IMG/VR virus record: IMGVR_UViG_3300042260_000337 | DNA length: 64,000 nt | Reading direction: 5' to 3' (one strand) | From: a virus | Lineage: Duplodnaviria; Caudoviricetes | Shown: positions 1 through 64,000 of the stretch, piece after piece | How positions within the stretch are numbered: position 1 is the stretch's first letter | How the letters are laid out: each line of letters begins with the position of its first letter | Made by a program: the position numbers and the translations under genes | Notes under the pieces: generated by a model | Databases searched by the model: none | Told to the model about the DNA's origin: nothing | Seen by the model: only the letters and a program-made list of their open reading frames with translations

Positions 1-350
1 TTATTCAATGCTTCATATTCTGATTTGAGTAGAATACTATCGGCAAATGCTAAATGTATTTTTTGTATCTTGTCATAATCGCACAGATCGTCCAATCTTT
101 TTGGAATTATGCGCAATGACTTCGGATTGTATATTTTTGATATTTTTTCTGCAATTTCATTTGCATCATCTGTTTCAATTATACCAAGTTTTCTTTTATC
201 AGTAAACCATTCGTAATATGTTTTAGCACTACAAAAATAATCAATTTCGTAATTTTCATTATCGTAATACTTTTTTATGTATTTTGAGGTATATTCTAAT
301 TTTCTTGGCTGACCGTATAAACATACTGCTATTTTTATTTTTTTATTCAT
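1..350 (-). CDS. Putative glycosyltransferase-like protein, truncated by window edge
   Basis: Not in the ORF track because it runs off the edge. Translated by hand from ATG at 350: MNKKIKIAVCLYGQPRNLEY..., open to position 1. The N-terminal KIAVxLxG motif is shared with 816..1769 and 2844..3713. Confidence 0.65.
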   Translation of the reverse strand, partial: MNKKIKIAVCLYGQPRKLEYTSKYIKKYYDNENYEIDYFCSAKTYYEWFTDKRKLGIIETDDANEIAEKISKIYNPKSLRIIPKRLDDLCDYDKIQKIHLAFADSILLKSEYEALN

Positions 351-813
351 ATAGTATTTTTACCTTTAGGTTTGCTGACAATATGTATTTCATTATGTAA
401 TGTGTAAATACTTTTGATTTGTATTCGTAATTGAAATTGGTCGAATAGTCGATGAAATACTTATATGATGATGTTAGTTTCAAAAATGTTGGATATGAGC
501 AATAAAAGTTTCTGAAATCATTAAGTCTTAGCATCGCACCCTCTTTTATGTAAATGTAGTCTTCCTCTAGTTGTATAGTTGTAAAGTCATAGTTTTTCAT
601 AAATGAATAAGAACTAGACATTGGACTGAGGGCCAAGCATCCAAACGTTTTATGTGTATTTTCAAAAAATGATTGACTATAAAATAGAAGTGCATTTTTG
701 TAATGCAAATGAAATAATCGCAATATATCTTCGACCTCAAGTTCGCACTTTGGTATTGTTATATGTGAATTACTGGGAATTTCTTCGCTTATGAATAATG
801 GATAATATGTCAT
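343..813 (-). CDS. Hypothetical protein (156 aa)
   Basis: ORF tightly packed between two glycosyltransferase-like genes; its stop overlaps the next start. No recognisable motif. Confidence 0.6.
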   Translation of the reverse strand: MTYYPLFISEEIPSNSHITIPKCELEVEDILRLFHLHYKNALLFYSQSFFENTHKTFGCLALSPMSSSYSFMKNYDFTTIQLEEDYIYIKEGAMLRLNDFRNFYCSYPTFLKLTSSYKYFIDYSTNFNYEYKSKVFTHYIMKYILSANLKVKILYE

Positions 814-815
814 TT

Positions 816-1769
816 TTATAAATTAGAATCTGCGATTGTTTTCAATAAGTTTGAATTTAATATGACTGGCTGTGCATGAGAATAAGATGGCGCAAAGTTT
901 TCCGATATAAATTTATCATACATATGATCAAAGTTGAAGTCCTTTCTCATCAAAATGAATTTGTAAAACTTCGTGGTCAATATCATGTTTAGTGATATCA
1001 AACTAACATATAAGCATTGCTCAAATGCCATTCGTCTTCCAAATAATGAAATTGTCTGGTGATTGGTAATAAACATTTGTGACAACAACTTATTCATGAC
1101 CATATCTGTTTTTTCAGATTTCTTTATCACAAACCATTGGTCGCTTATTCCATTCGGTAAAACATCATCTATGTTTGTTCTTGGAAGTTTGAAATTGTCC
1201 CAAGTGCTATATGATGGTAATAATATATCTGCGTCCATTTTATCAATGTGGGTTACGACTTCTTTAAAATCAGTGTCAAAAAATGAATCGTATCTGATTT
1301 TTAGTATATAATCAAATTTTGTATTATTGCTATTTTCGTATTCACAAACTAAATTATAGGATTTCATCCAAGCATATGGCTGAGAATAATAATTACAAAA
1401 ATCTACATATGTAGCGTAATCTTTAATGTCGTTGTTGCCAGTAAAAAGGTTGTTATATTTTGAGTTTGAAAGGAATGTATTATCGTTGATAAATTTTTTT
1501 ATTTCCTCATATATTGATTTCTGTGAAATCTCTACGGTGTTTGATGGGCATCCGAGGTCCGATACTGTAATGGTTTCTTTTTCAAACGCATCGTTATTTA
1601 AAACAAATGAGTTGGTTTTAATCTGGTCTGGTAAGTTATCATTGCTCCATACCTGATAGAAAAATGTAATATCGCAATTTTTCAAATCAGAAAGTAATGG
1701 AAACACATAGTCTTTCCATTTATCATATAGATTTCTTGTATTACCAGTAACTAAAATCGCAACTTTCAT
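816..1769 (-). CDS. Putative glycosyltransferase-like protein
   Basis: MKVAILVTG N-terminus, FDYILKIRYD motif and D-W-F motif typical of phage GT-A-like proteins. Confidence 0.6.
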   Translation of the reverse strand: MKVAILVTGNTRNLYDKWKDYVFPLLSDLKNCDITFFYQVWSNDNLPDQIKTNSFVLNNDAFEKETITVSDLGCPSNTVEISQKSIYEEIKKFINDNTFLSNSKYNNLFTGNNDIKDYATYVDFCNYYSQPYAWMKSYNLVCEYENSNNTKFDYILKIRYDSFFDTDFKEVVTHIDKMDADILLPSYSTWDNFKLPRTNIDDVLPNGISDQWFVIKKSEKTDMVMNKLLSQMFITNHQTISLFGRRMAFEQCLYVSLISLNMILTTKFYKFILMRKDFNFDHMYDKFISENFAPSYSHAQPVILNSNLLKTIADSNL

Positions 1770-1781
1770 TATTTTTCACAC

Positions 1782-1807
1782 ACATAAATATCATATCATA
1801 TTTATGT
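1782..1807. promoter_or_regulatory. Divergent pair of T4-late-like promoters (ATAAATA on each strand)
   Basis: acataaatat (1782-1791) and atatttatgt (1798-1807) form a 10-bp inverted repeat between divergent genes 816..1769 and 1820..2851. Confidence 0.6.
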
Positions 1808-1819
1808 AAGAAGGAAGCC

Positions 1820-2851
1820 ATGAGAATAATAATACCGTGCGCTGGAAAAAGCTCCAGATTTCAAAACACCAGACCAAAATATTTGCTAACGATGCCAGAT
1901 GGCCGAATGATGTTACAGCAAGCAGCCGACCCTTACATCGAAAATGGATACCATGTAACATTTGTAGTTGTTAGAGATCATTCCGAAAAGTATGAGTCTG
2001 AGTATGCGATACGAAAGGCATACGGAGACACGGTTGATGTGGTAGTGCTTGATGATTTCACATCTGGTCCAGCCGAAACCATATACCACGTAATCAAGGA
2101 TTGGAATGATACTACATTTGCCGTGAATGACTGCGATAGCTTTTTTGATTTCACTCCAATTGAAGAAAATTATGTAGTGTATGCCGATTTAAATAATTAT
2201 CCACTGGTGAATGGCATACATGCGAAAAGTTTCATAATAAAGGATGAAACCAGAATAACAGACATAATAGAAAAAAAGATATCCAGTGGATTTATTTGTA
2301 TCGGAGGATATGGATTTAAAAGTTCATCCGACTTCATAAAAAGTTATACGCAGATAAAAGACAATGCGTCAAATGAAATATTTTTGTCTCATGTAATAAA
2401 ACAGATGATGTTAAACGGTGAAAATGTGGTAGCAATTGAAGGTTCAAATTATATTGATTGTGGAACCTACGAATCATATGTTGAAAATATGAAAAATCAT
2501 ATGGCAATCTTTTGTGATATTGATGGTATTATTTTTAAAAACCAATCCAGATACTTTAAAAATAGTCATTCAAATGAGCCAACAATAAACCCATCGGCTA
2601 TTCAATTCTTAAAAGAAAGAATTGCATTGGGTGCCACTGTGATATTTACAACTGCAAGAAAAGAAGACACACGAGATGTCACCGAAACGGCAATCAGAAA
2701 AGCAGGAATTGATAATTTTCGCATCATATATGATTTGCCACACGCCCCAAGACTACTGATAAACGATGTTCATTACTCAAACCCTTGGCCAGCCGCAAGC
2801 GCAATCAATGCTCCTCGGAATGATGATGACTTTTGGAGAATGTTTAGTTAG
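1820..2851 (+). CDS. Sugar-phosphate nucleotidyltransferase fused to a C-terminal HAD-like phosphatase
   Basis: IIIPCAGKSSRF and PKYLL (NTP_transferase N-terminus); C-terminal IFCDIDGIIF (DxD HAD motif I) and FTTAR (motif II). RBS AAGGAAG. Confidence 0.8.
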   Translation: MRIIIPCAGKSSRFQNTRPKYLLTMPDGRMMLQQAADPYIENGYHVTFVVVRDHSEKYESEYAIRKAYGDTVDVVVLDDFTSGPAETIYHVIKDWNDTTFAVNDCDSFFDFTPIEENYVVYADLNNYPLVNGIHAKSFIIKDETRITDIIEKKISSGFICIGGYGFKSSSDFIKSYTQIKDNASNEIFLSHVIKQMMLNGENVVAIEGSNYIDCGTYESYVENMKNHMAIFCDIDGIIFKNQSRYFKNSHSNEPTINPSAIQFLKERIALGATVIFTTARKEDTRDVTETAIRKAGIDNFRIIYDLPHAPRLLINDVHYSNPWPAASAINAPRNDDDFWRMFS

Positions 2852-3713
2852 GGTGATACCCATTGTTAGCATGTTCTGGGCCAATCCACATGCTAAAATT
2901 TTGCAATTCTTCTTGTTGCCCATCCCTATTCATATCAGTATAGTTTTCAGTTACAATCATGTTTTTTCTTAGAACTCGTTCTTCAAAATTTACAATTGTT
3001 CGTTCAAACTGTCTGCCGACCACGAAATTGTAAAATCCCTCTTCAACCCATATCAGCTTTCTTTCCGCCCCTCCAGTGTTAATAAACAGTATTTCATGCA
3101 TATTAGTGAAATCATTCAATCCACTTGGGGTAAATCCAAACCAACGGTCATTGCTTCCAATTTTGTTATACCCACCAGCAATTATATGAAAATCTTTAGT
3201 TATGAAGTTTTTCTTTGACTGGTCAATATTCATTATTACATTTGAAATTTCTGATATGAAATCATGATGATTTACTACTAAATCATATCTCCATCTTAAA
3301 ATCAAATCGTAGTTAGACAGGTCACATGAGTTGACTATTTTTTCAACTGCATAAAATTGACCCAATGTATTTACATATGAAATATACGCTGGATAATCTA
3401 CATAATAACTATTGTCGGCAGTTTCAGAAAAATCAGAATAAATGATTGATTTTGGAGATATGCGCTTTATTACTTTTTCTTGAAGTGATATGTCTTCAGT
3501 CGGAAGATATTCGTAATAGCTGTTGAATCTTATTTCTTCATCGCCATCAAAGTTTTCTGGAAATCTACGTTCATTTGTCCATAGATGCATATAATAGTCA
3601 ATATCTATGTCATACATAGAAGATAGACGTTCAAATACGCCAAACACTGCGTCAAAGTTTTTTGGATTTGTATTACACAATCCACATAACATTATTGCTA
3701 TTTTTTTTCTCAT
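2844..3713 (-). CDS. Putative glycosyltransferase-like protein
   Basis: Start refined to MRKKIAIMLCG (ATG 3713); YDLILRWRYD motif; paralog of 816..1769. Confidence 0.6.
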   Translation of the reverse strand: MRKKIAIMLCGLCNTNPKNFDAVFGVFERLSSMYDIDIDYYMHLWTNERRFPENFDGDEEIRFNSYYEYLPTEDISLQEKVIKRISPKSIIYSDFSETADNSYYVDYPAYISYVNTLGQFYAVEKIVNSCDLSNYDLILRWRYDLVVNHHDFISEISNVIMNIDQSKKNFITKDFHIIAGGYNKIGSNDRWFGFTPSGLNDFTNMHEILFINTGGAERKLIWVEEGFYNFVVGRQFERTIVNFEERVLRKNMIVTENYTDMNRDGQQEELQNFSMWIGPEHANNGYHPN

Positions 3714-3718
3714 AAAAC

Positions 3719-3732
3719 TATTTATATAAATA
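3719..3732. promoter_or_regulatory. Palindromic bidirectional T4-late-like promoter
   Basis: tatttatataaata is a perfect 14-bp palindrome giving TATAAATA on both strands, between divergent start codons at 3713 and 3732. Confidence 0.65.
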
Positions 3733-4643
3733 TGAATATGATAGAATATGCATACATAGAAACCACAAACTACTGTAACCTTCAATGCACTTTTTGTAAC
3801 CGGCATGAAGTGATTGGTGCGTTACAGCATATGTCTATACCAAAGTTTATTGAACTGATGGAGAAGATAAAGCATCATCCAATCAATACCGCCAAGCTAA
3901 TGGGAATGGGCGAACCATTCATGCATCCAAAGTTCAACGAGATTTGTAGAATATTCAAGCAATATTTTCCAGATGCATTTTTGATTGTAGCTACTAACTG
4001 TCAATACAAAATACGTCCTTGGTTTGAAGAGTGCCTTCAACACATAGACATGCTGTATCTCAGCATTGATGGATACGAAGATAGTTATGAGACATATCGC
4101 CCGCCAAGCAAGTGGGAAAAGCTAATGCAATTCTTAGAACAAATGAAAGATATACCTCGCCATGGTTGTCGTATAGTGTGTAACTATGTTGTCAACCCAG
4201 GAAACGTGTCGGACATTCAATTAGTGCATGATAACATAGTGATTCCATATAAACTGGAGCAGCTTAGATTGAACATTGCACAAGATTGGAGTGAAGACCG
4301 TAGTATGCCTGGTGGATATACCAAAGAGCAGCTTGAATATTTGCAATCCGAATGGAAAGACTGTATACAAGGTAAGAGCGAATGGAATTATTCAGATTGC
4401 TTCTGGGTAAAAAACGGACTTTACGTCACAGTTGAAGGACGAGTTTTGGCTTGCTGTATGAACACGGCGGCAAAACAGTTTGGTAATATTTTTGAAGATA
4501 GTATAGAGAACATTCAAAACGGAGATGATTTCCAAACAGTAAAAAATGGTTGTGCGACAAACAATCCTACATCTCATTGTAAAAATTGTAGTTACAAAGA
4601 ATTGGTCCCAATGCTAAAACAAATAGGAATACACAATGCCTAA
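3732..4643 (+). CDS. Radical SAM protein with C-terminal SPASM/twitch-like domain
   Basis: CNLQCTFC (CxxxCxxC), GMGEPF; C-terminal C...ACC...CKNC. Confidence 0.9.
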   Translation: MNMIEYAYIETTNYCNLQCTFCNRHEVIGALQHMSIPKFIELMEKIKHHPINTAKLMGMGEPFMHPKFNEICRIFKQYFPDAFLIVATNCQYKIRPWFEECLQHIDMLYLSIDGYEDSYETYRPPSKWEKLMQFLEQMKDIPRHGCRIVCNYVVNPGNVSDIQLVHDNIVIPYKLEQLRLNIAQDWSEDRSMPGGYTKEQLEYLQSEWKDCIQGKSEWNYSDCFWVKNGLYVTVEGRVLACCMNTAAKQFGNIFEDSIENIQNGDDFQTVKNGCATNNPTSHCKNCSYKELVPMLKQIGIHNA

Positions 4644-5649
4644 GATGAATACTCACTTACTTTCGGTTAGTAGAACATCGCCACCGTATGCGGACCCAAA
4701 CAAAGTTCGGTTACATGCAAGTGAAAGAGACTATCCATATTCAGATGTTATATGGAACGACTTTTTATCAAGATTGAAACCGACTGACATAATGTATTAT
4801 CCAAACATTGACTGTGCATACGATGTGTTGGGACAATTTTGTGGAATGCAAAAGCACAACTTGACGTTGTTTGACGGAAGTTCAAATGGGATACGAAATA
4901 TTTTCTCTCTATTTGTTACGCCTCACTCAAAAGTCATAAGCACAAATCCTTCGTTTCCAATGTATCGGGTATACGCAGATATGTATCAAGCAGAATTTAC
5001 TGCAATTGACTACACGTATGAAGTATTTCCATTACGTGAAATGATAGATGCTATTGATGAAAACACGTCAGTGGTGATTATAAGTAATCCAAGTAGTCCT
5101 GTTGGGGATGTCATTTCATATGATGACTTGATTGCTATCTCCAACAAATGCCACGACAATAATGCATTGCTAATTGTGGATGAGGCATACATAGAATTTA
5201 GCGATGCAAAAACCATGGCGGCATATGCTACCACTCACGACCATGTTATTGTTTTGCGAACATTCAGTAAAGCATTTGGAAGTGCGGGTGCGAGAATTGG
5301 ATATGCAATTTCAACTGAAACCAATAAGAATCATCTGACACTGGTTCGCAGTATGAATGAAATATCTGGGTGCAGTGTAAAATGGATGGAAACACTATGC
5401 GACCACAAATCGGACGCAAAAAATTATATTGAGGCGGTTATAAAAAACCGAAACATTATTGAAACACAAAACATCATACGTGGTAGGTCAGTAATATGCA
5501 GTCAGACTAATTTTATTCATGTGTCCGATTTGGTGTTACCATATGATTTTGTATACCGATCATGCAAGATGCCTTGGACCGATATACAATATTCTCGCAT
5601 AAGTATTCCTGCAAATGTAAATACTGCTGATAGGCTGATTCAATACTAA
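4636..5649 (+). CDS. PLP-dependent aminotransferase class I/II (HisC-like)
   Basis: SNPSSPVG, VDEAY, RTFSKAFGSAGARIGY (PLP-binding Lys). Confidence 0.9.
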   Translation: MPKMNTHLLSVSRTSPPYADPNKVRLHASERDYPYSDVIWNDFLSRLKPTDIMYYPNIDCAYDVLGQFCGMQKHNLTLFDGSSNGIRNIFSLFVTPHSKVISTNPSFPMYRVYADMYQAEFTAIDYTYEVFPLREMIDAIDENTSVVIISNPSSPVGDVISYDDLIAISNKCHDNNALLIVDEAYIEFSDAKTMAAYATTHDHVIVLRTFSKAFGSAGARIGYAISTETNKNHLTLVRSMNEISGCSVKWMETLCDHKSDAKNYIEAVIKNRNIIETQNIIRGRSVICSQTNFIHVSDLVLPYDFVYRSCKMPWTDIQYSRISIPANVNTADRLIQY

Positions 5650-6413
5650 CGAATGAGAGAAACGTATGTAAGTTTCGTTTCGTTGAACTCTTTGTATTTC
5701 CAATCTTTGCCGAGTGATTTCACCTTAGCAGTAACACCGTAATAGCCAACTTGTTTTGTAAGTTCTTCTTTAGTTGTAAAGAAACTTACAAGGTCGCCAT
5801 CATTCGCAATAGCATTGATAGACCACCCAGAGTAGTTGTCGCCAGTAACCCTACGAACTGAAATGTTTTCAATCGCCAGTTTTAGCTTCTCACCCTCTTT
5901 GCCAAGATGCTTACTGTTGGAAATTCGTTCTTTGTATGCACGTTCCTTTTCTTGGTTCTCGCTATAGAACGGAAGATAGGCAACAATACCAAAGTCGGTT
6001 GACATTACTTCTGGTTTTGCAATAATCTTCAGAACATTCCCTTCGTAACCCTCTGCATCATTGGTGAGTGCTTTGAACATGAAATCGAGTTGCAATGAAG
6101 AAAGCAATTCAGTTGCTTCGGTCACTCGCTCTTTTACAAGAGCAGGGTAATGGACTAAAAGCATGGTCACCAGCGTATAGTTTGAAAGTTTTACCACTTC
6201 AAACGAATCATATTCATCGCCTCTGTGGTCGATCTTTCTTACATATTCTGACTTTCCGCCCTTCTTCACATATTCGTTATCGTTCAACTCTTTTGCAATA
6301 ATTGCGGCTGCAATCACATTTTCAAGCGGAGTATCACCTTGAGTGCGATAGTCTGCATCAAATACGAGACGCTTGCCCTTGTAAGAGTAAATAGAAAATT
6401 CTGAATATTCCAT
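5646..6413 (-). CDS. Hypothetical early protein, possible C-terminal OB-fold
   Basis: 255-aa ORF with RBS GGGAG and its own sigma70-like promoter; beta-rich C-terminus. Confidence 0.65.
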   Translation of the reverse strand: MEYSEFSIYSYKGKRLVFDADYRTQGDTPLENVIAAAIIAKELNDNEYVKKGGKSEYVRKIDHRGDEYDSFEVVKLSNYTLVTMLLVHYPALVKERVTEATELLSSLQLDFMFKALTNDAEGYEGNVLKIIAKPEVMSTDFGIVAYLPFYSENQEKERAYKERISNSKHLGKEGEKLKLAIENISVRRVTGDNYSGWSINAIANDGDLVSFFTTKEELTKQVGYYGVTAKVKSLGKDWKYKEFNETKLTYVSLIR

Positions 6414-6441
6414 CTCGCATCTCTCCCATGTTTGCTTACAC

Positions 6442-6468
6442 AGTATAGTGATTCGATGAATTTGTCAA
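6442..6468 (-). promoter_or_regulatory. Sigma70-like early promoter
   Basis: TTGACA (6468-6463) followed by TATACT/TACTGT upstream of 5646..6413. Confidence 0.5.
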
Positions 6469-6511
6469 GCATAAATAATGTTGGTAGTTTATAACTAAGA
6501 AGGAATTATAC

Positions 6512-7255
6512 ATGCTATACGCAAACGGATGTAGTTTCACGGCTGGAACAGGATTAGATGATGAAGAAAAGGCGTGGCCTTTTCTTCTAGGTGACTTGAT
6601 GGGAATTGATAGAGATAGAGTTCTCACCGAAGCAAACAAGGGAGTGAGCAATCAGTATATTGTTCGTTCTGCCATTACTTCGTTGAGTAATTTGCTTGAG
6701 ATTGGCGACCGTCCATTTGTTGCCATTGGTCTTACTGCGCCATCCCGTAGAGAATTTTATTACAGCAAAAATGGTGGAAAACTAATACACAACATTCCAT
6801 CTCCAGAGTTTCAACATATTGATGGATTAGATGACACATCAAATTCTGAACTACATGTGTTCAACAATCTGTATATCAAATACTTGTGGAACCCCGTATA
6901 CGATTTTCATTTGTATATGACACATGTATTGACATTACAGAATTTTCTCAAAGCAAACGACTTGGATTATATCATATTCAACAGTTTGAATCTTACTCCA
7001 AATCTTACTGAAGAAAACAAGTTTGAAGCGTTGTGCCATCAAGCCAACATGAGTGCTGTATTCAAACAGTTTGATATGAACCGAATATATGAAGACCAGA
7101 CATTTTTTACATACATGTATGACAGAGGTCTATACTTCACGGATGAAGGAACTGATGCATTTATGCATCCAAATGAACAAGCACATAAAGAATGGGCAGA
7201 TGTTCTAATGAGAGACATCACTGCTACTATGATAAAGGAAAGAATGAAGAGATGA
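6512..7255 (+). CDS. SGNH/GDSL-like hydrolase or acyltransferase
   Basis: LYANGCSFT (block I Ser), G-x-SN (block II) and HPNEQAH (catalytic His). Late-type CATAAATA at ~6470. Confidence 0.75.
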   Translation: MLYANGCSFTAGTGLDDEEKAWPFLLGDLMGIDRDRVLTEANKGVSNQYIVRSAITSLSNLLEIGDRPFVAIGLTAPSRREFYYSKNGGKLIHNIPSPEFQHIDGLDDTSNSELHVFNNLYIKYLWNPVYDFHLYMTHVLTLQNFLKANDLDYIIFNSLNLTPNLTEENKFEALCHQANMSAVFKQFDMNRIYEDQTFFTYMYDRGLYFTDEGTDAFMHPNEQAHKEWADVLMRDITATMIKERMKR

Positions 7256-7377
7256 TAGGATATATCAAAGATTTTTGGGCGATTGTAACATATCCATATA
7301 GAGATTGGAAACGCCGAAAAGAACTAAAAAAGAGAATTGAAGAACTACGCAAGCGCGATCCATTCATATACAAGTAA
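7252..7377 (+). CDS. Small basic protein (41 aa)
   Basis: MIGYIKDFW...ELRKRDPFIYK; the ATG overlaps the upstream TGA (ATGA coupling). Confidence 0.65.
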   Translation: MIGYIKDFWAIVTYPYRDWKRRKELKKRIEELRKRDPFIYK

Positions 7378-7386
7378 GGTTTTGAC

Positions 7387-8907
7387 ATGAAAGTAATGGG
7401 AATATCTGGTGCATTGAATCATGATGCGGCAGTCTCTATCGTAGAAGATAGTCAAATACTATATGCATCACACAGTGAGAGATATAGTAAAATCAAAAAC
7501 GATTGTAACCTGAATAGTGAAATTATACAGGATGCACTGTCACACGGCAAGCCAGATGTTATAGCTTGGTATGAAAACCCATATCTCAAAAAGACCAGAC
7601 AACTATGGGCTGGACAGTATGGTTATGCAACAGACATAAACGACATACCAAGACGATACATAAACCAGAATTTCCCACAGTTGAAAAACATTCCCATTGA
7701 GTATCAGTCTCATCATTACACACATGCCGCGAGTGGATATTTCACAAGCAAGTATTCCGATGCTTGCATCATCGTGCTAGACAGTATAGGCGAATGGGAA
7801 ACTTTCACCATATGGAATGGCAGCGGAACCACAATGGATAAGATATACAGTCAATCATATCCTCACTCTGTTGGGTTGTTCTATTCTGCAATGACACAAC
7901 GTCTTGGCCTAAAACCGCAGGAAGATGAATATATTCTGATGGGTATGGCGGCATATGGAGATGCATATCGTAAAGTAAATGGTGTTCCTCTTGTGTATCA
8001 GATATTCCGAGACTTTGGTATTCGGTTTCACCATGACAATAAAGTGGTTTTCTTCAAAGAGAACCTACATCGCGGATGCAAGTGGTGGATGCCAGAGTTG
8101 AATACTGAACAAGACCATTTTGATATTGCAGCGGCGACACAGCTTGTATATGAAATAATATTGCGACAGGTAGTAACCCACGCCAAGAAGTTATGCAGTA
8201 GCAAAAATCTGGTGTTGATGGGCGGATGTGCGTTGAACTGTTCAGCAAATTCGACTATCACCGAAGAATACGACAGTGTGTGGATAATGCCAAATCCAGG
8301 TGATGCTGGTTCGTGCATCGGTGCAACTCAAAAGTTTTTCAACCAGCGTATCAACTGGAGCACTCCGTATCTTGGATATGATATAAAAGGTGAATATCCT
8401 ATTGAGAATGTGCTTGATGATTTGCTAAAGGGAAATATATGCGGCATTGCATCGGGTCGTGCTGAATTTGGTCCAAGAGCATTAGGAAATAGAACGCTAA
8501 CTGCTGACCCACGTGGTGATGAAATCAAAGACAGAATGAACGAAATAAAGAAACGACAAAAGTTTCGTCCATTTGCTCCTATGATTTTAGAAGAAGATGC
8601 CAGCGACTATTTTGCATTGCCAACAAACATAGTTCAGTCTCCTTATATGCAGTATGTTGCAACATGTAAGTATCCAAAAGATTTTCCAGCTATCATACAC
8701 GCTGATGGAACATCTCGTGTTCAGACAGTCAATTCAACTCAGCATCCTCAGTTGTATGAGTTGCTGAAATCATTCAAGGACAAGACTGGATGCCCTATGT
8801 TGGTGAATACTTCTCTGAACATAAAGGGTATGCCAATCGTCAACGACGAAGAAGACGCCAAAAAATTTCAAGCGTATTATGGCATAAACGTCTTTACATC
8901 TGTGTAA
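7387..8907 (+). CDS. Carbamoyltransferase (NodU/CmcH/TobZ family)
   Basis: HDAAVS, EERYS-like SERYSKIKND, SHHYTHAAS, GGCALN, EFGPRALGNR, KRQKFRPFAP, NTSLN. Confidence 0.95.
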   Translation: MKVMGISGALNHDAAVSIVEDSQILYASHSERYSKIKNDCNLNSEIIQDALSHGKPDVIAWYENPYLKKTRQLWAGQYGYATDINDIPRRYINQNFPQLKNIPIEYQSHHYTHAASGYFTSKYSDACIIVLDSIGEWETFTIWNGSGTTMDKIYSQSYPHSVGLFYSAMTQRLGLKPQEDEYILMGMAAYGDAYRKVNGVPLVYQIFRDFGIRFHHDNKVVFFKENLHRGCKWWMPELNTEQDHFDIAAATQLVYEIILRQVVTHAKKLCSSKNLVLMGGCALNCSANSTITEEYDSVWIMPNPGDAGSCIGATQKFFNQRINWSTPYLGYDIKGEYPIENVLDDLLKGNICGIASGRAEFGPRALGNRTLTADPRGDEIKDRMNEIKKRQKFRPFAPMILEEDASDYFALPTNIVQSPYMQYVATCKYPKDFPAIIHADGTSRVQTVNSTQHPQLYELLKSFKDKTGCPMLVNTSLNIKGMPIVNDEEDAKKFQAYYGINVFTSV

Positions 8908-8950
8908 ATTTTTGATATAATATTACAGATATTAGACTATAGGAGAAACT

Positions 8951-11392
8951 ATGGCGTTTGATGGATTTTTTCTCACCACTAAACAAGATGTGGATGCCAG
9001 ATCAAGATTTGAAAAAATAAAATCGCAGCTTCCAAATATAAAGATGCTTCATATTCCAAAGGATACGTGGGAAGACAATACCATGGTATCTGCGGTTGTT
9101 GAAGCAGTCCAAGAAGTCAACACTAGGTATTTTTGGGTTATAGACCCAGATGTTTTAGTTGATGACGAATTTGATTTTTCTTTTGAGCCTGATGAATGGA
9201 ATAAAGATGTTCTTCATTATTGGAACTGCGAAACTAGAAACGACACCAACCGAGTAGTTGGAATAAAACTGTATAAGACAAAAGATGTTTTTATTGGAGT
9301 TGACGAATATGTTAATAAGTCTTATTACTTAGATGTCCCTCATTTAAATCATACAACAACTCTTCCATCTTATTCACCAACAAAAGAAATATACGATGTT
9401 TTTCGTGTGAATAACATATATGACATTGAGCCATACGCAAATCAATCATACACTACTATGTTTTGGATGATTGATAACGCTGTGTCTCCATATATGAAAG
9501 ATATTGACACATTTGAGATTTCTCCATACGATCAGGGGCTTATTCATAATTTCTCTGTGAAATTACCAAATGGGTCGGTTGTTATAAATGGGATTCGACT
9601 GGTTCCAAAACGTTATGACTTGACTATGCAAAAGGACATGTATGACGTATTGGGCGATGTGGACAATGTAGAAATCGTATATGCCAGAACACCAGAAGAT
9701 GCAATTGAACTAGCTAATTCATACTCATTTTGGATGGTAAATCCAGATTTAGAATTGATAGAGCCATCTGTAATAGATGAGTTCTATCCAAACATTCATG
9801 ACCCCATATCCGCGCATGTGTATAAAATTCAATCCAAGTCAGGGAACGATTTTGGATACGGCGGTATAATGTTTTTGAATAAAAAATATAGTGCGGGTTC
9901 TATTAGTCATCTTGACCGTTTTGCAATGACAACTCCATCCGTATGCAGGGTTCCAATATATAATAGCAGGGACCACCATGATGTCTTCGTGAATAAGTCA
10001 AAAGATGATTACCTTTATTGGTATGTGGATTCAGCAATATCAACTCTTGACGAGTTCAAATACGATTTTTATCCTGATATATATAGCATGAATAATGTCT
10101 TCACTTTCAATGGTGGCGGCGGTGGGACAGGGGTTTATTTTGTAAATCGTAAGTTCTTGTCTCAGTTTGAATTGACAGAAGAAGATTTTCTTTATGACCG
10201 TTTTCAGAATCTAAAACATATTGACCAAGTGGTAAGCAAGTCTGCGTCACATCCAGTGTTTTATTTTGACGAAGGATTGTATCCAGAAAATACTAAAAAA
10301 ATCAAATCTATATCTGATATTCAGGTAATAGACTCAACTGATTTAGAAGCTGCATATGTGCAAGCTGCTACTCTTACGACCACAGGATATTTCTGGGCAA
10401 TTGATAATGATGTTGAACTGAAAGATTTCAATTTTCCAAGATCGTATTATGTTGACCGAGCAAACAAATCACACTATGTTGTGTGGCCCAAAGAGAACCC
10501 ATACACGGGTCTTGTTTACCAATATGGCGGCGTAAAGTTGTGTCCATCTGAAGCAACCCTGCATCTAAAACCAGATGCCGACAAAATTCGTAGAACCAAC
10601 TTTGCCAATAAAATTCACGTCAAAACGCCAACGGCAAGGTCGCGTGATATACCATATGATACCATATTTCTAAGTTACAATGAACCATTTGCCGATGAGA
10701 ACTACGAAAAACTATTGAAAAGAGTTCCAAATGCAAAACGTGTTCATGGCGTTAAGGGTATCTTTAATGCACACAAGAAGGCAGCGGAACTGGCAGAAAC
10801 AAAAATGTTTTATGTAGTGGACGCTGATGCCATTCTACTTGACGAGTTTGAATTTGAATACTTTCCTAACTATTGGGATGAAGACACCGTTCACACTTGG
10901 CGTTCAAAGAACCCAGTGAATGGATTGGTATATGGATATGGAGGTCTGAAACTATTTCCTACTAAACTATTGAGAAATGCAACCGATTGGAAAATTGACT
11001 TCACCACATCGGTGACCGATAAATTCAAACCCATGCAAGTGGTTGCAAACTACACTGCATTTAATACCGACCCATTCAACACTTGGAAATCCGCATTTCG
11101 TGAATGCACTAAACTAGCAGCAAACATCATTCAACGTGGTGACTCTACAGTAAACAATGAAAGACTTACTACATGGTGTGAAGTTGGTGCAGACAAACCT
11201 TTTGGCGAATACGCCATTGCGGGTGCCAAAATGGGAAAGGCACATGGAACTAAATATTCAACAAATGAAGTTGAAATTTCTAAGATAAACGATTTTGAAT
11301 GGCTAAAAGCCAAATTTGAGGAAACATACAATGACAACAGCAACAAGAGAACGCAGAGCAAGAAGAAACTCCAAAATAAAAAAGCACGATGA
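8951..11392 (+). CDS. Multi-repeat glycosyltransferase-like protein (about six degenerate DxD modules)
   Basis: Repeated F-W/Y-x-x-D-x-D...G-(I/V/L)-K-L segments; the last module (FYVVDAD...YGYGGLKLFP...WKSAFRE) looks intact. Confidence 0.6.
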   Translation: MAFDGFFLTTKQDVDARSRFEKIKSQLPNIKMLHIPKDTWEDNTMVSAVVEAVQEVNTRYFWVIDPDVLVDDEFDFSFEPDEWNKDVLHYWNCETRNDTNRVVGIKLYKTKDVFIGVDEYVNKSYYLDVPHLNHTTTLPSYSPTKEIYDVFRVNNIYDIEPYANQSYTTMFWMIDNAVSPYMKDIDTFEISPYDQGLIHNFSVKLPNGSVVINGIRLVPKRYDLTMQKDMYDVLGDVDNVEIVYARTPEDAIELANSYSFWMVNPDLELIEPSVIDEFYPNIHDPISAHVYKIQSKSGNDFGYGGIMFLNKKYSAGSISHLDRFAMTTPSVCRVPIYNSRDHHDVFVNKSKDDYLYWYVDSAISTLDEFKYDFYPDIYSMNNVFTFNGGGGGTGVYFVNRKFLSQFELTEEDFLYDRFQNLKHIDQVVSKSASHPVFYFDEGLYPENTKKIKSISDIQVIDSTDLEAAYVQAATLTTTGYFWAIDNDVELKDFNFPRSYYVDRANKSHYVVWPKENPYTGLVYQYGGVKLCPSEATLHLKPDADKIRRTNFANKIHVKTPTARSRDIPYDTIFLSYNEPFADENYEKLLKRVPNAKRVHGVKGIFNAHKKAAELAETKMFYVVDADAILLDEFEFEYFPNYWDEDTVHTWRSKNPVNGLVYGYGGLKLFPTKLLRNATDWKIDFTTSVTDKFKPMQVVANYTAFNTDPFNTWKSAFRECTKLAANIIQRGDSTVNNERLTTWCEVGADKPFGEYAIAGAKMGKAHGTKYSTNEVEISKINDFEWLKAKFEETYNDNSNKRTQSKKKLQNKKAR

Positions 11393-12278
11393 GTTATACG
11401 ATACTCTAGGCGTTGACCCTTCTCTTACTGTGGACCAGAATGTCGTTATGGACGTTGGAGTGGAAATTGAAGAGATAATTTCCAACGAGAGCCGTAACCG
11501 AAGAAAGAAGCGCCCGCTGGCGATGGTCGACTACGACTATCAAGCGATGGCGATTGAATATTCAATGGAAAATGTTCCACAGCAACTTGGAAACTACCGT
11601 AATTCCATGGACTTTTTGGCTCATATTAACTTGATTGGCAACGACAAAATTGTTGATAGGTTGAAGTCTGTGATATATAATTTCCCAAATATAGACATGA
11701 GTAGCTTTCTTAATAAAGAGAACGCAAAACTTTATTCTTGGATTTGTCAGCATCTAAGTTATACACTGGGGGAAAAGTATATCGGGTCGGTCTATGTTCT
11801 TGGTGGTGGCATGGGTCTGCTAGGAGCAATGTTACTAGATACAAAACTGCGTTTCGAGAACATCCGTAGTTTTGATATCAACGGCGCTGGCCAATTTTTG
11901 GCAGACGAGATGATGGCGGCAGAACTTCTAATGGATTGGCGGTTCAAGGCAACTACAAAAGACCTATTTGATATTGACTACGCTCGTAATCTATTCTCGT
12001 GCCGCCTACAAAATGGTTCTTTGAGTGACCCATTCAAAGAAATACCAGGAACCGTTATTAACACGAACATGAGTTACTTGAAGAACAACAAAGACTGGTA
12101 TGAAATGATTCCAGATTTGCGCCGTGTGGTTATTGTTGGGGAAACTGGTGATGATGTTCCATATCCATTCCCAAGTTCACAGGCGTTTAACAAGAAGTTT
12201 CCGATGAGCTATGAACTCTATACTGGTGTTCTCAATGTAGGCAAAAAACAGTTCTTTATGAAAATAGGACACAGATGA
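11316..12278 (+). CDS. Class I SAM-dependent methyltransferase-like protein (degenerate motif I)
   Basis: VYVLGGGMG, IRSFDI and VINT; paralogous to 42159..42746. The start may be at 11331. Confidence 0.55.
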   Translation: MRKHTMTTATRERRARRNSKIKKHDELYDTLGVDPSLTVDQNVVMDVGVEIEEIISNESRNRRKKRPLAMVDYDYQAMAIEYSMENVPQQLGNYRNSMDFLAHINLIGNDKIVDRLKSVIYNFPNIDMSSFLNKENAKLYSWICQHLSYTLGEKYIGSVYVLGGGMGLLGAMLLDTKLRFENIRSFDINGAGQFLADEMMAAELLMDWRFKATTKDLFDIDYARNLFSCRLQNGSLSDPFKEIPGTVINTNMSYLKNNKDWYEMIPDLRRVVIVGETGDDVPYPFPSSQAFNKKFPMSYELYTGVLNVGKKQFFMKIGHR

Positions 12279-13363
12279 TATATCGCTACGAAGATGTTAG
12301 GGTTGTCCATTTAGAACTTACTGAACGGTGCCAAGCATCTTGCCCAATGTGTGATAGAAATATGAGGGGCGGCAAGTTAAATCCTAACTTGTCGCTCAAC
12401 GAACTATCATTGTCAGACATCAAAAATATGTTTTTGCCAGATTTTGTAAAGCAACTGCAACGTCTGTATATGTGTGGTAACTTTGGTGATCCAATTGTTG
12501 CAGATGATACATTAGAAATTTTTGAATATTTTCGTAGTCAAAACCAAAATGTGACGCTTGGGATGAATACAAACGCTGGTGCAAAGAAACCAGAATGGTG
12601 GAGAGAACTAGCTAAGGTGTTGGGTCCAAACTCATACGTGAATTTTTCATTTGATGGATTGAAAGACACCAACCACCTTTATCGTCAAGGCGTCAACTGG
12701 GATATCGCAATCACAAATGCAGAGGCGTTCATAGAGGCTGGCGGAAAGGCACATTGGGATTTCCTCATATTTGAACATAATGAACACCAAGTGGAGCAAG
12801 CTCGTGAACTAAGTCAGCGTATGGGATTTCATAAGTTCACACCAAAAAAAACTGCACGTTTTTATTCGACTGCCCGCGCTGATGGCAAAGAAGAGCACCA
12901 AGCGGTAAACCGTAAAGGCGAAGAACAACAGCTATTGCAAAAGCCAAAAGAAGTCAAGTATCAAAACAAAGAGATTTCCCGCATCAACGAGTTAAAAGAA
13001 AAATACGGCTCGTTGGAATCATATTTCGATAATGTTCAAATCAAGTGTAAAGTGGCAGAAGAAAAAAACCTTTTTGTGTCGGCTGAAGGATTGGTTCTTC
13101 CTTGCTGTTGGGTTGCTGGTAACATGTATAAGTGGTGGCAAGTTCCTGGCGAAAACCAAGTATGGGAACTCATTCAGCAGTCTGGCGGCAAGGATAAATT
13201 TGACGCAAAAGTTCATGGCATAGCTGGTGTTCTCAACAATGAATACTTTTCACATCGGTTAGTTGACAGTTGGGGCAAACCAAATATACACTCTGGAAAA
13301 TCTAAAGTATGTTCTGAAAAATGCGGAATAGAGTTCGATCCATTTAGTGCGCAGTTCAAATGA
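12275..13363 (+). CDS. Radical SAM protein with C-terminal auxiliary Fe-S motif
   Basis: CQASCPMC, GNFGDP, SFDG; C-terminal C...PCC...CSEKC. Confidence 0.9.
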   Translation: MIYRYEDVRVVHLELTERCQASCPMCDRNMRGGKLNPNLSLNELSLSDIKNMFLPDFVKQLQRLYMCGNFGDPIVADDTLEIFEYFRSQNQNVTLGMNTNAGAKKPEWWRELAKVLGPNSYVNFSFDGLKDTNHLYRQGVNWDIAITNAEAFIEAGGKAHWDFLIFEHNEHQVEQARELSQRMGFHKFTPKKTARFYSTARADGKEEHQAVNRKGEEQQLLQKPKEVKYQNKEISRINELKEKYGSLESYFDNVQIKCKVAEEKNLFVSAEGLVLPCCWVAGNMYKWWQVPGENQVWELIQQSGGKDKFDAKVHGIAGVLNNEYFSHRLVDSWGKPNIHSGKSKVCSEKCGIEFDPFSAQFK

Positions 13364-13908
13364 AATTTGTGAACCTACAAGAGAAATTCAGCACCTTCAA
13401 ATACTATCAGTTTGATAGTCTTTTGCCGTTGAATATAGTTCAACAAGCGGCAGAAGAAAGCAAGAGGTTCACTCCATTCCTTGTAGAAAAGACAAGGACT
13501 AGCAACACGCAACGAATATGGATGAACCAATTATGGATGACTGTGTTCAGTGAAATTGCTGAACAATTCGATTCCGATGAAGCAAAAGAAATGTTTAGCG
13601 ATATAACGGGAACTGACTATAGAAAGATGAGAACTCGTCCCGAACTGTGTATTGACAAACAAGGGTCATGGCTTGAACCCCATGTGGATGACCCCGCAAA
13701 AGAACTTACGCTTCAACTATATCTGAGTGGACATGGGCGAAGCACTACCATAGGAACCACTTCGACTGAAATAAGTATAGGTAGCGGATGGTTCTTTGTA
13801 AACACTGCAACCGAGTGGCATCGTCTTCCGCCATTGGAAAACGATAGGACTAGTATCATTATTAATTATGTCAATGAAAAGTGGAATGATAAAACTGTGC
13901 TTGTATGA
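13360..13908 (+). CDS. 2OG-Fe(II) oxygenase
   Basis: PHVD (HxD), WH and RTSIIINY (Arg binding 2OG). Confidence 0.8.
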   Translation: MKFVNLQEKFSTFKYYQFDSLLPLNIVQQAAEESKRFTPFLVEKTRTSNTQRIWMNQLWMTVFSEIAEQFDSDEAKEMFSDITGTDYRKMRTRPELCIDKQGSWLEPHVDDPAKELTLQLYLSGHGRSTTIGTTSTEISIGSGWFFVNTATEWHRLPPLENDRTSIIINYVNEKWNDKTVLV

Positions 13909-14864
13909 TTGATCGTATATTCTTTGAACATTCAAATCTGTATATTGACTGGCAACTGAGTGACATTTGTAATTACAAATGTCACTATTGTAATTTTGAG
14001 AGTAAAGGGGGAATGAACCCTTGGCCAGAATTAGAAGCCGCTAAACAGTTAGTAGATGAAATAGTTCGTAATAGCAACCATGGGTATAGAACGTATAACC
14101 TTCTTGGTGGAGAGCCAACACTATGGAAATACTACGGTGAACTTTGCCAATATATAAAGTCAGTTGATGACAATTGTGTCATACAGACATTGACCAACGG
14201 TTCAAGAACTCTACGATGGTGGCAGAAGTTTGCTCCGTATATGGACAAGGTTGTTATAAGCCATCACAGTGCATCGTCGTCGGCTGAACATACATCGGAT
14301 GTAACAAAGATATGCTCATCGCATTGCAGTGTGAGTGTTCAAGTATTGATGGATGCTACTAACTTTGACGAGTGTGTTGAGCACTTTGATTATCTTATCA
14401 CAAATAATATAGGTTCAAGGATAGTAGCAAAGAAGGCTGAAACTACGCTAGGAAGCGGTAAATGGATGGAATACACTCCATCTCAACAGGAATGGCTTAT
14501 TCATAGCTTTCAAAGAACAAGAGATAATGAGTATCAACCCAGTCCATATATCAGAACTAAGTCGGTCATTGACCGAAAGGTAATGGCGGGAAATGGAGAA
14601 AAACGCTGGTTATCCAGTAATAAAGAGATTATACTAAATGGCTGGAACCATTTCAAAGGTTGGCGTTGTAATATTGGAATTGATATGCTTTCAATTCGTC
14701 CTAACGGAGATATAAAACCGAGTAGTGCTTGTTTCAATGAGGTAATACTTGGTAATTATAAGAATGATGATTTTGTTCTAATTCTTCCGTTAGCAGGGTA
14801 TGAGTGTAAATATGATAGTTGTTTTTGTGGGGCGGATATAGAAATTGAAAAATACAAACAGTGA
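13905..14864 (+). CDS. Radical SAM protein with C-terminal Cys cluster
   Basis: CNYKCHYC, LGGEPT; GWRCNIG...AC...CKYDSCFC. Confidence 0.9.
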   Translation: MIDRIFFEHSNLYIDWQLSDICNYKCHYCNFESKGGMNPWPELEAAKQLVDEIVRNSNHGYRTYNLLGGEPTLWKYYGELCQYIKSVDDNCVIQTLTNGSRTLRWWQKFAPYMDKVVISHHSASSSAEHTSDVTKICSSHCSVSVQVLMDATNFDECVEHFDYLITNNIGSRIVAKKAETTLGSGKWMEYTPSQQEWLIHSFQRTRDNEYQPSPYIRTKSVIDRKVMAGNGEKRWLSSNKEIILNGWNHFKGWRCNIGIDMLSIRPNGDIKPSSACFNEVILGNYKNDDFVLILPLAGYECKYDSCFCGADIEIEKYKQ

Positions 14865-16017
14865 TACTTTCTGTGCATTACCTTGGATGCACATTGCAAC
14901 CAGCCCCGGCGGAACCTTTCGTGTGTGCTGTAATAGCGACAACAAGAATAATAAAATATTGAAAGAGGATGGAACTCCATTCAAGATATACAAAGATTCG
15001 ATTGCAGATGCAAAGAACTCTCCTACCTATAAACTGATAAAAGAACAGATGTTGAATGGCGTTCAACCACCAACATGCAAAAGGTGCTTCAAGCAAGAAG
15101 AAGCTGGATTTGAAAGTAGTCGCCAAGTTTATAACCACGTTTGGGCAAATCGGGTAAAACTGAATGAAGATACGGAGACATTGTATCTTGACTTGCGATT
15201 GGGAAATCAATGCAATTTGAAATGCAGAATGTGTAACCCATATTCAAGTAACCAGTGGGTGAATGAGTGGGAACAATTGTATGGTAAGTTTTCTGAGAAT
15301 GAAAGAACTTGGCTAACTGACATGGGATGGCAGAAATCAGATAGAATAAACAAAAATCTATTTGAACTTGCACATACTGTTGAAGAAATATATCTAACGG
15401 GCGGCGAACCCACGCTTATCAAAGAGCAAGACTTATTACTTGATTACTGTATTGAAAATGATTTAGCCAAAAATATAAATCTCAAATACAATACAAATCT
15501 CACACATGTTCCAAAAACTCTAATTGACAAATGGGTAAAGTTTAAAGGAGTGTTGTTGAATTGTAGTATTGATGCGTATGGCGATTTGAATACGTATATA
15601 CGTAATCCTATCAAATGGTCAAAGATTGCCAGAAACTTTGAAAAGGTAAAAAGAATACCAAATGTCAAGTTGGATGTATGTATCACTGTTCAAATATACA
15701 ATATTCTTTACATGAATGATTTGCTTGATTGGGTAATAAATCAAGACCTTCCAAACACCATGATATTTTTCAACATTCTAGAAGAACCTGACCAATTGAA
15801 TATAAAATCTTTACCACTAGAGTTAAAAAAAATGGCAGCATCAAGATTGAAGCCATACTTTCATTTGCCAAAGCTATCGGGTGTTATTGACTATATGATG
15901 ATTGAGCAGCGCAACGATTGGAGTAAGTTTATTGAGTTCACAAAGACAGTTGACGCAATGCGAAATGAAAGTATAGTTTCTGTTGTCCCAGAGTTCAAGG
16001 AATACTTCAGTGATTGA
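14845..16017 (+). CDS. Radical SAM protein with N-terminal twitch-like domain
   Basis: CALPW...VCC...CKRC, then LDLRLGNQCNLKCRMC and TGGEPT. Confidence 0.92.
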   Translation: MKNTNSDTFCALPWMHIATSPGGTFRVCCNSDNKNNKILKEDGTPFKIYKDSIADAKNSPTYKLIKEQMLNGVQPPTCKRCFKQEEAGFESSRQVYNHVWANRVKLNEDTETLYLDLRLGNQCNLKCRMCNPYSSNQWVNEWEQLYGKFSENERTWLTDMGWQKSDRINKNLFELAHTVEEIYLTGGEPTLIKEQDLLLDYCIENDLAKNINLKYNTNLTHVPKTLIDKWVKFKGVLLNCSIDAYGDLNTYIRNPIKWSKIARNFEKVKRIPNVKLDVCITVQIYNILYMNDLLDWVINQDLPNTMIFFNILEEPDQLNIKSLPLELKKMAASRLKPYFHLPKLSGVIDYMMIEQRNDWSKFIEFTKTVDAMRNESIVSVVPEFKEYFSD

Positions 16018-17116
16018 TTGCTTTGCTACCCGAAATAGCTTTCAAGTGGACGCCCAAGGCAAAGTGTCTCCTTGTTGCAAGTTCAAGGGTAATTATTCGC
16101 ATATTGATGAATACCAAACTGTTGGGGATATTTTTTCTGACCCTCGCCTTTCCGCATTGCGAGAAAATCATCGGCAGGATATTTGGACAAAATCTTGTGT
16201 CAGATGCGAGCAAGATGAGGCGTCACAGAAGCAAAGTCGTAAGCAGATGTATGAAGTCATTGGACTTAGCAACGACGATTTTTTTGTTGATGTGAGCCTT
16301 GGAAACTACTGCAACTTGAAGTGCAGAATGTGTAGCCCAGAAAATAGTTCTCAATGGGTATCAGATTACAACGCACTGATTGCCGAAGGTTTAGTATCGG
16401 CAGTAAAATATACGAACTATCTTATGAGTGAGCATACAATAGAAATGATTGCATCTTTCATTGACACTGTGAAAGGTAGAATTGTCATAGAAGTAAAAGG
16501 TGGTGAGCCTCTATTGATGCCAAACAGCCAATCATTTTTTGTGCGATTGAGTGAGTGTGTTAATTCAAAAAACATAGAGATATGGATTGCAAGTAACGGG
16601 ACAAAAATACCAGATTGGTTTTCTGACTGTATTAACCGATTCAAAAAAGTTGAATTGAGTATAAGCGTCGATGGCAGCGGAAAGGTTTATAATTATATTC
16701 GCGGGTCAAAACATTCGTATGAGGATATACTATTAAATTCAGCTAATCTTTCTAATATAGAAAACGTTGTTCTTCGTTTTAATGTTGTTGTTCAAAATTT
16801 AAATATAAAAAACGTTGCTGACTTGTATGATGATTTATTTTCGATAGTAAAATCCCATAATAGAATAACTCTCATTGTATTACGATTTCCTGAGTATTAT
16901 CAATCAAACATATATCCAGACAGAGAGAAGCAGCCCATATATATCAGTTGGGCTGGTAGAACAATAAAATACAATCCGAGCTATAATGCGATGGCAAACG
17001 TATTTCTTATGCCAAACGATGAGGTTCAATGGAAAGCCTTTCAAAAAATAACAGAGGTTCTTGATAGTCGCAGACATCAAGACATTTCGGAGATAGACAA
17101 ATGTTTGAAGATATAA
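16010..17116 (+). CDS. Radical SAM protein with N-terminal twitch-like domain
   Basis: Probable GTG start at 16010, overlapping the upstream stop; DC...PCC...CVRC, then CNLKCRMC and KGGEPL. Confidence 0.9.
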   Translation: MIDCFATRNSFQVDAQGKVSPCCKFKGNYSHIDEYQTVGDIFSDPRLSALRENHRQDIWTKSCVRCEQDEASQKQSRKQMYEVIGLSNDDFFVDVSLGNYCNLKCRMCSPENSSQWVSDYNALIAEGLVSAVKYTNYLMSEHTIEMIASFIDTVKGRIVIEVKGGEPLLMPNSQSFFVRLSECVNSKNIEIWIASNGTKIPDWFSDCINRFKKVELSISVDGSGKVYNYIRGSKHSYEDILLNSANLSNIENVVLRFNVVVQNLNIKNVADLYDDLFSIVKSHNRITLIVLRFPEYYQSNIYPDREKQPIYISWAGRTIKYNPSYNAMANVFLMPNDEVQWKAFQKITEVLDSRRHQDISEIDKCLKI

Positions 17117-17922
17117 GCAACCGACCAAGAATAGACCCACTCACCGAACAAGTGTTGAATGAGTATAACCTTTACTACTACGAATGTCCGTTGAATGAAA
17201 TCCCGTTTCAGTCATGTGGCAGCAAAGAGTATATTCCAGATGATACCATACTGTTTCATTATCGCAATCTGAACTATCACTTGTTGTCATACACAAACTA
17301 TTTCAAGCCAATCATTGGAAATATAGTGAGAACTGGATGCTGGTTGGTGACGGATATGACAAGAAATGGAATACAGAGTCCACTCAGTATGTTTGAAACA
17401 CATGTCCATCCTGGAAAAAAAAGATATATGGTTGCAAACTATTTACAGGTTGACAGAGTTCCAATATTGTGGCAAACTAAACAGTCGCATCCTACCTATC
17501 AAAAAGTATCAAACATGTCAGACCTTTCGGATGTATACAAAAACAACTTTAGCACTCGTGTTGAAGTGTATGAAAATGAAATGAAGTTAGAATGTAGCTG
17601 GCATGGCGCTACCAACAGCCGCGATGCCAAGGGGTATGACAACTGGTGGAAGATAAGCAATGAATCTATAGGTTCAAACGTTATACTTGACTACATCACT
17701 CGCTACGGTGTTCGCATCAATGACACCAGTGTTCCATTTTATATATTGGTGGATGATGACCTTCATTTTGATTGGTGGCAGTTGTATTTTCATTTTGACC
17801 CAACTGTATATCGCAAAGTGTGTAAGACTGGTAAAATAGAAATCATAAATACCTTTGCAAATAACAAAGAAACTATTTACGATTGTAACCTTATGAAAAC
17901 TCTATTGCGGCCAAATTTATGA
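17101..17922 (+). CDS. Hypothetical protein (273 aa)
   Basis: Coupled ORF within the operon. HVHPGKKRY weakly resembles the ParB/Srx GxxR motif. Confidence 0.65.
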   Translation: MFEDISNRPRIDPLTEQVLNEYNLYYYECPLNEIPFQSCGSKEYIPDDTILFHYRNLNYHLLSYTNYFKPIIGNIVRTGCWLVTDMTRNGIQSPLSMFETHVHPGKKRYMVANYLQVDRVPILWQTKQSHPTYQKVSNMSDLSDVYKNNFSTRVEVYENEMKLECSWHGATNSRDAKGYDNWWKISNESIGSNVILDYITRYGVRINDTSVPFYILVDDDLHFDWWQLYFHFDPTVYRKVCKTGKIEIINTFANNKETIYDCNLMKTLLRPNL

Positions 17923-18545
17923 ATAAATCAAACTCATTAGAACATTTGTTTCCACTTCACCTTTTAATGAAACGAAAGTCCGAGTTTAGGACAGTAATTG
18001 ATGTTGGCGTGAATAAGATTCGATACTTGGAGTTTTATAGCCAATATTTTGACAACGTAATAGGAGTGGAGCCAAATCCTATTACATATAGTGAAATGTC
18101 AAACTGGTTACCAAGTAATGTTAGATTGGATGGCATATGTCTATCTAATATTTCTAACGTTACTACCTTTTATGGATGCATGTTGGATTCTGGTTATAGC
18201 ACGATGATACGAGATAGATATAATCAACTCATTGAAGACGGCGAGTTTTCTAAAGACGATTTTATTGAATATCATATTCCAACCGATAAGATTGATAATA
18301 TTTACAAGAATGAAAATTCAGTTGACCTTATTAAAATTGATGCAGAATATGAAGATATAAACATATTTCTAGGTGCGATTGACTTGGTGAATAGGAATAG
18401 ACCTATAATTCAAATTGAACACATAGAACATCATATTAACACTGATGTGTTTTTTGATACGATTAAAGAAATTAACTATGTTGAGATAAAACCATACTTT
18501 GAAAGTAGAAATTATTTTTTCATACCGAAAGAAGATATTATATGA
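17919..18545 (+). CDS. FkbM-family methyltransferase
   Basis: VIDVGVN, GVEPNP, LIKIDAE and RPIIQIE. Confidence 0.85.
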   Translation: MNKSNSLEHLFPLHLLMKRKSEFRTVIDVGVNKIRYLEFYSQYFDNVIGVEPNPITYSEMSNWLPSNVRLDGICLSNISNVTTFYGCMLDSGYSTMIRDRYNQLIEDGEFSKDDFIEYHIPTDKIDNIYKNENSVDLIKIDAEYEDINIFLGAIDLVNRNRPIIQIEHIEHHINTDVFFDTIKEINYVEIKPYFESRNYFFIPKEDII

Positions 18546-19948
18546 GCAATGAATATCCCAGTAAAACATTTTGTGCCTTGCCGTGGGTTCACCTAAGCAC
18601 CAGACCTGATGGTTCAATGCGAGTGTGTTGCACCGCAAACGCATCAAGTGTTGGCCCAACGAATGACAAAGAACATGGTGGTATGGTTGGTGTCCTCAAA
18701 GATGATATGGGAAAGCCAAGTAACCTCAACGTAACCGATTTCCTTACCAGTTGGAACAGCACGTATATGAAGAACGTGCGAAGACAAATGATGAATGGTG
18801 AAATACCGCCATCTTGCACCAAATGCTTCAAGGAAGAAGCCGCTGGCCACAATTCAAAAAGAATGTGGGAAACCAATTATTGGTCACAACGTGTTGACAT
18901 AAAACAACTGGTTGCCGATACAACTCCAGATGGTGAAGTTCCGCCGAAACTATCCTATATTGATTTAAGATTTGGAACAAAGTGCCAACTTGCTTGTGTC
19001 ATGTGCAGTCCACATGATAGTAGCAGTTGGATCAAAGACTGGATGGTGATACACCCACAAATTCAGAACCCATCCCTAAAAGAAAACACTCAGTGGGCAG
19101 ACAAAGGTTCCATCAACGGCAGTAGCTACAACTGGCACAGAAACAATCCTGTGTTCTGGCAGCAGTTTTATGAACAAATTCCAAATATGCAGCAAATTTA
19201 TTTCGCTGGTGGAGAAAGTCTTATCATTGATGAGCACTATGAGATATTGGAAGAATGTATTCGTCAGGGTCATGCCAAGAACTTAGAGCTACGATATAAC
19301 TCAAACGGCGTTGAATGGAGAGAAGACCTCTTTGACCTGTGGAAAGAGTTCAAACTGGTTCGCTTTCATTATTCCGTTGATAGTATTGGCGACATGAATA
19401 GTTATATTCGTTACCCAAGTGAATGGAAACGAACAGAAGAAGTATTTCATATCCTTGATAACGAAACCCCAGACCATGTAGAAATAACTGTAGCTTGTGC
19501 TGTGCAAGCACTCAACATATACTATCTGCCAGACTTTATCAAGTGGAAATTAGAACAAAACTTTAAGAAAATCAACATGTGGCCATTCGGCGCTGGCGGC
19601 ATAAACTATCACTTTGTGTATCATCCGCCTCACCTGAACGTCAAAGTGTTGCCAGCTTGGTTCAAAGCAGAGTGCCGTAAAAAATATGAAGAGTTTTATC
19701 CTTGGTGGGAAGAAAACTGGGAAAAAGGTATACCAGAATGGCATCGCGGTAAAGTCACGTTTGACATGTGGAAGAACGCTGGATATGGATTGAAGCGGTT
19801 AGAAGGAATGCTTCAATTTATGGAGAGTGAGGATTGGAGCAATCGCCTACCAGAGATGGAAGAATTTTTGAAGTTGTGTGACCGTCAACGCAATCAATCT
19901 TTTTCTGCTACATTCCCAGAAATGAAGGATATATTCAAATATGACTGA
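18542..19948 (+). CDS. Radical SAM protein with N-terminal twitch-like domain
   Basis: CALPW...VCC...CTKC; IDLRFGTKCQLACVMC; AGGESL. Confidence 0.92.
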   Translation: MSNEYPSKTFCALPWVHLSTRPDGSMRVCCTANASSVGPTNDKEHGGMVGVLKDDMGKPSNLNVTDFLTSWNSTYMKNVRRQMMNGEIPPSCTKCFKEEAAGHNSKRMWETNYWSQRVDIKQLVADTTPDGEVPPKLSYIDLRFGTKCQLACVMCSPHDSSSWIKDWMVIHPQIQNPSLKENTQWADKGSINGSSYNWHRNNPVFWQQFYEQIPNMQQIYFAGGESLIIDEHYEILEECIRQGHAKNLELRYNSNGVEWREDLFDLWKEFKLVRFHYSVDSIGDMNSYIRYPSEWKRTEEVFHILDNETPDHVEITVACAVQALNIYYLPDFIKWKLEQNFKKINMWPFGAGGINYHFVYHPPHLNVKVLPAWFKAECRKKYEEFYPWWEENWEKGIPEWHRGKVTFDMWKNAGYGLKRLEGMLQFMESEDWSNRLPEMEEFLKLCDRQRNQSFSATFPEMKDIFKYD

Positions 19949-21257
19949 TAGATTGCATTGCCCAATGAGTTATGCGGTGTATAAGTTCCAACCAGAAATT
20001 GGAGAATTTTCCGCTTGCTGTGACGCAGTTGTGTATAAATTCAATAAAGACTGGTTTGAAGAATTGGGGCCAGATTATTTTGAAAAGTTTCCAACTCTTA
20101 TCGACCGTAAAAAAGCATTATACAATGACGAGCGGCACATTGACTGCAAGCAATGTTGGGAAAAAGAAGACATCGGACTTCGTAGTATGCGTCAAATATT
20201 TGGACCACGGTATACGAGTTTACATAATAACCGAAATTTGTTAGTTGACAAGGCATACGTGTCGCGTGTGGAATTATGGATGAACTCTACTTGTAATGTC
20301 GGATGCTTTATGTGCAACTTGGGTAACAGTAACACTCTTCGAAAAATATGGAGTGACACGTTTGATTCAAATGGTCACGATGGAAAAGGGTATGATAGTT
20401 GGATAAACCAAAACAACTACCAAACGGACTATAGAGAAACGTTCACTGGATACATGATAGACTTTGCAGTCAATGCATTAAAAAATGCAGAGCATGGAAT
20501 GAATATCGCTTATTTGGGTGGAGAGCCGACACTTCACAATGAAATGTATGACCATGCTGACATTTTTATTGAGGCAGCAAAAGAAAATGTGAAACTAGGA
20601 AAAGATTTCATAATACAGATTGTGACAAATGGAACTAGTAAACCAAAATTGAACGAACGGTTCATGGGGATGTTTCAGAAGTATAAAGAAGCTGGTTGGA
20701 ATACATCCATAATGTTGAGCCAAGATGCGGCAGACAAATATGTTGATGTGCGACATGGTTCAGACTTCAACGCAATAAAAAACAATTTTTCATCTTGGAT
20801 ATCTGCCAATAGCCTTATTGACAGCATAAAAAGTCATACGGTAATTAGTAATTTGAACCTTCCGTATATGGACAACATGGCAAGATACTTGCATGATACC
20901 ATTTTAAATAATTACATTGGCGATAGAGAATTAGAAATAAACTTTAATACATTGACACATCCTAAATGGATGCATTTAAAATATCTTCCACGAAAATATG
21001 CTGAAACTCAGATACTAAATGCAAAAGATATTCTGACAACGGTAAAATCTGAATTTGGTATAAGGATTAACACAGAAGTATTTGATGAGATATTAAGAGT
21101 ATTGCCCGAACAAATATCCCAAGACGATGCAGAAATGATTTTTTCTAAATACAAATATGTTGCAGCACAATACAAAAAAGTGTATAATGGTTGGGATTTC
21201 TTTGAAACATTTGAACACTTAAAACCATTTGCAGAAGAGTATGGAATAGATATATGA
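19941..21257 (+). CDS. Radical SAM protein with N-terminal twitch-like domain
   Basis: HC...ACC...CKQC; CNVGCFMC; LGGEPT. Confidence 0.88.
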   Translation: MTDRLHCPMSYAVYKFQPEIGEFSACCDAVVYKFNKDWFEELGPDYFEKFPTLIDRKKALYNDERHIDCKQCWEKEDIGLRSMRQIFGPRYTSLHNNRNLLVDKAYVSRVELWMNSTCNVGCFMCNLGNSNTLRKIWSDTFDSNGHDGKGYDSWINQNNYQTDYRETFTGYMIDFAVNALKNAEHGMNIAYLGGEPTLHNEMYDHADIFIEAAKENVKLGKDFIIQIVTNGTSKPKLNERFMGMFQKYKEAGWNTSIMLSQDAADKYVDVRHGSDFNAIKNNFSSWISANSLIDSIKSHTVISNLNLPYMDNMARYLHDTILNNYIGDRELEINFNTLTHPKWMHLKYLPRKYAETQILNAKDILTTVKSEFGIRINTEVFDEILRVLPEQISQDDAEMIFSKYKYVAAQYKKVYNGWDFFETFEHLKPFAEEYGIDI

Positions 21258-22465
21258 GTTTTTGCGCTATAAACGACAAAACCGAAAAGAAACTGATGGT
21301 GATATGGGACTTAGGCAGAAAATGCACATATGCCTGTAGCTATTGCCCGCCACATAGAAAGAATAGTTGGAGTGCGGTTGCAAGTTTTGAAGAACTGAAA
21401 AAGACCGCTGATGACTTGGAGCGATACAGCGAGTTGTTGAATGAGTATCGAGACACTCCGTTTCGAGTCTCTGCCAGCTTCACTGGCGGCGAACCAACAG
21501 TAAACCCTGCGTTCTTTGATTTCTTGGTATACCTTCAGGAAAAATACCCACACTGGAACCGAACACTGACCACCAACGGATTTTACTCAGAGAGAAAACT
21601 TCGTTTGGTTATGAAGAACACTAACTTCACAACCCTAAGTTACCACTGTGAAGGCTCACCCGAACAAAAGAAGCGTGTCCGAGAAAACATCAAGATTATG
21701 GTGGAAGAAGGATACGGCTTCAAGGTAAACGTTATGTTTCATGAGCGCCAAGATTATTTTGATGAGTGCGTTGAACTCTGTAAATGGTTTGACGAAATGG
21801 GTGTGAAGTATATCCCGCGTATTATTGGTGACCAAGGCGACATCAAACAAGGTCTAAAAGACAAGACAGTTCATACATATACCGCCGACCAAATGAAATG
21901 GTTTACTGACTATTGGAATGCCAAAAATGGCAAGAAGGTGGAAAGTAAAATCGGCATACCAAACGAAAAGGTAGTGGGACAGACTATCGGACGCCCATGC
22001 TGCGGCGATAGGAAGATGGAAATTCTTGACAACGATGAATGGGTCCAAACTAAGTTTATCACCAACAACAACTTCCAAGGATGGAGTTGTATGATTAACT
22101 GGTATTTCCTGTATATTCACCAAGAGATCGACAAGATTTGGTTTCACCAGACTTGTCAAGTGAATCTTAATGGCGAAGTGAACCCCATATGCAACGTGAG
22201 TAATTTTGGGACTTTTATTGATGGCATGGAAACTCAAATGAAATCTGGTAGCATACCTTACATACGATGCCCAAAGACACACTGTGGTTGCGGTCTATGC
22301 GTTCCGAAAGCAAAAACAAATGATGTTGCGTTGGCACTATTCAAGTCTCATACAAAGAATATACAGCCTGAACTTATGGAAACAAAAGACCATCAAAATG
22401 ATTTGGGTTCGCTGAAGCACATGGTTGAATTGTATGACAAATCAAATGGCAACGAGACAATATAA
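21254..22465 (+). CDS. Radical SAM protein with C-terminal Cys cluster
   Basis: CTYACSYC, TGGEPT; GWSC...TC...CPKTHCGCGLC. Confidence 0.9.
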   Translation: MSFCAINDKTEKKLMVIWDLGRKCTYACSYCPPHRKNSWSAVASFEELKKTADDLERYSELLNEYRDTPFRVSASFTGGEPTVNPAFFDFLVYLQEKYPHWNRTLTTNGFYSERKLRLVMKNTNFTTLSYHCEGSPEQKKRVRENIKIMVEEGYGFKVNVMFHERQDYFDECVELCKWFDEMGVKYIPRIIGDQGDIKQGLKDKTVHTYTADQMKWFTDYWNAKNGKKVESKIGIPNEKVVGQTIGRPCCGDRKMEILDNDEWVQTKFITNNNFQGWSCMINWYFLYIHQEIDKIWFHQTCQVNLNGEVNPICNVSNFGTFIDGMETQMKSGSIPYIRCPKTHCGCGLCVPKAKTNDVALALFKSHTKNIQPELMETKDHQNDLGSLKHMVELYDKSNGNETI

Positions 22466-22476
22466 TAGGAGATAGG

Positions 22477-23178
22477 ATGATACTTGAATGCGAAATATCT
22501 GGGCAAAAGATTGACTTTGATATACCAGAAAAATATAAGAAGATAGGCGTAAATTGTAGTGGCGGCGCAGACAGTAGTATTCTCCTGTTGATGGTAATTC
22601 AATACCTTGTTGATAACAACCGAACTGATACTACGGTATCCGTTACAACTTGTTCTAATGACAAGAAGGGTAGATGGAACGGTAGACGTGCTGCTGATGT
22701 AATTGAATACGCAATGAACAAGACCAAGTTTCAAAACTTCGATTTGCATTATACATATTATCGTGACGTTCAAGACGAGAAATACTTTCATGAGGTAGAA
22801 AACAAGCTATTTTCTGATGGCAGAGTAGATATGTTCGTTAGTGGAATAACGAGTAACCCACCTATCGGGGAAACGGTTGAAAACATCAAAGGTCAGACGA
22901 TTGTGTTGTCTGATGATATGCTTCCGTCTAGGAATGGCACTAACCACCAACTATGGTATTACGATAATGCAAAAGCATTTTACACTCCATATGCCAACGT
23001 TGATAAAAGATTTGTCGCGTCTATGTATAATAAATATGACGCAAATGATTTGTTTGATTTGACTCGTAGTTGTGAGTCAATCCCCGACGAAGGGGAAGAC
23101 ATATCAGTTTTTGAAAAGACACCATGTGGTAAGTGCTGGTGGTGTTTAGAACGTAAATGGGCATTTGGGAGATTCTAA
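22477..23178 (+). CDS. QueC-like PP-loop ATPase, copy 1
   Basis: SGGADSS PP-loop; TRSCE...PCGKCWWCLER Zn site. Confidence 0.8.
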   Translation: MILECEISGQKIDFDIPEKYKKIGVNCSGGADSSILLLMVIQYLVDNNRTDTTVSVTTCSNDKKGRWNGRRAADVIEYAMNKTKFQNFDLHYTYYRDVQDEKYFHEVENKLFSDGRVDMFVSGITSNPPIGETVENIKGQTIVLSDDMLPSRNGTNHQLWYYDNAKAFYTPYANVDKRFVASMYNKYDANDLFDLTRSCESIPDEGEDISVFEKTPCGKCWWCLERKWAFGRF

Positions 23179-23891
23179 TGAGTTTGGTTCTTACAGGAAA
23201 AAGTGGAGAGACCGTAGAAATCGTTCTACTTCCGAAATACAAAAAGGTTGCAGTAAATTGTAGCGGCGGTGCAGATAGTAGTATACTCCTATATATTCTT
23301 GCCAAATACATAAAGGATAACAATCTTGATGTCAAGTTGAGTGTGTTGACATGCAGCACCGATGTAAAAGATCGTTGGACTGGCAGAAAAGCAGAACTTG
23401 TTACCAATTACATAATTGAAAATGTTGGTTCTGGAATAATAGATATGCATTATATCTATTTCAGAGAACGACCAAAACTTGAAGATTTCCATGAAATAGA
23501 AAATTCGTTGTTTTCTGATGGTAGAGCGCACCTAATCGTAAGTGGTATAACATCGAACCCGCCAGATGGGGCATCGGTAGAAGATATTGACGGCAACACA
23601 ATAGACTTGTCTTTGGGAGCGCAAGCAAACAGAAATGGGTCGGACCATGACATATGGCATATTTCTACCGATGGCAAAGGAGACTTTTGGAGTCCATTTG
23701 CGAATGTGGATAAGAAGTTCATAGCAGACCAGTATGATGCGTATGGAGTGAGAGACACGCTTCTTCCTCTCACACGAAGCTGCGAAAAGAAAACTCCATT
23801 GGATGCAAAGTTTGACCCAATGTTTGAGGAAACTCCTTGTGGCATTTGTTGGTGGTGCTTAGAACGAAAGTGGGCATTCGGGTATTTCTGA
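23178..23891 (+). CDS. QueC-like PP-loop ATPase, copy 2
   Basis: Start refined to ATG 23178 (TAATG coupling); SGGADSS; TRSCE...PCGICWWCLER; clear tandem paralog of copy 1. Confidence 0.8.
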   Translation: MSLVLTGKSGETVEIVLLPKYKKVAVNCSGGADSSILLYILAKYIKDNNLDVKLSVLTCSTDVKDRWTGRKAELVTNYIIENVGSGIIDMHYIYFRERPKLEDFHEIENSLFSDGRAHLIVSGITSNPPDGASVEDIDGNTIDLSLGAQANRNGSDHDIWHISTDGKGDFWSPFANVDKKFIADQYDAYGVRDTLLPLTRSCEKKTPLDAKFDPMFEETPCGICWWCLERKWAFGYF

Positions 23892-25096
23892 TGACTGATA
23901 AGCGTTATGTATGCAGCAAAATGTTCACAGATATGAACATAAAATTTCCATATAACTGTGTGAAAAATTGCTGCAAATCCAACGATTATGTATCTTCGGT
24001 AGAAGATTTGAAGTCTGATGATTTTTTTATTTTCAACACCGAATATATGCGCCGTAAAAAAGACATGGTTCTGAATAACCAACTTCCAACTGGTGGATGT
24101 GATACATGTATAAAAATGGGAGACCACAGTTTATTTGAAGAATGGAACGTGTGGGGACGTGATATGCAAGATGATCACGACATACTAGTAGATGATATGT
24201 TCAATACATACGAAATGGTGTTATCTAGTGCATGTGATTTGAAATGCATTTATTGTTCACCTAAAGATAGTTCAAGTTGGGCGAAAGAAAAGGGTGTTCC
24301 GCAAAACAAAGGAAATGATGAATGGAAACACCTAGTTATTTCTAAATTAATCTCATCATTGAAAACAAAAGTATTCAGAGACGATAACATATATACATTT
24401 TTTTTCAGTGGCGGCGAACCAACATATAACCCAGAAACATTGGATTTTGTGAATGAAATATTAAAATATGTTCCAACCGACCGAACACGAATTTGTATAA
24501 GCACCAATGCAAATACCAAACCTAAAGTATTCAAAAAATACTTGGATGCTATACAATCCGACTTGAGCGTGAATTGGATATTTGATTGCAGTATAGATGG
24601 AATCAAAGAAGTATGCGAGGCAATAAGATACGGTATTTCTTGGAACACAGCAATTAAAAACATAGAAGTATTACTTCAACAGCCAAACGTAACGGTCAGA
24701 ATATCTCCGACCGTAAATCTATACAGTGTTCCAACTATGAATGAATATATCAAATATTTTATTGAATTATTTGACAAATATGGTAAAATACATCACGAGA
24801 TGTTTAATTACAATATGGCACAAGAGTCGGGAATGTCTCCTGCTAACTTACCATCAGGGTATAAAAAATGTCTTGATGAACCAATTGAACAATTGAAAGA
24901 ATTGGGCATATCTTATTATGAACATTTAGAAAATGTAAGAAATATAATAGGAACTGACCACAACGAATATAAAACACAATGTATGAAAACTACATTTGAA
25001 TATTTCAAAACAAAACGCCCAACCACTAATTGGGAGGAATTATTTCCTCACATAGTAGATATAATAGGAAAAAATGACGGAAATAAACAAAGATAG
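23891..25096 (+). CDS. Radical SAM protein with N-terminal twitch-like domain
   Basis: Start refined to ATG 23891 (TGATG coupling); VC...NCC...CDTC; CDLKCIYC; SGGEPT. Confidence 0.88.
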   Translation: MTDKRYVCSKMFTDMNIKFPYNCVKNCCKSNDYVSSVEDLKSDDFFIFNTEYMRRKKDMVLNNQLPTGGCDTCIKMGDHSLFEEWNVWGRDMQDDHDILVDDMFNTYEMVLSSACDLKCIYCSPKDSSSWAKEKGVPQNKGNDEWKHLVISKLISSLKTKVFRDDNIYTFFFSGGEPTYNPETLDFVNEILKYVPTDRTRICISTNANTKPKVFKKYLDAIQSDLSVNWIFDCSIDGIKEVCEAIRYGISWNTAIKNIEVLLQQPNVTVRISPTVNLYSVPTMNEYIKYFIELFDKYGKIHHEMFNYNMAQESGMSPANLPSGYKKCLDEPIEQLKELGISYYEHLENVRNIIGTDHNEYKTQCMKTTFEYFKTKRPTTNWEELFPHIVDIIGKNDGNKQR

Positions 25097-26243
25097 TCTG
25101 TATTGGTCGCAATACGATTTTACAAAAATACCATTTGACGACTTAGTTTCAGTGGGACAGAGAACCCTTCTCTATCGTGATTTGTTTTCGGTGAGTTGGC
25201 TACTTGGTAGGTTCTGTAACTACAAGTGTTCATATTGCTGGCCATATGCCAGAAGTGACAAAAAGGACCATCGCCCCACTGCCCTCTGTCTAGCTACTAT
25301 AGACGAAATAAAAAGACAGGCCAGAGATAACGGATTCAACAGCTTTCATTTCAGTCTATCGGGTGGCGAACCAACATTCCATCCTGGTTATTTAGATATG
25401 TTGGGTCACCTAGCAAATGATGTAGAAAATACAAACTTTACCAGTATTCATATGACTACAAACATGGCACGTAAGATGGATTGGCATCAAAAATATTGTG
25501 ATATTGCGGCTAAATTCAATCGTGCATCAATCACTGCGAGTTACCATAGTGAGTTCGCAGATAAAGACGAGTTCGTAGATAAACTGCATTTGTGTATGGA
25601 GCACGATGTTCAGGTAACAATCAATATGGTGTTGGTGCCTGAATGGTTTGATAGAGACTGGCAGAACGCACTGTATTTTCATGAGCGTGGAATAAACGTC
25701 ACGTTGAAACCACAAAGTGATACATCGGCCAGTAGGGTAGTAGATGGATACACGCCAGAACAACTTGCTATCATGCGCAATGGAATGCCCCAGAGAGACT
25801 ATACGAAGGCCATACAAGAGCAACGTGGCATCAAGGTAGTCAGACCCACACCGAAGCTAGGAAGCCTCTGGAAAGCCGATATGGAAGCAGGAGACGATAA
25901 GTCAGTTCCAGCTATGATGCAAGTTGAGTTTCAAGATAGCACTGGACAGAAGTGGTATATGGACCAAGCAGAACGATTCAATGCTTTTGGCTTCAACAAA
26001 TTCAAAGGATGGGAATGTTCTAGTGGATTTCGTGGCATCATCATCCGTGAGCCTGATGGGTCAATAAAGCGTTCATATAGCTGTTCTGACGAACCCCTTG
26101 GGTATATTGAAAGCGGGTTCAAGTTATTTGATTCCCCGAAACCTTGCATAAGTGAAAGCTGTGTATCAAGTGCAGATAGTAAAATACCGAAACGAAAGCC
26201 GGGAGCGAAAATTCCACTGTATCCAAAAGACCCTATAAAGTAA
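25074..26243 (+). CDS. Radical SAM protein with C-terminal Cys cluster
   Basis: CNYKCSYC, SGGEPT; GWEC...SC...CISESC. Confidence 0.9.
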   Translation: MTEINKDSLYWSQYDFTKIPFDDLVSVGQRTLLYRDLFSVSWLLGRFCNYKCSYCWPYARSDKKDHRPTALCLATIDEIKRQARDNGFNSFHFSLSGGEPTFHPGYLDMLGHLANDVENTNFTSIHMTTNMARKMDWHQKYCDIAAKFNRASITASYHSEFADKDEFVDKLHLCMEHDVQVTINMVLVPEWFDRDWQNALYFHERGINVTLKPQSDTSASRVVDGYTPEQLAIMRNGMPQRDYTKAIQEQRGIKVVRPTPKLGSLWKADMEAGDDKSVPAMMQVEFQDSTGQKWYMDQAERFNAFGFNKFKGWECSSGFRGIIIREPDGSIKRSYSCSDEPLGYIESGFKLFDSPKPCISESCVSSADSKIPKRKPGAKIPLYPKDPIK

Positions 26244-26269
26244 AAAGACCCCCAATTGGGGGTCTTTTT
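26242..26269. terminator. Bidirectional intrinsic terminator
   Basis: aaaaagaccccc-aatt-gggggtcttttt between the convergent radical SAM operon and thyA. Confidence 0.9.
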
Positions 26270-27144
26270 TATACTGCCATTTCTGCTTTGATGAATGGAT
26301 GTGGGTCATATCCTTCTATAGAGAAATGTTCCATTTTGAAATCATCGATATTCTTGATTGATGGGTCGATGATAAGTTTTGGAAATGGCATAGATTCTCT
26401 ATCAAGTTGGGTATTTACTGCATCAATATGATTTTCATATATATGCCCATCCCCAATGACGTGAACAAACTCACCAACTTTCAAATCACAAACCTGTGCA
26501 ATCATATGTGTCAACAATGAGTATGAAGCAATGTTGAACGGAACGCCAAGAAACAAATCAGCACTTCTTTGATACAGGCTACACGACAATTCCCCAAAGT
26601 TTGATACATAAAACTGAGAAAAGGTGTGGCATGGTGGTAGTGCCATCTTACCGATATCGGATACATTCCATGCGGATAGAAGATGTCGGCGGGATTGTGG
26701 ATTTTTTTTGATACCATCAATCAACATAGCAAGTTGGTCAATACCATTCCAATTACGCCATTGGACACCATATACAGGACCAAGTTTCTTTACTGTGTCC
26801 GTGTTTTCGTATCCCAGTGCTTTGCCCTGTTCATCGGCATTTGCAGTCCATATGGTGGTTTTACCTATTAGATTTTCTCTTGGTTCTCCATAATGGATTT
26901 CTGCCAGTCTGCGTTCATCATCGGACCCTTCAATGAACCACAGAAGTTCACTCAAAACGCTTTTGAAATTTACTTTTTTTGTAGTAAGTAAGGGGAAACC
27001 TCGGCGTAAGTCAAAGTTCATGGTTGTCATAAATCTTGAAATGGTGCCAACCCCAGTTCTTTCTTTGTCTCTGGTTTCCCCCGTATGGAGTGTAGTATGA
27101 AGAAGATCAAGATACATATCTTCTTCCCAGTTTGTATTTGACAT
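26269..27144 (-). CDS. thyA: Thymidylate synthase
   Basis: RTGVGT, FPLLTTK, ELLWF, GPVYGVQWR, ALPPCH, YQRSADLFLGVPFN. Confidence 0.98.
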   Translation of the reverse strand: MSNTNWEEDMYLDLLHTTLHTGETRDKERTGVGTISRFMTTMNFDLRRGFPLLTTKKVNFKSVLSELLWFIEGSDDERRLAEIHYGEPRENLIGKTTIWTANADEQGKALGYENTDTVKKLGPVYGVQWRNWNGIDQLAMLIDGIKKNPQSRRHLLSAWNVSDIGKMALPPCHTFSQFYVSNFGELSCSLYQRSADLFLGVPFNIASYSLLTHMIAQVCDLKVGEFVHVIGDGHIYENHIDAVNTQLDRESMPFPKLIIDPSIKNIDDFKMEHFSIEGYDPHPFIKAEMAV

Positions 27145-27153
27145 ATATTCCTC

Positions 27154-27477
27154 TTATTCTTTTGGTAGTTTACCTTGGTCATTATCTCCAAAGTGTGCGG
27201 ATAACAACCGCTTCACATTGAATATAACACTGTCTTGGATTAGTGGAACGTTCACCAATACTTCAATATCTTCAATTTGGTCATGTTGATGTGCCACTTT
27301 TTCCCAATTTAGATTTCCAGTCATTGGCAATGGTTTTAGTAGTTCTTCGCCAGATAACGATATTTCGCCGCCATTTTTTAGTTTTACAACGATTTCTCTG
27401 ACAAACGAATTAGGAATGCTCAGTGGCATGATTTCTTCCATAATACGTTCAAATTCGGACTCTCTATCGAATTCCAT
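27154..27477 (-). CDS. Hypothetical protein (107 aa)
   Basis: ORF with RBS AGGAG. Confidence 0.7.
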   Translation of the reverse strand: MEFDRESEFERIMEEIMPLSIPNSFVREIVVKLKNGGEISLSGEELLKPLPMTGNLNWEKVAHQHDQIEDIEVLVNVPLIQDSVIFNVKRLLSAHFGDNDQGKLPKE

Positions 27478-27489
27478 GTAGTGTCTCCT

Positions 27490-27524
27490 AATAATAAGGG
27501 GCGAGAGTTTCGCCCCTTATTATT
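27490..27524. terminator. Hairpin / probable terminator
   Basis: 14-bp perfect inverted repeat aataataaggggcg / cgccccttattatt. Confidence 0.6.
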
Positions 27525-27526
27525 AC

Positions 27527-28153
27527 TTATGCACTTTCGGTAGTCTCTGTTTTTGGTTTTGACGCCTTGCTTCGTTTTGGTTTTTCTGCTGGTTTTAGTT
27601 CAAACGATGCTGGCCTTAGACTTGGGTCATACTTGTATGCTTCTTCTCGTTTACGCTGTGCATCTGCTTCTAGTAGCTGTGCCTGAACGAGTAAGTTCTG
27701 TGCGATTTGACGAGATTCTTCTGATTTGCTTTCTGCAACATTCATATCAATGCGAGATTCAGTTTGAACAGGAGCAGTATTTTCGGTTAGAAGTCCAGCT
27801 TCAATCTTGTGCATCTGTTCAAGGATTTCGTTTAGGGAAACATTAGTCGACGTGTTTGGCGTCATGATGATGTTCTTGGTAGGAATCTTTGATAGTAGAC
27901 CTTCTGTGTGAAGGGTAGTGAGCATCTGCCCGCCATGCCAAAATACTTTGCGCGAAAGGACTTCATACATTTGCTTTGCTGATTGACCCTCATTGGATTC
28001 TACAGCATCCATAAGTGCTTGATGATAACGGTCTGGCAGTGAATCGCTGAATACAACAAGTGCGTTTTCAGGTTCGTCTGGTAGTTCCATGAACACGACT
28101 ACAAGTCGTTGTCCAGTTGCTGCGTGTCTTCCCACGTGTTTCATAAAAGCCAT
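27527..28153 (-). CDS. Hypothetical protein (208 aa; coiled coil, basic tail)
   Basis: ORF coupled (TAATG) to the upstream ORF. Confidence 0.75.
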   Translation of the reverse strand: MAFMKHVGRHAATGQRLVVVFMELPDEPENALVVFSDSLPDRYHQALMDAVESNEGQSAKQMYEVLSRKVFWHGGQMLTTLHTEGLLSKIPTKNIIMTPNTSTNVSLNEILEQMHKIEAGLLTENTAPVQTESRIDMNVAESKSEESRQIAQNLLVQAQLLEADAQRKREEAYKYDPSLRPASFELKPAEKPKRSKASKPKTETTESA

Positions 28154-28389
28154 TACTCAGTGGTTCCCTCTGCTGGTGCGGACACTTCCTGTGTTTCTGC
28201 ATTGGCAGAACGTGCTGCTTGAATAGCATCAAGAAAAGCCCTTAGTTTGTTTACAACTGTGCCAACGGCCTGAAGTTCAGTTGCTTGAAATGCGCCACGT
28301 TTTGCGGCCAAATCAATGATAGCATACGCATTTGCAACATCAGTAATTGTGATGTTGGTATCTGCGGTTTGATTGGTTTCTTCCGACAT
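28153..28389 (-). CDS. Hypothetical protein (78 aa)
   Basis: RBS AAGGAG; downstream of a sigma70-like promoter. Confidence 0.75.
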   Translation of the reverse strand: MSEETNQTADTNITITDVANAYAIIDLAAKRGAFQATELQAVGTVVNKLRAFLDAIQAARSANAETQEVSAPAEGTTE

Positions 28390-28408
28390 TTTATACTCCT
28401 TAGTAATA

Positions 28409-28470
28409 ATTATGGTAATATGAAAACATATTCATATTACCATAATATAAAATTTATGATTGTTTGTCAA
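28409..28470 (-). promoter_or_regulatory. Sigma70-like promoter overlapped by a 16-bp perfect palindrome
   Basis: TTGACA (28470-28465), 17-nt spacer, TATTAT (28447-28442); inverted repeat 28409-28424 / 28431-28446. Confidence 0.6.
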
Positions 28471-28474
28471 GCAA

Positions 28475-29020
28475 TTATGCAACCATATTTACTTTTTCTT
28501 CTGGCCAATTCAAATAGATTAGCCATTCTTTATAACGAACGTTCAGAATTACTGATTTGCTATTCGCAATTTGGAAAAAGTCTGGTTTGGTTGGTTTCTT
28601 TTTAGGAACAATTCTTTCATTGTTACCTTTTTCATGGTTACACCATTTACATGCAGTGACAATGTTTTCCCAGTTGGTTCTTCCGCCCTTGGACTTTGGC
28701 AGAACATGGTCTAACGTCAAATCTTTTGGTTGAAATATGTCACCGCAATATTGGCATATATGCTTGTCTCGTGCAAACACATTACTTCTGTTGAAGTTGA
28801 TTCCTTGCTTTGAACGAGAGATATACTCTCTTGTTGAGACTACACTTGGAACGCGCATGGTTATAGATTGGCTGTGAACTTCCCAATCTGGGTGCCATTC
28901 CAAAACGTTGATGCGGTCAAGAACAAGAAGTTTTATACTTTCTTGCCAAGTCAACGTTGATAAAGGAAGAATGCTTAGTGGTCTTCCATCTGAGTTTAGT
29001 AGTAGTGTATCATTGCTCAT
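28475..29020 (-). CDS. HNH endonuclease
   Basis: RDKHICQYCG, TLDHVLPKSKGG...WENIVTACKWCN; start refined to MSNDTLLLN behind a GATAAATA late motif. Confidence 0.9.
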   Translation of the reverse strand: MSNDTLLLNSDGRPLSILPLSTLTWQESIKLLVLDRINVLEWHPDWEVHSQSITMRVPSVVSTREYISRSKQGINFNRSNVFARDKHICQYCGDIFQPKDLTLDHVLPKSKGGRTNWENIVTACKWCNHEKGNNERIVPKKKPTKPDFFQIANSKSVILNVRYKEWLIYLNWPEEKVNMVA

Positions 29021-29041
29021 AGTAATATTTATCCCTGATTG

Positions 29042-29066
29042 CCAAGGCAATCAGGGATTGCCTTGG
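29042..29066 (-). terminator. Hairpin after VWA gene (probable terminator)
   Basis: ccaaggcaatc-agg-gattgccttgg, 11-bp stem. Confidence 0.5.
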
Positions 29067-29070
29067 GCTT

Positions 29071-30396
29071 CTATTTCGCGTAGTAAGCGTGTTCGCCAAA
29101 CGGCGGAACGATACGGTCATTGCCATGGATGACAAAGAGAGTGTCGCAGTAGTGTTCGTCACCCCAAGACCCGTAAGGATATCCATCGGTGAACATGACA
29201 AACTTTTGAGGTTGGATGTCATTTTCTTCCATGAACGTCCAGTTGCACACGAAGTCAGTGCCGCCGCAACCAATAATCTGGTAGTCATTGATTTCATCGG
29301 CATTCATTGGGGTAAACTCTTTGAACGATTCTTCGTATACACGAGTGTCAAAGGTCCATACCCGAAGACGGAAATCTTGGAACTGGGTCATAATTCCTTG
29401 AATTTCGCCCATGAAATCTTGCAGCATATCATGCGAGATAGAACCAGAAACGTCCAGACCAATGCAAACATCGACCATTTGGTCAGGGTCTTGTGCAGGA
29501 AGATAGATTCCCATGGAACGAGACTTTTTGGATTGGCGCATCCAAGTGTAGTCATTTTTGAGGCAGCTTTGAACACTCAGGTTCAGAAGCTCCCGCCAAT
29601 CCATCTTGGGTTCAGTCATGGACTGAATCAGACGACGAATTTCACCGGGGGTATTGCCAGCACCAGCCGATTGAGCGGCTTGCAGAACCGCTTGCCGCAT
29701 CTGGTCTTTGATAGCCTTGGCTTCTTCTTTGGTGACCTTGATTGGACCCTTGCGACCAGTCGGATCGTTTTGCATCTTGCCATCTTGGCCATCGCCATCC
29801 GTGCCTTCGTTGCCGAACAGGTGCATATCAAGAGTCTGCTTGCCTTTGCCTTCACCAGATTCTTTCAGTTTCTGGTAAATTTCTTCGGTATACATACCGT
29901 GATATTTACGGTCATACAGCGCAGATTTCGGCATCTTACCGATGTTGCTTTCAACGCAACCTTGGTTGACTTTGTAGTCAGCAGCAACGTTCCAGAGTTG
30001 TGGGTCACGGTCGGATTCAGCATAGTCAAACAGACGACCACCCTCGCCGCAGTGCGAGTAGACACAGTGAAGAACTTCGTGACCAACCACAAAGTCAATT
30101 TCTTCTGGCGTCAACGTGCGGAAGAAGTTGGGGTTGTAATAGAAATGCTTGCCATCCACCGCAGCCGTAGGACACCAGCCCTCGGTTTCAACCAGTTTCA
30201 GACGAGTTGCCAAGGTGCCGAAGAACGGATGCTTGATAAGCATACGAACACGACCAGAAACGATCATTTCTTTGACCGCAGCATCGGTATATTCAAATAC
30301 TACGGGTTCAGGAGAGTCTTTGTCAATCTCAATGCCGTTCTGTTCAAGAACATCATCAAGAAGATCGTCAAGCGACTTGGCGGGTTGATTCGACAT
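29071..30396 (-). CDS. Zn-metallopeptidase-like + VWA domain protein (partner of MoxR-like ATPase)
   Basis: PTAAVDG, HEVLH (HExxH), LDVSGSI (MIDAS DxSxS), GGTDF, FTDG; start refined to ATG 30396. Confidence 0.88.
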   Translation of the reverse strand: MSNQPAKSLDDLLDDVLEQNGIEIDKDSPEPVVFEYTDAAVKEMIVSGRVRMLIKHPFFGTLATRLKLVETEGWCPTAAVDGKHFYYNPNFFRTLTPEEIDFVVGHEVLHCVYSHCGEGGRLFDYAESDRDPQLWNVAADYKVNQGCVESNIGKMPKSALYDRKYHGMYTEEIYQKLKESGEGKGKQTLDMHLFGNEGTDGDGQDGKMQNDPTGRKGPIKVTKEEAKAIKDQMRQAVLQAAQSAGAGNTPGEIRRLIQSMTEPKMDWRELLNLSVQSCLKNDYTWMRQSKKSRSMGIYLPAQDPDQMVDVCIGLDVSGSISHDMLQDFMGEIQGIMTQFQDFRLRVWTFDTRVYEESFKEFTPMNADEINDYQIIGCGGTDFVCNWTFMEENDIQPQKFVMFTDGYPYGSWGDEHYCDTLFVIHGNDRIVPPFGEHAYYAK

Positions 30397-30426
30397 GGGT
30401 ATAACCTTTCTTGTTTCTACTCTAAC

Positions 30427-30456
30427 ACTATACCCCATATGGGCACGAAGAGTCAA
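30427..30456 (-). promoter_or_regulatory. Sigma70-like early promoter
   Basis: TTGACT, 18-nt spacer, TATAGT. Confidence 0.6.
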
Positions 30457-30497
30457 GTTTTATTTGTAAGTTACTAAGTAAAGTAACTTAGAAAAGA

Positions 30498-30521
30498 TTA
30501 GAGGGGCCGAAGCCCCTCTAA
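30498..30521 (-). terminator. UUCG-capped hairpin / terminator
   Basis: ttagaggggc-cgaa-gcccctctaa; C(UUCG)G loop on the minus strand. Confidence 0.6.
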
Positions 30522-30525
30522 GTTA

Positions 30526-31653
30526 TCAGGCATTGTGGGCTTCAATGATCAGCTTGCCATACTTCTTGAAGAAGTCACCGATGCAAGGAACCTTGCGGGG
30601 TTCAAGCGGCAGCTTGTAGACCTTGAGTGCCGTGCGACCGCCAAGGACAGTCATTTCGGTATCAAAGTTGTCCATCATGAAGCGGAAGAAGTTTTCTGCC
30701 ATTTCATAGAGTTTGTCCATGTCGTTCTTGCCGTTCTTGTCAACGAACTCTTTCAGTTCGTAGCAGAGCGAAGCAGTCAGCGAGAACATCGCGGAGATTT
30801 CGTTGCTACCCTTGGGCAGATGCTTCACACGACCTTCGAGAATGTCGGTCGGGTTGGGCATAGCCTGTGCCATCTGGCGGTGAGCCATGAACTTGGTTGC
30901 AACACCATCGCCAACCGTGCCAGCAAGAAGATCGTGCAGACGATGGTTGCTGATGTTTTCGTTTTCTTTGGGCAGAAGGTCCGAAACGAAGGTCCAAGAA
31001 CGGGGGGTCGAGAACGACCGCGATGCCGTGCGAGGGTCAAAGTTGAACAGGTCCATCTTGTTGGAAGTCAGGTAGCCGATGACTTCAGGGTGGATGCGAT
31101 GTTCCATCGCCCAAGTCTGCCAGTCTTCAAAGTCCACAGTGATTTCAAGGTGGACGAAACGGTTGGCGAGAGGCGAAGGCATACGATATGCAACACCACG
31201 GTCGCTTTCACGGTTACCAGCAGCAACGATAAGAACGTTGTCAGGCAGCTTATACGAACCAAGGCGGCGGTTCAGAATAAGTTGGTAGGCAGCAGCTTGC
31301 ACCGACTGAGGCGCTTGGTTCATTTCGTCAAGGAACAGAACCACATTTTCATACTGGGATGCCAGTTCTTCATCGGGAAGGTCGGAAGGTTCCGCCCATT
31401 CCATCTTGCCCGTCACTTCATTGAAGTGAGGAATACCGCGAAGGTCGGTCGGCTCCATCAGAGCCAGACGCAAGTCGATCATGTAACCGTTGATTTCTTG
31501 CGTGATGCTTTCAACGATTTCGGACTTGCCGACACCGGGCGGACCCCAGATGAACACGGGGCGCTTGCGGCGGAACGCATACGCGATTTCAGCTTTCAGA
31601 TCGCTCGGCTTGGTGAGACGAACTTCCATATCTGCGGTAGAAACTTTAGCCAT
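30526..31653 (-). CDS. MoxR-like AAA+ ATPase
   Basis: GPPGVGKS (Walker A), LFLDE (Walker B), AAGN, PLANRF, TPRSW. Confidence 0.93.
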   Translation of the reverse strand: MAKVSTADMEVRLTKPSDLKAEIAYAFRRKRPVFIWGPPGVGKSEIVESITQEINGYMIDLRLALMEPTDLRGIPHFNEVTGKMEWAEPSDLPDEELASQYENVVLFLDEMNQAPQSVQAAAYQLILNRRLGSYKLPDNVLIVAAGNRESDRGVAYRMPSPLANRFVHLEITVDFEDWQTWAMEHRIHPEVIGYLTSNKMDLFNFDPRTASRSFSTPRSWTFVSDLLPKENENISNHRLHDLLAGTVGDGVATKFMAHRQMAQAMPNPTDILEGRVKHLPKGSNEISAMFSLTASLCYELKEFVDKNGKNDMDKLYEMAENFFRFMMDNFDTEMTVLGGRTALKVYKLPLEPRKVPCIGDFFKKYGKLIIEAHNA

Positions 31654-31694
31654 TGGTGAGAACCTTTCTGTTTTGTCTCGGTGATTACTGTTTG

Positions 31695-31723
31695 ATATTA
31701 GCTGATTCTGTTGAAGAAGTCAA
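31695..31723 (-). promoter_or_regulatory. Sigma70-like early promoter
   Basis: TTGACT, 17-nt spacer, TAATAT. Confidence 0.7.
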
Positions 31724-31795
31724 GAGGCTTTTTGCTGTCGGCTTCTTCTTTTTTCGTCGCTACAGGATTGTTTATATCCTGATTCGCGTCCCTTG

Positions 31796-32212
31796 TCAAA
31801 CACTTTCTTCAAGGGAAGCGAGAACTTCGTTGATGGCTTCCTGAATGGGAAACTCATCTTTTGCAGCATAGGGCAGACCAAGGTTGAAGCAGAAGTAATC
31901 TGCGCCATACATCAGGTCAAACTTGTCAAACCATTCGCCCTGAATAATCCATTTCAGAGCCTGAATTTCGTCCTTCGCGCCAGTGACCATAAGACCCTGA
32001 ACTCGCTGATGGAACTCGATAATTGCCATAGAGTCAGCATGACGCTGACGTTCCATTTCGGCGTTCAACTCTGCAATCAAGTTGTCCCAAATGGTTTGTT
32101 TGATTTCGTCGCACGAACTGTGCCAGTCTTCCAACCAGTAGGAAGAAGGACGATACCCACGGGCATCTTTGTGGAGGTCGGAGACAATCTTTTCATCAAA
32201 CGTGTAAGTCAT
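31796..32212 (-). CDS. Hypothetical early protein (138 aa)
   Basis: RBS GAGG and its own promoter. Confidence 0.75.
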   Translation of the reverse strand: MTYTFDEKIVSDLHKDARGYRPSSYWLEDWHSSCDEIKQTIWDNLIAELNAEMERQRHADSMAIIEFHQRVQGLMVTGAKDEIQALKWIIQGEWFDKFDLMYGADYFCFNLGLPYAAKDEFPIQEAINEVLASLEESV

Positions 32213-32240
32213 CTTGCTTTCCTCTCTTGGATACAGGATG

Positions 32241-32269
32241 ACTATAGAGTGATTCTACGATGTTGTCAA
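32241..32269 (-). promoter_or_regulatory. Sigma70-like early promoter
   Basis: TTGACA, 17-nt spacer, TATAGT. Confidence 0.75.
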
Positions 32270-32272
32270 CAT

Positions 32273-32647
32273 CTATTTTTCATAAAATGATTTTATTTCT
32301 ACCCAGTCATCAAAGTTGGCATCAAGCATAAGAAACTCGCTGGCAACTATTTCTTCAAACACAATGAGTTTGTTTACTGGACTGAGAAAGTATGGGCTGA
32401 CCATATACTTGTCAAGCATTAGTATTTGTTTGCCTGATGTTCTTGGTAGTCTTGTGCTTAGTTGTATGGTGTAGGATTGAAAGACTTTTGATAAGGCGTC
32501 CCTGCCAAGTGTAGTCAGACGAAAATGTTTTGTGTCATCATATGAGTATATAAAAATGTCACTGATATCAAACTTATTTTTTCCTGTCTTTTTTCCGACA
32601 AGCGTTGAGTTCAACACATTCAGAACATTTGACTTACTCAAAATCAT
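32273..32647 (-). CDS. Hypothetical protein (124 aa)
   Basis: ORF overlapping the upstream gene; ends in TAG. Confidence 0.65.
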   Translation of the reverse strand: MILSKSNVLNVLNSTLVGKKTGKNKFDISDIFIYSYDDTKHFRLTTLGRDALSKVFQSYTIQLSTRLPRTSGKQILMLDKYMVSPYFLSPVNKLIVFEEIVASEFLMLDANFDDWVEIKSFYEK

Positions 32648-32933
32648 CTAAGTTCAACTTAGTTCCTTGAGTGAGAACATAGACTTCAAACCCATCTGTC
32701 TTGAATAACTTATTCAATCTTTGTGCCAAGTTTATAGCATGTCCAGAGTTTGAAAAAGATACCTTTTTGTATTTTGGACCTGGAATGTTCACAAGAGAAT
32801 TTAGACTACGAATGTTTATTGGTTCGCCATTGAAAAATACAGCGTATATTGCATCTGCCTGTAATACTTGTTCACTGCGATATGAACGTGAGTCTGTATG
32901 CTCAAGAATTATCGTTGGTTTTGGTCGCGCCAT
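32634..32933 (-). CDS. Hypothetical protein (99 aa)
   Basis: RBS AGGGA; ATAAATA motif upstream. Confidence 0.75.
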   Translation of the reverse strand: MARPKPTIILEHTDSRSYRSEQVLQADAIYAVFFNGEPINIRSLNSLVNIPGPKYKKVSFSNSGHAINLAQRLNKLFKTDGFEVYVLTQGTKLNLDDFE

Positions 32934-32993
32934 TGTTACATCCCTTTGGTCATTATTATATATGTATTTATTATTTTTTTGGAATAATAGCAG

Positions 32994-33182
32994 TTATTTG
33001 AACCTTCCGCCATCAATTATTCTTGGACCTTTCGGCGTATGGCAGTCTTTTAGTTCAAGTAATAGCATTCCAATAGCAGCATTAAGTTTATTCGCATCAT
33101 CTATAGACATGCGAATATCTTTATCTTTTTTTAGATTAGATCGTTGAACTAGGGTAATAAAGTCTTGTATGGGCTTACTCAT
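32994..33182 (-). CDS. Hypothetical protein (62 aa)
   Basis: CATAAATA late-type motif immediately upstream. Confidence 0.6.
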   Translation of the reverse strand: MSKPIQDFITLVQRSNLKKDKDIRMSIDDANKLNAAIGMLLLELKDCHTPKGPRIIDGGRFK

Positions 33183-33195
33183 ACATTTATTTATG

Positions 33196-33218
33196 AAAAA
33201 ACCCGCCGAAGCGGGTTT
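33196..33218 (-). terminator. Intrinsic terminator
   Basis: AAACCCGC-TTCG-GCGGGTTTTTT on the minus strand after the RNase H gene. Confidence 0.85.
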
Positions 33219-33221
33219 AGT

Positions 33222-34223
33222 TTACCGAACTGGATATGGCTTACTTAGGATTCTCGCCATTTCATCAGGGGCTTTGGCGAGGTTTTGCAAATCCCATTCA
33301 CCACACCATTTCAAGAAATGAATGCCAACACTCTTGTTTTCCTTGACTACGGACAGTTGGTTGATTGTGTTGATGAACTCATTACGAAGGTCTTCAGGCT
33401 GACTGGTCAAATCAATAAGAGTTTTGTTACGCTCGTAATCTGCTTTGACAGTATGCTCAACTCCGTTATGGTCAGTCCAACGTTGAAGCATAAAGTTGTT
33501 CCAGTTGAAACCGCCAGTGTCACGGTCAGAGAACGCTTCTTGAATACCAATCTTGTTCTTGCTTCCCTTTAGACGTGCGCCTGGGTATGCAGAGAAAATG
33601 TTGTCACTTGTATCGCCACGAATACATTTCTCAAACAGTAGCCATTCTGGGTCGGGTGCAACCAGTTTCTCCTTTGTCTTTTTATCAACAATCGGAGTCA
33701 TGTTTTTATCATCTTTGAAGAAACCTTCTGTAGTGATAATACGATTTTGCACACCATCATAGATTTTTACATTCGGGGCAAGCAACTGCATATAGTCGCT
33801 ATCGCTTGAAATAATGATATGGTTGTCGGTTGGATGGCTTTCAATGAACAACGCAATCATGTCATCTGCTTCTGCATTTTGATGGCGAAGCAAGGTTACG
33901 TTTGTTTTTTGGTCAAGAAACTGAATGAGGCTGTCGTATGCCTCAAACATAATCTTATCTTCTTCTTGCTCACGAAGGCTTTTTGCTTCTTGGGCTACTT
34001 TGCGATGTGCTTTGTATGGGGTATAAAACTGTTTGCGCCAGCTTTTCCCCTCCAAGCAAAACACTGCGTGGTCTGCGTTGAACTTGTTATAGCACATCTT
34101 CACACTATTCATCATAATGTGAAATGCCATACCAATTTTCATATCAATGTCGGCATTTCTCATCGCAACATGTTTTGCACGATGATACATGTTGAAGCTA
34201 TCAACCAAGATAAAAGTAGTCAT
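33222..34223 (-). CDS. rnh: T4-like RNase H / 5'-3' flap exonuclease
   Basis: ILVDSFN, WRKQFY..YKAHR, EADD, SSDSDYMQL, RGDTSDNI. Confidence 0.9.
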   Translation of the reverse strand: MTTFILVDSFNMYHRAKHVAMRNADIDMKIGMAFHIMMNSVKMCYNKFNADHAVFCLEGKSWRKQFYTPYKAHRKVAQEAKSLREQEEDKIMFEAYDSLIQFLDQKTNVTLLRHQNAEADDMIALFIESHPTDNHIIISSDSDYMQLLAPNVKIYDGVQNRIITTEGFFKDDKNMTPIVDKKTKEKLVAPDPEWLLFEKCIRGDTSDNIFSAYPGARLKGSKNKIGIQEAFSDRDTGGFNWNNFMLQRWTDHNGVEHTVKADYERNKTLIDLTSQPEDLRNEFINTINQLSVVKENKSVGIHFLKWCGEWDLQNLAKAPDEMARILSKPYPVR

Positions 34224-34232
34224 ATATTCCTC

Positions 34233-34847
34233 TTATGAGTATTCTGAAAAGTTGTCATTAACTTTCAGACGTTGAACCAGTTGGCCTTCTTTGCTGTCTG
34301 TTAGGAAACTTTTTGGGTTTCCCTTTTCGTCGATCATATCTTCAAGCACGATATTCTTGCATAGGTCACTGAACCATTCGTTTACAATTTCTTCTGGTTC
34401 GATTCCGTTGTAGCCATTGTTCGCTAAGTATTCCACGAAATGCTCATTGAAGTCAAGCTCAAAATAGCCATTACTTGGATTTTTCGTATCAAAATCTATG
34501 TTAAGAACTGCAACATACGGCTCGTTGTTTAAGTCAGCAAGTTTATGGTCATATTGTTGCTTTGTGATAACTTTATGGTATAGGTCGGCACTTAACTTTG
34601 CACGTGCAAGTTCATCTTCGTCCTTGATTAGCAACTCTGCTTCTTTAATTGCAAACTCGTATGGACTAATCTTTCCATACTGAAGGTCAATATTAAGATG
34701 GCGAAACTTGCGATCTTCTTCATTGGGCATCATATCTGCCAATGCCCTATCTTTCGTTTCACCAGAAAGCGTTGCTTCAATCAGTTTTATTTTCTTTTCT
34801 CGTTCTGGCAGTAGCCAGTTCTTTGGATTTAGATATATTCCTAACAT
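34233..34847 (-). CDS. Hypothetical protein
   Basis: Start refined to MLGIY (34847), just after the metK stop. Confidence 0.7.
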   Translation of the reverse strand: MLGIYLNPKNWLLPEREKKIKLIEATLSGETKDRALADMMPNEEDRKFRHLNIDLQYGKISPYEFAIKEAELLIKDEDELARAKLSADLYHKVITKQQYDHKLADLNNEPYVAVLNIDFDTKNPSNGYFELDFNEHFVEYLANNGYNGIEPEEIVNEWFSDLCKNIVLEDMIDEKGNPKSFLTDSKEGQLVQRLKVNDNFSEYS

Positions 34848-34849
34848 GA

Positions 34850-35938
34850 TTACCACCCTATGCGTTCCCAAGGAACGTCTTTGTCACCGAAATGCCCATA
34901 TATACAATTCTTGCTGTATTCAGTGAAGTTGAACAAATCAAACCTATCAATAATTCCTTTTGGTGATAGGTCAATCTCTTTGCGAATGAACCTTTCAATA
35001 GATGCGTTGTGACCATTACTGCTTACATAAATGGATGTTGGCTGTTTTACACCAATTGCATACGACAACTGAATTTGGCACCAATCAGCCATGTCATCTG
35101 CCACAACGTTCTTTGCCAACCACCGCGCCATATATGCTGCTGAACGGTCTACCTTTGTCGGGTCTTTGCCTGAAAACGCACCGCCACCATGTGGAGCAAA
35201 TCCACCATATGTGTCCACGATAATCTTGCGCCCAGTCACACCAGCATCACCGTCTGGACCGCCGATAACGAAGTTACCAGTTGGGTTCAAGTGCCATACG
35301 GTTTTGTCATCAATAAGGTCTGCGCCCAATGCTCTCATGGCTGCAAGTTTAGCCATGTTTCTTGCCAACTCTACATTCCCTTCGGTATGTTGAGTGCTGA
35401 TAACTATTTGGTCAATTCTTTTGACCAATCCACCTTCATATTGAACACTTACTTGCGACTTTGCATCTGGACCAAGAGCATTTCCTTGTAGGCGAAGTTC
35501 TTTTAGTTCTTTTAGAATTTGGTGTGAATAGTAGATGGGTGCTGGAAGATACGATGAGTTATGGTTGGATGCGTAACCGAACATAATGCCTTGGTCGCCC
35601 GCACCGAAGTCATCAGTTCCAAGGGCGATATCTGCGCTTTGATTGTGAATACGGTTTATGATTTCAAGGTTTTTCCAGTTGAACCCATCTTGCTCATACC
35701 CGATTTCTTTTACTTTGTTTCTTACGATTTCGTTAATTTCATCGTTTGACACGTTGAAGTTTTTTACTTCACCAGCCAATGCAACGAAGTTTGTTGTAAC
35801 CATAGTTTCGATGGCGACACGTGTAGATGAATCGCCCACCTTTAATCCAGCGTCAACAAGTGCATCACTAATTTGGTCTGCTACTTTATCTGGATGACCA
35901 TCGCTTACACTTTCACTCGTAAAGATGTAGTTATTCAT
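34850..35938 (-). CDS. metK: S-adenosylmethionine synthetase
   Basis: FTSESVSDGHPDKVADQISDA, GAGDQG, GGPDGDAGVTGRKIIVDTYGG, GGAFSGKDPTKVDRSAAY. Confidence 0.98.
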   Translation of the reverse strand: MNNYIFTSESVSDGHPDKVADQISDALVDAGLKVGDSSTRVAIETMVTTNFVALAGEVKNFNVSNDEINEIVRNKVKEIGYEQDGFNWKNLEIINRIHNQSADIALGTDDFGAGDQGIMFGYASNHNSSYLPAPIYYSHQILKELKELRLQGNALGPDAKSQVSVQYEGGLVKRIDQIVISTQHTEGNVELARNMAKLAAMRALGADLIDDKTVWHLNPTGNFVIGGPDGDAGVTGRKIIVDTYGGFAPHGGGAFSGKDPTKVDRSAAYMARWLAKNVVADDMADWCQIQLSYAIGVKQPTSIYVSSNGHNASIERFIRKEIDLSPKGIIDRFDLFNFTEYSKNCIYGHFGDKDVPWERIGW

Positions 35939-36143
35939 AGTTAATCCTTTGTGTTATATCTTCAATGATGAAATCTGCATCCCTTGAAGTTTGTCTTATT
36001 ACAAATGTAGTTCCTGTTTTGTTCAAAATGGATTGAATACGGTTGAGACGGTCAACCGTATTTTTCAATTCGTTCACTAATCTTTCTACTCTGGGTTCTT
36101 TCATCAACGATGCTCTCACAGAGTTAAAAATTCTCTTTGACAA
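35931..36143 (-). CDS. Hypothetical protein (70 aa)
   Basis: Short ORF overlapping both neighbours, coupled to metK. Confidence 0.6.
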   Translation of the reverse strand: MSKRIFNSVRASLMKEPRVERLVNELKNTVDRLNRIQSILNKTGTTFVIRQTSRDADFIIEDITQRINYE

Positions 36144-36439
36144 ATCATCGTGATGGATTCTGTCAATTCTTCCGAACTTGATATGACATAAAGTTGTGAT
36201 GCAGTTTCATCTTTTTTATAGTCATACTTGTAGAACTCTAATATATATCCGCCATTTGCAGCAAATATCTTAAAGTTTAGTTTCGGGGAAGTATGCAATT
36301 CATTATTTGATGGCTGTGGGAATGAACTCGCATCAATTCCAATCACATGATTATTGGCGTATTTATTGTATAGCCGTGTTATTAGTTTTTGAAACATTGT
36401 CTGATTCGACTTTCTTTTTTTTAAGTATGCCTTGCGCAT
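36116..36439 (-). CDS. Hypothetical protein
   Basis: Start refined to MRKAYL (36439) with RBS AGGAG. Confidence 0.7.
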   Translation of the reverse strand: MRKAYLKKRKSNQTMFQKLITRLYNKYANNHVIGIDASSFPQPSNNELHTSPKLNFKIFAANGGYILEFYKYDYKKDETASQLYVISSSEELTESITMICQREFLTL

Positions 36440-36456
36440 ATAATCTCCTATGAGGA

Positions 36457-36603
36457 AACGAGGGTAATTCCAGCCAACCACCCTCGTTATTGCTCTCACT
36501 CTATTTGACAGGGCTGGCAATAGTAGAGCATTATAGACGCACACTGCGCCACTTATCTAACACGCTCACGGCGATACATCCAGTGTATAGCGGGGGAATT
36601 ACC
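36457..36603 (-). ncRNA. Candidate structured leader RNA with mutually exclusive helices
   Basis: GGTAATTCC (36603-36595) pairs with GGAATTACC (36471-36463); the competing AACGAGGGT / ACCCTCGTT helix overlaps it. Confidence 0.4.
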
Positions 36604-36651
36604 ATACATCATACATTTAGAGGATTGTATAGGCTTCCTATTAGATAAGAT

Positions 36652-36846
36652 TTACTCAACAAGTAGTTCTCGTTCCAGTTTTTCAATTTCTTCTTTCAGA
36701 TGCAACTTCTCTTGTTTCATCTGAACAATCTTATTGTCAGGAACACGTTCATCATAGCATATTTTGATACGAGAATCAAGATCATTGTGTCTTTCTCGTA
36801 GCACTTTTAGATGGGACATTTTTTTGTCACGCTTATGGTCAGTCAT
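36652..36846 (-). CDS. Small coiled-coil protein (YdcH/DUF465-like)
   Basis: LRERHNDLDSRI...MKQEKLHLKEEI pattern. Confidence 0.65.
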   Translation of the reverse strand: MTDHKRDKKMSHLKVLRERHNDLDSRIKICYDERVPDNKIVQMKQEKLHLKEEIEKLERELLVE

Positions 36847-37190
36847 TATGCTTTCTCCTTGGTTGTAGGGTCTTTTATCAACGCCACCATTGCCTCAAAG
36901 TATAATTTTGCTTCTAGCAATTCTGGATATTCTTGTATCAGCCGATGTATCTGCTGTTCTTCTTCCATCTTCCGTTTGGCCCAAGCTATTACCTGTTCCG
37001 TTTCTGGAGACAACGACATGTATGTATACGAGTTATATACTTCCCAATAACTACCGCTAAACACCAATAGCTTTCCTTGGTCCATTCTGACATCGCCAAC
37101 TTGATTGTGTTCTGAAACACTTCTATCTGCTGACGTGCCAGAATAGGATGTAGATACTATTAGATGTTTATCGGTAGATACGTTATTCAC
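36846..37190 (-). CDS. Hypothetical protein (114 aa)
   Basis: Coupled ORF in the replication operon. Confidence 0.7.
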   Translation of the reverse strand: MNNVSTDKHLIVSTSYSGTSADRSVSEHNQVGDVRMDQGKLLVFSGSYWEVYNSYTYMSLSPETEQVIAWAKRKMEEEQQIHRLIQEYPELLEAKLYFEAMVALIKDPTTKEKA

Positions 37191-37192
37191 AA

Positions 37193-37960
37193 TCAGTTAC
37201 CTGTTTTTGCGGGAAGAATGTAATCGTATACGCCAAGTCCAGAGTCAACTTGAATCATCATCGCCCCTTGGTCGGAGAACTTGATGGTCATGTTGCTGGT
37301 ATCGGCAAGACGAAGAATAGTGTTTACTGTGCGCAATGGGTATGACCAAGCAGATTTCAACTCACCGGACACGTTGAGTGCAAATGGCAAGTCAACCTTG
37401 TCTGTTCCGTTGCTACCGATAGAGAAGATAAGATTTCCATTTACTTTCTTGACCGTAAATAGAGAGTCATTTCCACCCAGAACACCATCAAAATAGCGAA
37501 GGTCAGTTACAGCTTTTTGAGTTGGCATAAACTCAATGTCCCACTTCGCGCCCTTGAAGTTCGCTGTTTTGATTTGGTCATCAACCACTTCACTGCGAAT
37601 GAGACGATAGTTTGATTCAAACCCACCGTTCATTTTGAAAGAAATGCTTGCTGGTGATGCTTCGCCATTTCTTTCTTCTTTGTTGACAACAATATCTGCG
37701 TCAACTTTCTTACCCTCAGTGTCTTCGCCCGAATAGTTCAGGTAGCCCTGAAGGACAGAAAGACGCCCGAATCCAACCTTACCAGTGAGTGCATCCACCT
37801 TGTTGTGTAGTTTGCCTTTGAGAACCACTGAACGATTGTCGTCAAGTGCGTCAATCTTTGTTTCGTCACCTTCTGTGGTGACTTTCACCGCTTGGATAAT
37901 ACCAAGTGAATGAGTGTGTTTTACTATGTCTTTTAGAATATCACGCATATTGTGCTCCAT
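37193..37960 (-). CDS. Sliding clamp / DNA polymerase processivity factor (gp45-like)
   Basis: About 250 aa, two-domain beta-rich pattern, C-terminal GLGVYDYILPA; two genes downstream of the DNA polymerase. Confidence 0.7.
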   Translation of the reverse strand: MEHNMRDILKDIVKHTHSLGIIQAVKVTTEGDETKIDALDDNRSVVLKGKLHNKVDALTGKVGFGRLSVLQGYLNYSGEDTEGKKVDADIVVNKEERNGEASPASISFKMNGGFESNYRLIRSEVVDDQIKTANFKGAKWDIEFMPTQKAVTDLRYFDGVLGGNDSLFTVKKVNGNLIFSIGSNGTDKVDLPFALNVSGELKSAWSYPLRTVNTILRLADTSNMTIKFSDQGAMMIQVDSGLGVYDYILPAKTGN

Positions 37961-37978
37961 TTATATTTCCTCAGTATA

Positions 37979-39406
37979 TCAAAATTCAAACAGGTTGTCA
38001 ACTTCTTTGACTTCGGTTTTTACAACTTCATCAAACATTTCATCTTCTGGATTTGCAAATTCAATTCGTGCCTTTGCAATCTCCATATAATCAGGATCAA
38101 GTTCAATGCCAACGAACTTGAAACCTTCTAACATCGCACCCTTGCCAGTTGAACCAGAACCCATAAATGGGTCAAGAACAGTCCCGCCTTTTGGAGTAAC
38201 CATGCGAACCAAATAACGCATCAAATCAGTTGGTTTTACGGTTGGGTGATTGTTTTTCTTTGTTGGTGGATTGACCCAATCCTTTTCTTCGCATAGACAA
38301 GTGTGTGCTTCAAGAGAAGAAGCCCCGCACTTGGAACATATGCGGCGAATACCATTGCCTTTACCACCAATGGATTTAGCTTCAAAATCTTCTAAACCTT
38401 CATTTCGGTCTTTCTTAGATGTTTTGGCGCAATAAAAGAACCGTGCCGCAGAAGCATCGTCATTGTAACTATCCCACGAAACGCGATTGTATTCTCCATA
38501 GCAGTTTGTGTTTTCATCGCCAGTTTTGCTTGGTTCTTTTCCTGATACGCTACCGCCAGCTTTTGTATTTGGGAATAGAGAAACGACTTCCTCGCTACCA
38601 TCATGAATAAAGTTGGCGGGAAACCTTCCTTTCGGTGATGATGTATTTGGTGTTCCTTCAAACTTTCCATACGCATTGACTGCCATTCCATCAGTTTTCC
38701 AAGAACCATTTCCGCCGAGACGAGGATCATCAACTTCTGGATTCGTTGGAATGCGACTTTCATCAATGTTGATACCACCAGTTCCATACTTCAACACATT
38801 TGCAGCAACTGTATTTTCTTCCAATGGTTTTCTTGCAACAGTGATTGGTTCTAATGCGGGCTTTAGCGCAGTCCCCCAACCTTCCCATTGCTTTGCTTCG
38901 TCGGTAGCAGGAGCGGTAATACGAATAACATTCTTTGCACTCTTGTCTTCTGAGTTACCAGTATCTGCATTTGGCCTGAAACCGTGCTCTGCATTCGTCT
39001 TGGAAATGTGTGCCATTCCACCAGAGTTTGTTTTCGTCTCTGAAATAACTTCACGCTCTGCACCAGCCGATTTGTCAATGGCTTTACTAATATCCAATGA
39101 CTTTGGAAATCCACTTCCGTAAACCCATGCAATCATATCGCGGATTTCAAATCCCGCATCCTCAATACGAACTGCCATACGATGTTGAGTCCGAGTGCCA
39201 GCAAACGCAAGTAGATACCCACCCGGTTTCAATACCCGTAGAGCTTCTTCCCATATCTCTTGGGATGGAACGTCATAGTCCCACTTCTTTCCCATGAAAG
39301 AAAGCCCATATGGCGGGTCAGTTACAATGCTGTCCACGCTATTATCTGGAAGTGTTTTTAGCACTTCCAGACAATTTCCATTATATAATGTATAGTTTTT
39401 TTCCAT
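37979..39406 (-). CDS. DNA amino-methyltransferase (N6-A/N4-C, beta class)
   Basis: VTDPPY (motif IV) N-terminal, HPTVKP and VLDPFMGSGSTG (motif I) C-terminal; start refined to ATG 39406; ends DNLFEF. Confidence 0.93.
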   Translation of the reverse strand: MEKNYTLYNGNCLEVLKTLPDNSVDSIVTDPPYGLSFMGKKWDYDVPSQEIWEEALRVLKPGGYLLAFAGTRTQHRMAVRIEDAGFEIRDMIAWVYGSGFPKSLDISKAIDKSAGAEREVISETKTNSGGMAHISKTNAEHGFRPNADTGNSEDKSAKNVIRITAPATDEAKQWEGWGTALKPALEPITVARKPLEENTVAANVLKYGTGGINIDESRIPTNPEVDDPRLGGNGSWKTDGMAVNAYGKFEGTPNTSSPKGRFPANFIHDGSEEVVSLFPNTKAGGSVSGKEPSKTGDENTNCYGEYNRVSWDSYNDDASAARFFYCAKTSKKDRNEGLEDFEAKSIGGKGNGIRRICSKCGASSLEAHTCLCEEKDWVNPPTKKNNHPTVKPTDLMRYLVRMVTPKGGTVLDPFMGSGSTGKGAMLEGFKFVGIELDPDYMEIAKARIEFANPEDEMFDEVVKTEVKEVDNLFEF

Positions 39407-39407
39407 A

Positions 39408-42149
39408 TTAGAACTCGAATAGATTGTCAAATGTTTCGGAGTTGTTGGTGTCGTTCAAATCCCAGTTTAGAACGCCAATCAGGTTGTTTATTTTCTTAGT
39501 AATAATTGTAAATTCCATTTCGTTGTTGTCAAATGGTAATTCCTGAAACCACATTGGCAACTTCAACTCATCAATGGGATACGCGATACTTGTAATCCCC
39601 ATAGGATTAGACTTCAACTTACAAACGATAGTTTTCATGCCATCAGTGATCTCCATACTATAGTTGTCACTGTTCATTCTACGAAGTCGGTTCCAGTTGA
39701 TTGCTGCAAGAGCATGACCTACTGCACACTTTCCTGTTTTCTCAAACACTTTTGTGTGATGAGTTAGGTTGTTTACTCGTTTCGGAGTTCCCTTTTGCCA
39801 AGCTGGCATCTTGCGAAACTCTTTTTTGAACTGCTTGATCATATCAATAACTTCTTTCTGTTCTGCGTCAGTTAGAAGTTTCATCAGAACGTCCTTCAAG
39901 AACTCCTGCATGTAGTCTGGGGTGTCAGAACGCTTTAGGTCAAGGCCCATCGCTTTTACTTTGCCAGGAAGCCCATCAATGTCCCTGCGCTTTCCATCGT
40001 CATCAAAAATAAGCATAGCATATCGCTTCTTCTTGATGAATAGCCCAGTTGTAGCGGCGTTTTCACGTCCTGCTTTGATGATTTCGCCCTGTTTCCTTGG
40101 CACATGGAAGAATAACTTCATAAAGTCGGGGAAACTTTCGTTCACCTGTTTTGCGATTTCGTCATACAACTCCATCACAATCTCTTTACTCCAAGCGATT
40201 TCTCCACTATCAATTCTATCTTTGTATACTGGATACATAGAGAAGTAGATAGAGTCGGTATCGCCATAGATAATAGAATCACCCTTGTAATCATATGTTC
40301 CCGCAATAACTTCGTTGGTTTTGCTACCCATATGGCGAGTGATACAACGTCCAGTGAGAGTAGTAGATTGACCAATCCGTTTATCATAGAAGCGGCAACC
40401 TGGGTTTAGAATAGCACCATACAGTGAGTTCAAGTTGATCTTCTTCACCAACTGACGTTTGTCCCAGAAAGCAACTTCTTTGCCTTCTCCAGCATCACGT
40501 GCATCTTTCATCTTGGCTTGAAGTTGCTTACGTTCACTATACCATCTTTCCAATAGACTTGGAATAATTCCTTGAACGTCTTGTCTGAAAACTGTCCCGT
40601 TTGCTGATAGCGCCCAGTTCAATTCGCTAGTATTGAAAATCAAATCATATACTTCTGCCCCAGTAAGATTGGAACTACTTCCATCTTCCATATCAAGGAA
40701 CAACGGAACCACCTTATCTCTTTCGTTTACATAACGAAATTCTTCTGATGAGAATGTATCTTCCCATGCCTGTGGAGCACCAAAACTTTTTCCGACAGTT
40801 CTTTTACCTTCAATAATACGGCTAGTAATCATTTCTTCGGTGTAGTTCTGACGAAGTTGAGCAACAATCGTTTCTGGCGACATATTCAATGACCGTAGAA
40901 CCGATGGATACAGAGAGTTCAAGTCAATACCAGAAATCCATCGCTGAATACCTGTCTTGGGCTGCGCCACAAACGCACCAGCAGCTTTTTCTTTTGCAAG
41001 AAACTCTGCAAGTTCGTCGTCATCCATGTCCGCTGGGTCGTCAGCATCTTCTTCGTTCCAGTCTCTTGCTTTGCGGTCAGGAACATGCATATCGCGGCGA
41101 TGTGCTTCATTGATGATTGCCTGTTCAGTAACGGCAACCGCACCCATTGTAGTTTTGATAAGAACTGTATTATCGTGGGCAATTTCATTCGCCAAGTCAA
41201 TAAACCGAAGTTTCTTATCTAAGTCTGCAATAAGCATAACGTCTTCTCTGTTATACTCAATGAACTTGTAGAAATCTTCGTTATATAATTGGTCTAGTGT
41301 TCCTTCATATGCAACCTTTTTACGCCCAAGTTCATATTCTGAAATAGCATCCAACGAGTATGAGTGCATTTCATGATATGTATACTTACGGTAAAGTTCA
41401 AGATAGTCCAAGTGAACCCGCCCCACCAGTTCATAGGTGAGTTGGTCTTTGCCATACTTCTTGACATATTTTTCTTTTGGCTGCACATCCCATAGACATA
41501 GACGTTTGATGTATTCTTTGCCGAGAACTTGAATAATTCTACGGACAGTATAAGGAATATCGTAACCTTCTGAGTTCCATCCGCTGATGATATCTGCATC
41601 ATCTACAAGAGATAGAAAATCTTTGAGCATTTCCTTTTCACTGCGATACCACTTTGTATTGTCAAACCGTGTGCAGATTTGTTCTGCTTCTTCATCTGAC
41701 ATACCTTTTGGTGGAATGGCCAATGTAATTAGTTCGCCTATCCAGTCAAGGTAAACTGTGATGGCGGTAATTGGCATAAATGCTTCTTCGGTTGACGAGA
41801 ACCCACGTTCCTTGTCAAAGTCAACTTCAATGTCGCAAAATGCAGTATGCAGAACGGGAGAATCTACCCCGTTGTAATTTAGAGATAGGCATTGGTTCTC
41901 TGGCTTGATATCGCTTTCAAACAGCTTTTTTCCAGAGTTAATCTTTAGTTCTTTATGGAAATCTTTAGTTGTCTTGCATCGGATTTGGCGAATTTTATCA
42001 CCAAAGATACTACGATGCTGGCCGTTTTGGTCCTTTACATAGAATGTTCTAATAGCGGGATAGTCTTTGAATACCCGCTTTCCGTTTAACCGTTCAACAA
42101 CACGAACCAAGTCGTGTTTTTTATCGTAATATGCATCAACGTATGACAA
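39408..42149 (-). CDS. Family B DNA polymerase (gp43-like)
   Basis: Exo motifs DIE, GWNS..YD, YN..D; pol motifs DLNSLYPS, KINLNSLYG, YGDTDS, KKRY. TTG start; no intein seen; ends DNLFEF. Confidence 0.97.
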   Translation of the reverse strand: MSYVDAYYDKKHDLVRVVERLNGKRVFKDYPAIRTFYVKDQNGQHRSIFGDKIRQIRCKTTKDFHKELKINSGKKLFESDIKPENQCLSLNYNGVDSPVLHTAFCDIEVDFDKERGFSSTEEAFMPITAITVYLDWIGELITLAIPPKGMSDEEAEQICTRFDNTKWYRSEKEMLKDFLSLVDDADIISGWNSEGYDIPYTVRRIIQVLGKEYIKRLCLWDVQPKEKYVKKYGKDQLTYELVGRVHLDYLELYRKYTYHEMHSYSLDAISEYELGRKKVAYEGTLDQLYNEDFYKFIEYNREDVMLIADLDKKLRFIDLANEIAHDNTVLIKTTMGAVAVTEQAIINEAHRRDMHVPDRKARDWNEEDADDPADMDDDELAEFLAKEKAAGAFVAQPKTGIQRWISGIDLNSLYPSVLRSLNMSPETIVAQLRQNYTEEMITSRIIEGKRTVGKSFGAPQAWEDTFSSEEFRYVNERDKVVPLFLDMEDGSSSNLTGAEVYDLIFNTSELNWALSANGTVFRQDVQGIIPSLLERWYSERKQLQAKMKDARDAGEGKEVAFWDKRQLVKKINLNSLYGAILNPGCRFYDKRIGQSTTLTGRCITRHMGSKTNEVIAGTYDYKGDSIIYGDTDSIYFSMYPVYKDRIDSGEIAWSKEIVMELYDEIAKQVNESFPDFMKLFFHVPRKQGEIIKAGRENAATTGLFIKKKRYAMLIFDDDGKRRDIDGLPGKVKAMGLDLKRSDTPDYMQEFLKDVLMKLLTDAEQKEVIDMIKQFKKEFRKMPAWQKGTPKRVNNLTHHTKVFEKTGKCAVGHALAAINWNRLRRMNSDNYSMEITDGMKTIVCKLKSNPMGITSIAYPIDELKLPMWFQELPFDNNEMEFTIITKKINNLIGVLNWDLNDTNNSETFDNLFEF

Positions 42150-42158
42150 AACGTCTCC

Positions 42159-42746
42159 TTATTTTATTCCTGAAATGGTAAATCTGGTAAGCACATTCAA
42201 CTTCATTGCGCTTTCATATGATATTGAAGATAATGGGTATTTATTTTTAATCTCATCAACACTATAGCATACATTGGTATGATCTTCAATAGACAAGTTA
42301 TTGGATTGTATCAGGCATTGTTTTCCCGCTGGTATTCTTTCAAACCATTCTGAAGTCATATGCTCACTGCTTAGATTTATGATAGTATCATAGTGTTCCA
42401 ACCCATCAAACGTCAATACATCTTCTGTAAAATGTGTTCCATAGTTATGGAACTTTGAGTTGAGCCGCTTGCTTATAACATTACATCTTGGATCAATGTC
42501 TATTTCATCTATGATGAAAGTAGGATAACGGTGACATATATAGTGTGTTAGAAATCCAAACCATGAGCCGATATATAGAACTTTTCCTCCATGGTTTGGA
42601 AGATGCGATAATGCAGTGATTGCTTGATTTTTGCTATGAATTTGATTTGTATGAAATGCATCTCTGACTTCTTCCATAGTTGTCAGAGATGCAATGTTTT
42701 CTTCATACAATATATCAAAGAATGCTGATATGTATGTTTCTATCAT
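42159..42746 (-). CDS. Class I SAM-dependent methyltransferase
   Basis: VLYIGSWFG, EIDID, YDTIINLSSEHM, LIQSNN. Confidence 0.75.
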   Translation of the reverse strand: MIETYISAFFDILYEENIASLTTMEEVRDAFHTNQIHSKNQAITALSHLPNHGGKVLYIGSWFGFLTHYICHRYPTFIIDEIDIDPRCNVISKRLNSKFHNYGTHFTEDVLTFDGLEHYDTIINLSSEHMTSEWFERIPAGKQCLIQSNNLSIEDHTNVCYSVDEIKNKYPLSSISYESAMKLNVLTRFTISGIK

Positions 42747-42979
42747 GCTTTGAGTAGATACATCATTGTTTCTGGTATATCGTTGATAACGATAAGTTCA
42801 TTTGGATAGCGAAGGTAGTCCGTTTTTCTACCGATTGGTTGAACTCTGACCATTTTCTCGCCTTGCGATACTATGGTGCAAACGTCTATTTCTCGTGTGC
42901 CTGTGGCGGCAAGGACAACAGTGTCCTTGCCGAGTTCTCTGCCAAATCTATCCTTATGAATGATTGGCTGTTTCGCCAT
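42743..42979 (-). CDS. Hypothetical protein (78 aa, SH3/KOW-like)
   Basis: DRFGRELG...V pattern; coupled ORF. Confidence 0.65.
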   Translation of the reverse strand: MAKQPIIHKDRFGRELGKDTVVLAATGTREIDVCTIVSQGEKMVRVQPIGRKTDYLRYPNELIVINDIPETMMYLLKA

Positions 42980-43236
42980 CAGCCACGTCCAACAGTTTTG
43001 AGAATTGTTTCAACATCTTCAAAGTCTTGCTTTGCTTCGGTTAGCCGTGCCTTGTGAGCAATGCTAATTGCTTTATTGATGAGAGAAGGCTTGATGTCAA
43101 GTTCTTCTGCAATTGCCTTGACCGTATCTTTTAGACCACCCTTGAGGTCTTCAATCTCTTGAAGGACTGAACATCCTTCATCTACGAGTTGAGTTAGTTT
43201 TGCTTTTTCTTCGGATGTGATTGTATCTAGTGACAT
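42979..43236 (-). CDS. T4 DsbA-like dsDNA-binding protein / transcription regulator
   Basis: Start refined to MSLDT; IEDLKGGLKDTVKAIAEELDIKPSLINKAISIAHK matches the DsbA/GapR-like pattern. Confidence 0.7.
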   Translation of the reverse strand: MSLDTITSEEKAKLTQLVDEGCSVLQEIEDLKGGLKDTVKAIAEELDIKPSLINKAISIAHKARLTEAKQDFEDVETILKTVGRG

Positions 43237-43286
43237 GTTTTTCCTCTGTGAATAAAAAAGGGAACCTCTGAATAGAAGTTCCCTTG

Positions 43287-43315
43287 AATATAACACACCG
43301 AAGTGGCAGAGTCAA
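43287..43315 (-). promoter_or_regulatory. Sigma70-like promoter for the replication operon
   Basis: TTGACT, 17-nt spacer, TATATT. Confidence 0.75.
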
Positions 43316-43323
43316 TCGTTATT

Positions 43324-44715
43324 TTACCATTTTCTGCATGACCAGTAACGTGCTTTTGTTCGTGGGCCTGGGTTGTCGCAATTGTGTCTTGCTCTGAACG
43401 ACTTTCTGCGTTCTGGGTTTGACTTCTTGATTTTCATGTCTGGGTCACCGAAGTTTACCTTTTTTACATTTCCAGTGCTTGGGTCTTTGACATAGACCTT
43501 GAATTTTTTTACATCGCCGCGCATTGGCTTACCGAGTGGGACGTTTCTGCCTTGATACTCTGCTTCATCCAACTTTTCATCTTCGTTGAACCACATAACA
43601 CCATATGCTTCAAAGAAATCGTTGCCTTCATATGTTTCTTCATACATAGATTCTTTTGCCGCGCCACCTGATGGGAATCGGGTTTGTATCCCTTGGTTTG
43701 AACTTGTTTGCTTGTCCATGTATGATTTGGCTTTTTGCATACCAGTGTTTAGACCTTTCGCGCCCATGACCGCAGCATTTCCTATATCTTTTGCCAATGG
43801 CGAAGTTAGTGCTCTTCCTGCCCCACTTGCCGCTCTTGCTATTGCTGGCCCTGCTGCTGCTGCCCCTGCTCTTACTGCTCCCGCAATGGCACCTCCTGCG
43901 GCTCCAAGTGCTGGCAGAAACTCTTTTAGATTTTCGTGCTTTGACTTTATGGAATCGAGCATTTCTTGGTATTGGTCGGCCATCATTCGGTGATGACGCT
44001 GTGTGATGGGGTCTTTCACCATCTTTGCTTTTTTGAGTCTATCATCAATCATCATCTGTAAACGGCTGATACGATGTGAAGTATTTCCTTCGTCTATTTT
44101 ACTTTCTGGAACGCAGTTGGGGACTTCTTTACTGCCTTTTTTTTTAGTTCCGACCATTTTGTAACCTGACCAGCATGGGTCTTTGGCACCGCCCTTCATT
44201 TTTCCAGCTTCTTTTATCTTAGACTCACCAATAGTATCTTCGTCGGCCATTGGACTGTTCATGACGGCATTATAGTCATCCATTTCATTATCTGACGGCA
44301 TTTCGTCACCCATTGGTAGGTCCATTTGCATACCGCCACCCATTGGGTCATTTAGTTGTTCAACATCGCCACCAAGTTCATCGCCCATGCCACCCATGCC
44401 ACCCATGTCACCGCCCATGTCTGGACCTTCAAAATCGTCAAATCCGCCCATTTCGTCGCCCATAGCTGGTTCGCTTGATTGTGCGTTTAGGTCAAGAACA
44501 TACATACGTGAGGTTAGTGCATCTGACATGCGCTGATATGCTGCATATGCGCTGTTATGCATTTTAGAGAACTGTAGCGACAAATCATGAATGGCGTCTC
44601 TGGCGTTCTTGCCGCTTTGAATTTCAGATGCAAGTTGTTCAGTTGTGCGATTTAGATAATCTTCAAACTCATCATTGGAGATTACAAAATTTTCAAAAAG
44701 TTGTCTAAGTTTCAT
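43324..44715 (-). CDS. Modular late protein (acidic Met/Gly-rich linker; CWxGY...PNCV module; C-terminal DUF6321-like domain)
   Basis: MKLRQLFE N-terminus; GGDMGGMGGMGDE low complexity; KKVNFGD...RRKSFRARHNC...ARYWSC. Confidence 0.7.
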   Translation of the reverse strand: MKLRQLFENFVISNDEFEDYLNRTTEQLASEIQSGKNARDAIHDLSLQFSKMHNSAYAAYQRMSDALTSRMYVLDLNAQSSEPAMGDEMGGFDDFEGPDMGGDMGGMGGMGDELGGDVEQLNDPMGGGMQMDLPMGDEMPSDNEMDDYNAVMNSPMADEDTIGESKIKEAGKMKGGAKDPCWSGYKMVGTKKKGSKEVPNCVPESKIDEGNTSHRISRLQMMIDDRLKKAKMVKDPITQRHHRMMADQYQEMLDSIKSKHENLKEFLPALGAAGGAIAGAVRAGAAAAGPAIARAASGAGRALTSPLAKDIGNAAVMGAKGLNTGMQKAKSYMDKQTSSNQGIQTRFPSGGAAKESMYEETYEGNDFFEAYGVMWFNEDEKLDEAEYQGRNVPLGKPMRGDVKKFKVYVKDPSTGNVKKVNFGDPDMKIKKSNPERRKSFRARHNCDNPGPRTKARYWSCRKW

Positions 44716-44721
44716 TTTACA

Positions 44722-44937
44722 TTACCTTCTTATCATTGTTGTTGTAACAGGGTTAGTATAACTCAGATTACCTACATCGGCACTGTAACCCATCTTATGT
44801 TTCTTTTTAGATTCAGTTTTAGCTTTTCCATAAACAGAACGCTTCGCATCGGCCTTCTTGGTTCCAGGCGTCATAGGCATCGCAACTGATGCAAATGCCC
44901 CTGAAAAATTCTCGCTTATGATCTCATTTATTTTCAT
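44722..44937 (-). CDS. Small late protein (71 aa)
   Basis: MKINEIISE N-terminus; GATAAATA immediately upstream. Confidence 0.7.
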   Translation of the reverse strand: MKINEIISENFSGAFASVAMPMTPGTKKADAKRSVYGKAKTESKKKHKMGYSADVGNLSYTNPVTTTMIRR

Positions 44938-44953
44938 AATAGTATTTATCCTT

Positions 44954-47900
44954 TTATGCAGCTTTGGTATTTAGGTTTCTACCAAACTCAAGTTTGCGTT
45001 TGATACTACTCAATACTTCAAAGAATAGTTCTTTTACCGCATTTAGATTTTCAAAGAAACTAAAGAAGGTAAGACCTGGAACTTTTTCAGTAGCAACATT
45101 CATCACTGTTGAAATGAAAGTTCCGAATTGGTCGGCAAAGTTTGATTTGACCACGTTTGCCAATATTGTTTTTACACTAGATAGATTCTGGACCATGTAT
45201 TTGGCAAACGCATATACGCCAAGACTTCCCAAGAAGCCGATAATGCCGCCACGCTTGAATATTGCAGATGCGAATGTAATGATATTCTGCACCATATCCC
45301 TCAGTGTGGTAGCGACTGTTTCGTTATTGACAAGGCCAATCGCAGTGTTCAGAACCGATGATAGTTGCTTCAACATTCCTCTTGACGATTTCACCATTTG
45401 GGTGTATGATTTCTCAAAATATGTTTCATCCATAAGAATATCTTTGATAAGAACAGCGGCGTCTTTCATGGTAAGAATGGTAGCCGATAGGTCATCAATC
45501 GTATTTTGTGCTTTACTTCCCAACCATTTTGTGACGGAAACCAACATTGCTTCATGTAGTTGTGCTTCTGTAAGCATCTTGCGACCTGTATCGCCATACA
45601 TTTCTCTCAAATTGAATGCTGGCTTTCCATCTTTTGAAACTTTGTTTCCAAACTTTGCGGCTTGTTTTTTGATTTCGTTTGGGCCAACATCAATCGTAGT
45701 GTTGACGCCTTTTACGATTTTACCAACCCCGCCAGTTTCATGAATATCCTTGAATGTAGTTTGAGGGAAGTTGATAAGCATACTCAATCCCTCCTTGGCT
45801 GGAAGGCTCATACGGAATGCAGTGATTTTGTGTATCTTTGCATTTTTAGCAGCAAGCCAACGATGATGCCCATCCAACACATAGTTGTCAGAACTGATTA
45901 TGATTGGCTTGTTCATCTTTCCGTTTGTCATTGCAGCTTCTACGCCCTTGTCGCTGAACTCTGACTGAGTTGACATTAGGTCTGCTGGATCAACTATTTC
46001 TTTTTTTATTTTGCCACCATTATCGTAGATATAACGAAACAAATCTTCATAATGCTTTTCGTCAATTTGCGGCATATGGCGTCTTGGAACACCAAGTGTG
46101 TCGGCAGGATGAGGTTTTACGATTTTTAGTTCATTTAGTTCGCCCTCACTATGAACTTCTGGGTGCTCTGGTGAACCACCAATCTCTTTGTATTCCGCAC
46201 CGAACTTATCAAGAATTCTTTTCAAACGAGCAACTTGTTCTTGATTGGCAAGGGTGACTACCATATCTGAGTCACTTTGCCCGAACTCATGTGGGTCTTG
46301 CTGGTTCAATCTTGCAAAATGCTGACCTAGCTTATACCAATCAAAATCACCTTTTGTATCAATCACCAATGTATTTTGTGGCATAGTAAGCAAGTCGTGT
46401 TGGTATCCAGTGGGGTCATCTTCAACTGCGTCTTCATTGAATGCAACATCGGTTGCCTTCTTTGCGATTTCACCTTGAGGATGTTTTGGGTTGATAGTTA
46501 CAACTTCTCCGTTCATCAACTCTGAGATATTTGCAGTTTTACCAATTGTATCTAACAGTTGATGCAGCTTGTCATTTGCATCATACCCATTAGTTTCATA
46601 GTTTGCCTTGCCTCTGACTTCGGTTCTCTTTCCAGAATCGGTATTCAGAATATGTAACACATACAGGTCATCATCACGTTCAAGTTGTAGCTTGTATGAT
46701 TCATTCATATGCTTGAAATACTGAACCTGACGCTCTCTTTTTAGAGCGCCAGCTTTAGTTGGGTAAGTTCCAAGGTTCTTTTTGCCATCTTTAGAGCGAA
46801 GTTGAAATCCGCCCTTCACTTTTTTTATAGTTTCATTTACTGATTCTGGCGTTGGTGTTTTTGCTGGAACTGCCAGTAGCTTGCTGAATGTTTTCTTTGG
46901 CTTTTTTGGTAACACTGCCAGATATTCTTTTCTCAACTCTTCTTTTTTAGGAGTAAGTTCGCGAATGTGGGATTGAAGTTCTTTTATTTTTTCTTCATTT
47001 GGGTCTGCACGATTGACTTCTGCACGAAGTTTTGTAGTATAGTCATCAATCATGTTTTGAATGCTGTTTATTTCATTCTTGATTTCTGCAACGTTTTCGT
47101 CTCTTTCGTCATCATATATTGGAGCATCACTATAAAGTAGGTTATCGCCTTCGACATGACTATACTTCTCTACACCATTTTCTTTGTATGCTGCAAATAC
47201 CGTTACGCTTGGGTCTTTTGATAACGCAACCCATATTTTTCTTCCGCCCGCTGATTGCATAGAGTCTGCCTGAAGGAATAGACCCACCTTTGTAACCAAG
47301 TGGGCATAGAATTTTGGCATCAATCCTTTTCCTTGAAGTGCAGGATCAAGTGCTGCGGCATGAATAACGCAAGGCGATTTTGATGAACTACGAGTCATAT
47401 GGACCAAGGCATGCATATTGGTTTCTTTGTCGCATAATAGCGCGTTTAGTTCACGTCCTTCTTTTGCTATAAAGACACGAAACTTACCCATTGGTTCTAC
47501 TTCGGTAAATCTACTGTAATATTTTTTGATTGGAAAGCCCCACATATAGGATTTCCAATCTTTGGAAACTTTCACAGTTTCTATTTCTTCGCCTAACTTT
47601 TTCTGTATCTCGCCAGTTTCATCATCAACCGAATATTGACTACGGAAGAACGCACTTCCGTCATCAGTCATATTTGACACTGAAATCTTTTTACTAGGAA
47701 ACTCTTTGAATAGGTCATCAACCAACATTTTGGCATAACCTTTTCTGCGGCTATCATCTGCGGTAATAACATGAGAGATATAAACCTCGTCATCTACGAT
47801 GCTTACATCAACGCCAGCTTTGACTACGCCATCAACCATCAGATACTTGGTTCCGAATGTTTCGCCTTTGTAGTGGTCAGAAACGGACACTGGGTTTATT

Positions 47901-50542
47901 TTTATATTCCCAGTGTTCTCTGTCATTTTTTCATTTTTTTTTACTGACTCTGTTTTTGTTACCTTTGGTTTATCATACATTGGGTCATGAGCGGCATGAG
48001 CAAATAGATACACATCCTCGTGTTCTTCATCCCAAGTTTGTTTGCTTTGAGCGTCCATCTTTTCGTCTCTTAGCTTTTTCTCCATTGTTCGCAAGTCAGC
48101 ATATTCTTTTTTGAGACGAGCAAGATTGGCAGTGTCCGTTTTATCCATGGAACTATAATCATCCCATACTTCACGTATCTTATCTTCTACAAACGCAAGT
48201 TCTCTTTCAATCTCTTTGACTTCGTTTTTCAACTCAGTGTCATAGGTATGGAAACCACTACGCAGGAAGTCATCTACATCGTTGTCAATATCCGATAGCT
48301 CCCAGTTTCCGCCATCATTTTTTGCTGCGTATACGGTAATTCCTGGGATTTTTGACAGAGCAATCCATATCTTCTTTCCGCCTTGCGATTGAAGATCATC
48401 ACTGCGAATAACCCAACCCTTCTTACATAGGAACGCATATAGCTTAGGCGCAATGCCTTTTCCTTGCCAAGATGGGTGAATGATAGTTGCCTTTGCAATC
48501 CAGTATTCCATGCCTTCTCTGTTACCATAGTCGCGCTCAAATTCAATCAGTGATATTGGTTTGCGATCCAGTGCAGAGTTTTCATTCTTGTCAGTAACCA
48601 AAAATACTTTGCGAGAGTTGGCTCCGTATTGTTCTAATACTACATCATATCCACCAAGTCTGCCTATCTTTCTTACATACTTTGTGTTCTTGCCTTCCCA
48701 ATCAGTATTGCCAATCCATCCCCAACTTTTTGGTAGGTCAACGGAAGAAACCTCATTGATAGATTCGTTTTTTGGTTTCTTGTCAGTGGTAGCAAGAAGA
48801 TATATCAGTTCATTCTTTTGGCGACTTAGGCGGTCATCATTGTAAATTTCGTCACGTTCTTTTGTAAGTTTGCGAATATGGTTATCCAAGAAATCCAAGT
48901 CAGATTGCATCTTTTCCAACTGCTTTGGGTCGGATACTTTTTCTGATTGTGCTAGTAACACGTTATATTGAGAACGTGCAGCTTTGATTTCGTTAGTATA
49001 CTCATCTACGCCTTCATTGCGATAAATTGGGAAATCACCAGCCAAGACTTCATCGCCATCAACTGCGGTATAATCCATGTTGCCATGTGCATCTTCTTTT
49101 GCTGCATACACAGTTATGCCAGGAATTTTTGCCAACTCTGCCCAAATCTTCATGCCGCCTTTTGATTGGTCGGTATCTGAACGAAGGAAGAAACCTTTCT
49201 TTACAAGGTATGCATAAATTTTTGGCATAAGTTTTTTGCCTCTTAGCGCCTTGCCAAGAGCCGCACCTTTTACTTGCCATAGTGTTACTGAATCTTCGGT
49301 GTAGTTTTGAGTAAGTAGTAGTTCACCTTCAATAATAACTGGGTCACTGCTTTCTTTTGATAGTTGTTCGGTGGTTATGAATATTGAACGATTCATAACG
49401 CCTATTTTCTTTTGATATAGATTGATTGGTCCAAGAGTTCCGATAAGAGATACGCCAGAATACATAAGCAAGTCTTTGCCTATGTTTCCTGGGTTCCAAT
49501 CACTTTCAACACCAACCTGTGTAATACGGTCTTCTTTTATGCCATAACGTTCTTTATACATTCTTTCAAGTTGACGCCCATTCAATCCTTGAAACGCACG
49601 AGCAATATCAAATGCGTATCCACCAATACTTTGCTTTCTTGGGTCACTTGTTACCAATCTGTGCAATGCTTGTAGAGCAGAATCATAAAAGTTTTGACTT
49701 GCTTTTGCTGCAAGTTTCGCCTGAAGTTCGTCTCTACTTATGGCTTCATTTGTAATTGCCTCTTCTTCGTCACTAGTATCGCCAGTAATAGAATATGTTT
49801 TTCCTTTTACTGTGAACTCTTTTTTTCCAGCTTTTATTGCATTCATTCTTGCATCAGTGAACGGATTGGACTCGCCCATCATTTTATCGGCAAGTTTTAC
49901 ACCCGCACGGTCTGCCAACTTTTTCAACTTGAATAGATTTTTACCAGTCTTGAACGCAGCTTTCAACGTTGCAACGGTTGTTTGCCCTACCACTGCCATT
50001 ACAATCAAATCAGTTAGAGGTGGGATTGAACCCAAGTCTTCGCTTAGTTCTGCCTCTCCAACCAATCTTCCTTTATATGGATGTGGTTGTGATCCAGTTC
50101 TTGATGGTTTTGAGTTCTTTGGTAATGGTTCTGAACCACGAACCTGATCTACGCTTTCAACTGGAAACTCTCTGTCTGGTGACTTGAAGTTCTTTTTTCT
50201 CATAACAGTTTTTGCAACCAAATCTAACTGATTAGTTTTTCTGTTCCAATTCAACACAAATGGAATGTTTACATCAGATTCCAAATCCTTCATAATGGCT
50301 TCTTTGTCTGGTCCCATTTGCGCGATTGGTTTGCCCCAACGCTTATATTCCTTGGCAAACAAACGCCCTAGTTCTCGTATTGTGATCTGCTTTCCATTTC
50401 TTTCGTCGTTTACGCGGTCAAGAAAGTGATGAGTAAACCCGACATCAATGCCAAGTTTGTTGAATACATTATCAATATGAACTTCAAGTGCATCCAGTGC
50501 AGATTTTGTTACTTTACCATCGATATCTGTTATGTTTACCAT
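44954..50542 (-). CDS. 1862-aa multidomain protein with four GNAT-like acetyltransferase domains and a ParB/Srx-like domain
   Basis: Motif A copies LRGKKLMPKIY, WQGKGIAPKLY, RRKGYA and LQGKGLMPKFY; SSDNYVLDGHHRW; modules separated by short linkers ending in hydrophobic-x-E. Confidence 0.75.
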   Translation of the reverse strand: MVNITDIDGKVTKSALDALEVHIDNVFNKLGIDVGFTHHFLDRVNDERNGKQITIRELGRLFAKEYKRWGKPIAQMGPDKEAIMKDLESDVNIPFVLNWNRKTNQLDLVAKTVMRKKNFKSPDREFPVESVDQVRGSEPLPKNSKPSRTGSQPHPYKGRLVGEAELSEDLGSIPPLTDLIVMAVVGQTTVATLKAAFKTGKNLFKLKKLADRAGVKLADKMMGESNPFTDARMNAIKAGKKEFTVKGKTYSITGDTSDEEEAITNEAISRDELQAKLAAKASQNFYDSALQALHRLVTSDPRKQSIGGYAFDIARAFQGLNGRQLERMYKERYGIKEDRITQVGVESDWNPGNIGKDLLMYSGVSLIGTLGPINLYQKKIGVMNRSIFITTEQLSKESSDPVIIEGELLLTQNYTEDSVTLWQVKGAALGKALRGKKLMPKIYAYLVKKGFFLRSDTDQSKGGMKIWAELAKIPGITVYAAKEDAHGNMDYTAVDGDEVLAGDFPIYRNEGVDEYTNEIKAARSQYNVLLAQSEKVSDPKQLEKMQSDLDFLDNHIRKLTKERDEIYNDDRLSRQKNELIYLLATTDKKPKNESINEVSSVDLPKSWGWIGNTDWEGKNTKYVRKIGRLGGYDVVLEQYGANSRKVFLVTDKNENSALDRKPISLIEFERDYGNREGMEYWIAKATIIHPSWQGKGIAPKLYAFLCKKGWVIRSDDLQSQGGKKIWIALSKIPGITVYAAKNDGGNWELSDIDNDVDDFLRSGFHTYDTELKNEVKEIERELAFVEDKIREVWDDYSSMDKTDTANLARLKKEYADLRTMEKKLRDEKMDAQSKQTWDEEHEDVYLFAHAAHDPMYDKPKVTKTESVKKNEKMTENTGNIKINPVSVSDHYKGETFGTKYLMVDGVVKAGVDVSIVDDEVYISHVITADDSRRKGYAKMLVDDLFKEFPSKKISVSNMTDDGSAFFRSQYSVDDETGEIQKKLGEEIETVKVSKDWKSYMWGFPIKKYYSRFTEVEPMGKFRVFIAKEGRELNALLCDKETNMHALVHMTRSSSKSPCVIHAAALDPALQGKGLMPKFYAHLVTKVGLFLQADSMQSAGGRKIWVALSKDPSVTVFAAYKENGVEKYSHVEGDNLLYSDAPIYDDERDENVAEIKNEINSIQNMIDDYTTKLRAEVNRADPNEEKIKELQSHIRELTPKKEELRKEYLAVLPKKPKKTFSKLLAVPAKTPTPESVNETIKKVKGGFQLRSKDGKKNLGTYPTKAGALKRERQVQYFKHMNESYKLQLERDDDLYVLHILNTDSGKRTEVRGKANYETNGYDANDKLHQLLDTIGKTANISELMNGEVVTINPKHPQGEIAKKATDVAFNEDAVEDDPTGYQHDLLTMPQNTLVIDTKGDFDWYKLGQHFARLNQQDPHEFGQSDSDMVVTLANQEQVARLKRILDKFGAEYKEIGGSPEHPEVHSEGELNELKIVKPHPADTLGVPRRHMPQIDEKHYEDLFRYIYDNGGKIKKEIVDPADLMSTQSEFSDKGVEAAMTNGKMNKPIIISSDNYVLDGHHRWLAAKNAKIHKITAFRMSLPAKEGLSMLINFPQTTFKDIHETGGVGKIVKGVNTTIDVGPNEIKKQAAKFGNKVSKDGKPAFNLREMYGDTGRKMLTEAQLHEAMLVSVTKWLGSKAQNTIDDLSATILTMKDAAVLIKDILMDETYFEKSYTQMVKSSRGMLKQLSSVLNTAIGLVNNETVATTLRDMVQNIITFASAIFKRGGIIGFLGSLGVYAFAKYMVQNLSSVKTILANVVKSNFADQFGTFISTVMNVATEKVPGLTFFSFFENLNAVKELFFEVLSSIKRKLEFGRNLNTKAA

Positions 50543-50555
50543 TTTTTATTATTCC

Positions 50556-51845
50556 TTAGATTTCGAACCATTTTAGTAGTCCAGCAGCGTTCTTACTTGA
50601 GGTTGCAGAACGTATCGCCAGAGTTAGTGTTTGTTGTGTGGTTGCATTTTTTGCTCCCAACTGATTGTCCCAACTCAATTGGCCATTGCCAATCGTCGCT
50701 GGTGAAGTTTTGCCACCCATGTATCCACCATATATGCGTTCCCCCAAGCTACTAAATGTAACAGTGTTAGTCGCTATATCAACGTTACTTGATGATGGAT
50801 TGAAAGTGAACGCACTTGACGGCGTTGCATCCACAAACAGACCCCATTCAAAGTCTGTATTAGATATATTTAGTATATCAATTCCAGCAGGAACTACGAT
50901 TGCATTTGTATTACCAAGACGAATAGTTGCCAAGTTTACCCAGTCAGTTCCTACTGATACTCCAGACAGACTTGCAGTTCCATCTACTTTTCCAATCGCT
51001 CTTGCCTCATATCCACTTTCTGAAATGACACTTGAACATATGGTCTGCATGGTAGCTGATGGGCCATTAGATTCAATTTGAAAACGTATAGGTAGGTTTA
51101 CAGTTCTTGTGTATACTGCATCGTTTATATTCGCATTATGGAATATATGAGCAATCACGTATTGACCGTTGATTACGAACCCAGTTCTAACCGAACCAAC
51201 TCCAAGCCATTCAACATCAATAAACAAAATTTGAGACTTGGTAACATCAAGAATAAGACCACTTGGGCCAGTTCCATCTAGCTTGTCAACGTTCCAGTCA
51301 GATTGCATGACTTTATTTACAACGCCTTCATTACGAATTGACATCACCAAATCTTCATCTTCGCTAGAGAATGTGATACCATTTGAAGTATCCCATAAAC
51401 CAACCACTTGAGTAAGGCCAGACTGTGGAGTATCCATAACAAATGTGTTTAGAACCAAGAAACTTTTTCCCGGTTGATAACTCATTCGGCGCTTACTCTG
51501 ACGATACGCAATCCCAACGCCAGATACCGCAATATCTGCACTACTGCGACTATTCGTATGAGACACTGACGCACTGCCGTTTGTATAGTTGAAAAACTTG
51601 TTACTAATCACGTTTACGTTTGTAGCGTCAAATAGTGTAACAGGGTTTGAAACACGAAGTCTCCCAAATGCATCAACACCAGCATTCAAGTTGCCAAATG
51701 GATTATATACGGTATTTGAAAGACCAGAGTTTACTTCTACGTTTTCAATACTTACGCGAAGTGATGGTTCGCCATCATCATCATAGCGCATTGCGTTTTG
51801 TAAGCCTGAAAGATTTCTATCTGCGTTGTCATGTTGATATGTCAT
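50556..51845 (-). CDS. Beta-rich hypothetical protein, probably virion-associated
   Basis: 429 aa, Ser/Thr/Gly/Asn-rich, in the late operon; DAFGRLRVS and YQPGK motifs. Confidence 0.6.
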   Translation of the reverse strand: MTYQHDNADRNLSGLQNAMRYDDDGEPSLRVSIENVEVNSGLSNTVYNPFGNLNAGVDAFGRLRVSNPVTLFDATNVNVISNKFFNYTNGSASVSHTNSRSSADIAVSGVGIAYRQSKRRMSYQPGKSFLVLNTFVMDTPQSGLTQVVGLWDTSNGITFSSEDEDLVMSIRNEGVVNKVMQSDWNVDKLDGTGPSGLILDVTKSQILFIDVEWLGVGSVRTGFVINGQYVIAHIFHNANINDAVYTRTVNLPIRFQIESNGPSATMQTICSSVISESGYEARAIGKVDGTASLSGVSVGTDWVNLATIRLGNTNAIVVPAGIDILNISNTDFEWGLFVDATPSSAFTFNPSSSNVDIATNTVTFSSLGERIYGGYMGGKTSPATIGNGQLSWDNQLGAKNATTQQTLTLAIRSATSSKNAAGLLKWFEI

Positions 51846-51848
51846 ATC

Positions 51849-52439
51849 TTATTTTCCTTTTTTCGCTGCGGCAGCTTTTATCTTATCTGCATATGGAAGC
51901 AAGTAATCTGCCACCAAATCAAAGAATGAACGACCATCTATTCTTGTGTCTTCTGAAACGCCAGCCGCATCTGCAAATGCTTTGCGATCCCCATCCAATA
52001 CTGCTTGTCGTAGAGCGGTAGCAGAACTCAATCGTGGAGTTGCAACTTGAACGATGTTTGGAAAGTTATAGTAACCATGGCGACCTTCCTCGCCATTGTA
52101 TTGTTGTATTGTTTTTGTAACCCAATCTTCGTCTGTATACACCATGAGAGTTACATTGCCATGTTCTTTATACACTTTTGACGCCAATGTTAGCCAAGAG
52201 GTTTCGGCAACAATATGACCTTTGATTTCTGGCATAATGGCTTCCATCACTTTGACTTTCACGTCAAATGGCAACGGGTCTTTTGGCCCAACGGTTGATT
52301 CATTTGTTCCGACATACCATACTGGGTTCTTACTTGCCATTTCCCATGCTGCACGGTGTCCTTTATGTGCTGGATTGAAACGACCAAAGATTATGCCGAC
52401 TGTGTTTTCTTTTGCTTCGTATAGTTGAAATATTCTCAT
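51849..52439 (-). CDS. HxGH nucleotidyltransferase (cytidylyltransferase/NMNAT-like)
   Basis: FGRFNPAHKGH, KDPL, SATALR; start refined to MRIFQLYE (TAATG coupling). Confidence 0.85.
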   Translation of the reverse strand: MRIFQLYEAKENTVGIIFGRFNPAHKGHRAAWEMASKNPVWYVGTNESTVGPKDPLPFDVKVKVMEAIMPEIKGHIVAETSWLTLASKVYKEHGNVTLMVYTDEDWVTKTIQQYNGEEGRHGYYNFPNIVQVATPRLSSATALRQAVLDGDRKAFADAAGVSEDTRIDGRSFFDLVADYLLPYADKIKAAAAKKGK

Positions 52440-53602
52440 TATCTTGCTCCTGGTGTCCAACGATGTCTTGGAACAAACTTCACGTTGCCAAACTCTTTTT
52501 TGTCATCGCCATAGCGAACACGACCTTCGCCATTTGTATCCCAAATCTCGCCCTGTTCGCCTTCTACTTGGTCAATCACTTCATTCTTCATATTCTGAAT
52601 CATCTTGACCAATGTGAATATTTTGTCCAACGCATTGTTGTTTGCATCATTCAGTTGTATGATTTTTTCTTGCTTAGAAGGCGATACCTTGCTGGATTTC
52701 AACCAATCAAAGAATAATGGTTCACCGAGTTGGTCAAGTTTTTTAGCACCAGCGGTTTGATTTACAAAACGATAGATAATATCTTTCAGATCGCTCAAGC
52801 CTTTGACACTTTCTAAGAACGCATCAATAGGCTTAGAGTTCTGTGCAACGTATTTTTCAACATCACTGATTGCTGATGTGTCTACTTTTACTGGTTTTGT
52901 ATTATATATTGGACCCAACACGATTAGTTTTGTTGAGCCGTTGAACATGGAGAAATCAGAGATTGGTTCTTGTGAATGGTCTGGCATACCAAACTCTGGG
53001 AAGTATGCATGTCCAACAACCATTACATTCGCAGCAGAAATACGGCGACCAAGTTCACTATCTTGTCTCACATGGTAACAAGTATTTGATTTTGGATTTG
53101 GACAGAACGTATAGATTCCATCTTTGAGTTCTGGGCGGTCAAGAAATAGAGAATCTGCATACACAAAGCCAACAAAGTCTTTCGGTGTGGCAGCATCAAA
53201 CAACGGATAGAGTCCTGCAAACTTTTTTGCAAAAGCATCACGTTGTTGCTTTTCCTCATCTGATGCAGGAGAACCAGATTTGTTTGCAATGAAGTCGATC
53301 AAATCTTCTGGGTTGTCTGTTTTTGCACCACGTGACCAGCCGTTGTGACCAGCTAATATAAGTGGACCGCCTTTGGTTTCACGTCCCCAATACACTTGTG
53401 GATTACCATCCCACTTCATACGAATAGATTTTGAACCTTCGTCAGTGGCAACATCTTTCAAATGTTCCAATGCTTCAATGGTTCCTTTACTTCCGTAAAA
53501 GAATACCAAATCTTCTAAGTGGTTGAACGCACGACCAAGTTGCTTGTTTTCCGCAACATACCGTCTGGTATACGTTTCTGCGATTATTTCTGAAAATCTC
53601 AT
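52439..53602 (-). CDS. Ligase-like nucleotidyltransferase-fold protein (DUF6267-like)
   Basis: HLEDLV...KWDGNP (KxDG motif I-like); C-terminal GEG.V..KFV; start refined to MRFSEIIAE behind TGATAAATA. Confidence 0.65.
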   Translation of the reverse strand: MRFSEIIAETYTRRYVAENKQLGRAFNHLEDLVFFYGSKGTIEALEHLKDVATDEGSKSIRMKWDGNPQVYWGRETKGGPLILAGHNGWSRGAKTDNPEDLIDFIANKSGSPASDEEKQQRDAFAKKFAGLYPLFDAATPKDFVGFVYADSLFLDRPELKDGIYTFCPNPKSNTCYHVRQDSELGRRISAANVMVVGHAYFPEFGMPDHSQEPISDFSMFNGSTKLIVLGPIYNTKPVKVDTSAISDVEKYVAQNSKPIDAFLESVKGLSDLKDIIYRFVNQTAGAKKLDQLGEPLFFDWLKSSKVSPSKQEKIIQLNDANNNALDKIFTLVKMIQNMKNEVIDQVEGEQGEIWDTNGEGRVRYGDDKKEFGNVKFVPRHRWTPGAR

Positions 53603-53649
53603 TTCTGTCCTTCCATAAACTATTACAGTATTTATCATTCTGTCCATAT

Positions 53650-53674
53650 AAAAAAACCCCGCCGAAGCGAGGTT
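53650..53674 (-). terminator. Intrinsic terminator
   Basis: AACCTCGC-TTCG-GCGGGGTTTTTTT. Confidence 0.8.
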
Positions 53675-53693
53675 GTTTTTGGTTTAGATTTTT

Positions 53694-54176
53694 TTAGGAC
53701 ACTTTGACGAGAGTGCGATTATGAAGCCGTTGAATGTTGTATCCACCAGCAAGGATAGTTTTGATAGTGACGATGTGACCAGCAACATTGAAGTAGCCTT
53801 CAACACCATCACTGCACTCAACCAGTTCAAAGTCGGGGATTTCAGTGATGCCTTTTTTATTCAGGGCGGCGATGATATTGGCGTCACGCTTTGCAATCAG
53901 AGCATTGGTGTTTTTAGCCATATTGGCAAGACCACCTTCGCGACCATGACCAACCAGAAGGTTCCACATTGCTTTGGAACCAAAGTGGGCGATAGCAGCC
54001 ATGCCACTATCAAACCGACCGAAGCCAGAATCAAACGGGCCACCAGCTTTGTGGTTGGCGCGGGATTTCTCAATAAACTCTTTCAGGGTGTCAAGTTTAT
54101 GAGCCGCCCATTCTTGGTCTGCGGCATGGAGACGAGCGTTGACTTCGGCAAAGGCGGCTGCAAGTTTCTCTTTCAT
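53694..54176 (-). CDS. Hypothetical early protein
   Basis: Start refined to MKEKL with RBS GGAG; TILAGGYNIQRLH C-terminal motif; GC-richer codons. Confidence 0.75.
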   Translation of the reverse strand: MKEKLAAAFAEVNARLHAADQEWAAHKLDTLKEFIEKSRANHKAGGPFDSGFGRFDSGMAAIAHFGSKAMWNLLVGHGREGGLANMAKNTNALIAKRDANIIAALNKKGITEIPDFELVECSDGVEGYFNVAGHIVTIKTILAGGYNIQRLHNRTLVKVS

Positions 54177-54209
54177 TCTTCGCTCCTGATTCGTCGTCCC
54201 TACAAAGAT

Positions 54210-54238
54210 AATATACGACAATCAGCGAGTGAGGTCAA
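54210..54238 (-). promoter_or_regulatory. Sigma70-like early promoter
   Basis: TTGACC, 17-nt spacer, TATATT. Confidence 0.7.
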
Positions 54239-54531
54239 TCGTTATTTTGCAGATTTTTCCATTTTTCTGCTTCTTGAAGATGATTGGAAATGACAGAAAC
54301 AATTTCTTGCTTGAACTGGTCATCGTCATCATCGCTATCAACAGTAATCGTGATTATGTTAGAGTAATGCCCATCGTAGTCCGATATCACTCCCATGTTT
54401 GCCAGCTTTGTATACAACGTATCACTAGCATTACAGGCATCATTCCACGCACTTTCGTAGTCAAGCAATGCTTCAAACTGTGGCATCGTTACAGTCAATG
54501 CATAGGTGGTTGACATTTTTTCAAATACCAT
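54235..54531 (-). CDS. Hypothetical early protein (98 aa)
   Basis: RBS AAGGG and its own promoter. Confidence 0.7.
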   Translation of the reverse strand: MVFEKMSTTYALTVTMPQFEALLDYESAWNDACNASDTLYTKLANMGVISDYDGHYSNIITITVDSDDDDDQFKQEIVSVISNHLQEAEKWKNLQNND

Positions 54532-54563
54532 GATGGCGTTCCCTTATTTGTGGCTATGAGTTC

Positions 54564-54592
54564 AATATAACTGAATGATGGATGGTTGTCAA
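54564..54592 (-). promoter_or_regulatory. Sigma70-like early promoter
   Basis: TTGACA, 17-nt spacer, TATATT. Confidence 0.75.
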
Positions 54593-54596
54593 ATGA

Positions 54597-54620
54597 AAAA
54601 AGACCCCGAAGGGTCTTTTT
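54597..54620 (-). terminator. Intrinsic terminator (could act in both directions)
   Basis: aaaaagaccc-cgaa-gggtcttttt. Confidence 0.8.
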
Positions 54621-54828
54621 ACCAGAACTTCCACCAAGGAGAGGGCTGTTCCTGAATTACTTCCAATGCTTCTTGGCATTCTACGACTGCATCCCAGTCA
54701 CCAATCTGCTTATAGTTTTTTATTCTCTTTTTTATCTGTTTAGTTGTCCAGTAAAACATTTTGCCTTGTTCGTTTTCAAATACGCCAACGACATTTAGCT
54801 TTCGGACATCAACGTAACGAAATCTCAT
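54619..54828 (-). CDS. Hypothetical protein
   Basis: Start refined to MRFRY with RBS GGAG. Confidence 0.65.
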   Translation of the reverse strand: MRFRYVDVRKLNVVGVFENEQGKMFYWTTKQIKKRIKNYKQIGDWDAVVECQEALEVIQEQPSPWWKFW

Positions 54829-54879
54829 TTTTTGTCTCCAACTCACTATATATTTAGTATAATGAGAGGAAGAAATATA

Positions 54880-55158
54880 CTATGAGGTTATTTCTTTGAT
54901 CCATTCTTCGTATCCGATTTCAAACGGGCGAATAGGAAATGATAGTGTCCAAGTTGATTGAGCATCAATTGTTTCCCCGCCAAACTGCATATGAAGATAT
55001 ACGATGCCTTTTTTGGGAATCCATTCAAACTCTACAGGGTCAATGGTTGATTTGTAAAACTCATTGCTGCATATTTTACGAGCGATGGATATCAACTCTT
55101 TTGGTTTGAACTTTGGCTGATATGATTGTTTGGGAAATTTTGGTTTGTATGGTAACAT
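54880..55158 (-). CDS. Hypothetical protein (92 aa)
   Basis: ORF ending in TAG. Confidence 0.6.
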   Translation of the reverse strand: MLPYKPKFPKQSYQPKFKPKELISIARKICSNEFYKSTIDPVEFEWIPKKGIVYLHMQFGGETIDAQSTWTLSFPIRPFEIGYEEWIKEITS

Positions 55159-55176
55159 ATTACACTTTTGTGATTA

Positions 55177-55210
55177 TGGCGGATGAGGTGAGATTCTAAA
55201 TCTCACCTCA
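55177..55210 (-). pseudogene. tRNA 3'-half remnant / CCA-ended minihelix
   Basis: Minus strand TGAGGTGAGATTTAGAATCTCACCTCATCCGCCA: T-arm-like hairpin, acceptor 3' strand and G-CCA, with no D or anticodon arm. Confidence 0.5.
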
Positions 55211-55217
55211 TTATAAA

Positions 55218-55309
55218 TGGCGGAAGTGGTAGGATTTGAACCCACGGAACGCTCTCACGTTCGTCCGCTTTCAAGGCGGATGCAATCAGCCAGACTCTGC
55301 CACACTTCC
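55218..55309 (-). tRNA. trnS: tRNA-Ser(UGA)
   Basis: GGAAGTG acceptor, CT-TGA-AA loop, long variable arm, GGTTCAAATCC, encoded CCA. Confidence 0.95.
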
Positions 55310-55765
55310 GTTATTCTTATTCTTGGCTTTATAGGTAGGCAATTGACTATCGCAATTACTACACACAAACCTCAAATTTTCTAACCTATTATCATTATTT
55401 ATCCCATTTATATGATCTAGGATAAGTGGCATTGGCTTTCCATTCCATAGTGGACCAATGCCACAACAATCACACATATAAGGAATCATTTTTTGATCAA
55501 TAATTCTTTTTTTCAGTCTATGCCTTGCATACGTAGATTTTTCTACAAATACGTCTTCGTCGCATCGGCGTATGGATTGTTGATAGTCAGTTAGTTCTAT
55601 ATTCTTTCCCTTGTTCCAAGGGATATTGCCTTTTTTTACCCCTGCATTTGGGCTTCTCACTGCCTTGACACGATCTGGATTATCTTGGCAGTGTTTTTCG
55701 TGTCTTGCGTTTGCACCAATGTTACTTGTTTTTCTGGAACAATATCTACAAATATAAATATTCAT
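55286..55765 (-). CDS. HNH homing endonuclease
   Basis: N-terminal CxxC...HxxxC Zn finger; LILDHINGINNDNRLENLRFVCSNCD; the stop lies inside tRNA-Ser. Confidence 0.9.
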   Translation of the reverse strand: MNIYICRYCSRKTSNIGANARHEKHCQDNPDRVKAVRSPNAGVKKGNIPWNKGKNIELTDYQQSIRRCDEDVFVEKSTYARHRLKKRIIDQKMIPYMCDCCGIGPLWNGKPMPLILDHINGINNDNRLENLRFVCSNCDSQLPTYKAKNKNNGSVAESG

Positions 55766-55790
55766 ACTGGAAATCTCCCTTTGAATTTCT

Positions 55791-55838
55791 AGAGTAGATG
55801 GGAACGGCAATTCCGCGATCTACACTATTATTTATCAA
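55791..55838 (-). promoter_or_regulatory. Late promoter plus 5' hairpin of HNH gene
   Basis: TTGATAAATAATAGT, then GTAGAT...GGAA-TTGCCG-TTCC...ATCTAC stem before RBS GGGAG. Confidence 0.5.
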
Positions 55839-56113
55839 AGTAGTAACAAACCAACGCGATAAACCCAATAGGGTAAAATGCATATTTATTTATCTTTGTT
55901 ACAAGACTGATGGGTATAAACATGCAAAAACCCGATTATGTTATACGCATATTATAGAGGCCATCAGCGTAATCTGCATTCGAAGTGCAGCACGACTTAC
56001 GGGCATAGAAGCGATTCATATAACCCTCTAATTTATATCAGTATCAACGAGGATTGATACCAGTGATACTGCCACTCCTAACTCCAAAATGTTAGGCGGC
56101 AGTCACATATAGT

Positions 56114-56190
56114 TGGTAGCGCATACGGGTTTCGAACCCGTTTCTCCGCCTTGAAAGGGCAGCGACCTTCGCCAAGAAGTCCAATGCGCC
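56114..56190 (-). tRNA. trnE: tRNA-Glu(UUC)
   Basis: GGCGCAT acceptor, CT-TTC-AA loop, CCA. Confidence 0.93.
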
Positions 56191-56207
56191 AAAAAATTTA
56201 CGATGCT

Positions 56208-56411
56208 TTACTTATCAAGATACTTAGAAATCATTTCAAGAATGTCGTCATATTCGGCAACGATTTTGATTTCTTTTTCAATCGTGTCAATGATATCTGA
56301 ATGTTCACCAACGCCGACTGGGTTATTTAGATAGACTTCAATGTTCGCCAAGTGTTTGTCAATATGACCTTGGGCATGACTTTTGAGTGCCTTTAGAAGT
56401 GCTTCTTTCAT
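56208..56411 (-). CDS. Small conserved phage protein
   Basis: Start refined to MKEALLKAL (the longer ORF overlaps tRNA-Val); NPVGVGEHSD motif. Confidence 0.75.
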   Translation of the reverse strand: MKEALLKALKSHAQGHIDKHLANIEVYLNNPVGVGEHSDIIDTIEKEIKIVAEYDDILEMISKYLDK

Positions 56412-56434
56412 CGTATTTCCTTTTTGAAGATTTT

Positions 56435-56509
56435 TGGTGCGGGATGAGAGGGTCGAACTCCCGACATCCTCGGTGTAAACGAGGCGCTCTACCACTGAGC
56501 TAATCCCGC
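56435..56509 (-). tRNA. trnV: tRNA-Val(UAC)
   Basis: GCGGGAT acceptor, TT-TAC-AC loop, CCA. Confidence 0.95.
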
Positions 56510-56513
56510 ACTA

Positions 56514-57212
56514 TTAGTTATTTATCAAGAACGCAATGGTGTCGTAATTAAAACCAATATGGTTGTTTATGACGTGATAATTGTTATTTTTCAATAATTC
56601 CAATGCTTCTAAATTATGAGTTTGATTTCCCGACGAACCTGTCTCAAATCTAATAAACTTTGGGTAAACACCGCCTCGCTTATTACATTCTTTCATCAAA
56701 TCTACAATGAGTTCTGAATCAGCGCCTTCTGCATCAATTTTTACATAGTCTACAGAGGTCACGTCATATGTGTCAAACAATACTTTCCATGATATGCATT
56801 TAACATCCTCACATGTAACCAATCCTTCTTTAAGAAGATTTCTACCATATACTGGTATTAGCTTTTTTTTGTTAGCTTTCGTTTGATTGTTTAAATGTGT
56901 TTGGAAATCATCAGTATAGAAATAATGAAAGTCGTGAGGGCTTCCAATTTTGTTACATCCTTTTAAAAAAAGACGCAACTTTTCTTTTTCTATAACTTCT
57001 GACTTGACATAGTAAATTTTTACATTATTTTCTGTTTTTAAGAGTTCATTTGGGACCATTGCCGCATGAACTTTTTTGACATTTTTTTTGTTTGGAAGAA
57101 CGTCTACATATTCACCAACTGCTTCTATGGATATTCCATAAATTTCATCGCTGCTTATTTCGCACAACGTGTCAAAGTCTGATGTTCCTACTTCTATAAA
57201 ATCATAATGCAA
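56514..57212 (-). CDS. FkbM-like methyltransferase
   Basis: FIEVGTSD, SIEAV, YVKIDAEG and PKFIRFE. Confidence 0.7.
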   Translation of the reverse strand: MHYDFIEVGTSDFDTLCEISSDEIYGISIEAVGEYVDVLPNKKNVKKVHAAMVPNELLKTENNVKIYYVKSEVIEKEKLRLFLKGCNKIGSPHDFHYFYTDDFQTHLNNQTKANKKKLIPVYGRNLLKEGLVTCEDVKCISWKVLFDTYDVTSVDYVKIDAEGADSELIVDLMKECNKRGGVYPKFIRFETGSSGNQTHNLEALELLKNNNYHVINNHIGFNYDTIAFLINN

Positions 57213-57294
57213 TTATTATTCCAGTGACTTTTGTGTTTTTTTCAACGGGAAGTATGTTACCCGAATGGCATATTCAAATCATATGCTAGGATTT

Positions 57295-57369
57295 TGGAGC
57301 GGGCGATGAGATTCGAACTCACGACATTTTCGTTGGCAACGAAAGGCTCTACCACTGAGCTACACCCGC
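57295..57369 (-). tRNA. trnG: tRNA-Gly(GCC)
   Basis: GCGGGTG acceptor, TT-GCC-AA loop, U73, CCA. Confidence 0.95.
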
Positions 57370-57425
57370 ATAGATTTGCATACTGGCATATACAAATTCG
57401 AAGTCCATAAAGGACACTTTGATAT

Positions 57426-57500
57426 TGGTGGAGAATAGGGGGTTCGAACCCCTGATTCAAGAGTGCAAATCTTGCGTGATCCCGATTTCACCAATTCCCC
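57426..57500 (-). tRNA. trnA: tRNA-Ala(UGC)
   Basis: TT-TGC-AC loop, G3:U70 identity pair, CCA. Confidence 0.93.
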
Positions 57501-57933
57501 ATTTATTTTTTACCAACTCTGCTATTGTCGGTATAACCTCGTTTTTCCATTTACTGTGAACCATTTCATGATGATTTGGACACAATGGTATTAGATTTGT
57601 TGGATTGTTATTTTCGTGATTTTCATCTATGTGATGAATAGACACTATTTTATCAAATCCACATATAGCACATTCTTGCTTCCAGTGATTGAATGCGATA
57701 GTTCTGTAACTCACCGCGTTGTCAACCCACCAAGTTTTACGATTGTTCGCGCAACTGCGAGAACAAAAACGTGCATTTTTATATGCTTTTGTCTTTTCTC
57801 TACCATTCCAAATATATGAGTTGTTACAGCATTCACATATTTTTATGTGGTCTATAATGGGACCAAAGCGTTTATCGTTTTTAGCTTCTTGTAAAGCCTT
57901 GTATTGTTCAGTATGATATTTTCCGTTGTTCAT
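57457..57933 (-). CDS. HNH homing endonuclease
   Basis: CECC...FCSRSC; CAICG, SIHHIDENHENNNPTNLIPLCPNHH; start refined to 57933; the stop lies inside tRNA-Ala. Confidence 0.9.
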   Translation of the reverse strand: MNNGKYHTEQYKALQEAKNDKRFGPIIDHIKICECCNNSYIWNGREKTKAYKNARFCSRSCANNRKTWWVDNAVSYRTIAFNHWKQECAICGFDKIVSIHHIDENHENNNPTNLIPLCPNHHEMVHSKWKNEVIPTIAELVKNKWGIGEIGITQDLHS

Positions 57934-57983
57934 ACTATTATTTATCAAAAAAGCGATATTCAATCGCTCTTTCCTCTATATTT

Positions 57984-58068
57984 TGGTGCGGGTAGAGGGA
58001 CTTGAACCCCCACACCTTACGGTGCCAGAACCTAAATCTGGTGCGTCTACCAATTTCGCCATACCCGC
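57984..58068 (-). tRNA. trnL: tRNA-Leu(UAG)
   Basis: TT-TAG-GT loop, long variable arm, A73, CCA. Confidence 0.95.
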
Positions 58069-58081
58069 ATTGTGAAGTTGA

Positions 58082-58157
<76 letters not shown>

Positions 58158-58191
58158 ACAATGAACTTCACATACTTATTTATCTTTTATA

Positions 58192-58458
58192 TCAAGAATC
58201 GGTAATTTTGTCAACAACTTTTTTCAAGTATTCGTAAGTTTCTTCGTAAGTCTTGAAAACTTTTGTTCCACTCTTACTTATCACTCTTACCGATGAACCA
58301 AAACATTGAACTAATCCAAAGTTTGGAAATCTACCATTGCCATTGAATCTGGCGTTCCATCTTGTTCTTCTTCTTACTGGTTCATGAAACTCATGTGGAA
58401 TGTTTAGTATCTCACTGCATTTCATGTAGAACTCTTCTTTTTCTGATAGTGTTTTCAT
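58192..58458 (-). CDS. Hypothetical protein (88 aa)
   Basis: RBS GAGG. Confidence 0.7.
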   Translation of the reverse strand: MKTLSEKEEFYMKCSEILNIPHEFHEPVRRRTRWNARFNGNGRFPNFGLVQCFGSSVRVISKSGTKVFKTYEETYEYLKKVVDKITDS

Positions 58459-58551
58459 ATTATCCTCTCACATCAAACACGGTTTAGGCTCTACCGAAAA
58501 CCATAACAAGAGGTTACTTCGCAATCTAAATGCTACTAACATTGTCTATAT

Positions 58552-58625
58552 TGGAGCGGGTGACGGGAATCGAACCCGTGTCATTAGCTTGGAAGGCTAA
58601 GGTCTTACCATTACACAACACCCGC
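58552..58625 (-). tRNA. trnG: tRNA-Gly(UCC), copy 1
   Basis: CT-TCC-AA loop, U73, CCA. Confidence 0.95.
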
Positions 58626-58786
58626 ATAAAACTTATATCTAGACCCGATCTTTTCACCCCCAGAGCAAACAGAAGATTGACTGCATATATTTAGCGGCAA
58701 CCAGCGTCTATTATCTTTCCAAGTTAGCCCAACGGCAAGTCTCGCCCATGTCTCTTATGTGTTTCATCAGCAAGAATCTAGATTAT

Positions 58787-58860
58787 TGGAGCGGATAGTC
58801 GGGATCGAACCGACGACAAGAGATTGGAAATCTCGCATGTTACCCCTACACCATACCCGC
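58787..58860 (-). tRNA. trnG: tRNA-Gly(UCC), copy 2 (divergent)
   Basis: TT-TCC-AA loop, U73, CCA; mismatch at the top of the anticodon stem. Confidence 0.88.
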
Positions 58861-58908
58861 AGTGTTTTGACGGTGTTTGGTGACGCAGACCGACAACTGC
58901 TCCATAAA

Positions 58909-58985
58909 TGGTCGGGGTAAAAGGATTCGAACCCTTGACCTCTCGGACCCAAACCGAGCGCACTACCAGACTGTGCTACACCCCG
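58909..58985 (-). tRNA. trnP: tRNA-Pro(UGG), copy 1
   Basis: CGGGGTG acceptor, TT-TGG-GT loop, CCA. Confidence 0.95.
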
Positions 58986-58999
58986 TTGATTATTGTAGT

Positions 59000-59028
59000 A
59001 ATATACTACAATAAATGTTCTCTGTCAA
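59000..59028 (-). promoter_or_regulatory. Sigma70-like promoter inside tRNA array
   Basis: TTGACA, 17-nt spacer, TATATT. Confidence 0.75.
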
Positions 59029-59038
59029 GAACTAAATC

Positions 59039-59115
59039 TGGTCTGGGTAGTAGGATTTGAACCTACGGCCTCCGCAGTCCAAGTGCGGCACTCTACCAGA
59101 CTGAGCCATACCCAG
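59039..59115 (-). tRNA. trnP: tRNA-Pro(UGG), copy 2
   Basis: CTGGGTA acceptor, CT-TGG-AC loop, CCA. Confidence 0.92.
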
Positions 59116-59134
59116 ATAAAAAGTTATTTTTTGT

Positions 59135-59210
59135 TGGCTGGGAAGGGTGGGTTCGAACCACCAACCAACGGATTCAAAGTCCGCTACTCTACCAATTGAG
59201 CTACTTCCCA
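59135..59210 (-). tRNA. trnQ: tRNA-Gln(UUG)
   Basis: U1-A72, CT-TTG-AA loop, G73, CCA. Confidence 0.95.
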
Positions 59211-59218
59211 ACAATACT

Positions 59219-59369
59219 ACAGTGACATGCAGCTACTATTTCCCTCGGAAACGTTTGACTGTGTATGAAGTGTTGTTATAGACAGGGCTGTTTGCAGCTT
59301 TAACGTAAATCATACACAAGTGCAGAGGATCGCACGGTCTTCCCTCACAAGGGGAGATTATATCACTGT
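59219..59369 (-). ncRNA. Candidate ~150-nt multibranch structured RNA
   Basis: Closing helix ACAGTGA/TCACTGT, inner 9-bp TGTGTATGA/TCATACACA and several small hairpins; no ORF. Confidence 0.45.
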
Positions 59370-59459
59370 CTAATCTAAATAGGTGTCCATTTAGAGTTTG
59401 GACAAACTTGGGGCTTCAAAAGCCACTCCACCACTTGCTTTTACAAAAGCAAGAAAATA

Positions 59460-59533
59460 TGGCGACCGATACGGGACTCGAACCCGTTTTACCTGGTAGA
59501 CAGCCAAGTGTAATACCCATATACCAATCGGCC
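59460..59533 (-). tRNA. trnD: tRNA-Asp(GUC)
   Basis: CT-GTC-TA loop, G73, CCA. Confidence 0.93.
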
Positions 59534-59540
59534 AAACGGT

Positions 59541-59717
59541 TTAGCGTTTGTTGGTTGCTACGTCACGAATGACTTCAAGTGCTTCTTCAAGTGAAAGAAC
59601 AACTACCTTAGCAGATGCCCATTCTTCATTGTCATCGTATCCACGATATTCAATGATATATCCATTGTCTGCGAAGGCAATAGACATATCTTCTACTTTG
59701 TTTGTTACTTCTGCCAT
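59541..59717 (-). CDS. Hypothetical protein
   Basis: Start refined to MAEVT with RBS GAGG. Confidence 0.7.
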   Translation of the reverse strand: MAEVTNKVEDMSIAFADNGYIIEYRGYDDNEEWASAKVVVLSLEEALEVIRDVATNKR

Positions 59718-59827
59718 TGTTTCCTCTAAAGTTAATATGAGTGGCATTCCACCACTCCGTCAGGTTTGAGCACACGAGTCTCGGCTTCAGACTTCCCGAA
59801 TCCTTACGGCAAAAATACAGTTCACAG

Positions 59828-60523
59828 TTACGGGCTTTCACTCCCTGTATTCTTTTCTTTGGTCCACTGAACTATTGGATTTAAGTCTTTACCAGCCAGG
59901 GAATCTCTATTCAACTTATTTTCATAAGTGAGGGAAATCGGGCTTAAATCCTCATTAAAAAAGTGTTTACTCGTTACTTTAATCCACTCATTGAACTCTT
60001 CATCGTTTTCATACACAATCTTGTTGTGCGAAAACTTGTTACTAAACATACTCTGAACTGGTTCGTATCTAAACATACCCAACAAGAACTTTGCTTGATT
60101 GATTGCGTGTTCTTGTCTTCCGTATCTTTCGCCGTATACGGAATAGTAAGACTTTCCGCAGTCGGAACAAGTTACATATTTCTTTCTGAGTAAGTCTGAT
60201 ATTGACAGATTATACCAAAACTTTTCAATCTTGTCAAATCTTTTTCCTTGTAGAAATGCTAACGCAATCGTCAACGATCTATATTCTTGTGCAAGATAGT
60301 GATGTTTATTATTCAGGCAAGCAGCTACACCTTCGTGTCTTATACCTAACTTAGCAAGGTAATGGCCACCTTTGTTATCACTTCCAAGTTTGTGTCCATG
60401 TTCGCGTTGGTATTTGTGACCAGTTTTGTAATAGCCGCTTCTATCTTTTTTGAGTTCTTTGATTGATTTTTCCAAGAACTCTTTTCTATGTTGCAGTTTG
60501 ATTTTGGTTTCGTCAATATTCAT
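59828..60523 (-). CDS. Hypothetical protein (231 aa)
   Basis: Coupled (ATGA) to the upstream ORF; single CxxC. Confidence 0.7.
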   Translation of the reverse strand: MNIDETKIKLQHRKEFLEKSIKELKKDRSGYYKTGHKYQREHGHKLGSDNKGGHYLAKLGIRHEGVAACLNNKHHYLAQEYRSLTIALAFLQGKRFDKIEKFWYNLSISDLLRKKYVTCSDCGKSYYSVYGERYGRQEHAINQAKFLLGMFRYEPVQSMFSNKFSHNKIVYENDEEFNEWIKVTSKHFFNEDLSPISLTYENKLNRDSLAGKDLNPIVQWTKEKNTGSESP

Positions 60524-60780
60524 TTGTCTTCTCCATTTTGAATCAAAGCCTCATTGGACTCTGTAATACTAAGGTAACAGTTCTTGATTTTAATCGCACC
60601 TTTTGTGTGCGGGTTGTCAGGTGTTTCCTTAGTAGACCACCCTACTTCTGATATGACATGATTAACATAAAAGGTTTGACCTTTTGCTTTAACCACCCAC
60701 ATTGGAATAGTCGGGTCTTCAAGATGTTTTTTGTTGAAGTGAAATACTAACTCGTTGACTTTTGTTTTTTCAATCTACAT
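60520..60780 (-). CDS. Phage protein interrupted by an in-frame amber codon at position 2
   Basis: AAAGGATAAACT-ATG-TAG-ATT-GAA... continues in frame for 24 sense codons (IEKTKVNELVFHFNKKHLEDPTIP) into the tracked ORF at 60702. Confidence 0.6.
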
Positions 60781-60889
60781 AGTTTATCCTTTCTGATTGA
60801 GTAGGTTACTGACGATCTAAATGGGTATTGGCGTTAGCCGCAGGGTTTCAGGTTCCTACTCGCTACTACAAACCCTTTTTCGCTTTATT

Positions 60890-60966
60890 TGGTGGCCCTA
60901 GTGGGACTCGAACCCACGACCAATAGTTTTAGGGACTGCCGCTCTAACCAACTGAGCTACAGGGCC
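60890..60966 (-). tRNA. tRNA with CUA anticodon (amber-suppressor-like; C33, C28:A42 mismatch)
   Basis: GGCCCTG/TAGGGCC acceptor, GCTC/GAGC D arm, GCAGT-CCCTAAA-ACTAT anticodon arm, GTGGG-TTCGAGT-CCCAC T arm, A73, CCA. Confidence 0.7.
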
Positions 60967-60999
60967 AATATGAATGAGTGTTTACCCTATCGTTGCTCG

Positions 61000-61249
61000 G
61001 TATTCATTATGGTAAGTAATGAAATCCCAAGCTATTGTCGGAAGCGTTTGACCTCCACGGTTCATTTGGATACCACCTCGCATTACTTCGCGGTGTTACT
61101 GCCACACTCAGAGGATACATTGATTTCAAGTCCTATACGACCACAATAGAGGCTCTTGCGAGTAGTCTACCGTCTAACCATATAGTGTTCTGCGCGTCTT
61201 TCCAATCCAACCAAGATAAACCCCGTTGGCGGTAGGAACTCAATGTATC
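61000..61249 (-). ncRNA. Candidate structured RNA between GOLLD-like RNA and tRNA(CUA)
   Basis: 10-bp helix GATACATTGA/TCAATGTATC (61249-61240 with 61123-61114) enclosing a CTC-GCAA-GAG hairpin; no convincing ORF. Confidence 0.4.
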
Positions 61250-61275
61250 GTCAAAATGTGATTTCATTTTGTCAA

Positions 61276-62120
61276 GGCTGAGATTATACCTTGAGGTGAG
61301 TGCCTTCGGTCATTACCCAATCCCTTGCGAGGATGGTTCTACCTTTATCCACAAGAGTCGTTTCCGATCATCTTGTATCACTCAATGCGGCCTTTGTTAG
61401 AGAGTGGCATTTCTCTCGTCGCATACTGCTATTCATCCTTCCATCTTCCGCCAGCCTTGCGGGCTGTTCAAGGTCGCTAAACCCTTACGTCTTCTGTCCG
61501 AATAATCACGTCCACCTTGCGAGTTTCAGTGAACCATATTCTCTTGCGAGTATGGTATTACGCATCTTTCACAGTATACCGAGGTAGTCTTTCGCTTTTG
61601 TTTCAATAATAGGAGTTGAACCTACAATCGTTCTCTTAGAAGGAGACTGCATTACCATTATGCAATATTGCGAACCTATTTCGATGTGCTACCTCAGTTG
61701 CACCATACCTTGTTAGATACAGTATACAACACACCGACTGTCTTTTGCCTTGCGGGCTACTCAACGTCTTTTCAAGTATCCGGGGCCTAACCCTTCCACT
61801 CTCAAGATGCTACTACGCCTTTCCTTGCAGGGTCAGACAGTGTAGCTACCTGTTAACCTTCAGTATTCGTTAGTTTGGCTGAAAACTGTTCGGACGCCAA
61901 TCCTCTTACCACTCACCGACTGGCTCTGTGGCTATCCTTTCAGACAGTTCTCCTAACTTACTACCTACCGCCTCTCTACAGACGGGACTTGCTTTCGGTT
62001 TAATCCGAGTCAAGTCTGGTTCAGGCTTGTATAGATGGACCATCACTGGCGCAAGTTTATAGGAAACCTTGCTTTGGGCGTATTACTACGCTTACCCTTA
62101 TGGACGCTATACCGCCCAAT
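61276..62120 (-). ncRNA. Large ornate ncRNA, GOLLD-like, with embedded tRNA-like domain
   Basis: About 845 nt with no plausible coding, own promoter, five C-GCAA-G tetraloops, many helices, GAGUAGCCCGCAAGGCAAAAGAC and a 3' UAAUCUCAGCC; tRNA-array context. Confidence 0.7.
61601..61672 (-). tRNA. tRNA-Arg(UCU)-like domain embedded in large ncRNA (defective acceptor end, no CCA)
   Basis: GCAT/ATGC D stem, CT-TCT-AA loop, GTAGG-TTCAACT-CCTAT T arm; top two acceptor pairs mismatched. Confidence 0.6.
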
Positions 62121-62126
62121 CTCTAC

Positions 62127-62155
62127 ATCCTAACTCAATTCCGAAGAAGAGTCAA
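62127..62155 (-). promoter_or_regulatory. Sigma70-like promoter of the large ncRNA
   Basis: TTGACT, 17-nt spacer, TAGGAT, with an upstream A-tract. Confidence 0.7.
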
Positions 62156-62164
62156 GGACTTTTT

Positions 62165-62545
62165 TTATTTTTTTGGAACAGGACTGTCAGAAAAGACATC
62201 CGATTTTTCTTTGCTCTTGCCGTTTGTAAGTTTAGTAACTTCAACATTCAATAGCTTTGCAGCCATTGTAATGATTTCCATTTCGGCATCAGTATACGCA
62301 ACAGCTAACATGTTTTCGGCATACGCAGATTCTTGATCAAACTTATGCGGATTAGATTTATCTTTGGATGCAGCAGCCGCAGCAAATGCAACACCCATTC
62401 TATATTGAACATATGGGTCAGTGCTACGGAGTTGCTTGAAGGCAACCATATCAGGTAACGCATCTTTCATTTGGTCAGATACATCCCCTGCTTTGAAGTA
62501 TTCTTTGTTTGCCAAAGATTCAGATATTATGTCACGTATTTTCAT
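62165..62545 (-). CDS. Late hypothetical protein
   Basis: MKIRDIISE N-terminus; TGATAAATA and RBS GGAG upstream. Confidence 0.75.
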   Translation of the reverse strand: MKIRDIISESLANKEYFKAGDVSDQMKDALPDMVAFKQLRSTDPYVQYRMGVAFAAAAASKDKSNPHKFDQESAYAENMLAVAYTDAEMEIITMAAKLLNVEVTKLTNGKSKEKSDVFSDSPVPKK

Positions 62546-62697
62546 CAATCAAGTCTCCGCTGATAATAGTATTTATCATTCAGAGACGACTGTATTGGCT
62601 TTCCAGCTACCTTAGAAGCAAGCCATATTGGACATTGCTTTACATCACAACAGCTTTGAACTGAGAGATTGTGGCAACTAAGACTGGAAACTTGTGG

Positions 62698-62756
62698 TTG
62701 GCTCTACACGCATCGCCCCGTGCGATTTAACTGACTAGGGTTATTGTCAGGACCGA
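62698..62756 (-). ncRNA. Two-hairpin RNA motif, copy A
   Basis: TCGGTC-CTGAC/GTCAG-TTAAATCG-CACG/CGTG-TAGAGCCA. Confidence 0.5.
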
Positions 62757-62828
62757 AATAGGGTGGAAACGTCATTACAAGTAACGCTTCCGTTACTATC
62801 TATTATCATCCCCGATAGTGGGGGTATT

Positions 62829-62904
62829 TGGCTCCCAGTGCAGGGCTCGAACCTGCGACATTCTGATTAACAGTCAGACGCTCTACCAACTGAGCTAACT
62901 GGAA
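62829..62904 (-). tRNA. trnN: tRNA-Asn(GUU)
   Basis: CT-GTT-AA loop, G73, CCA. Confidence 0.95.
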
Positions 62905-62913
62905 ACATAGTTT

Positions 62914-62971
62914 TTGGCTCTATCCCAACGCAGGAGGACGATTTAACTGCTATATGCCGTAGCAGGACCGA
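62914..62971 (-). ncRNA. Two-hairpin RNA motif, copy B
   Basis: TCGGTC-CTGCTA/TAGCAG-TTAAATCG-TCC/GGA-TAGAGCCA; late motif TGATAAATA about 20 nt upstream. Confidence 0.5.
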
Positions 62972-63013
62972 GATTCTTGCGTCTTACGTATTTATCATAC
63001 TGCGCTAGTATTT

Positions 63014-63090
63014 TGGTAGGGGATGAGGGACTTGAACCCCCAACCGACCCGTTATGAGCGGGCAACTCTGACCAATTGAGCTAATCCCCC
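63014..63090 (-). tRNA. tRNA with CAU anticodon (Ile2 more likely than elongator Met)
   Basis: CT-CAT-AA loop in a CCCG/CGGG stem, CCA; not an initiator (no C1:A72 mismatch, no three G-C pairs). Confidence 0.85.
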
Positions 63091-63250
63091 ATATCTGTTT
63101 TCAGCTACACACAACACTTTCCAACCCGTAAAGGCTAGTGTGCCAAGTGTGTATGTGAAAACAGATTTTGTGCAATCAGGTCTTACAGGTTTATCACCCC
63201 GCCTGATCTTGTTTTCAAGCCATCATCGCTTTCGCTAGGCCAGCATCGTA

Positions 63251-63279
63251 AATTTTCAAAGAGCGTGGAACACCGTTCC
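63251..63279 (-). promoter_or_regulatory. rrn-type antitermination element (boxB-like hairpin + boxA)
   Basis: GGAAC-GGT-GTTCC hairpin followed by GCTCTTTGAAAATT, resembling rrn boxA TGCTCTTTAACAATT. Confidence 0.65.
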
Positions 63280-63291
63280 GATTACTTGTTT

Positions 63292-63517
63292 CTTATATCA
63301 CGTTCGTTTTTCGTTGTCAAGAACTCTTTTCAACTTTTTTCGTCCGCGTTTCAGTTCCGAGCATCGTTCCTTTGTGTCCCGCTCTATGTTCTTAACTTAG
63401 CAAACTTTGTTTTCTTTGTCAAGAACTTTTTTTCTTTTTTTTCACGGCTGCTTCTGGTTACTAGCCTTAGCCCTTCCGCGATATTCTTAACTTACCAAAC
63501 TCTGTTTGATTCGTCAA
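63292..63517 (-). promoter_or_regulatory. Three tandem sigma70-like promoters with A-rich UP elements
   Basis: TTGACG-17-TAAGTT (63517-63489), TTGACA-17-TAAGTT (63422-63394) and TTGACA-17-TATAAG (63320-63292), each preceded by A-tract-GTTC. Confidence 0.8.
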
Positions 63518-63526
63518 GAACTTTTT

Positions 63527-63790
63527 TCAGGTATCTGGTTCGGCCACCAGCGGGAGAGATTTTTCCCAAAATGTCAGCATACCAGTATCACAAAGAGTAA
63601 CCAGATGCCGCCCGATCTTTATTGCCTTATCGGACTTCCTGAATGTGACTATCGGAATCGAACCGAATACTAGCGTATAAAGTATGAAACAGGGACTCCA
63701 CAGAGGCTAACTATTTGCCAAATAACTTTCATCACAGAGAAGCTAACCATGGCCTCTCACGAGTTTATTACGTAACCACCCGATGTTTCC
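63527..63790 (-). ncRNA. Candidate structured RNA
   Basis: ATCTGGTT/AACCAGAT, TCAGG/CCTGA and GTCCGAT/ATCGGGC helices; T-arm-like TCGG-TTCGATT-CCGA; own promoter. Confidence 0.35.
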
Positions 63791-63799
63791 ATATATAGT

Positions 63800-63828
63800 A
63801 ATATAGTTCATTACGTATATATTGTCAA
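63800..63828 (-). promoter_or_regulatory. Sigma70-like promoter
   Basis: TTGACA, 17-nt spacer, TATATT. Confidence 0.7.
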
Positions 63829-63840
63829 CATATAAAAACC

Positions 63841-63870
63841 AAAAACCCCCAACTTTTTCAGTTGAGGGTT
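63841..63870 (-). terminator. Intrinsic terminator
   Basis: AACCCTCAAC-TGAAAAA-GTTGGGGGTTTTT. Confidence 0.8.
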
Positions 63871-63904
63871 CTTGAAACTTCGGTCTTCCAGCCTACTTTA
63901 CGTC

Positions 63905-63985
63905 TCACATCCCCCCAAGGCACACGTTATCCTCTGGATTATTACCCAGTCCTTGTGCCTGTATTGATGTCGCGACGAAAGTCAT
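63905..63985 (-). CDS. Possible 26-aa small peptide
   Basis: AAGGA-N8-ATG; MTFVATSIQAQGLGNNPEDNVCLGGM-stop, followed by a terminator. Confidence 0.35.
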   Translation of the reverse strand: MTFVATSIQAQGLGNNPEDNVCLGGM

Positions 63986-64000
63986 TTTTTTATTCCTTAT

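Follow-up and report, generated by a model that had tools for sequence, protein, structure and literature searches.

A candidate clamp-docking tail common to the DNA polymerase and a DNA methyltransferase of an uncultured jumbo phage

The DNA methyltransferase (MTase) and the family B DNA polymerase (PolB) encoded side by side in an uncultured jumbo phage end in the same hexapeptide, DNLFEF, and the adjacent gene encodes a predicted sliding clamp. Comparison of the sequences suggests, with a probability of about 0.7, that the MTase tail is a clamp-docking peptide coupling methylation to replication, which would make it a phage analogue of DNMT1-PCNA coupling. The window, i.e., the whole 64,000-nt stretch of DNA that was analyzed, belongs to a 202.7-kb record with ~295 putative genes and a completeness of ~56%. 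The features considered here are as follows.

39408..42149, minus strand: PolB, T4/RB69 gp43-like family B DNA polymerase, 913 aa (PF00136, PF03104, phrog_262)
39411..39428, minus strand: polymerase C-terminal hexapeptide DNLFEF, presumed clamp-binding tail (direct reading of the sequence)
37979..39406, minus strand: beta-class N6/N4 DNA methyltransferase (MTase), 475 aa (PF01555, phrog_67)
38650..39080, minus strand: two hypervariable MTase segments, ~38940-39080 and 38650-38760 (drop in DNA identity)
37982..38038, minus strand: disordered acidic linker and tail of the MTase, residues 457-475 (DNLFEF at 37982-37999)
37973..38001, minus strand: sigma70-like clamp-gene promoter that coincides in part with the MTase tail codons (consensus match)
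37193..37960, minus strand: PCNA-fold sliding clamp, 255 aa, phrog_12062 (predicted fold)
34850..35938, minus strand: MetK, phage S-adenosylmethionine synthetase (three Pfam domains)

The polymerase-methyltransferase-clamp locus

PolB terminated in SETFDNLFEF (last codons GAC AAT CTA TTC GAG TTC TAA) and the MTase in KEVDNLFEF (GAC AAC CTG TTT GAA TTT TGA), which confirmed an earlier sequence-only reading that both enzymes end in DNLFEF followed by a stop codon. Five of the six codons differed between the two copies, and all five differences were synonymous; the silent share of single-base changes in these six codons is ~17% by our own estimate. PolB and the MTase were the sole pair of ORFs in the record with common last five to six residues, and any common hexapeptide was found in just 0.1% of composition-matched random tail sets. 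No convincing case of a further tail-bearing protein (ligase, nuclease, or transcription factor) was found among the ~295 ORFs, and a wider set of clamp clients is thus not visible in the ~56% of the genome that they represent. The start codon of the MTase (ATG at 39406) lay one base past the polymerase stop codon, and the clamp ORF began 18 nt past the MTase stop codon. The gene order polymerase-MTase-clamp given by the same reading was correct, because the ORF next to the MTase folds as a sliding clamp in the prediction described below.

The polymerase matched PF00136 (6.8e-34), PF03104 (1e-16), phrog_262 (1.5e-194), and structures of RB69 gp43 (E ~1e-58), in agreement with its earlier assignment to the T4/RB69 type. 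The full-length alignment to RB69 gp43 ended short of the tail and the last 150 residues had no PDB match when used alone, so that the equivalence of the tails rests on their position and on the literature. The tail of RB69 gp43 is a crystallographically defined ligand of gp45 (PMC3012046), and by homology with the RB69/T4 gp43 tail (PMC3012046, PMC3201878) the polymerase tail in the window presumably binds the phrog_12062 clamp. A polymerase C-terminus with the pattern F-x-x-L-F-x-(F/W/L), or one close to it, was present in all relatives with this clamp, in a survey of PAC2, Atu_ph07, Phosso, Vibrio 2.275.O, 121Q, and 32 IMG/VR loci.

The putative clamp belonged to no Pfam family, and a 101-sequence profile searched against the PDB gave chance-level matches only. 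Its AlphaFold2 monomer model (mean pLDDT 96.1, pTM 0.92) had PCNA chains as top Foldseek matches (probability 1.00, TM 0.65-0.71) and at least 500 PDB matches at E <=0.001, and the predicted fold comprised two topologically repeated beta-alpha-beta domains per subunit, as in solved clamps. On the basis of predicted fold and synteny with the polymerase, the 255-aa protein is assigned as a PCNA-fold sliding clamp. Its family comprised 546 representatives; homologues were encoded just downstream of the polymerase gene, either immediately next to it or one to two genes further along, in PA5oct-like and Rak2-like phages, Atu_ph07, Phosso, and Vibrio jumbo phages. An AAA+ RFC/delta'-like clamp loader was also identified (G000:C1:78875-79807; PF13177, PF00004, and Rad17 matches); a cognate clamp and clamp loader, which are to be expected alongside a gp43-type tail, are thus encoded in one genome. 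A gp62-type clamp-loader small subunit (PF16790) had no homologue in the ~56% of the genome covered. MetK, encoded in the same gene cluster as the MTase, matched all of PF00438, PF02772, and PF02773 (E down to 7.8e-57) and was syntenic in four relatives (L039, L040, L041, and L128).

The MTase was the sole PF01555 gene of the record (115.9 bits versus a cut-off of 26.7; phrog_67, 6.7e-82), and it showed the motif order of the beta class, with the catalytic motif (TDPPYG, at about residue 30) toward the N-terminus and the SAM-binding motif (FMGSGSTG, at about residue 415) toward the C-terminus. Two hypervariable segments had 23-50% DNA identity to relatives L040 and L041, versus 80-90% in the remainder of the gene; confidence of the AlphaFold2 model was low in this part, which is probably the target-recognition region. 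In the model, the catalytic core exceeded pLDDT 90, the last helix stopped at approximately residue 456, and residues 457-475 were below 50 and had no secondary structure. The tail, preceded by the acidic linker NPEDEMFDEVVKTEVKEV, thereby occupies the extreme C-terminus of a flexible extension outside the folded domain, as in gp43; its previously noted position behind an acidic linker and outside the catalytic fold was therefore borne out by the model. DNLFEF also resembles gp43-type tails in its hydrophobic/aromatic core with acidic neighbors and in being common to the resident polymerase. KEVDNLFEF is not a canonical PIP box, Q-x-x-(L/I/M)-x-x-(F/Y)-(F/Y), since it lacks Gln and has Glu between its two Phe residues, and it has no Q-L as in the bacterial beta-clamp motif, Q-(aliphatic)-x-(L/M)-(F/L).

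Conservation of the tail and co-variation with the polymerase

The earlier reading had named loss of the tail in orthologues as evidence against it. A survey of related MTase C-termini found the tail in every syntenic orthologue and, elsewhere, co-varying with the polymerase tail. Across 12 orthologues the linker was variable and the tail residues D, L, F, and F were invariant, and the tail persisted where the orthologous MTase was just 58-80% identical. In every lineage of the co-variation comparison the MTase gene was located directly behind the polymerase gene. LFEF was found on both proteins in the window, L040, L128, and L131, LFDF on both in L130, and FNDLFDFE on both in L042, while L041 carried two tails unlike each other (LFEF versus LFDF). 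In T4-like marine phages, the polymerase ended in (A/V)TLEDFF(G/A/T) and the MTase in (S/I)TLE(E/D)FF, with A, K, or no further residue after it; in L056 the corresponding ends were SLKSFFS and TLNDFFS. The MTase core was 64-72% identical between the jumbo and T4-like lineages and their polymerases only ~27%, which indicates that the MTase gene moved between lineages and that its tail now matches the resident polymerase.

Within the last eight residues, (L/M/F)-F occurred in 62% of dereplicated MTase homologues and in 4.7% of neighboring ORFs, kinship being ignored in this comparison. Family members on short phage contigs ended in QLDLFGTA, QLPLFGGA, or NQLALF, and the homologue of phiPsal1 in EESLF; many other members were tail-less, e.g., Mycobacterium phage Nala gp101 and that of Klebsiella phage e270.1. 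Tails of this behavior were seen in three unrelated MTase families. The small phrog_799 MTases ended in FDNFFDL (L031), FDDLFE (L034), and FDNLFDT (L130), and a Dam-like MTase of phage C48C1 in GenBank, ending in STLDAFFG, adjoined a polymerase ending in ATLEDFFG.

Alternative origins of the matching tails

Matching tails could also be the scar of an insertion, in which recombination duplicated the last polymerase codons, or the product of gene conversion that keeps the copies alike, so that the MTase tail is a passenger. The genomic setting is suitable for such events: stop and start codons of the polymerase and the directly following MTase were abutting or overlapping in most lineages examined, and the polymerase-clamp interval is a hot spot that harbors different genes in different relatives. 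Moreover, the polymerase and MTase tails were identical at 24 of 24 nt in L042 and nearly so in L049, and identity of the L042 type implies that gene conversion, or duplication at insertion, can make matching tails without selection. A mere passenger is nevertheless unlikely: the window-lineage copies have diverged at five synonymous and zero non-synonymous sites, the tail was retained in the diverged orthologues described above, and such tails recur in unrelated MTase families. Such tails also occur away from the polymerase gene: the MTase of L038 ended in TLEDFFSD and had no polymerase neighbor, and in coliphage RB49 D-L-F-D-I-stop occurred at two sites only, the ends of gene 43 and of a methyltransferase gene 57 kb away. 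Given the DNA-identical tails in some relatives, the MTase tail probably arose by copying of the polymerase 3' end and was then kept by selection.

A different origin could lie in the promoter of the clamp gene, a sigma70-like element with TTGACA, a 17-nt spacer, and a TG-extended TATACT (11 of 12 consensus positions). Its -35 hexamer coincides with the V-D-N codons, and the TG of the extended -10 comes from the MTase stop codon. The final eight MTase codons could thus be the promoter read in frame, with the likeness to the polymerase tail arising from constraint on the DNA (TTGACA plus a T-rich spacer). The promoter was kept upstream of the clamp gene in all relatives, whatever ORF preceded it, and other ORFs reading into it ended in x-(I/F)-D-x, such as IDIGID and TFDKHFNM. 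The V/I-D-N/S variation of the tail mostly preserved TTGACA, although IDS of L128 corresponds to TTGACT (5 of 6 matches), and the promoter/tail stretch was 97-100% identical in DNA to L040 and L041, versus ~80-90% for most of the flanking polymerase, MTase, and clamp genes. In RB49, likewise, an annotated -35 signal lies inside the gp43 tail codons. The overlap means that neither the conservation of V/I-D-N/S nor the 97-100% DNA identity needs a peptide function, and DNA-level conservation of the tail, which had been considered as evidence of selection, was dropped once the promoter was found.

The overlap can explain V-D-N but neither LFEF nor the relatives that have no promoter behind the tail, and only LFEF therefore requires selection on the peptide. 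The spacer has no known sequence requirement and varied between lineages (IGID, IDSK, GYEI), whereas behind this MTase it always encoded LF(E/D)F. No such promoter was present behind the tail in L130, L042, or most T4-like loci checked; the PF01555 MTase of L130 nevertheless ended in VDNLFDF, with different codons, and no usable -10 follows the polymerase tail itself. A promoter by-product is on these grounds an improbable source of the entire tail. The earlier codon argument, that the match was maintained at the protein level, needs this caveat, as V-D-N can be explained by the promoter. In L129, whose clamp was just 60% identical, the DNA of the LFEF codons was nonetheless identical, a hint of some constraint or exchange at the nucleotide level. 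The overlap of motif and promoter illustrates how the final codons of a gene can bear regulatory and coding constraints at once.

Least probable is docking of both proteins by the common tail on another partner (SSB, clamp loader, a protease/chaperone, or a replication compartment): the clamp family was assigned by structure only, but tail type tracked clamp type, with LF-x-F accompanying the PCNA-like phrog_12062 clamp, L-x-x-FF occurring in T4-like phages with a homologue of RB69 gp43, the protein for which the tail-clamp contact is solved (PMC3012046), and beta-clamp-motif-like QLDLF or QLPLF ending the short-contig family members.

Proposed coupling and comparison with known systems

Orphan methyltransferases of phages are usually treated as free enzymes that race host restriction enzymes to every site. 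Under the clamp-docking reading, the MTase would instead carry, on its flexible acidic linker, a linear motif copied from the clamp-docking C-terminus of the phage's own PolB. The RFC-like loader would place the PCNA-like clamp on DNA, and the MTase would bind the clamp via its tail, as the polymerase tail presumably does. Clamps left on or travelling with new DNA would then recruit the MTase and so place the methylation of phage DNA at the fork or immediately behind it, with the cofactor supplied by the nearby phage SAM synthetase. The benefit could be quick shielding from host restriction, as the earlier reading proposed, or processive scanning; that reading as a whole is supported in part. 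If true, such a tether would explain the timely protection of a fast-replicating genome of ~350 kb and add a new class of clients for phage and possibly bacterial clamps. Tail matching would then allow clamp clients to be found, and the polymerases, clamps, and accessory enzymes of metagenomic viruses to be paired, from sequence alone.

More tentatively, and with slightly less than even odds, phage MTases of at least three unrelated families may be clients of whichever sliding clamp replicates the genome, the docking peptide being re-fitted after each horizontal transfer, in many cases through a copy of the final codons of the resident polymerase gene. The clamps concerned may include the PCNA-like clamps of jumbo phages, gp45-type clamps, and, for small phages with QLxLF-like MTase tails, the beta clamp of the host. 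If this rule held, replication-coupled methylation would be a widespread and so far undescribed anti-restriction layer, and MTase tails could predict which clamp a phage uses. An incomplete search of the literature yielded no account of an MTase, phage or bacterial, that carries a clamp-binding tail.

Like the promoter-bounded mobile cassettes of T4-type phages such as RB49, the MTase is an accessory gene in a hot spot between conserved genes, and an early-type promoter overlaps the end of its ORF. Unlike these cassettes, the MTase of the window lineage belongs to the backbone, with 80-90% DNA identity over most of the gene and no recent move, and the feature of interest is a peptide rather than a cassette.

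The bacterial beta-clamp binding motif, QL(S/D)LF (Dalrymple 2001; reviewed in PMC11139829), is similarly a short linear motif at the C-terminus, built around Leu-Phe, but the tail in the window contains no Gln and matches the phage polymerase rather than the host consensus. The tail of the T4-like lineage, TLE(E/D)FF, is nearer to a PIP box than that of the window, and it likewise has no Gln. The word stem "methyl" does not occur in the 2024 review of the beta clamp (PMC11139829).

In T4/RB69, the tails of gp43, gp33, and gp55 are clients of the gp45 clamp (PMC3012046, PMC9690074). The window resembles this system in that a short peptide of hydrophobic and acidic residues, located at the very C-terminus on a flexible extension, is common to several proteins of one phage and presumed to fit a pocket of a trimeric clamp. 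It differs in that the client is a DNA methyltransferase, absent from the gp45 and beta-clamp clients listed in the reviews consulted, that the clamp is from another sequence family (phrog_12062, no Pfam match) with a fold nearest to PCNA, and that the motif reads L-F-x-F in place of LDFL or LFDMFDF.

A functional parallel would be DNMT1-PCNA, in which the replication clamp holds a DNA methyltransferase and new DNA is methylated (PMC9690074), as proposed here for the phage MTase. DNMT1 methylates cytosine at C5, prefers hemimethylated DNA, and has its PIP box internally in the N-terminal part, whereas the enzyme in the window is a beta-class amino-MTase with a C-terminal, polymerase-copied tail in a virus of bacteria. 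The two systems are of independent origin, and bacteria and their phages would, if the clamp-docking reading is true, gain a counterpart of DNMT1-PCNA coupling.

Polymerase, methyltransferase and clamp genes

The window belongs to a 202.7-kb viral record estimated to be 56% complete, and close relatives lie on ~350-kb contigs, which identifies the virus as a jumbo phage. All genes under discussion are on the minus strand:

39408-42149, minus strand: family B DNA polymerase (PolB; PF00136, PF03104; phrog_262 at E 1.5e-194)
37979-39406, minus strand: beta-class amino-methyltransferase (MTase), 475 aa (PF01555, 115.9 bits, cut-off 26.7; phrog_67 match)
37193-37960, minus strand: clamp ORF, 255 aa, starting 18 bases past the MTase end; PCNA-like predicted fold
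34850-35938, minus strand: S-adenosylmethionine (SAM) synthetase, 3 kb downstream in the same cluster
33222-34223, minus strand: 5'-3' exonuclease, same cluster
38001-37973, minus strand: strong sigma70-like clamp-gene promoter (TTGACA at 38001-37996, 17-nt spacer, TG-extended TATACT at 37978-37973; 11/12 positions)

PolB, a homologue of RB69 gp43 (E about 1e-58), ended in ...SETFDNLFEF (codons GAC AAT CTA TTC GAG TTC TAA). The MTase, whose ATG at 39406 lies 1 base past the polymerase stop, carried DPPY in its N-terminal and FMGSGSTG in its C-terminal part and ended in ...KEVDNLFEF (GAC AAC CTG TTT GAA TTT TGA). The two coding sequences thus bore out the sequence-only reading that both enzymes end in DNLFEF-stop with 5 of the 6 codons different; every difference was synonymous. 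Among ~295 putative genes of the record, they were the only pair with the same last 5 or 6 residues, and a shared C-terminal hexapeptide of any kind occurred in only 0.1% of composition-matched random sets.

For the 255-aa ORF, no Pfam family was found, and a PDB sequence search with a profile of 101 clamp homologues returned nothing real. Its AlphaFold2 model was confident (pLDDT 96.1, pTM 0.92) and matched PCNA chains in Foldseek (probability 1.00, TM 0.65-0.71), which supports the clamp call despite the empty sequence searches; the predicted clamp is PCNA-like in fold only. With the ORF coordinates, these matches confirmed the claimed gene order polymerase-MTase-clamp and the identity of the clamp. 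An AAA+ protein elsewhere in the record (G000:C1:78875-79807; DNA_pol3_delta2, Rad17, and RFC-lid matches) supplies the predicted clamp loader. The SAM synthetase gene was syntenic in all close relatives.

Several other features were observed nearby. A second promoter-like site (39505-39532, minus strand; TTGACA, 16 nt, TACAAT; 11/12 matches) lies inside the polymerase 3' end, preceding the MTase start by ~100 nt, and may give the MTase its own promoter. Directly upstream of the polymerase, a 195-aa ORF (42159-42746, minus strand) without Pfam or PHROG match contained a Rossmann-like VLYIGSWFG stretch, suggesting a SAM-dependent methyltransferase. A 463-aa protein (43324-44715, minus strand), for which no family match was found, contained a long Gly/Met/Asp-rich low-complexity stretch, and its position was conserved in relatives (444-462 aa). 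A 1862-aa protein (44954-50542, minus strand) contained several internal repeat modules with a recurring KGL/IxPKxYAxL motif and, towards the C-terminus, a region resembling ParB_N; the relatives' version (1935 aa) gave faint acetyltransferase matches. A cluster of 17 tRNA genes (55218-63090, minus strand) included a CUA-anticodon tRNA of amber-suppressor type (60890-60966; labelled 'Pyl' by ARAGORN), and only 26 of the ~295 putative genes end in TAG. The AT skew changed sign at ~26 kb, where gene orientation switches. At 30-32 kb, G+C was 0.50 versus ~0.40 elsewhere, and long ORFs were open on both strands (29071-30477, 30526-31659).

Polymerase and methyltransferase tails in relatives

The clamp family comprised 546 representatives. 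Its members followed the polymerase gene closely, either as the next gene or with 1-2 small genes in between, in PA5oct-like Pseudomonas phages, Rak2/121Q-like phages, Atu_ph07, Phosso, a Vibrio jumbo phage, and 32 IMG/VR contigs. In almost all of these relatives, the polymerase tail was related to that of the window (FDSLFGW, DLFDW, NDLFTF, ADLFGF, or F(T/Q/D/E)(N/S)LF(D/E)(F/L)); 121Q, the most distant, had a looser GFFTW. In Pseudomonas phage PAC2 (L001) and Atu_ph07 (L004), the polymerase gene was split into two ORFs, with a Hef-like homing endonuclease gene between the halves in PAC2, and the C-terminal piece carried the clamp-type tail.

In the AlphaFold2 model of the MTase, the catalytic core was confident, whereas residues 457-475 had pLDDT <50 and no secondary structure, in agreement with the earlier placement of the tail outside the catalytic fold, on an acidic linker. 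Across 12 orthologues, the linker differed in both sequence and length, but the tail residues D, L, F, and F never changed; in these respects the tail resembles a docking motif. All 6 syntenic polymerase-MTase-clamp relatives fetched (L039, L040, L041, L128, L129, L131) kept the tail, so that the loss in orthologues that would have spoken against the sequence-only reading was not seen. Two MTase segments (~38940-39080 and 38650-38760, minus strand) had only 23-50% DNA identity to L040/L041, compared with 80-90% elsewhere in the gene. The pattern resembles an exchange of the target-recognition region and suggests that target specificity changes quickly among close relatives.

Tails of the polymerase and the MTase encoded with it (polymerase; MTase)
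Window, L040, L128, L131: LFEF; LFEF
L130: LFDF; LFDF
L042 (Tara; polymerase 56% identical to that of the window): FNDLFDFE; FNDLFDFE
T4-like marine phages (polymerase ~27% identical): (A/V)TLEDFF(G/A/T); (S/I)TLE(E/D)FF, optionally followed by A or K
L056: SLKSFFS; TLNDFFS

In the T4-like lineage, where the polymerase was closest to cyanophage gp43, the MTase directly behind it was 64-72% identical to that of the window. Since the MTase core is alike across lineages with very different polymerases, a horizontal transfer of the gene must have taken place, and the tail of the transferred enzyme matches that of the resident polymerase. In L056, a 359-aa GIY-YIG-like protein encoded between polymerase and MTase (L056:1853-2959) ended in SSLMEFFS, the tail type of its neighbours; clamp-like tails may thus extend beyond methyltransferases.

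Among 152 dereplicated MTase homologues, 62% had (L/M/F)-F in the last 8 residues, compared with 4.7% of 892 neighbouring ORFs, an uncorrected count in which shared ancestry may play a part. Homologues without the tail exist, e.g., Nala gp101. Family members on short contigs ended in QLDLFGTA, QLPLFGGA, or NQLALF; these ends are similar to QL(S/D)LF, the motif of bacterial beta-clamp partners (PMC11139829).

Convergent tails were also found on unrelated methyltransferases. In relatives lacking the PF01555 enzyme, a small protein with NPPY, assigned to phrog_799 ('DNA methyltransferase', E 1e-31), was often encoded between polymerase and clamp; it ended in FDNFFDL (L031), FDDLFE (L034), or FDNLFDT (L130). 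In GenBank phage C48C1 (Kyanoviridae), the polymerase ended in ATLEDFFG and the next gene product, a Dam-like methyltransferase, in STLDAFFG. In coliphage RB49 (164 kb), D-L-F-D-I-stop occurred at 2 sites only, the ends of gene 43 and of RB49p143, an annotated DNA methyltransferase gene that is flanked by baseplate genes 8 and 9 and separated from gene 43 by 57 kb.

Likely origin of the tail and the overlapping promoter

In L042, the polymerase and MTase tails were identical in DNA (24/24 nt), and in L049 nearly so; this makes the polymerase 3' end the likely source of the tail, copied when the gene inserted or through gene conversion. Such copying can by itself generate matching pairs, but a pure insertion scar or conversion product is an improbable account of the match as a whole. 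Our observations argue that selection has since retained the copied tail: in the window, the pair has diverged at synonymous sites only, the tail persists in orthologues with substantially diverged MTases, such tails occur on MTases far from the polymerase (RB49, L038), and the pattern recurs in unrelated enzyme families. By our own estimate, ~17% of single-base changes in the six tail codons are silent, so that 5 silent changes and 0 replacements would be unlikely under neutrality.

The clamp-gene promoter overlaps the MTase tail codons, and the same promoter preceded the clamp gene in every relative (L006-L037, L128-L131). In the frame used, the residues imposed by its -35 hexamer are (V/I/F)-D-(N/S/K/I), and the TG of the extended -10 comes from the TGA stop. 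The last 8 codons of the ORF upstream of the clamp gene are thus set in part by the promoter, with tails of the form x-(V/I/F)-D-x. In L016-L020, the polymerase stops before the promoter; in other relatives, a different ORF reads into it, giving tails such as IDIGID, IDIDSK, and TFDKHFNM. An annotated -35 signal is likewise embedded in the gp43 tail codons of RB49.

The overlap explains V-D-N and the 97-100% DNA identity of the tail stretch to L040 and L041, where most flanking sequence was 80-90% identical. DNA-level conservation was therefore ruled out as support for peptide function, and to that extent the claim that the match is maintained at protein level needs qualification. The claim stands for LFEF, which is encoded in the promoter spacer. 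We know of no sequence requirement for the spacer; it differed freely between lineages, yet LF(E/D)F was always found behind this MTase. Further, the MTase of L130 ended in VDNLFDF with other codons (GAT AAC TTA TTT GAT TTT TAA) and was directly followed by another gene. LFEF, L130, L042, and most T4-like loci checked are thus left unexplained by the promoter, and a tail that is solely its by-product is quite unlikely. Slightly less probable still is that a shared partner other than the clamp binds the tail.

Proposed clamp tether and known systems

We consider a tether of the MTase to the clamp via its tail the best reading, with a probability of about 0.7. By its tail, the MTase would dock in the clamp's peptide pocket, and clamps loaded during replication would bring the MTase to nascent DNA, which the clamp-bound enzyme may scan by sliding. 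The phage SAM synthetase would fit a heavy methylation load. Fast protection from restriction, the purpose proposed in the sequence-only reading, would be a further step beyond the tether.

The closest known system is formed by the C-terminal gp45-binding tails of T4/RB69 gp43, gp33, and gp55. It is established that T4-type PolB holds the clamp via a C-terminal peptide, and residues 883-903 of RB69 gp43 were co-crystallised with gp45 (PDB 1B8H; PMC3012046, PMC3201878); a similar motif is common to T4 gp33 and gp55 (PMC9690074). The tail of the window matched neither the canonical PIP box nor the QLxLF motif. No phage methyltransferase with a clamp tail turned up in the literature searches; Dnmt1 was the only methyltransferase mentioned in a 2022 review of sliding clamps, and the word stem 'methyl' was absent from a 2024 review of beta-clamp partners (PMC11139829). 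In function, the nearest analogue is the recruitment of DNMT1 by PCNA (PMC9690074), and the clamp-tailed phage MTases would form a new class of clamp client, well supported by comparison.

What the first reader, a model, noticed from the sequence alone, without database searches (positions are those of the whole stretch)
60520..60966. CUA-anticodon tRNA directly upstream of a gene whose second codon is an in-frame amber stop
Seen: a complete tRNA (60966-60890) has the anticodon loop CC-CUA-AA. About 110 nt downstream on the same strand lies a strong RBS (AAAGGA), then ATG-TAG, then 24 protein-like sense codons in frame with the tracked ORF at 60702, whose own Met lacks a good RBS. I found no comparable internal TAG elsewhere in the window; other genes are intact in code 11 and a few use TAG as a normal stop. 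Inference: this is a local suppressor-dependent expression switch rather than genome-wide recoding, in which the gene and its coupled 231-aa partner would be made only once the phage tRNA(CUA) is matured and charged. Alternatives are a start-stop element with reinitiation at ATT, a point mutation, or a slipped tRNA-Arg(CCU)/Ile2-derived pseudo-tRNA (C33 and C28:A42 are atypical).
Basis: partly seen in the sequence, partly recalled or inferred. Interest (0 to 1): 0.9.

Follow-up and report, generated by a model that had tools for sequence, protein, structure and literature searches.

The report
Phage gene gated by amber-suppressor tRNA
A giant phage that otherwise uses the normal genetic code carries its own UAG-reading tRNA next to a small conserved gene whose second codon is UAG; about 60 diverged phage lineages keep this pairing, so the protein is probably made only when the tRNA overrides the stop.

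Summary
A tRNA with anticodon CUA lies at 60890-60966 (-). It is followed 95 nt later by a Shine-Dalgarno site, then ATG-TAG-ATT, in frame with an 84-codon reading frame.

The 24 codons after the TAG are coding. They hold the family's invariant FHFN...D...P.W motif and evolve mainly by synonymous change.

The layout is deeply conserved, so it is not a local mutation. In 61 of 65 distinct homologous loci the first in-frame upstream stop is TAG, never TAA or TGA in those 61. It sits 0-5 codons after a Shine-Dalgarno-led ATG. Only 3 loci have an ATG after the TAG. A same-strand tRNA(CUA) lies upstream in 41 of 58 loci.

The window's genome is not recoded. TAG ends 14 of 205 confident genes, and no other gene is gated.

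Best reading (0.8): translation of this protein depends on amber suppression by the phage tRNA. The protein's function and the inserted residue are unknown.

Three details are special to this clade: TAG sits directly at codon 2, the tRNA has C33, and the protein is a short one-domain form. The 231-aa neighbour is clade-specific and has its own ribosome-binding site, so it is not part of the gate.

This scan found the same module earlier on other DNA. I found no published description.

The parts
60890..60966 (-). Elongator-type tRNA with anticodon CUA (reads UAG). The anticodon loop is CCCUAAA (C33, A37, A38). It has A73 and an encoded CCA end.
   Evidence: ARAGORN and Rfam tRNA at 60.6 bits. 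Relatives show compensatory stem changes with an invariant loop. It is not Pyl-like: it has a 5-nt variable loop, a 5-bp anticodon stem and G18G19 in the D-loop. It is not initiator-like: G1-C72 is paired and the anticodon stem lacks the GGG/CCC run.
60795..60889 (-). Spacer between the tRNA 3' end and the ribosome-binding site. It has no terminator and is moderately structured. It probably belongs to one tRNA-mRNA transcript.
   Evidence: No terminator-like site was found. The fold has z = -2.1. The spacer is conserved in the clade. In other lineages the tRNA ends only 23-36 nt before the TAG.
60787..60794 (-). Shine-Dalgarno sequence AGAAAGGA, 6 nt upstream of the ATG.
   Evidence: Read from the sequence. 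An SD-like site precedes the ATG in 58 of 61 gated loci.
60775..60780 (-). ATG start codon (60780-60778) followed directly by the in-frame amber codon TAG (60777-60775). This is the gate.
   Evidence: It is conserved in all close relatives. TAG is the first in-frame upstream stop in 61 of 65 distinct family loci.
60703..60774 (-). 24 sense codons after the TAG (IEKTKVNELVFHFNKKHLEDPTIP). They contain no ATG, GTG or TTG and encode the invariant N-terminal motif of the family.
   Evidence: Alignment A1 gives invariant F11 H12 F13 N14 L18 D20 P24. In the clade, 6 codon columns vary only synonymously and 5 change the residue, the same pattern as the rest of the gene.
60520..60702 (-). The rest of the gated gene. 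Gene callers report only this part as a 60-aa ORF. The full product is 86 residues, counting Met and the residue inserted at UAG. The stop is TGA at 60522-60520.
   Evidence: Homologs of 75-90 aa cover the whole length. The AlphaFold model has mean pLDDT 84.7 and is all-beta.
59828..60523 (-). Downstream 231-aa gene that overlaps the gated gene's stop (ATGA). It is clade-specific and has its own GGAG 7 nt upstream. It is a neighbour, not part of the conserved module.
   Evidence: It is found in only 7 loci, all of this clade. It gives a weak ROS/MucR zinc-finger hit (E = 0.032, below cut-off).

Best explanation
This is a two-part translational gate. The phage tRNA(CUA) and the small gene behind it are probably transcribed together. 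Ribosomes start at the Shine-Dalgarno-led AUG and meet UAG at once, as codon 2. If release factor 1 wins, only formyl-Met is released and nothing is made. If the charged phage tRNA(CUA) wins, the ribosome reads on and makes the 86-residue protein, whose conserved N-terminal motif lies entirely after the UAG and before any other start codon. Output therefore needs both the mRNA and an active suppressor tRNA. That is AND logic in the form of a feed-forward loop, and it reports how well UAG is being suppressed.

Shown here: the anatomy, the coding status of the leader, family-wide conservation of TAG specifically, linkage to the tRNA, purifying selection on the tRNA, and the absence of genome-wide recoding.

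Inferred: that the tRNA is expressed, charged by a host synthetase and able to suppress; which residue it inserts; and why the protein is gated. Its persistent linkage to the tRNA even in TAG-less variants, and to PTH2-like genes in some jumbo phages, hints at a translation-related role.
For: (1) The tRNA is real and under selection. ARAGORN and Rfam both call it. Relatives show compensatory changes (C3-G70 to U3-A70; C28.A42 to C28-G42) with an invariant CCCUAAA loop.

(2) The leader after the TAG is translated. It holds 7 family-invariant residues, and synonymous change is at least as common as non-synonymous change.

(3) The layout is family-wide. Among 65 distinct loci the first in-frame upstream stop is TAG in 61. 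An ATG lies 0-5 codons before it in 60, an SD-like site is present in 58, and only 3 have an ATG between the TAG and FHFN. TAG to TAA is a single transition that would keep a stop, yet it is never seen.

(4) The gene is linked to the tRNA. A same-strand upstream tRNA(CUA) is present in 41 of 58 loci, and it is the only tRNA in 31 of them. Two of five further contigs have it 3-10 kb away, including the one complete 518-kb genome.

(5) The base after the TAG is A in 57 of 61 loci. The tRNA loops are CUCUAAA or UUCUAAA with A37 and A38. From my own knowledge (Bossi 1983; Yarus 1982), both are the classical contexts for efficient amber suppression.

(6) The gated gene's own stop is TAG in only 4 of 62 loci.

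(7) The genome is not recoded. TAG ends 14 of 205 confident genes and there is no other gated gene.

(8) A cultured phage, Rhizobium phage RHph_I1_18, has the same unannotated gene with ATG + 4 codons + TAG, followed 12 nt after its stop by a tRNA(cta).
Against: There is no expression, aminoacylation or proteomic evidence, and read and RNA data were not available for this window. The window's tRNA has C33 where U33 is near-universal, plus a C28.A42 mismatch and a G27.U43 pair in the anticodon stem, so it may be a weak suppressor. The isotype could not be assigned by similarity, and no phage synthetase or release factor was found on the contig. An active suppressor would also read through the 7% of phage genes that end in TAG. 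In 15 of the 58 loci with at least 1.5 kb of upstream sequence no tRNA(CUA) has been found yet; most of these are incomplete contigs. The codon after the TAG is usually AUU, a known weak start codon, so some reinitiation cannot be excluded.
Confidence: 0.8

Rival explanations
1. Start-stop mini-ORF with termination and reinitiation. Ribosomes start at AUG, terminate at once at UAG, and the retained ribosome restarts at the adjacent AUU (or another near-cognate codon). The tRNA(CUA) would be irrelevant to this gene, or would only modulate it.
For: The codon after the TAG is ATT in 47 of 61 loci and ATC or ATA in 6 more. AUU is a known weak bacterial start codon (infC; my own knowledge). In three of the four TAG-less variants a normal ATG sits at the TAG position, and in the fourth it sits one codon later, so the upstream residues are dispensable.
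Against: Reinitiation would work with any stop codon, yet TAA and TGA never replace the TAG in 61 lineages, although these phages end genes mostly in TAA or TGA. It does not explain the physical linkage to a tRNA(CUA). In 8 of 61 loci the next codon is AAA, AAG, ACT, CAC, GTT or GTA. Ile or Val at that position is equally explained by protein conservation.
Confidence: 0.08
2. The tRNA(CUA) acts as a special initiator and UAG itself is the start codon, as with engineered amber initiator tRNAs in E. coli.
For: In this clade the TAG lies 9 nt from the SD, still within initiation range. In TAG-less variants the ATG replaces the TAG.
Against: The tRNA lacks the bacterial initiator hallmarks. G1-C72 is paired and the anticodon stem has no three G-C pairs. 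An in-frame SD-led ATG is kept upstream of the TAG in 60 of 61 loci, which would be unnecessary. With 1-5 intervening codons the SD-to-TAG distance is too long.
Confidence: 0.03
3. The gene is a pseudogene or carries a recent nonsense mutation, and the CUA tRNA is an unrelated or decaying tRNA.
For: The window's tRNA has atypical C33 and a stem mismatch. Gene callers see only a 60-aa remnant.
Against: The TAG is conserved across lineages down to about 55-60% protein identity, with an intact, selected reading frame on both sides. The tRNA shows compensatory evolution.
Confidence: 0.01
4. The phage is TAG-recoded (code 15) and this gene is just one of many genes with sense TAG.
For: One public gene caller translated a relative with TAG=Q.
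Against: TAG terminates 14 of 205 confident genes. Reading TAG as sense merges no convincing gene pairs, and no other gene has an internal TAG with coding sequence on both sides.
Confidence: 0.03

Closest known systems
Stop-codon-recoded phages (code 15, TAG to Gln) with phage suppressor tRNAs: crAss-like, Lak and others (Borges et al., bioRxiv 10.1101/2021.08.26.457843; Peters et al., PMC9523058)
   Same: A phage-encoded tRNA(CUA) in a standard-code host lets genes with in-frame TAG be translated. There it is proposed as a timing switch for late and lytic genes.
   Different: In those phages 26-71% of genes carry in-frame TAGs spread through the ORFs, and TAG is lost as a stop. Here the genome keeps the standard code. 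One small gene carries a single TAG, always within the first six codons, and it is physically linked to the tRNA. No release factor or synthetase module was found.
'Orphan' suppressor tRNAs of cultured jumbo phages (Xanthomonas phage XacN1, PMC5852040; Ralstonia phage RsoM2USA, PMC8504454)
   Same: These are large standard-code phages with big tRNA arrays that include CUA-anticodon tRNAs.
   Different: Those authors searched only for C-terminal read-through extensions and reported that they could not identify target genes. Here a dedicated N-terminal amber-gated target is identified. I did not test whether XacN1 or RsoM2USA carry this gene family; tblastn against cultured phages hit only RHph_I1_18, Phosso and Atu_ph07.
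prfB (RF2) autoregulation through an early in-frame UGA
   Same: An early in-frame stop codon in a translation-related context turns the contest between release factor and an alternative decoding event into a sensor that sets protein output.
   Different: prfB uses +1 frameshifting and senses the level of its own product. Here the alternative event is decoding by a dedicated suppressor tRNA, and the product has no known link to termination.
Synthetic suppressor-tRNA gates (feed-forward leak dampener, PMC7969014; AND logic in Pseudomonas putida, PMC11669171)
   Same: An amber codon placed near the start of a payload gene plus a co-regulated suppressor tRNA gives AND logic and suppresses leaky expression.
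   Different: Those are engineered circuits. This one is natural, ancient and widespread in phages.
Start-stop (AUG-stop) minimal ORFs in bacteria and plants
   Same: In this clade the gate is literally AUG-UAG, a start codon followed directly by a stop.
   Different: Known start-stops act through stalling or reinitiation and are not tied to one stop codon or to a suppressor tRNA. In the wider family, 1-5 sense codons separate the ATG from the TAG.

Membership tests
Amber suppressor tRNA (elongator tRNA reading UAG) | Canonical cloverleaf detected by tRNA models | tested here: met
   ARAGORN and Rfam RF00005 at 60.6 bits.
Amber suppressor tRNA (elongator tRNA reading UAG) | Anticodon CUA at positions 34-36 of a 7-nt loop | tested here: met
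   The loop is CCCUAAA between a 5-bp stem. No alternative register gives a paired stem.
Amber suppressor tRNA (elongator tRNA reading UAG) | U33 (U-turn) and a fully paired anticodon stem | tested here: not met
   This clade has C33, and the window's copy has C28.A42. Thirty-nine of the 44 distinct family tRNAs have U33. From my recollection, Bare et al. 1983 (Nature) found U33 not essential for amber suppression.
Amber suppressor tRNA (elongator tRNA reading UAG) | The tRNA is aminoacylated and suppresses UAG in vivo | not testable with these tools
This needs tRNA-seq or acid gels, plus a reporter or mass spectrometry.
tRNA-Pyl (pyrrolysine) | Pyl-type architecture: 3-nt variable loop, 6-bp anticodon stem, small D-loop without G18G19 | tested here: not met
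   The tRNA has a 5-nt variable loop (TGGTC), a 5-bp stem and a D-loop AGTTGGTTA with GG. ARAGORN's 'Pyl' label follows only from the anticodon.
tRNA-Pyl (pyrrolysine) | pylS and pylBCD genes present | not tested
   No search for these genes was run.
Genome-wide TAG recoding (code 15) | Many genes have in-frame TAG at sense positions, and TAG is not used as a stop | tested here: not met
   TAG ends 14 of 205 confident genes. Only this gene has coding sequence on both sides of a TAG. Only about 56% of the genome is on the contig.
Bacterial initiator tRNA (reading UAG as a start) | 1:72 mismatch and three consecutive G-C pairs in the anticodon stem | tested here: not met
   G1-C72 is paired and the anticodon stem is GCAGU/ACUAU.
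Termination-reinitiation / start-stop uORF | Works with any stop codon and has a restart codon next to the stop | tested here: inconclusive
   ATT, ATC or ATA follows the TAG in 53 of 61 loci, which favours this family. But the stop is TAG in all 61 and never TAA or TGA, and the gene is linked to tRNA(CUA), which argues against it.
Conserved module 'tRNA(CUA) + amber-gated FHFN-family gene' (defined in this scan, not in the literature) | Homolog of the FHFN...WSTKETPDN domain with an SD-led ATG, 0-5 codons, an in-frame TAG and no later start codon | tested here: met
   The window has the 0-codon variant.
Conserved module 'tRNA(CUA) + amber-gated FHFN-family gene' (defined in this scan, not in the literature) | A same-strand tRNA(CUA) nearby | tested here: met
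   The tRNA ends 112 nt upstream of the TAG.
PTH2-type peptidyl-tRNA hydrolase (the gated gene in related modules noted earlier in this scan) | Match to Pfam PF01981 | tested here: not met
   The gated protein has no Pfam or PHROG match. The genome's PTH2-like gene lies elsewhere (G000:C1:21813-22214) and starts with a normal ATG.

The most novel reading that the evidence does not exclude
The module is a self-contained sensor and controller of stop-codon read-through. The gated protein would itself be an accessory factor of suppression, for example one that antagonises RF1, protects or escorts the tRNA(CUA), or handles the short peptidyl-tRNAs made at the gate. Its suppression-dependent synthesis would then close a feedback loop that sets how strongly UAG is overridden during infection. 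That would make it a natural, portable 'code-tuning' device and a plausible first step toward full TAG recoding in phages.
Probability: 0.2. Interest if true: 0.92.

Novelty: new variant of a known kind. Interest (0 to 1): 0.8.

Why it matters
Suppressor tRNAs keep turning up in standard-code phages, including cultured jumbo phages, and published work states that no target genes could be identified (PMC5852040). This finding gives such tRNAs a concrete, conserved target: one gene locked by a UAG placed right after its start codon.

It would be a natural counterpart of the amber-codon gates that synthetic biologists build. It is also a possible evolutionary stepping stone between standard-code and TAG-recoded phages.

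It exposes a systematic annotation error. Public gene calls for this family are N-terminally truncated, read TAG as Q, or are missing altogether.

It can be tested at the bench now, because the cultured Rhizobium phage RHph_I1_18 carries the module.

Tried and rejected
- Megablast of the locus against GenBank phages found nothing.
- Pfam, PHROGs and ESM Atlas feature searches of the gated protein, the 231-aa neighbour and the long two-domain relatives gave no family.
- Fold searches gave no usable assignment. For the N-domain model (pLDDT 84.7) the best VIA-align Z was 3.6, to C-terminal halves of ADP-ribosyltransferases, with weak OB/IF1-like Foldseek rows; these are below the noise level. 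AFDB and Atlas returned only uncharacterised viral proteins.
- In the long-form model the C-terminal domain is a generic ferredoxin-like (ACT/RRM-like) fold with Z no higher than 5.6.
- Assigning the tRNA's amino-acid identity by similarity to 121 other phage tRNAs gave scattered nearest neighbours (Thr, Arg, Gly, Trp, Lys and others), so no call was made.
- I first took the homolog starting 'MQIEK' as evidence for Gln at the TAG. I rejected this when the look-up showed it is a TAG=Q gene call.
- I tested whether the C-terminal domain of long-form relatives is encoded separately in this genome, or is the 231-aa neighbour. It is neither.
- I tested whether genes ending in TAG have unusually close back-up stops. 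They do not differ from genes ending in TGA.
- No RF1, GlnRS/GluRS or LysRS domains were found on the contig.
Full report
**1. What is in the sequence**

The window is the reverse complement of positions 118608-182607 of a 202,706-bp IMG/VR virus record. CheckV estimates the record at 56% complete, which implies a phage of roughly 360 kb. The contig carries 40 tRNA genes, 17 of them in the window.

ARAGORN finds a 77-nt tRNA with anticodon CUA at 60890-60966 on the minus strand. Rfam's tRNA model scores it 60.6 bits against a gathering score of 29.

Downstream on the same strand the order is as follows:
- a 95-nt spacer with no terminator-like site;
- AGAAAGGA at 60794-60787;
- six bases;
- ATG (60780-60778), TAG (60777-60775), ATT (60774-60772);
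- 23 further sense codons without ATG, GTG or TTG;
- the Met at 60702 where ORF callers start;
- a TGA stop at 60522-60520.

The 231-aa gene at 59828-60523 overlaps that stop (ATGA), but it has its own GGAG seven bases before its ATG.

**2. The stretch after the TAG is coding**

A search with the 84-residue read-through product found 561 proteins, mostly 75-90 aa long, and they cover the N-terminal segment. In an alignment of 23 diverse members, F11, H12, F13, N14, L18, D20 and P24 are invariant, and all lie before the called Met. A protein starting at 60702 would lack them.

Among six distinct close relatives, the 24 leader codons show 6 columns with only synonymous change and 5 with residue change. 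The remaining 60 codons show 21 and 15, the same pattern.

One trap: the closest 'full-length' homolog begins MQIEK, but the look-up shows that its Q is a TAG read as Gln by the gene caller. It is therefore another TAG carrier and gives no evidence for glutamine.

**3. It is neither an assembly error nor a recent mutation**

More than 20 independently assembled contigs from JGI, ENA and Logan samples carry ATG-TAG-ATT and the tRNA, which ends 112-126 nt upstream of the TAG. They fall into at least five diverged sublineages.

The tRNA changes in a compensatory way:
- C3-G70 becomes U3-A70;
- C28.A42 becomes C28-G42;
- G27.U43 becomes G27-C43.

The loop CCCUAAA never changes.

**4. The layout is family-wide**

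A scan of IMG/VR with the family alignment confirmed 339 relatives and returned the best 80. Together with the other loci this gives 65 distinct cases.

| Feature | Count |
|---|---|
| First in-frame stop upstream of the FHFN motif is TAG | 61 of 65 (TGA 3, TAA 1) |
| ATG lies 0-5 sense codons before the TAG | 60 of 61 |
| Sense codons between ATG and TAG | 0 in 8 loci, 1 in 43, 2 in 3, 3 in 5, 5 in 1 |
| SD-like site precedes that ATG | 58 of 61 |
| ATG lies between the TAG and the conserved motif | 3 of 61 |
| Base after the TAG | A in 57, G in 3, C in 1 |
| Gene's own stop | TAA 36, TGA 22, TAG 4 |

The codons between ATG and TAG vary freely (TCA, TCG, GCA, AAA, ACG and others). The codons after the TAG change mostly at third positions (for example TAT/TAC, GCT/GCA, TGT/TGC, AAG/AAA). 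This shows directly that the frame after the TAG is translated.

TAG to TAA is a single transition that would preserve a stop, and it is never seen. So it is UAG specifically that is kept, not merely a stop.

In the four TAG-less lineages a normal SD-led ATG sits at the TAG position, or one codon after it. On a tree these lineages are scattered among TAG-bearing ones and sit on long branches, so they look like independent losses.

**5. Linkage to the tRNA**

Of 58 distinct loci with at least 1.5 kb of upstream sequence, 41 have a tRNA(CUA) upstream on the same strand. In 31 of these it is the only tRNA in the 5-kb locus, and it often ends only 23-36 nt before the TAG. All four TAG-less loci also keep it.

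I searched five contigs that lacked a nearby copy with an anticodon-arm/T-arm pattern. Two have a tRNA(CUA) 3.4 kb and about 10 kb away, and one of them is the only complete genome of the five (518 kb, terminal repeats).

The 44 distinct tRNAs all encode CCA, and 38 have A73. Their loops are CUCUAAA (25), UUCUAAA (11) or CCCUAAA (5; window clade only), plus three single variants. From my own knowledge, A37 and A38, and a purine after the UAG, are the classical contexts for efficient amber suppression (Yarus 1982; Bossi 1983).

**6. The genome is not recoded**

Among 205 confident genes (at least 80 aa, good codon score), the stop codons are TAA 101, TGA 90 and TAG 14. Reading TAG as sense creates no convincing merged genes. 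Leaders behind TAG are no more common than leaders behind TAA or TGA. A targeted scan for SD-ATG-(0-5 codons)-TAG-ORF finds only this gene as a credible case. No RF1, GlnRS/GluRS or LysRS domain is on the contig, so charging would have to be done by a host enzyme.

**7. What is special about this window's clade**

(a) The TAG follows the ATG directly, so the suppressor must enter the A site next to the initiator tRNA.

(b) The tRNA has C33. The homologous tRNA in the related 283-kb phage (L021) has U33, so C33 is derived.

(c) The protein is a short form. Most relatives are about 185 aa, with an extra roughly 100-residue ferredoxin-like domain and an acidic tail. That domain is not found on this contig and is not the 231-aa neighbour.

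(d) The 231-aa neighbour occurs only in this clade.

Both (a) and (b) arose on one branch, so no correlation can be claimed.

**8. What the protein is**

The function is unknown. The protein has no Pfam or PHROG match. The model is confident (pLDDT 84.7) and shows a small all-beta domain with a conserved, flexible WSTKETPDN loop. Structural matches are below noise.

Two hints from genomic context point to translation. First, the gene stays next to tRNA(CUA) even without the TAG. Second, in Agrobacterium phage Atu_ph07 and Sinorhizobium phage Phosso the domain is fused into a 176-aa ORF in an operon behind a PTH2-like peptidyl-tRNA hydrolase gene. This genome's own PTH2-like gene (G000:C1:21813-22214) is ungated.

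**9. Mechanism and rivals**

The best reading, at 0.8, is an amber-suppression gate, with AND logic between the mRNA and an active tRNA. Placing the UAG in the first six codons means that a failed attempt costs only a tiny peptide.

- Reinitiation at AUU (0.08) fits the frequent ATT. It does not explain why the stop is always TAG, or why a tRNA(CUA) travels with the gene.
- UAG initiation by the tRNA (0.03) fails on the tRNA's elongator features and on the conserved upstream ATG.
- A pseudogene (0.01) is contradicted by the conservation, and genome-wide recoding (0.03) by the stop-codon counts.

**10. Comparison with what is known**

The closest published system is stop-codon recoding in gut phages, where suppressor tRNAs unlock many late genes. 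Here the code is standard and one gene is locked.

Papers on the cultured jumbo phages XacN1 and RsoM2USA note CUA tRNAs. The XacN1 authors looked for read-through extensions and state that they could not identify target genes. Four full-text searches found no description of a single-gene amber gate next to a phage suppressor tRNA.

Earlier notes of this same scan report the same module, and a PTH2-gated sister module, on other genomes. Those are unverified AI notes. What I tested here agrees with them, and this window adds the codon-2/C33/short-form variant and a cultured carrier, Rhizobium phage RHph_I1_18, whose gated gene is unannotated in GenBank.

**11. Verdict**

The feature is real and conserved, and it is probably functional. 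It has not been tested experimentally. I rate it a new variant of a known kind (phage suppressor-tRNA-dependent decoding), with interest 0.8.

Noticed in passing
window 61275-61737 (-): A GOLLD RNA (Rfam RF02032, 193 bits, full length) lies about 300 nt upstream of the tRNA(CUA), with tRNA-Arg(UCU) at 61600-61672 nested inside it. So the gate sits in a tRNA/large-ncRNA island.
   Followed up: no
window 60209-60237 (-): A perfect sigma-70 consensus promoter (TTGACA, 17 nt, TATAAT, with an extended-10 TG) lies inside the 231-aa gene. It points toward the downstream 68-aa gene and the tRNA-Asp/Gln/Pro array.
   Followed up: no
window 60795-60889 (-): In the spacer, CCUACUC (60805-60799) can pair either with the upstream GAGUAGG or, in the minimum-energy fold, with the AUGUAG start region. 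This could mask or unmask the gate. The fold has z = -2.1 only.
   Followed up: partly
L104 (Rhizobium phage RHph_I1_18, MN988519.1 record 10911-11230): This cultured phage has an unannotated homolog with ATG AGT GAG TTC ATG TAG AAC..., followed 12 nt after its stop by an annotated 'tRNA-Pyl(cta)'. It is a ready experimental system.
   Followed up: partly
L041, L049, L059 (about 1793-2480): A roughly 220-aa ORF, possibly a homing-endonuclease-like insertion, sits just upstream of the gated gene and begins with a duplicate of the same amber leader (M-A/S-TAG-I-E-Y...). The leader seems to have been copied with the insertion.
   Followed up: no
L105 and L106 (Sinorhizobium phage Phosso; Agrobacterium phage Atu_ph07): The FHFN domain is the C-terminal part of a 176-aa ORF without a TAG, in an operon behind a PTH2-like gene. 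The conserved N-terminus of that PTH2-like gene lies upstream of its annotated ATG. In Atu_ph07 an in-frame TGA follows an ATG plus five codons there.
   Followed up: partly
G000:C1:21813-22214 (outside the window): The phage's own PTH2-like gene (PF01981, 23.3 bits) starts with a normal ATG and ends in TAG.
   Followed up: partly
L021 8328-8404: ARAGORN reports a tRNA-like gene with a four-base anticodon (tgca) in the tRNA array of a related 283-kb phage.
   Followed up: no
window 496, 28510, 60303, 60318: The window differs from the stored genome record at four single bases. Two of them fall inside the 231-aa gene. They are probably ambiguity codes or population variants.
   Followed up: no
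family-wide: Public gene calls for this family are systematically wrong. They are truncated to an internal Met or GTG, translated with TAG=Q, or absent.
   Followed up: yes

Follow-up and report, generated by a model that had tools for sequence, protein, structure and literature searches.

GOLLD RNA is said to have been described by Weinberg et al. in 2009. The env-38 GOLLD was solved by Kretsch et al. as a 14-mer cage (PMC12286853), and the cryo-EM cage of the Streptococcus agalactiae GOLLD is a 12-mer (PMC12286853, PMC12990946). In the env-38 cage the linker is directed into the interior, and binding of GOLLD to the ribosome in pull-downs was cited second-hand by the same authors (PMC12286853).

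Inserts that resemble tRNAs have been found in the linkers of other members. A 2026 review pointed to a Mycolicibacterium GOLLD whose J13/15 contains a tRNA-Phe, and proposed 'inhibited storage' as its role (PMC12990946). Behra et al. described the insert of the Mycobacterium aubagnense GOLLD as a pseudo-tRNA, and their northern shows no released product (PMC6582537). The presence of tRNAs and pseudo-tRNAs in GOLLD linkers is already published, and the locus analyzed here is a further example. An account of a hypervariable triplet or of a systematic acceptor defect was not found in the searchable literature, a body outside of which Weinberg 2009 and Morgado 2020 fall.

The window is a 64,000-nt stretch of DNA from an uncultured phage. 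It encodes an RNA that shares with the GOLLD family a length of about 850 nt, many GNRA loops, and a linker after the first hairpin of the 3' domain, and no defining feature separates it from the family. The env-38 linker is 42 nt long, disordered and without a tRNA (PMC12286853), whereas the linker in the window contains a 73-nt tRNA-shaped module. The inserts of the Mycolicibacterium and M. aubagnense GOLLDs occupy the same position in the RNA as this module, but its anticodon (UCU, for Arg) is a different one.

Cultured relatives of the phage are the roseophages Phaeobacter phage MD18 and DSS3_MAL1 (MT270409, MN602268), which passed the GOLLD model with 170 and 161 bits. Both have, at the same position as the window, a module annotated as tRNA-Arg with the anticodon UCU, and in both, as in the window, the top of the acceptor stem is unpaired and the CCA is absent. 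The roseophage GOLLD RNAs and that of the window are about 66% identical, and the loop contains G33 in the roseophages but U33 in the window. Furthermore, a two-piece tmRNA follows the GOLLD of MD18 and DSS3_MAL1, whereas there is none in the window.

Genomic context of the GOLLD locus

The IMG/VR virus record that holds the window is 202.7 kb in length, with a CheckV completeness of 56%. It contains 40 tRNA-type genes, 17 of which are located in the window (ARAGORN for the window). The GOLLD RNA is encoded within this phage tRNA island, beside tRNA genes. Among the ORFs near GOLLD and along the array, the sole names obtained from PHROGs were those of two HNH endonuclease ORFs interspersed in the tRNA array (Table 1). 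The same association of GOLLD, a tRNA array and HNH endonucleases has been reported for mycobacterial tRNA clusters.

The tRNA nearest to the 3' end of GOLLD has an amber-reading anticodon. Stop-codon recoding was considered as a cause of the odd tRNAs of this phage and was rejected. Readthrough of TAG adds no ORFs of at least 500 aa; therefore, the phage uses the standard genetic code. Two further unusual genes were observed in the other tRNA cluster of the record, outside the window: a 97-nt 'tRNA-Tyr' with the unusual anticodon AUA and without CCA (G000:C1:52384-52480), and a 'tRNA-Ser' with the unusual anticodon ACU (C1:54231-54320).

An ORF-free spacer of 308 nt (60967-61274, minus strand) lies between the 3' end of GOLLD and the suppressor tRNA. 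It contains its own C-GCAA-G hairpin at 61155 and has a folding z of -2.3. The spacer matched no Rfam family and showed no blastn similarity in related loci. The two-piece tmRNA of the roseophage relatives is found at the equivalent position. This tmRNA is of the permuted, alpha type in MD18, DSS3_MAL1 and DSS3P8 (L001:3714-4129, L002:3546-3962 and L003:3635-4021, respectively). In all three it is located within about 200 nt after GOLLD, with a nucleotidyltransferase gene slightly further on.

Table 1. Features of the GOLLD locus and the adjoining tRNA array (window coordinates)
Feature	Position	Strand	Basis or remark
HNH endonuclease ORF	55286-55810	-	PHROG, E = 1e-28
HNH endonuclease ORF	57457-57963	-	PHROG, E = 2.5e-14
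tRNA with CUA (amber-reading) anticodon	60890-60966	-	canonical-looking, 7 acceptor pairs and CCA
Full-length GOLLD RNA, about 846 nt	61275..62120	-	Rfam and full-length alignment
Conserved 3' domain	61275..61737	-	RF02032, 193.3 bits, model positions 1-416
C-GCAA-G tetraloop hairpin	61324..61329	-	one of five; the rest at 61456, 61516, 61543 and 61749
Closing helix, 3' strand CUACCUC	61581..61587	-	comparative pairing
A-rich conserved segment AAAAGCGAAAGA, from module to closing helix	61588..61599	-	Rfam consensus and low entropy
tRNA-Arg(UCU)-shaped module	61600..61672	-	ARAGORN tRNA-Arg(tct)
Anticodon UCU in canonical 7-nt loop CUUCUAA	61638..61640	-	ARAGORN
Single-stranded flank AUAGGUU, directly 5' of module	61673..61679	-	entropy 0-0.4 bit per column, 56 unique linkers
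First hairpin of 3' domain; its 3'-side bulge bears the 5' strand of the closing helix	61681..61737	-	Rfam alignment
Closing helix, 5' strand GAGGUAG	61689..61695	-	comparative pairing
5' domain (cap domain in the solved cage), outside the Rfam model	61738..62120	-	alignment with relatives
Promoter-like TTGACT-17-TAGGAT	62127..62155	-	9 of 12 consensus matches

Identity, ends and domains of the RNA

An earlier sequence-only reading had proposed a GOLLD-like RNA of about 845 nt at this locus. To identify the family, a cmsearch with Rfam models was performed. The GOLLD model RF02032 matched 61737..61275 on the minus strand with 193.3 bits (gathering score 150, E = 6e-53). The match ran end to end through the model, and a search of the whole record gave the same result. 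ROOL gave no Rfam match at the gathering threshold, nor at E values up to 1, and no Rfam families other than GOLLD and tRNAs were found between 60500 and 62900. One further, weak match in this region resembled YrlA (22.8 bits, E = 0.09) and fell on the suppressor tRNA next to GOLLD. By its match and its layout, the RNA at 62120..61275 on the minus strand is almost certainly a GOLLD.

The Rfam model describes the conserved 3' domain only, and the 5' domain lies outside it. The full extent was therefore taken from a full-length alignment of 10 sequences, namely the window and nine IMG/VR relatives. Conserved sequence extends from about 62118 to 61275, with a sharp limit at either end, so the RNA is about 846 nt long, in good agreement with the earlier estimate. 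The 5' 383 nt aligned with the nine IMG/VR relatives and with three roseophage GOLLDs, and hairpins of this domain visibly covary, for example a GNRA-capped hairpin near 62090..62075. The RNA thus has the layout of a GOLLD, a family of two-domain RNAs about 800 nt long in which a 5' domain with lower conservation precedes the conserved 3' domain. The RNA had also been described as non-coding; neither the 95-aa ORF inside it nor the flanking ORFs belonged to a Pfam family.

All five C-GCAA-G loops noted earlier were found exactly at their positions on the minus strand, and four of them are hairpin loops in the Rfam structure. The motif CGCAAG occurs 31 times on both strands of the 64-kb window, which corresponds to about 0.2 expected per 846 nt of one strand.

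The RNA had also been credited with its own promoter. A promoter-like TTGACT-17-TAGGAT element does lie in front of the conserved start of GOLLD, with 7 nt between the end of its -10 box and this start; promoter-like sites in the region were no more numerous than in shuffles, and it is the position of the element that supports it. The promoter and terminator scan found no intrinsic terminator 3' of the GOLLD end.

Single-sequence folding was unremarkable, with z values of -1.6 for the whole RNA and -1.7 for the module with its closing helix. The support for structure is therefore comparative.

The linker and its closing helix

The cloverleaf falls in the variable linker of the family, which the Rfam model represents as a long stretch without structure. 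As in other GOLLDs, this linker follows the first hairpin of the 3' domain and is enclosed by long-range pairing. The sequence-only reading had placed the cloverleaf inside a GAGGUAG/CUACCUC helix. The two strands are perfectly complementary over 7 bp, and the Rfam consensus has the same complementarity. Across 24 diverged GOLLDs this closing helix was 97.6% paired, and two-sided changes affected 5 of the 7 pairs. At least 13 versions of the helix sequence were found in a larger second sample, all of them matched by a complementary strand.

The same 24 GOLLDs were used to test the module together with its flanks against 500 shuffles and against slid registers. In this alignment, 90.8% of cells pair compared to 66.5% in the shuffles, and two-sided changes were found in 25 of 28 pairs. 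None of the 500 shuffles reached the observed values, and none of the slid registers approached the observed pairing. The D, anticodon and T stems were 92-96% paired with compensatory changes, and the top three acceptor pairs were mostly unpaired. Because pairing and covariation exceed those of all shuffles and slid registers, the helix and the cloverleaf are, on comparative grounds, real and under selection. With both the RF02032 match and a covarying helix in hand, the result is the opposite of the one (no GOLLD match and no covariation) that had been named as speaking against the GOLLD assignment.

The spacing of the linker is also conserved. The strands of the closing helix are 92-110 nt apart in 69 of the 83 loci of the subfamily, and 14 loci fall outside this range. 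Between helix and module, the flank AUAGGUU might supply the J13/15 side of the intermolecular J13/15-L20 kissing loop that has been published; a comparison by eye found no convincing complement.

The tRNA-Arg(UCU)-shaped module

The cloverleaf had been read at 61672-61601. ARAGORN and Rfam both recovered it, the latter with a tRNA score of 46.3 bits at 61601-61672 (cut-off 29). The module keeps its D, anticodon and T arms, the elbow nucleotides, U33 and a purine at position 37. Its T loop is UUCAACU and its D loop is AAUGGUA.

The acceptor end is different, as the sequence-only reading had noticed. Only five of the seven acceptor pairs are formed. ARAGORN left 1:72 and 2:71 unpaired, and by reading they are C.A and G.A mismatches. 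Position 27:43 is also G.A by reading. There is no CCA, and AAAC comes next. On reading the sequence, no alternative acceptor register was found in the flanks of the module.

These defects set the module apart within its own genome. The free-standing tRNAs of the record encode CCA in 38 of 39 cases, and nearly all of them have seven acceptor pairs. Among the 40 tRNA-type genes, only the module has both top acceptor pairs unpaired, and only the module and the aberrant 97-nt Tyr(AUA) gene are without an encoded CCA. A canonical tRNA-Arg(UCU) with CCA is present elsewhere in the record (G000:C1:50539-50615) and has the same 7-nt loop, CUUCUAA, as the module. In E. coli tRNA-Arg, A20 and C35 are identity elements for ArgRS, and A20 is a major one. 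The module contains C35, and its position 20 is U; the three canonical Arg tRNAs of the phage have A at this position, in a GGA context.

Compared with a functional tRNA-Arg, the module therefore has the cloverleaf and the 7-nt loop, and lacks the 7-pair acceptor stem, the CCA and A20. Because of the acceptor and CCA defects, U20, the canonical tRNA-Arg(UCU) elsewhere in the genome and the family-wide pattern described below, the module is very probably not a working tRNA.

Embedded modules in the GOLLD family

Two pattern scans of IMG/VR yielded about 150 GOLLD loci, in which ARAGORN recognized 64 unique linker modules. For comparison, 198 unique free-standing tRNAs were collected from the first 84 of the scanned loci. 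A full 7-pair acceptor stem was present in 2 of the 64 embedded modules and in 170 of the 198 free-standing tRNAs. CCA was encoded in 3/64 and 170/198, respectively. Anticodon loops of 6 or 8 nt, which were counted for the embedded modules, occurred in 10 of the 64. Furthermore, embedded modules with Ser, Leu or Tyr anticodons were all 71-77 nt in length and without a long variable arm, whereas the free-standing Ser tRNAs of the same loci were 86-94 nt. The earlier view that the domain cannot be cut out like a normal tRNA is thus well supported by comparison (acceptor defects in 62/64 and CCA defects in 61/64), short of proof.

These counts bear on the possibility that the module is a stored precursor. 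On this account, a genuine tRNA-Arg(UCU) is held in the cage until it is needed; RNase P and RNase Z then cut it free, and a CCA-adding enzyme supplies the missing end. Several observations are compatible with it: the Rfam tRNA score lies above the cut-off, the anticodon and T loops are canonical, CCA is encoded in a few embedded modules, a nucleotidyltransferase is close downstream in the relatives, and storage was proposed in the review (PMC12990946). However, the window module has two open pairs at the acceptor top, U20 and no CCA in a genome where almost all other tRNAs encode one, and it would be redundant with the canonical tRNA-Arg(UCU) of the same genome. Across the family, the acceptor stems are incomplete in nearly all modules, and anticodons of class II tRNAs are found in modules with a class I body. 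The single reported northern found no released product (PMC6582537). We regard a stored precursor as improbable.

Two loci of the same subfamily in IMG/VR showed a different arrangement. In L115:7609-7721 and L101:4759-4871, the linker is a circularly permuted tRNA, which runs from the T arm through the acceptor 3' strand with ACCA, a short loop, the acceptor 5' strand and the D arm to the anticodon arm. The acceptor stem has 7/7 pairs in these permuted tRNAs. Their wiring is opposite to that of the window module and resembles two-piece tmRNA or YrlA-type tRNA mimics. Given these two permuted tRNAs and the three modules with CCA, the acceptor end matters in some lineages.

Variability of the anticodon triplet

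The triplet varied much more than the rest of the module. In 33 pairs of modules, the anticodons were different although identity outside the anticodon loop was 90% or higher, reaching 98% in some pairs. Differences per site in the close pairs were 0.55 for the triplet, 0.05 for the anticodon stem and 0.13 for the T loop. Another alignment was built from 56 unique linkers of full size, with no ARAGORN filter applied; its entropy was about 0.4 bit at U33 and 1.2-1.6 bit at positions 34-36. The nearest relatives of the window sequence also differ in their loops: L118 is 82% identical and has the same D arm and a CUU loop, and L096 has the acceptor, D and T arms of the window module with an 8-nt loop. 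The embedded anticodon was also found on a nearby free-standing tRNA in 5 of 22 loci, most loci being short fragments. From these alignments, the retention of the loop architecture while the triplet turns over could be diversifying selection or a mere lack of constraint.

At position 33, G replaces U in the roseophage group and in L009 (L001:3098-3173, L002:3084-3159, L055 and L009), with the loops CGUCUAA and CGUUUAA. U33 was present in 193 of 196 free-standing phage tRNAs of the same loci.

The most conserved parts of the module are the T loop, the T stem and the GG of the D loop, with an entropy of 0-0.2 bit, and the T loop was UUCRANY in 21 of 22 modules. This distribution would be expected if only the L-shaped body mattered, with an irrelevant and drifting anticodon triplet. 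The elbow could then be a handle or processing signal that recruits RNase P, RNase Z or another elbow binder to nick GOLLD in the linker, a docking site for the ribosome, or a rigid strut in the cage. The near-saturation of the triplet and the existence of 6- and 8-nt loops point in the same direction. However, U33 is conserved and the seven-nt loops have a purine at position 37 in 52 of 54 cases, although the triplet between these positions is variable. The anticodon stem is maintained by compensatory changes, which indicates that the anticodon arm is selected, beyond the elbow alone. As for nicking, the acceptor top and CCA are the usual determinants of RNase P, and the degenerate acceptor top and missing CCA remove them. 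Docking to the ribosome agrees with the GOLLD pull-down (cited in PMC12286853). Taken together, a role of the elbow without the triplet is rather unlikely.

Some GOLLD linkers are short and contain no module; therefore, the module is dispensable for the GOLLD family. The shorter linkers look like deletion remnants, and recognizable remnants were present, for example, in L006, L105 and DSS3P8. Such linkers, together with the degenerate acceptor end, the variable anticodon and some odd loop sizes, are what a captured tRNA gene would leave behind as a functionless pseudogene heading for deletion. This reading of the modules as decaying relics is already disfavoured by the comparative data, and we consider it very improbable. 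Compensatory changes occur in all four stems of sequences that are about 65-80% identical overall, the great majority of the subfamily linkers keep their length between the helix strands, and the T loop, the D-loop GG and U33 are conserved.

Discussion

The best overall explanation of the locus, and on balance a probable one, is a GOLLD cage with a tethered tRNA mimic. GOLLD would be transcribed leftward from its own promoter inside the tRNA island. Cages are known for the env-38 and S. agalactiae GOLLDs only, and by homology the RNA of the window would form one too, made of RNA alone and with its variable linker directed inward. In the subfamily, the covarying 7-bp helix encloses this linker as a slot of constant size, about 100 nt. 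The slot holds a tRNA-shaped module whose L-shape and U-turn anticodon loop are maintained by selection. Since the acceptor end is degenerate and CCA is missing, the module would stay covalently tethered and outside translation.

The sequence-only reading had suggested that the tRNA domain may be a displayed decoy or a docking module. The env-38 linker points into the cage interior (PMC12286853); therefore, the domain of the window is probably enclosed instead.

In the cage, the modules would act as a multivalent tRNA mimic, each chain contributing one copy and a cage about a dozen. Their target may be a factor that recognizes both the elbow and the anticodon loop of tRNAs, for instance an anticodon nuclease of the host or some other enzyme acting on this loop, and the fast-changing triplet would set the identity of the mimicked tRNA. 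A host anticodon nuclease is the obvious candidate because phages carry tRNAs against such enzymes. The tRNA-Lys of phage T5 reportedly acts against PARIS, as an example of a phage tRNA that counters a tRNA-targeting defence. The module of the window is similar to such anti-defence tRNAs in that it is tRNA-shaped and phage-encoded and has the anticodon loop as its relevant feature, and the bait hypothesis is based on this likeness. However, the anti-defence tRNAs are free and chargeable and replace cleaved host tRNAs, whereas the module is tethered and judged unchargeable. The binding of an anticodon-loop-reading factor by a cage-tethered mimic is thus a tentative proposal, drawn by analogy; of the roles considered it is the likeliest, at less than even odds. 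Against it, a factor would have to reach an enclosed bait through pores or upon opening of the cage. A hypervariable triplet also fits a loop of no importance, and some anticodon loops have 6 or 8 nt (10 of 64 modules), while five of the 54 seven-nt loops lack U33. The dispensability of the module for the family counts against a single simple story.

In a more specific form of the bait proposal, the bait would be programmable. The body, the U-turn and the loop size would be held constant, and the rapid turnover of the triplet would be driven by selection. The cage of each lineage would then present the anticodon loop that is attacked by the tRNA-directed nuclease, or read by another anticodon reader, of its host. 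We consider the programmable form unlikely as it stands.

To the known GOLLD family the window adds a gene of well-defined limits, for which a promoter, the two ends and the layout of the linker can be given. The annotated 'tRNA-Arg' at 61600..61672 should be excluded from the decoding tRNAs of the phage. The locus itself is ordinary, and the pattern at the family level is the more useful outcome. As a rule of the subfamily, the linker contains a module (69/83 loci) that is systematically unfit as a tRNA and has a hypervariable triplet beside a conserved U33. This pattern turns the statement that GOLLD sometimes contains tRNAs into a testable hypothesis on the contents of the cage, for which the cultured phages MD18 and DSS3_MAL1 offer a test system. 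If the programmable bait were true, GOLLD would receive its first known function since 2009, a role in the contest between phages and hosts over tRNAs.

Follow-up and report, generated by a model that had tools for sequence, protein, structure and literature searches.

A Three-Way-Junction RNA Family Absent from Rfam at the Front of tRNA Operons in Large Uncultured Phages

Introduction

Since species 1 and 2 of T4, it has been asked what stable RNAs other than tRNAs do in the tRNA operons of phages. The question is raised again by the stretch of phage DNA analyzed here (64,000 nt, further called the window), in which a short motif occurs on either side of a tRNA-Asn gene: what kind of RNA is this, and what could it do? 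The window derives from a virus record of 202.7 kb that is 56% complete and contains 40 tRNA genes. The DNA polymerase of this phage is T4-like, with those of the jumbo phages Phosso and Atu_ph07 as nearest relatives (46–49% identity).

A first-pass annotation had considered the motif a structured repeat with a CCA-like end, possibly a new small ncRNA, a ribozyme-like processing element or a tRNA mimic. The motif belongs to a real, well-defined RNA family that is absent from Rfam, of a kind that is known but unexplained, and that is carried by large uncultured phages at the front of their tRNA operons. We estimate at about one half the probability that it is a stable small RNA, cut from the tRNA precursor, that works like T4 rnaC and rnaD or the stable RNAs of T5 and binds some partner. 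As the family is tiny and has a sharp consensus and more than 80 natural variants, it is an unusually easy experimental target.

Two Copies Around tRNA-Asn in the Window

The tRNA operon of the window is read on the minus strand. Its features are listed here from the promoter side onward.

63300..63530, minus strand: tandem sigma70-like promoter repeats (repeat families D1 and D6; putative function), upstream of boxA
63254..63264, minus strand: boxA of the rRNA-operon type, found by pattern match
63093-63166: long hairpin with 20-nt arms (90% complementary), directly upstream of tRNA-Met at the operon head
63014..63090, minus strand: tRNA-Met(CAU), the first tRNA of the operon
62977..63008, minus strand: motif 3, a hairpin RNA (CUAGCGCAG-hairpin-GUAAG-N-CGCAAG)
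62908..62970, minus strand: copy B of the family (53.7 bits with the covariance model)
62829..62904, minus strand: tRNA-Asn(GUU) with encoded CCA, between copies A and B
62692..62755, minus strand: copy A of the family (47.9 bits with the covariance model)
62596..62690, minus strand: motif 2, an unannotated conserved RNA of ~95 nt, directly past the tail of copy A
61275-61737, minus strand: GOLLD RNA (193 bits), with a tRNA-Arg(UCU)-like domain embedded at 61600-61672
60890-60966, minus strand: tRNA of the amber suppressor type (anticodon CUA); several related arrays carry one too

A 127-codon ORF separates motif 2 from GOLLD, and the other tRNAs follow downstream. Among the promoter repeats, TTGAC is found at 63517 and 63422, with a third repeat near 63320. 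The exact boxA pattern occurs twice in the whole genome, once per tRNA array: the first site heads the array of the window, while the second (G000:56980) lies inside the other array, before a dense tRNA cluster. Further phage tRNA operons led by an rRNA-type boxA are present in the related loci L167-L186. These boxA-led operons suggest that antitermination by host Nus factors is in use. A literature search gave no description of an rRNA-type boxA leading phage tRNA operons.

Both copies of the motif are indeed present around tRNA-Asn, on the minus strand and well above chance: the pattern matches at 62723-62754 and 62939-62969 (minus), two observed against 0.00 expected in 100 dinucleotide shuffles, and copies A and B are the only two in the 202.7 kb. 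Their stems pair as had been proposed, with CUGAC/GUCAG in one copy against CUGCUA/UAGCAG in the other, and CACG/CGUG against UCC/GGA. However, neither copy folds better than its own shuffles (z = 0.96 for A and 0.33 for B), so that the exchanges between two copies in one genome, which had been taken as strong evidence of a selected structure, are weak evidence alone. For this reason homologs are needed, and it is the 84 distinct ones that establish the structure.

Extent of the Family

A covariance-model search for homologs, which had been proposed together with the motif, recovered a large family. In combination with pattern scans of viral and metagenome contigs, it yielded 119 copies, 84 of them distinct, in 85 phage or metagenome loci; this count leaves out two divergent variants that were found later by descriptor. 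Members score 33–66 bits and the background stays below 21. There are 1–4 copies per genome, and the six complete carrier genomes measure 195–519 kb. Since the polymerases of carrier phages are only 24–59% identical to that of the window phage, the family spans distant phage lineages.

Neither copy matches Rfam 15 at the gathering threshold or at E ≤ 10, which, with the large covarying family, bears out the proposal of a new small structured ncRNA. In 16 homologous loci only tRNA, GOLLD and skipping-rope RNA were among the Rfam matches listed. A blastn search of the members against cultured phages gave chance matches only, and no credible match of the covariance model turned up in Phosso, Atu_ph07, Vibrio 2.275.O, XbC2, RaK2 and the tRNA regions of T4 and T5. 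In bacterial genomes a stricter pattern had no matches; a looser one had two, both on tiny MAG contigs with tRNAs, which are probably mis-binned phage DNA. The full pattern with the C that the window has at position 4 was not matched outside the window: this position is A in 78 of the 84 members, and C in the two window copies only. Long tRNA-like inserts, sought up to 120–160 nt in the loci studied, were not credibly present. No description of the family was found in the literature, where it may be an unnamed entry among the 8,495 candidate RNAs that Fremin et al. (2023) derived from IMG/VR (PMC10690425).

Some members deviate from the common form. In L026 (376-449), L040 and L045, the insert of the first hairpin contains another core-like run (GCUAAGUCC), which may be a nested copy of the module. 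At L114:6800-6883 and L053:1064-1134, deviant copies near tRNAs score 18–21 bits and have an altered 3′ strand or core; they possibly represent decayed copies or a sister family.

Secondary Structure

The consensus of the family is Y-GGU-A-[P1]-YUAAR-UC-[R P2 Y]-A-GA-GCC, behind which comes a tail like AAACACAU. Judged from the alignment, the predicted fold is a well-supported three-way junction, which consists of a 3-bp closing stem GGU/GCC (P0), a 1-nt linker, hairpin P1, the YUAAR loop, a 2-bp stem, a bulge and hairpin P2, with a core length of 49–69 nt. In copy A, G1 is 62754, P0 pairs 62754-62752 with 62702-62700, and the linker C is 62751; P1 (62750-62731) is followed by the core UUAAAUCG (62730-62723), P2 down to 62706, the bulged A at 62705 and the 3′ tail (62699-62692) with its conserved C at 62694. 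In copy B, G1 is 62969, P1 covers 62965-62947, the core 62946-62939, and P2 extends to 62922; CC ends at 62916 and the tail runs to 62908, with the conserved C at 62910. tRNA-Asn starts 11 nt past the CC of copy B. A plus-strand reading was rejected, every copy being co-oriented with the tRNAs.

Covariation is strong in P1 and P2: 96.4% of the cells pair and nine pairs are changed on both sides, against 15–44% pairing in slid controls, with the reservation that members were partly chosen for these stems. Searches that left one block free gave the same anatomy. The ends of the YUAAR loop covary as well, with U-A in 45 and C-G in 38 of the 84 members and single G-A and G-G variants, which fits a lone-pair or T-loop-like turn; modules of this kind usually hold a distant base or a ligand in place (PMC2615604). 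The change to AC/GU in two variants, together with U-G wobbles, supports pairing of the 2-bp UC/GA helix, and what lies between this helix and P2 (A, AA, U or AG) behaves as a bulge.

The 3-bp closing stem is weak. P0 was picked by RNAalifold and is invariant in the seed alignment, which is partly a product of the member search. Its two G-C pairs do not covary, so it was assigned by its energy and because the alternative was excluded. This alternative, an extension of the first stem by CGGU/AUCG across a C/UUAA internal loop, was part of the original proposal and is disfavored: besides not being the choice of RNAalifold, it is ~2 kcal/mol less stable than the junction in both copies, and it is broken in 7 of the 84 members, compared to one for the junction. 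Two further variants, in which UC/GA is replaced by AC/GU, likewise keep the junction and break the extension.

The loops of P1 and P2 are complementary to a limited extent. The mean Watson–Crick run is 2.88, against 2.52 after partner swap (p = 0.001) and 2.66 after letter shuffle (p = 0.04). Some members reach 5–6 pairs, four or more Watson–Crick pairs occur in just 15–18%, and there is one compensatory exchange (L056 vs. L099). Mimicry of an anticodon loop was considered and rejected, as the CUUGAA loop concerned is confined to one subgroup and lacking in the window copies.

The 3′ End and the Position Among tRNAs

A conserved 8-nt tail directly follows GCC. Directly past CC, 79% of the members have A, 12% U, 7% G and 2% C, whereas position +6 after CC is a C in 91%, against 12% after the CCA of true tRNAs. 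Moreover, fewer than 8 nt, the length of the tail, hardly ever separate the element from the next tRNA, while spacers between tRNAs peak at 5–8 nt. Because of this conserved C and this minimal spacer, the tail belongs to the element and the resemblance to CCA is incidental; in addition, the 5′ GG offers this CC a pairing partner. The CCA-like end of the earlier description is thus not upheld, and with it falls the support for a tRNA mimic.

All 119 copies are structured non-tRNA units within a tRNA operon and co-oriented with it: their loci contain 921 tRNAs on the same strand and none on the opposite one. On the 5′ side, the spacer to the CCA of the upstream tRNA peaks at 5 nt plus a pyrimidine, matching the spacers between tRNAs, and G1 occupies the place of a tRNA's first base. 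An upstream tRNA lies within 12 nt in 43 of the 101 copies that have one. Other copies are in tandem or far from any tRNA, as expected of a free-standing RNA gene.

In the boxA-led operons, the first copy is at most two tRNAs away from boxA in 16 of 16 cases, against 4.5 expected under random placement. These 16 non-redundant operons remain from 21 regions, after removal of three without an upstream boxA match and two near-duplicates; they are related and not independent, so common descent inflates the figure, although the neighboring tRNAs differ. The distance between copy and boxA is ~200–1300 nt, and additional copies are found in tandem or up to ~8 kb downstream.

A Stable Trans-Acting RNA as Preferred Explanation

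The near-invariant junction and tail, together with arms that are free to vary, suggest a binding surface for one partner. Each copy would be the gene of a small (~60–80 nt) stable trans-acting RNA, present one to four times per phage at the front of a tRNA operon led by boxA. The RNA would be co-transcribed with the tRNAs from the tandem sigma70 promoters and freed by host tRNA-processing nucleases, with RNase P cutting before the next tRNA and an RNase E/Z-type enzyme cutting in the A/U-rich spacer after the previous one. If RNase P does cut there, exactly the tail would be left behind on the RNA. Once released, the RNA may fold compactly, with P1 and P2 side by side and often tied by 3–6 loop-loop pairs. 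The junction and tail would present the surface for one host protein or ribonucleoprotein, on which the RNA might act as decoy or modulator, and the variable arms would serve as scaffold. If it does bind a host factor, the family would point to a new RNA-based means for large phages to steer translation or defense.

Other structured non-tRNA RNAs occur within phage tRNA operons, namely RNAC and RNAD (species 1 and 2) of T4 and the stable RNAs I, III and IV and rna1-3 of T5, all of which have no known function; for RNAC and RNAD of T4, this and their transcription from the tRNA region are described in PMC3014915 and PMC9697503. T4 rnaD shares with the family a near-invariant frame around a variable arm; it follows tRNA-Arg(UCU) and has a hairpin that precedes UAAGUCG. 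Unlike the family, the T4 and T5 RNAs are larger (73–172 nt). Homology was rejected, the best E-value of a model search with filters off being 0.8, and the UAAG of rnaD is no YUAAR loop, as its U is paired in a stem in the rnaD alignment (A-U, G-U or G-C). In T4 rnaD (L159:1554-1672) and its homologs in L161-L166, the variable arm is long, and most of the homologs have no CCA end.

Small structured RNAs that occur among phage tRNAs also include the bacterial and phage Y RNAs YrlA and YrlB. In contrast to these, the family has no long terminal stem and no tRNA-like T/D module. A gene for Ro60 (TROVE) is absent from the seven phage genomes searched, i.e., the 56% complete genome of the window phage and its six complete relatives (G001-G006); a Ro60 might still be supplied by the host.

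Alternative Explanations

The main rival, possible but unlikely, is that the family forms a new class of small self-cleaving ribozymes that process phage tRNA precursors, with a hammerhead-like junction geometry, a different core and a 3′ tail. By analogy with hammerhead position 17, the cut would most likely fall on the single nucleotide that links P0 to P1. Type III hammerheads have junction strands of 7, 3 and 1 nt, and so does the family when the G-U pair is counted as the base of P2; further common traits are a U at 16.1, an A or C at 17, an R-Y pair that closes stem II (P2) and a probable loop-loop contact, the complementarity being slightly above controls. The hammerhead core CUGANGA/GAAA is lacking, however, and YUAARUC and AGAG are found in the great majority of the 84 members instead. 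At the equivalents of G5, G8, A9, G12, A13 and A15.1 the family has A, U, C, A, G and G, its covarying pair is 3-7 and not 3-8, it has a conserved 3′ tail and no Rfam match, and a simple 2-bp helix with a variable bulge describes the behavior of its junction bases. Size, multi-stem junction, conserved core and covariation agree with the criteria for ribozyme candidates of PMC10085705, but ten similarly selected motifs failed to cleave (PMC10085705). Theta ribozymes provide a precedent in phage tRNA arrays (PMC10879173), and if the family self-cleaves, it would add a new ribozyme class and, next to theta, a second way in which phage tRNAs are processed by ribozymes. Yet only the 43 of 101 copies mentioned above have an upstream tRNA within 12 nt, and 93% of the tRNAs encode CCA, most of them adjoining no family copy.

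Known ribozyme classes did not fit. Like theta ribozymes, the family's small RNAs adjoin phage tRNAs, and the window phage has a tRNA with a CUA anticodon. In HDV-like and theta ribozymes, the catalytic C at the start of J4/2 is invariant and a U inactivates (PMC10879173). At the corresponding position, 45 of the 84 members have U, 38 have C and one has G, and covariation supports two simple hairpins instead of the nested double pseudoknot (P1, P1.1, P2, and P3). Inspection of the family found no partner for an HDV-like P3 or P1, and neither HDV nor pistol could be fitted by eye in a circularly permuted form. The CUAAG of some members resembles the antigenomic HDV J4/2 strand. Pistol, twister and hairpin ribozymes gave no Rfam match; a pistol-like UUAAAUNG run and a hairpin-like GUC, compared manually, are local look-alikes only.

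The position at the front of the operon fits a cis-acting role equally well as the preferred trans-acting RNA. A cis-acting precursor element, i.e., a nuclease roadblock, a processing signal or a nascent-RNA element for elongation at the front of an antiterminated stable-RNA operon, is quite unlikely overall. The proximity to boxA in all 16 operons speaks for it, and a nuclease could be stopped by a compact junction whose flanks are conserved. Conversely, the ~200–1300 nt to boxA mean that it is not part of a nut-like site, additional copies lie in tandem or far downstream, and the position may be inherited among related operons.

A structural analogy leads to a third option, which we consider improbable: an RNA resembling the SRP Alu domain or the tRNA elbow that would dock on the elongation-factor site of the ribosome and tune host translation. 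The Alu core resembles tRNA and forms a three-way junction of family C, in which a short conserved loop separates two hairpins whose loops pair in a pseudoknot (PMC4231752). The present family likewise combines a compact three-way junction (as in helices 2-3-4 of SRP Alu) with a short conserved inter-hairpin loop and, in some members, with predicted loop-loop pairing, which reaches 5–6 pairs and includes the compensatory exchange mentioned above. SRP Alu has UGU between helices 3 and 4, and a helix 5 (PMC4231752). The family, in contrast, has YUAAR as its loop and lacks UGU, helix 5 and an S domain, its loop pairing is variable and weak or absent in many members, it is a stand-alone multi-copy gene, and it has no match in Rfam, SRP families included.

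Finally, a CCA-ending tRNA mimic, aminoacylated or acting via a tRNA-like 3′ end, is highly improbable: its slots in the array are tRNA-like, 79% of the members read GCCA and YUAAR is T-loop-like, but the closing stem has 3 bp instead of the 7 bp of an acceptor and consumes the CC, 21% of the members have a base other than A after it (U, G or C), conservation runs 8 nt beyond, and neither ARAGORN nor Rfam calls a tRNA.

Companion RNAs and Other Features

The family is accompanied by other non-tRNA RNAs, i.e., GOLLD and motifs 2 and 3. Motif 3 is located a few bases upstream of a family copy in 15 of 16 distinct examples (e.g., L022, L026, L034, and L057). It has a conserved internal loop with GUAAG, which comes after the hairpin, opposite CA. 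From their sequences, motif 3 and the three-way-junction RNA may be related modules, or motif 3 may be a 5′ partner. Motif 2 ends in GCCA and has a 7-bp acceptor-like stem resembling that of the adjacent tRNA-Asn; inside it are a T-loop-like hairpin and stems that vary. It has no Rfam match, and homologs are found at L002:4800, L101:10192 and L133:4584. GOLLD is also present in the related loci L169 and L178, and the tRNA array of L169 additionally contains a skipping-rope RNA (RF02924; L169:6419-6510).

Two more features of the window were observed outside this operon front.

58071-58172: 24-nt inverted repeat (88%), the arms of which overlap and extend both ends of tRNA-Thr(UGU)
29071-31659: two pairs of long opposite-strand ORFs with nearly full overlap (461/462 and 375/374 aa)
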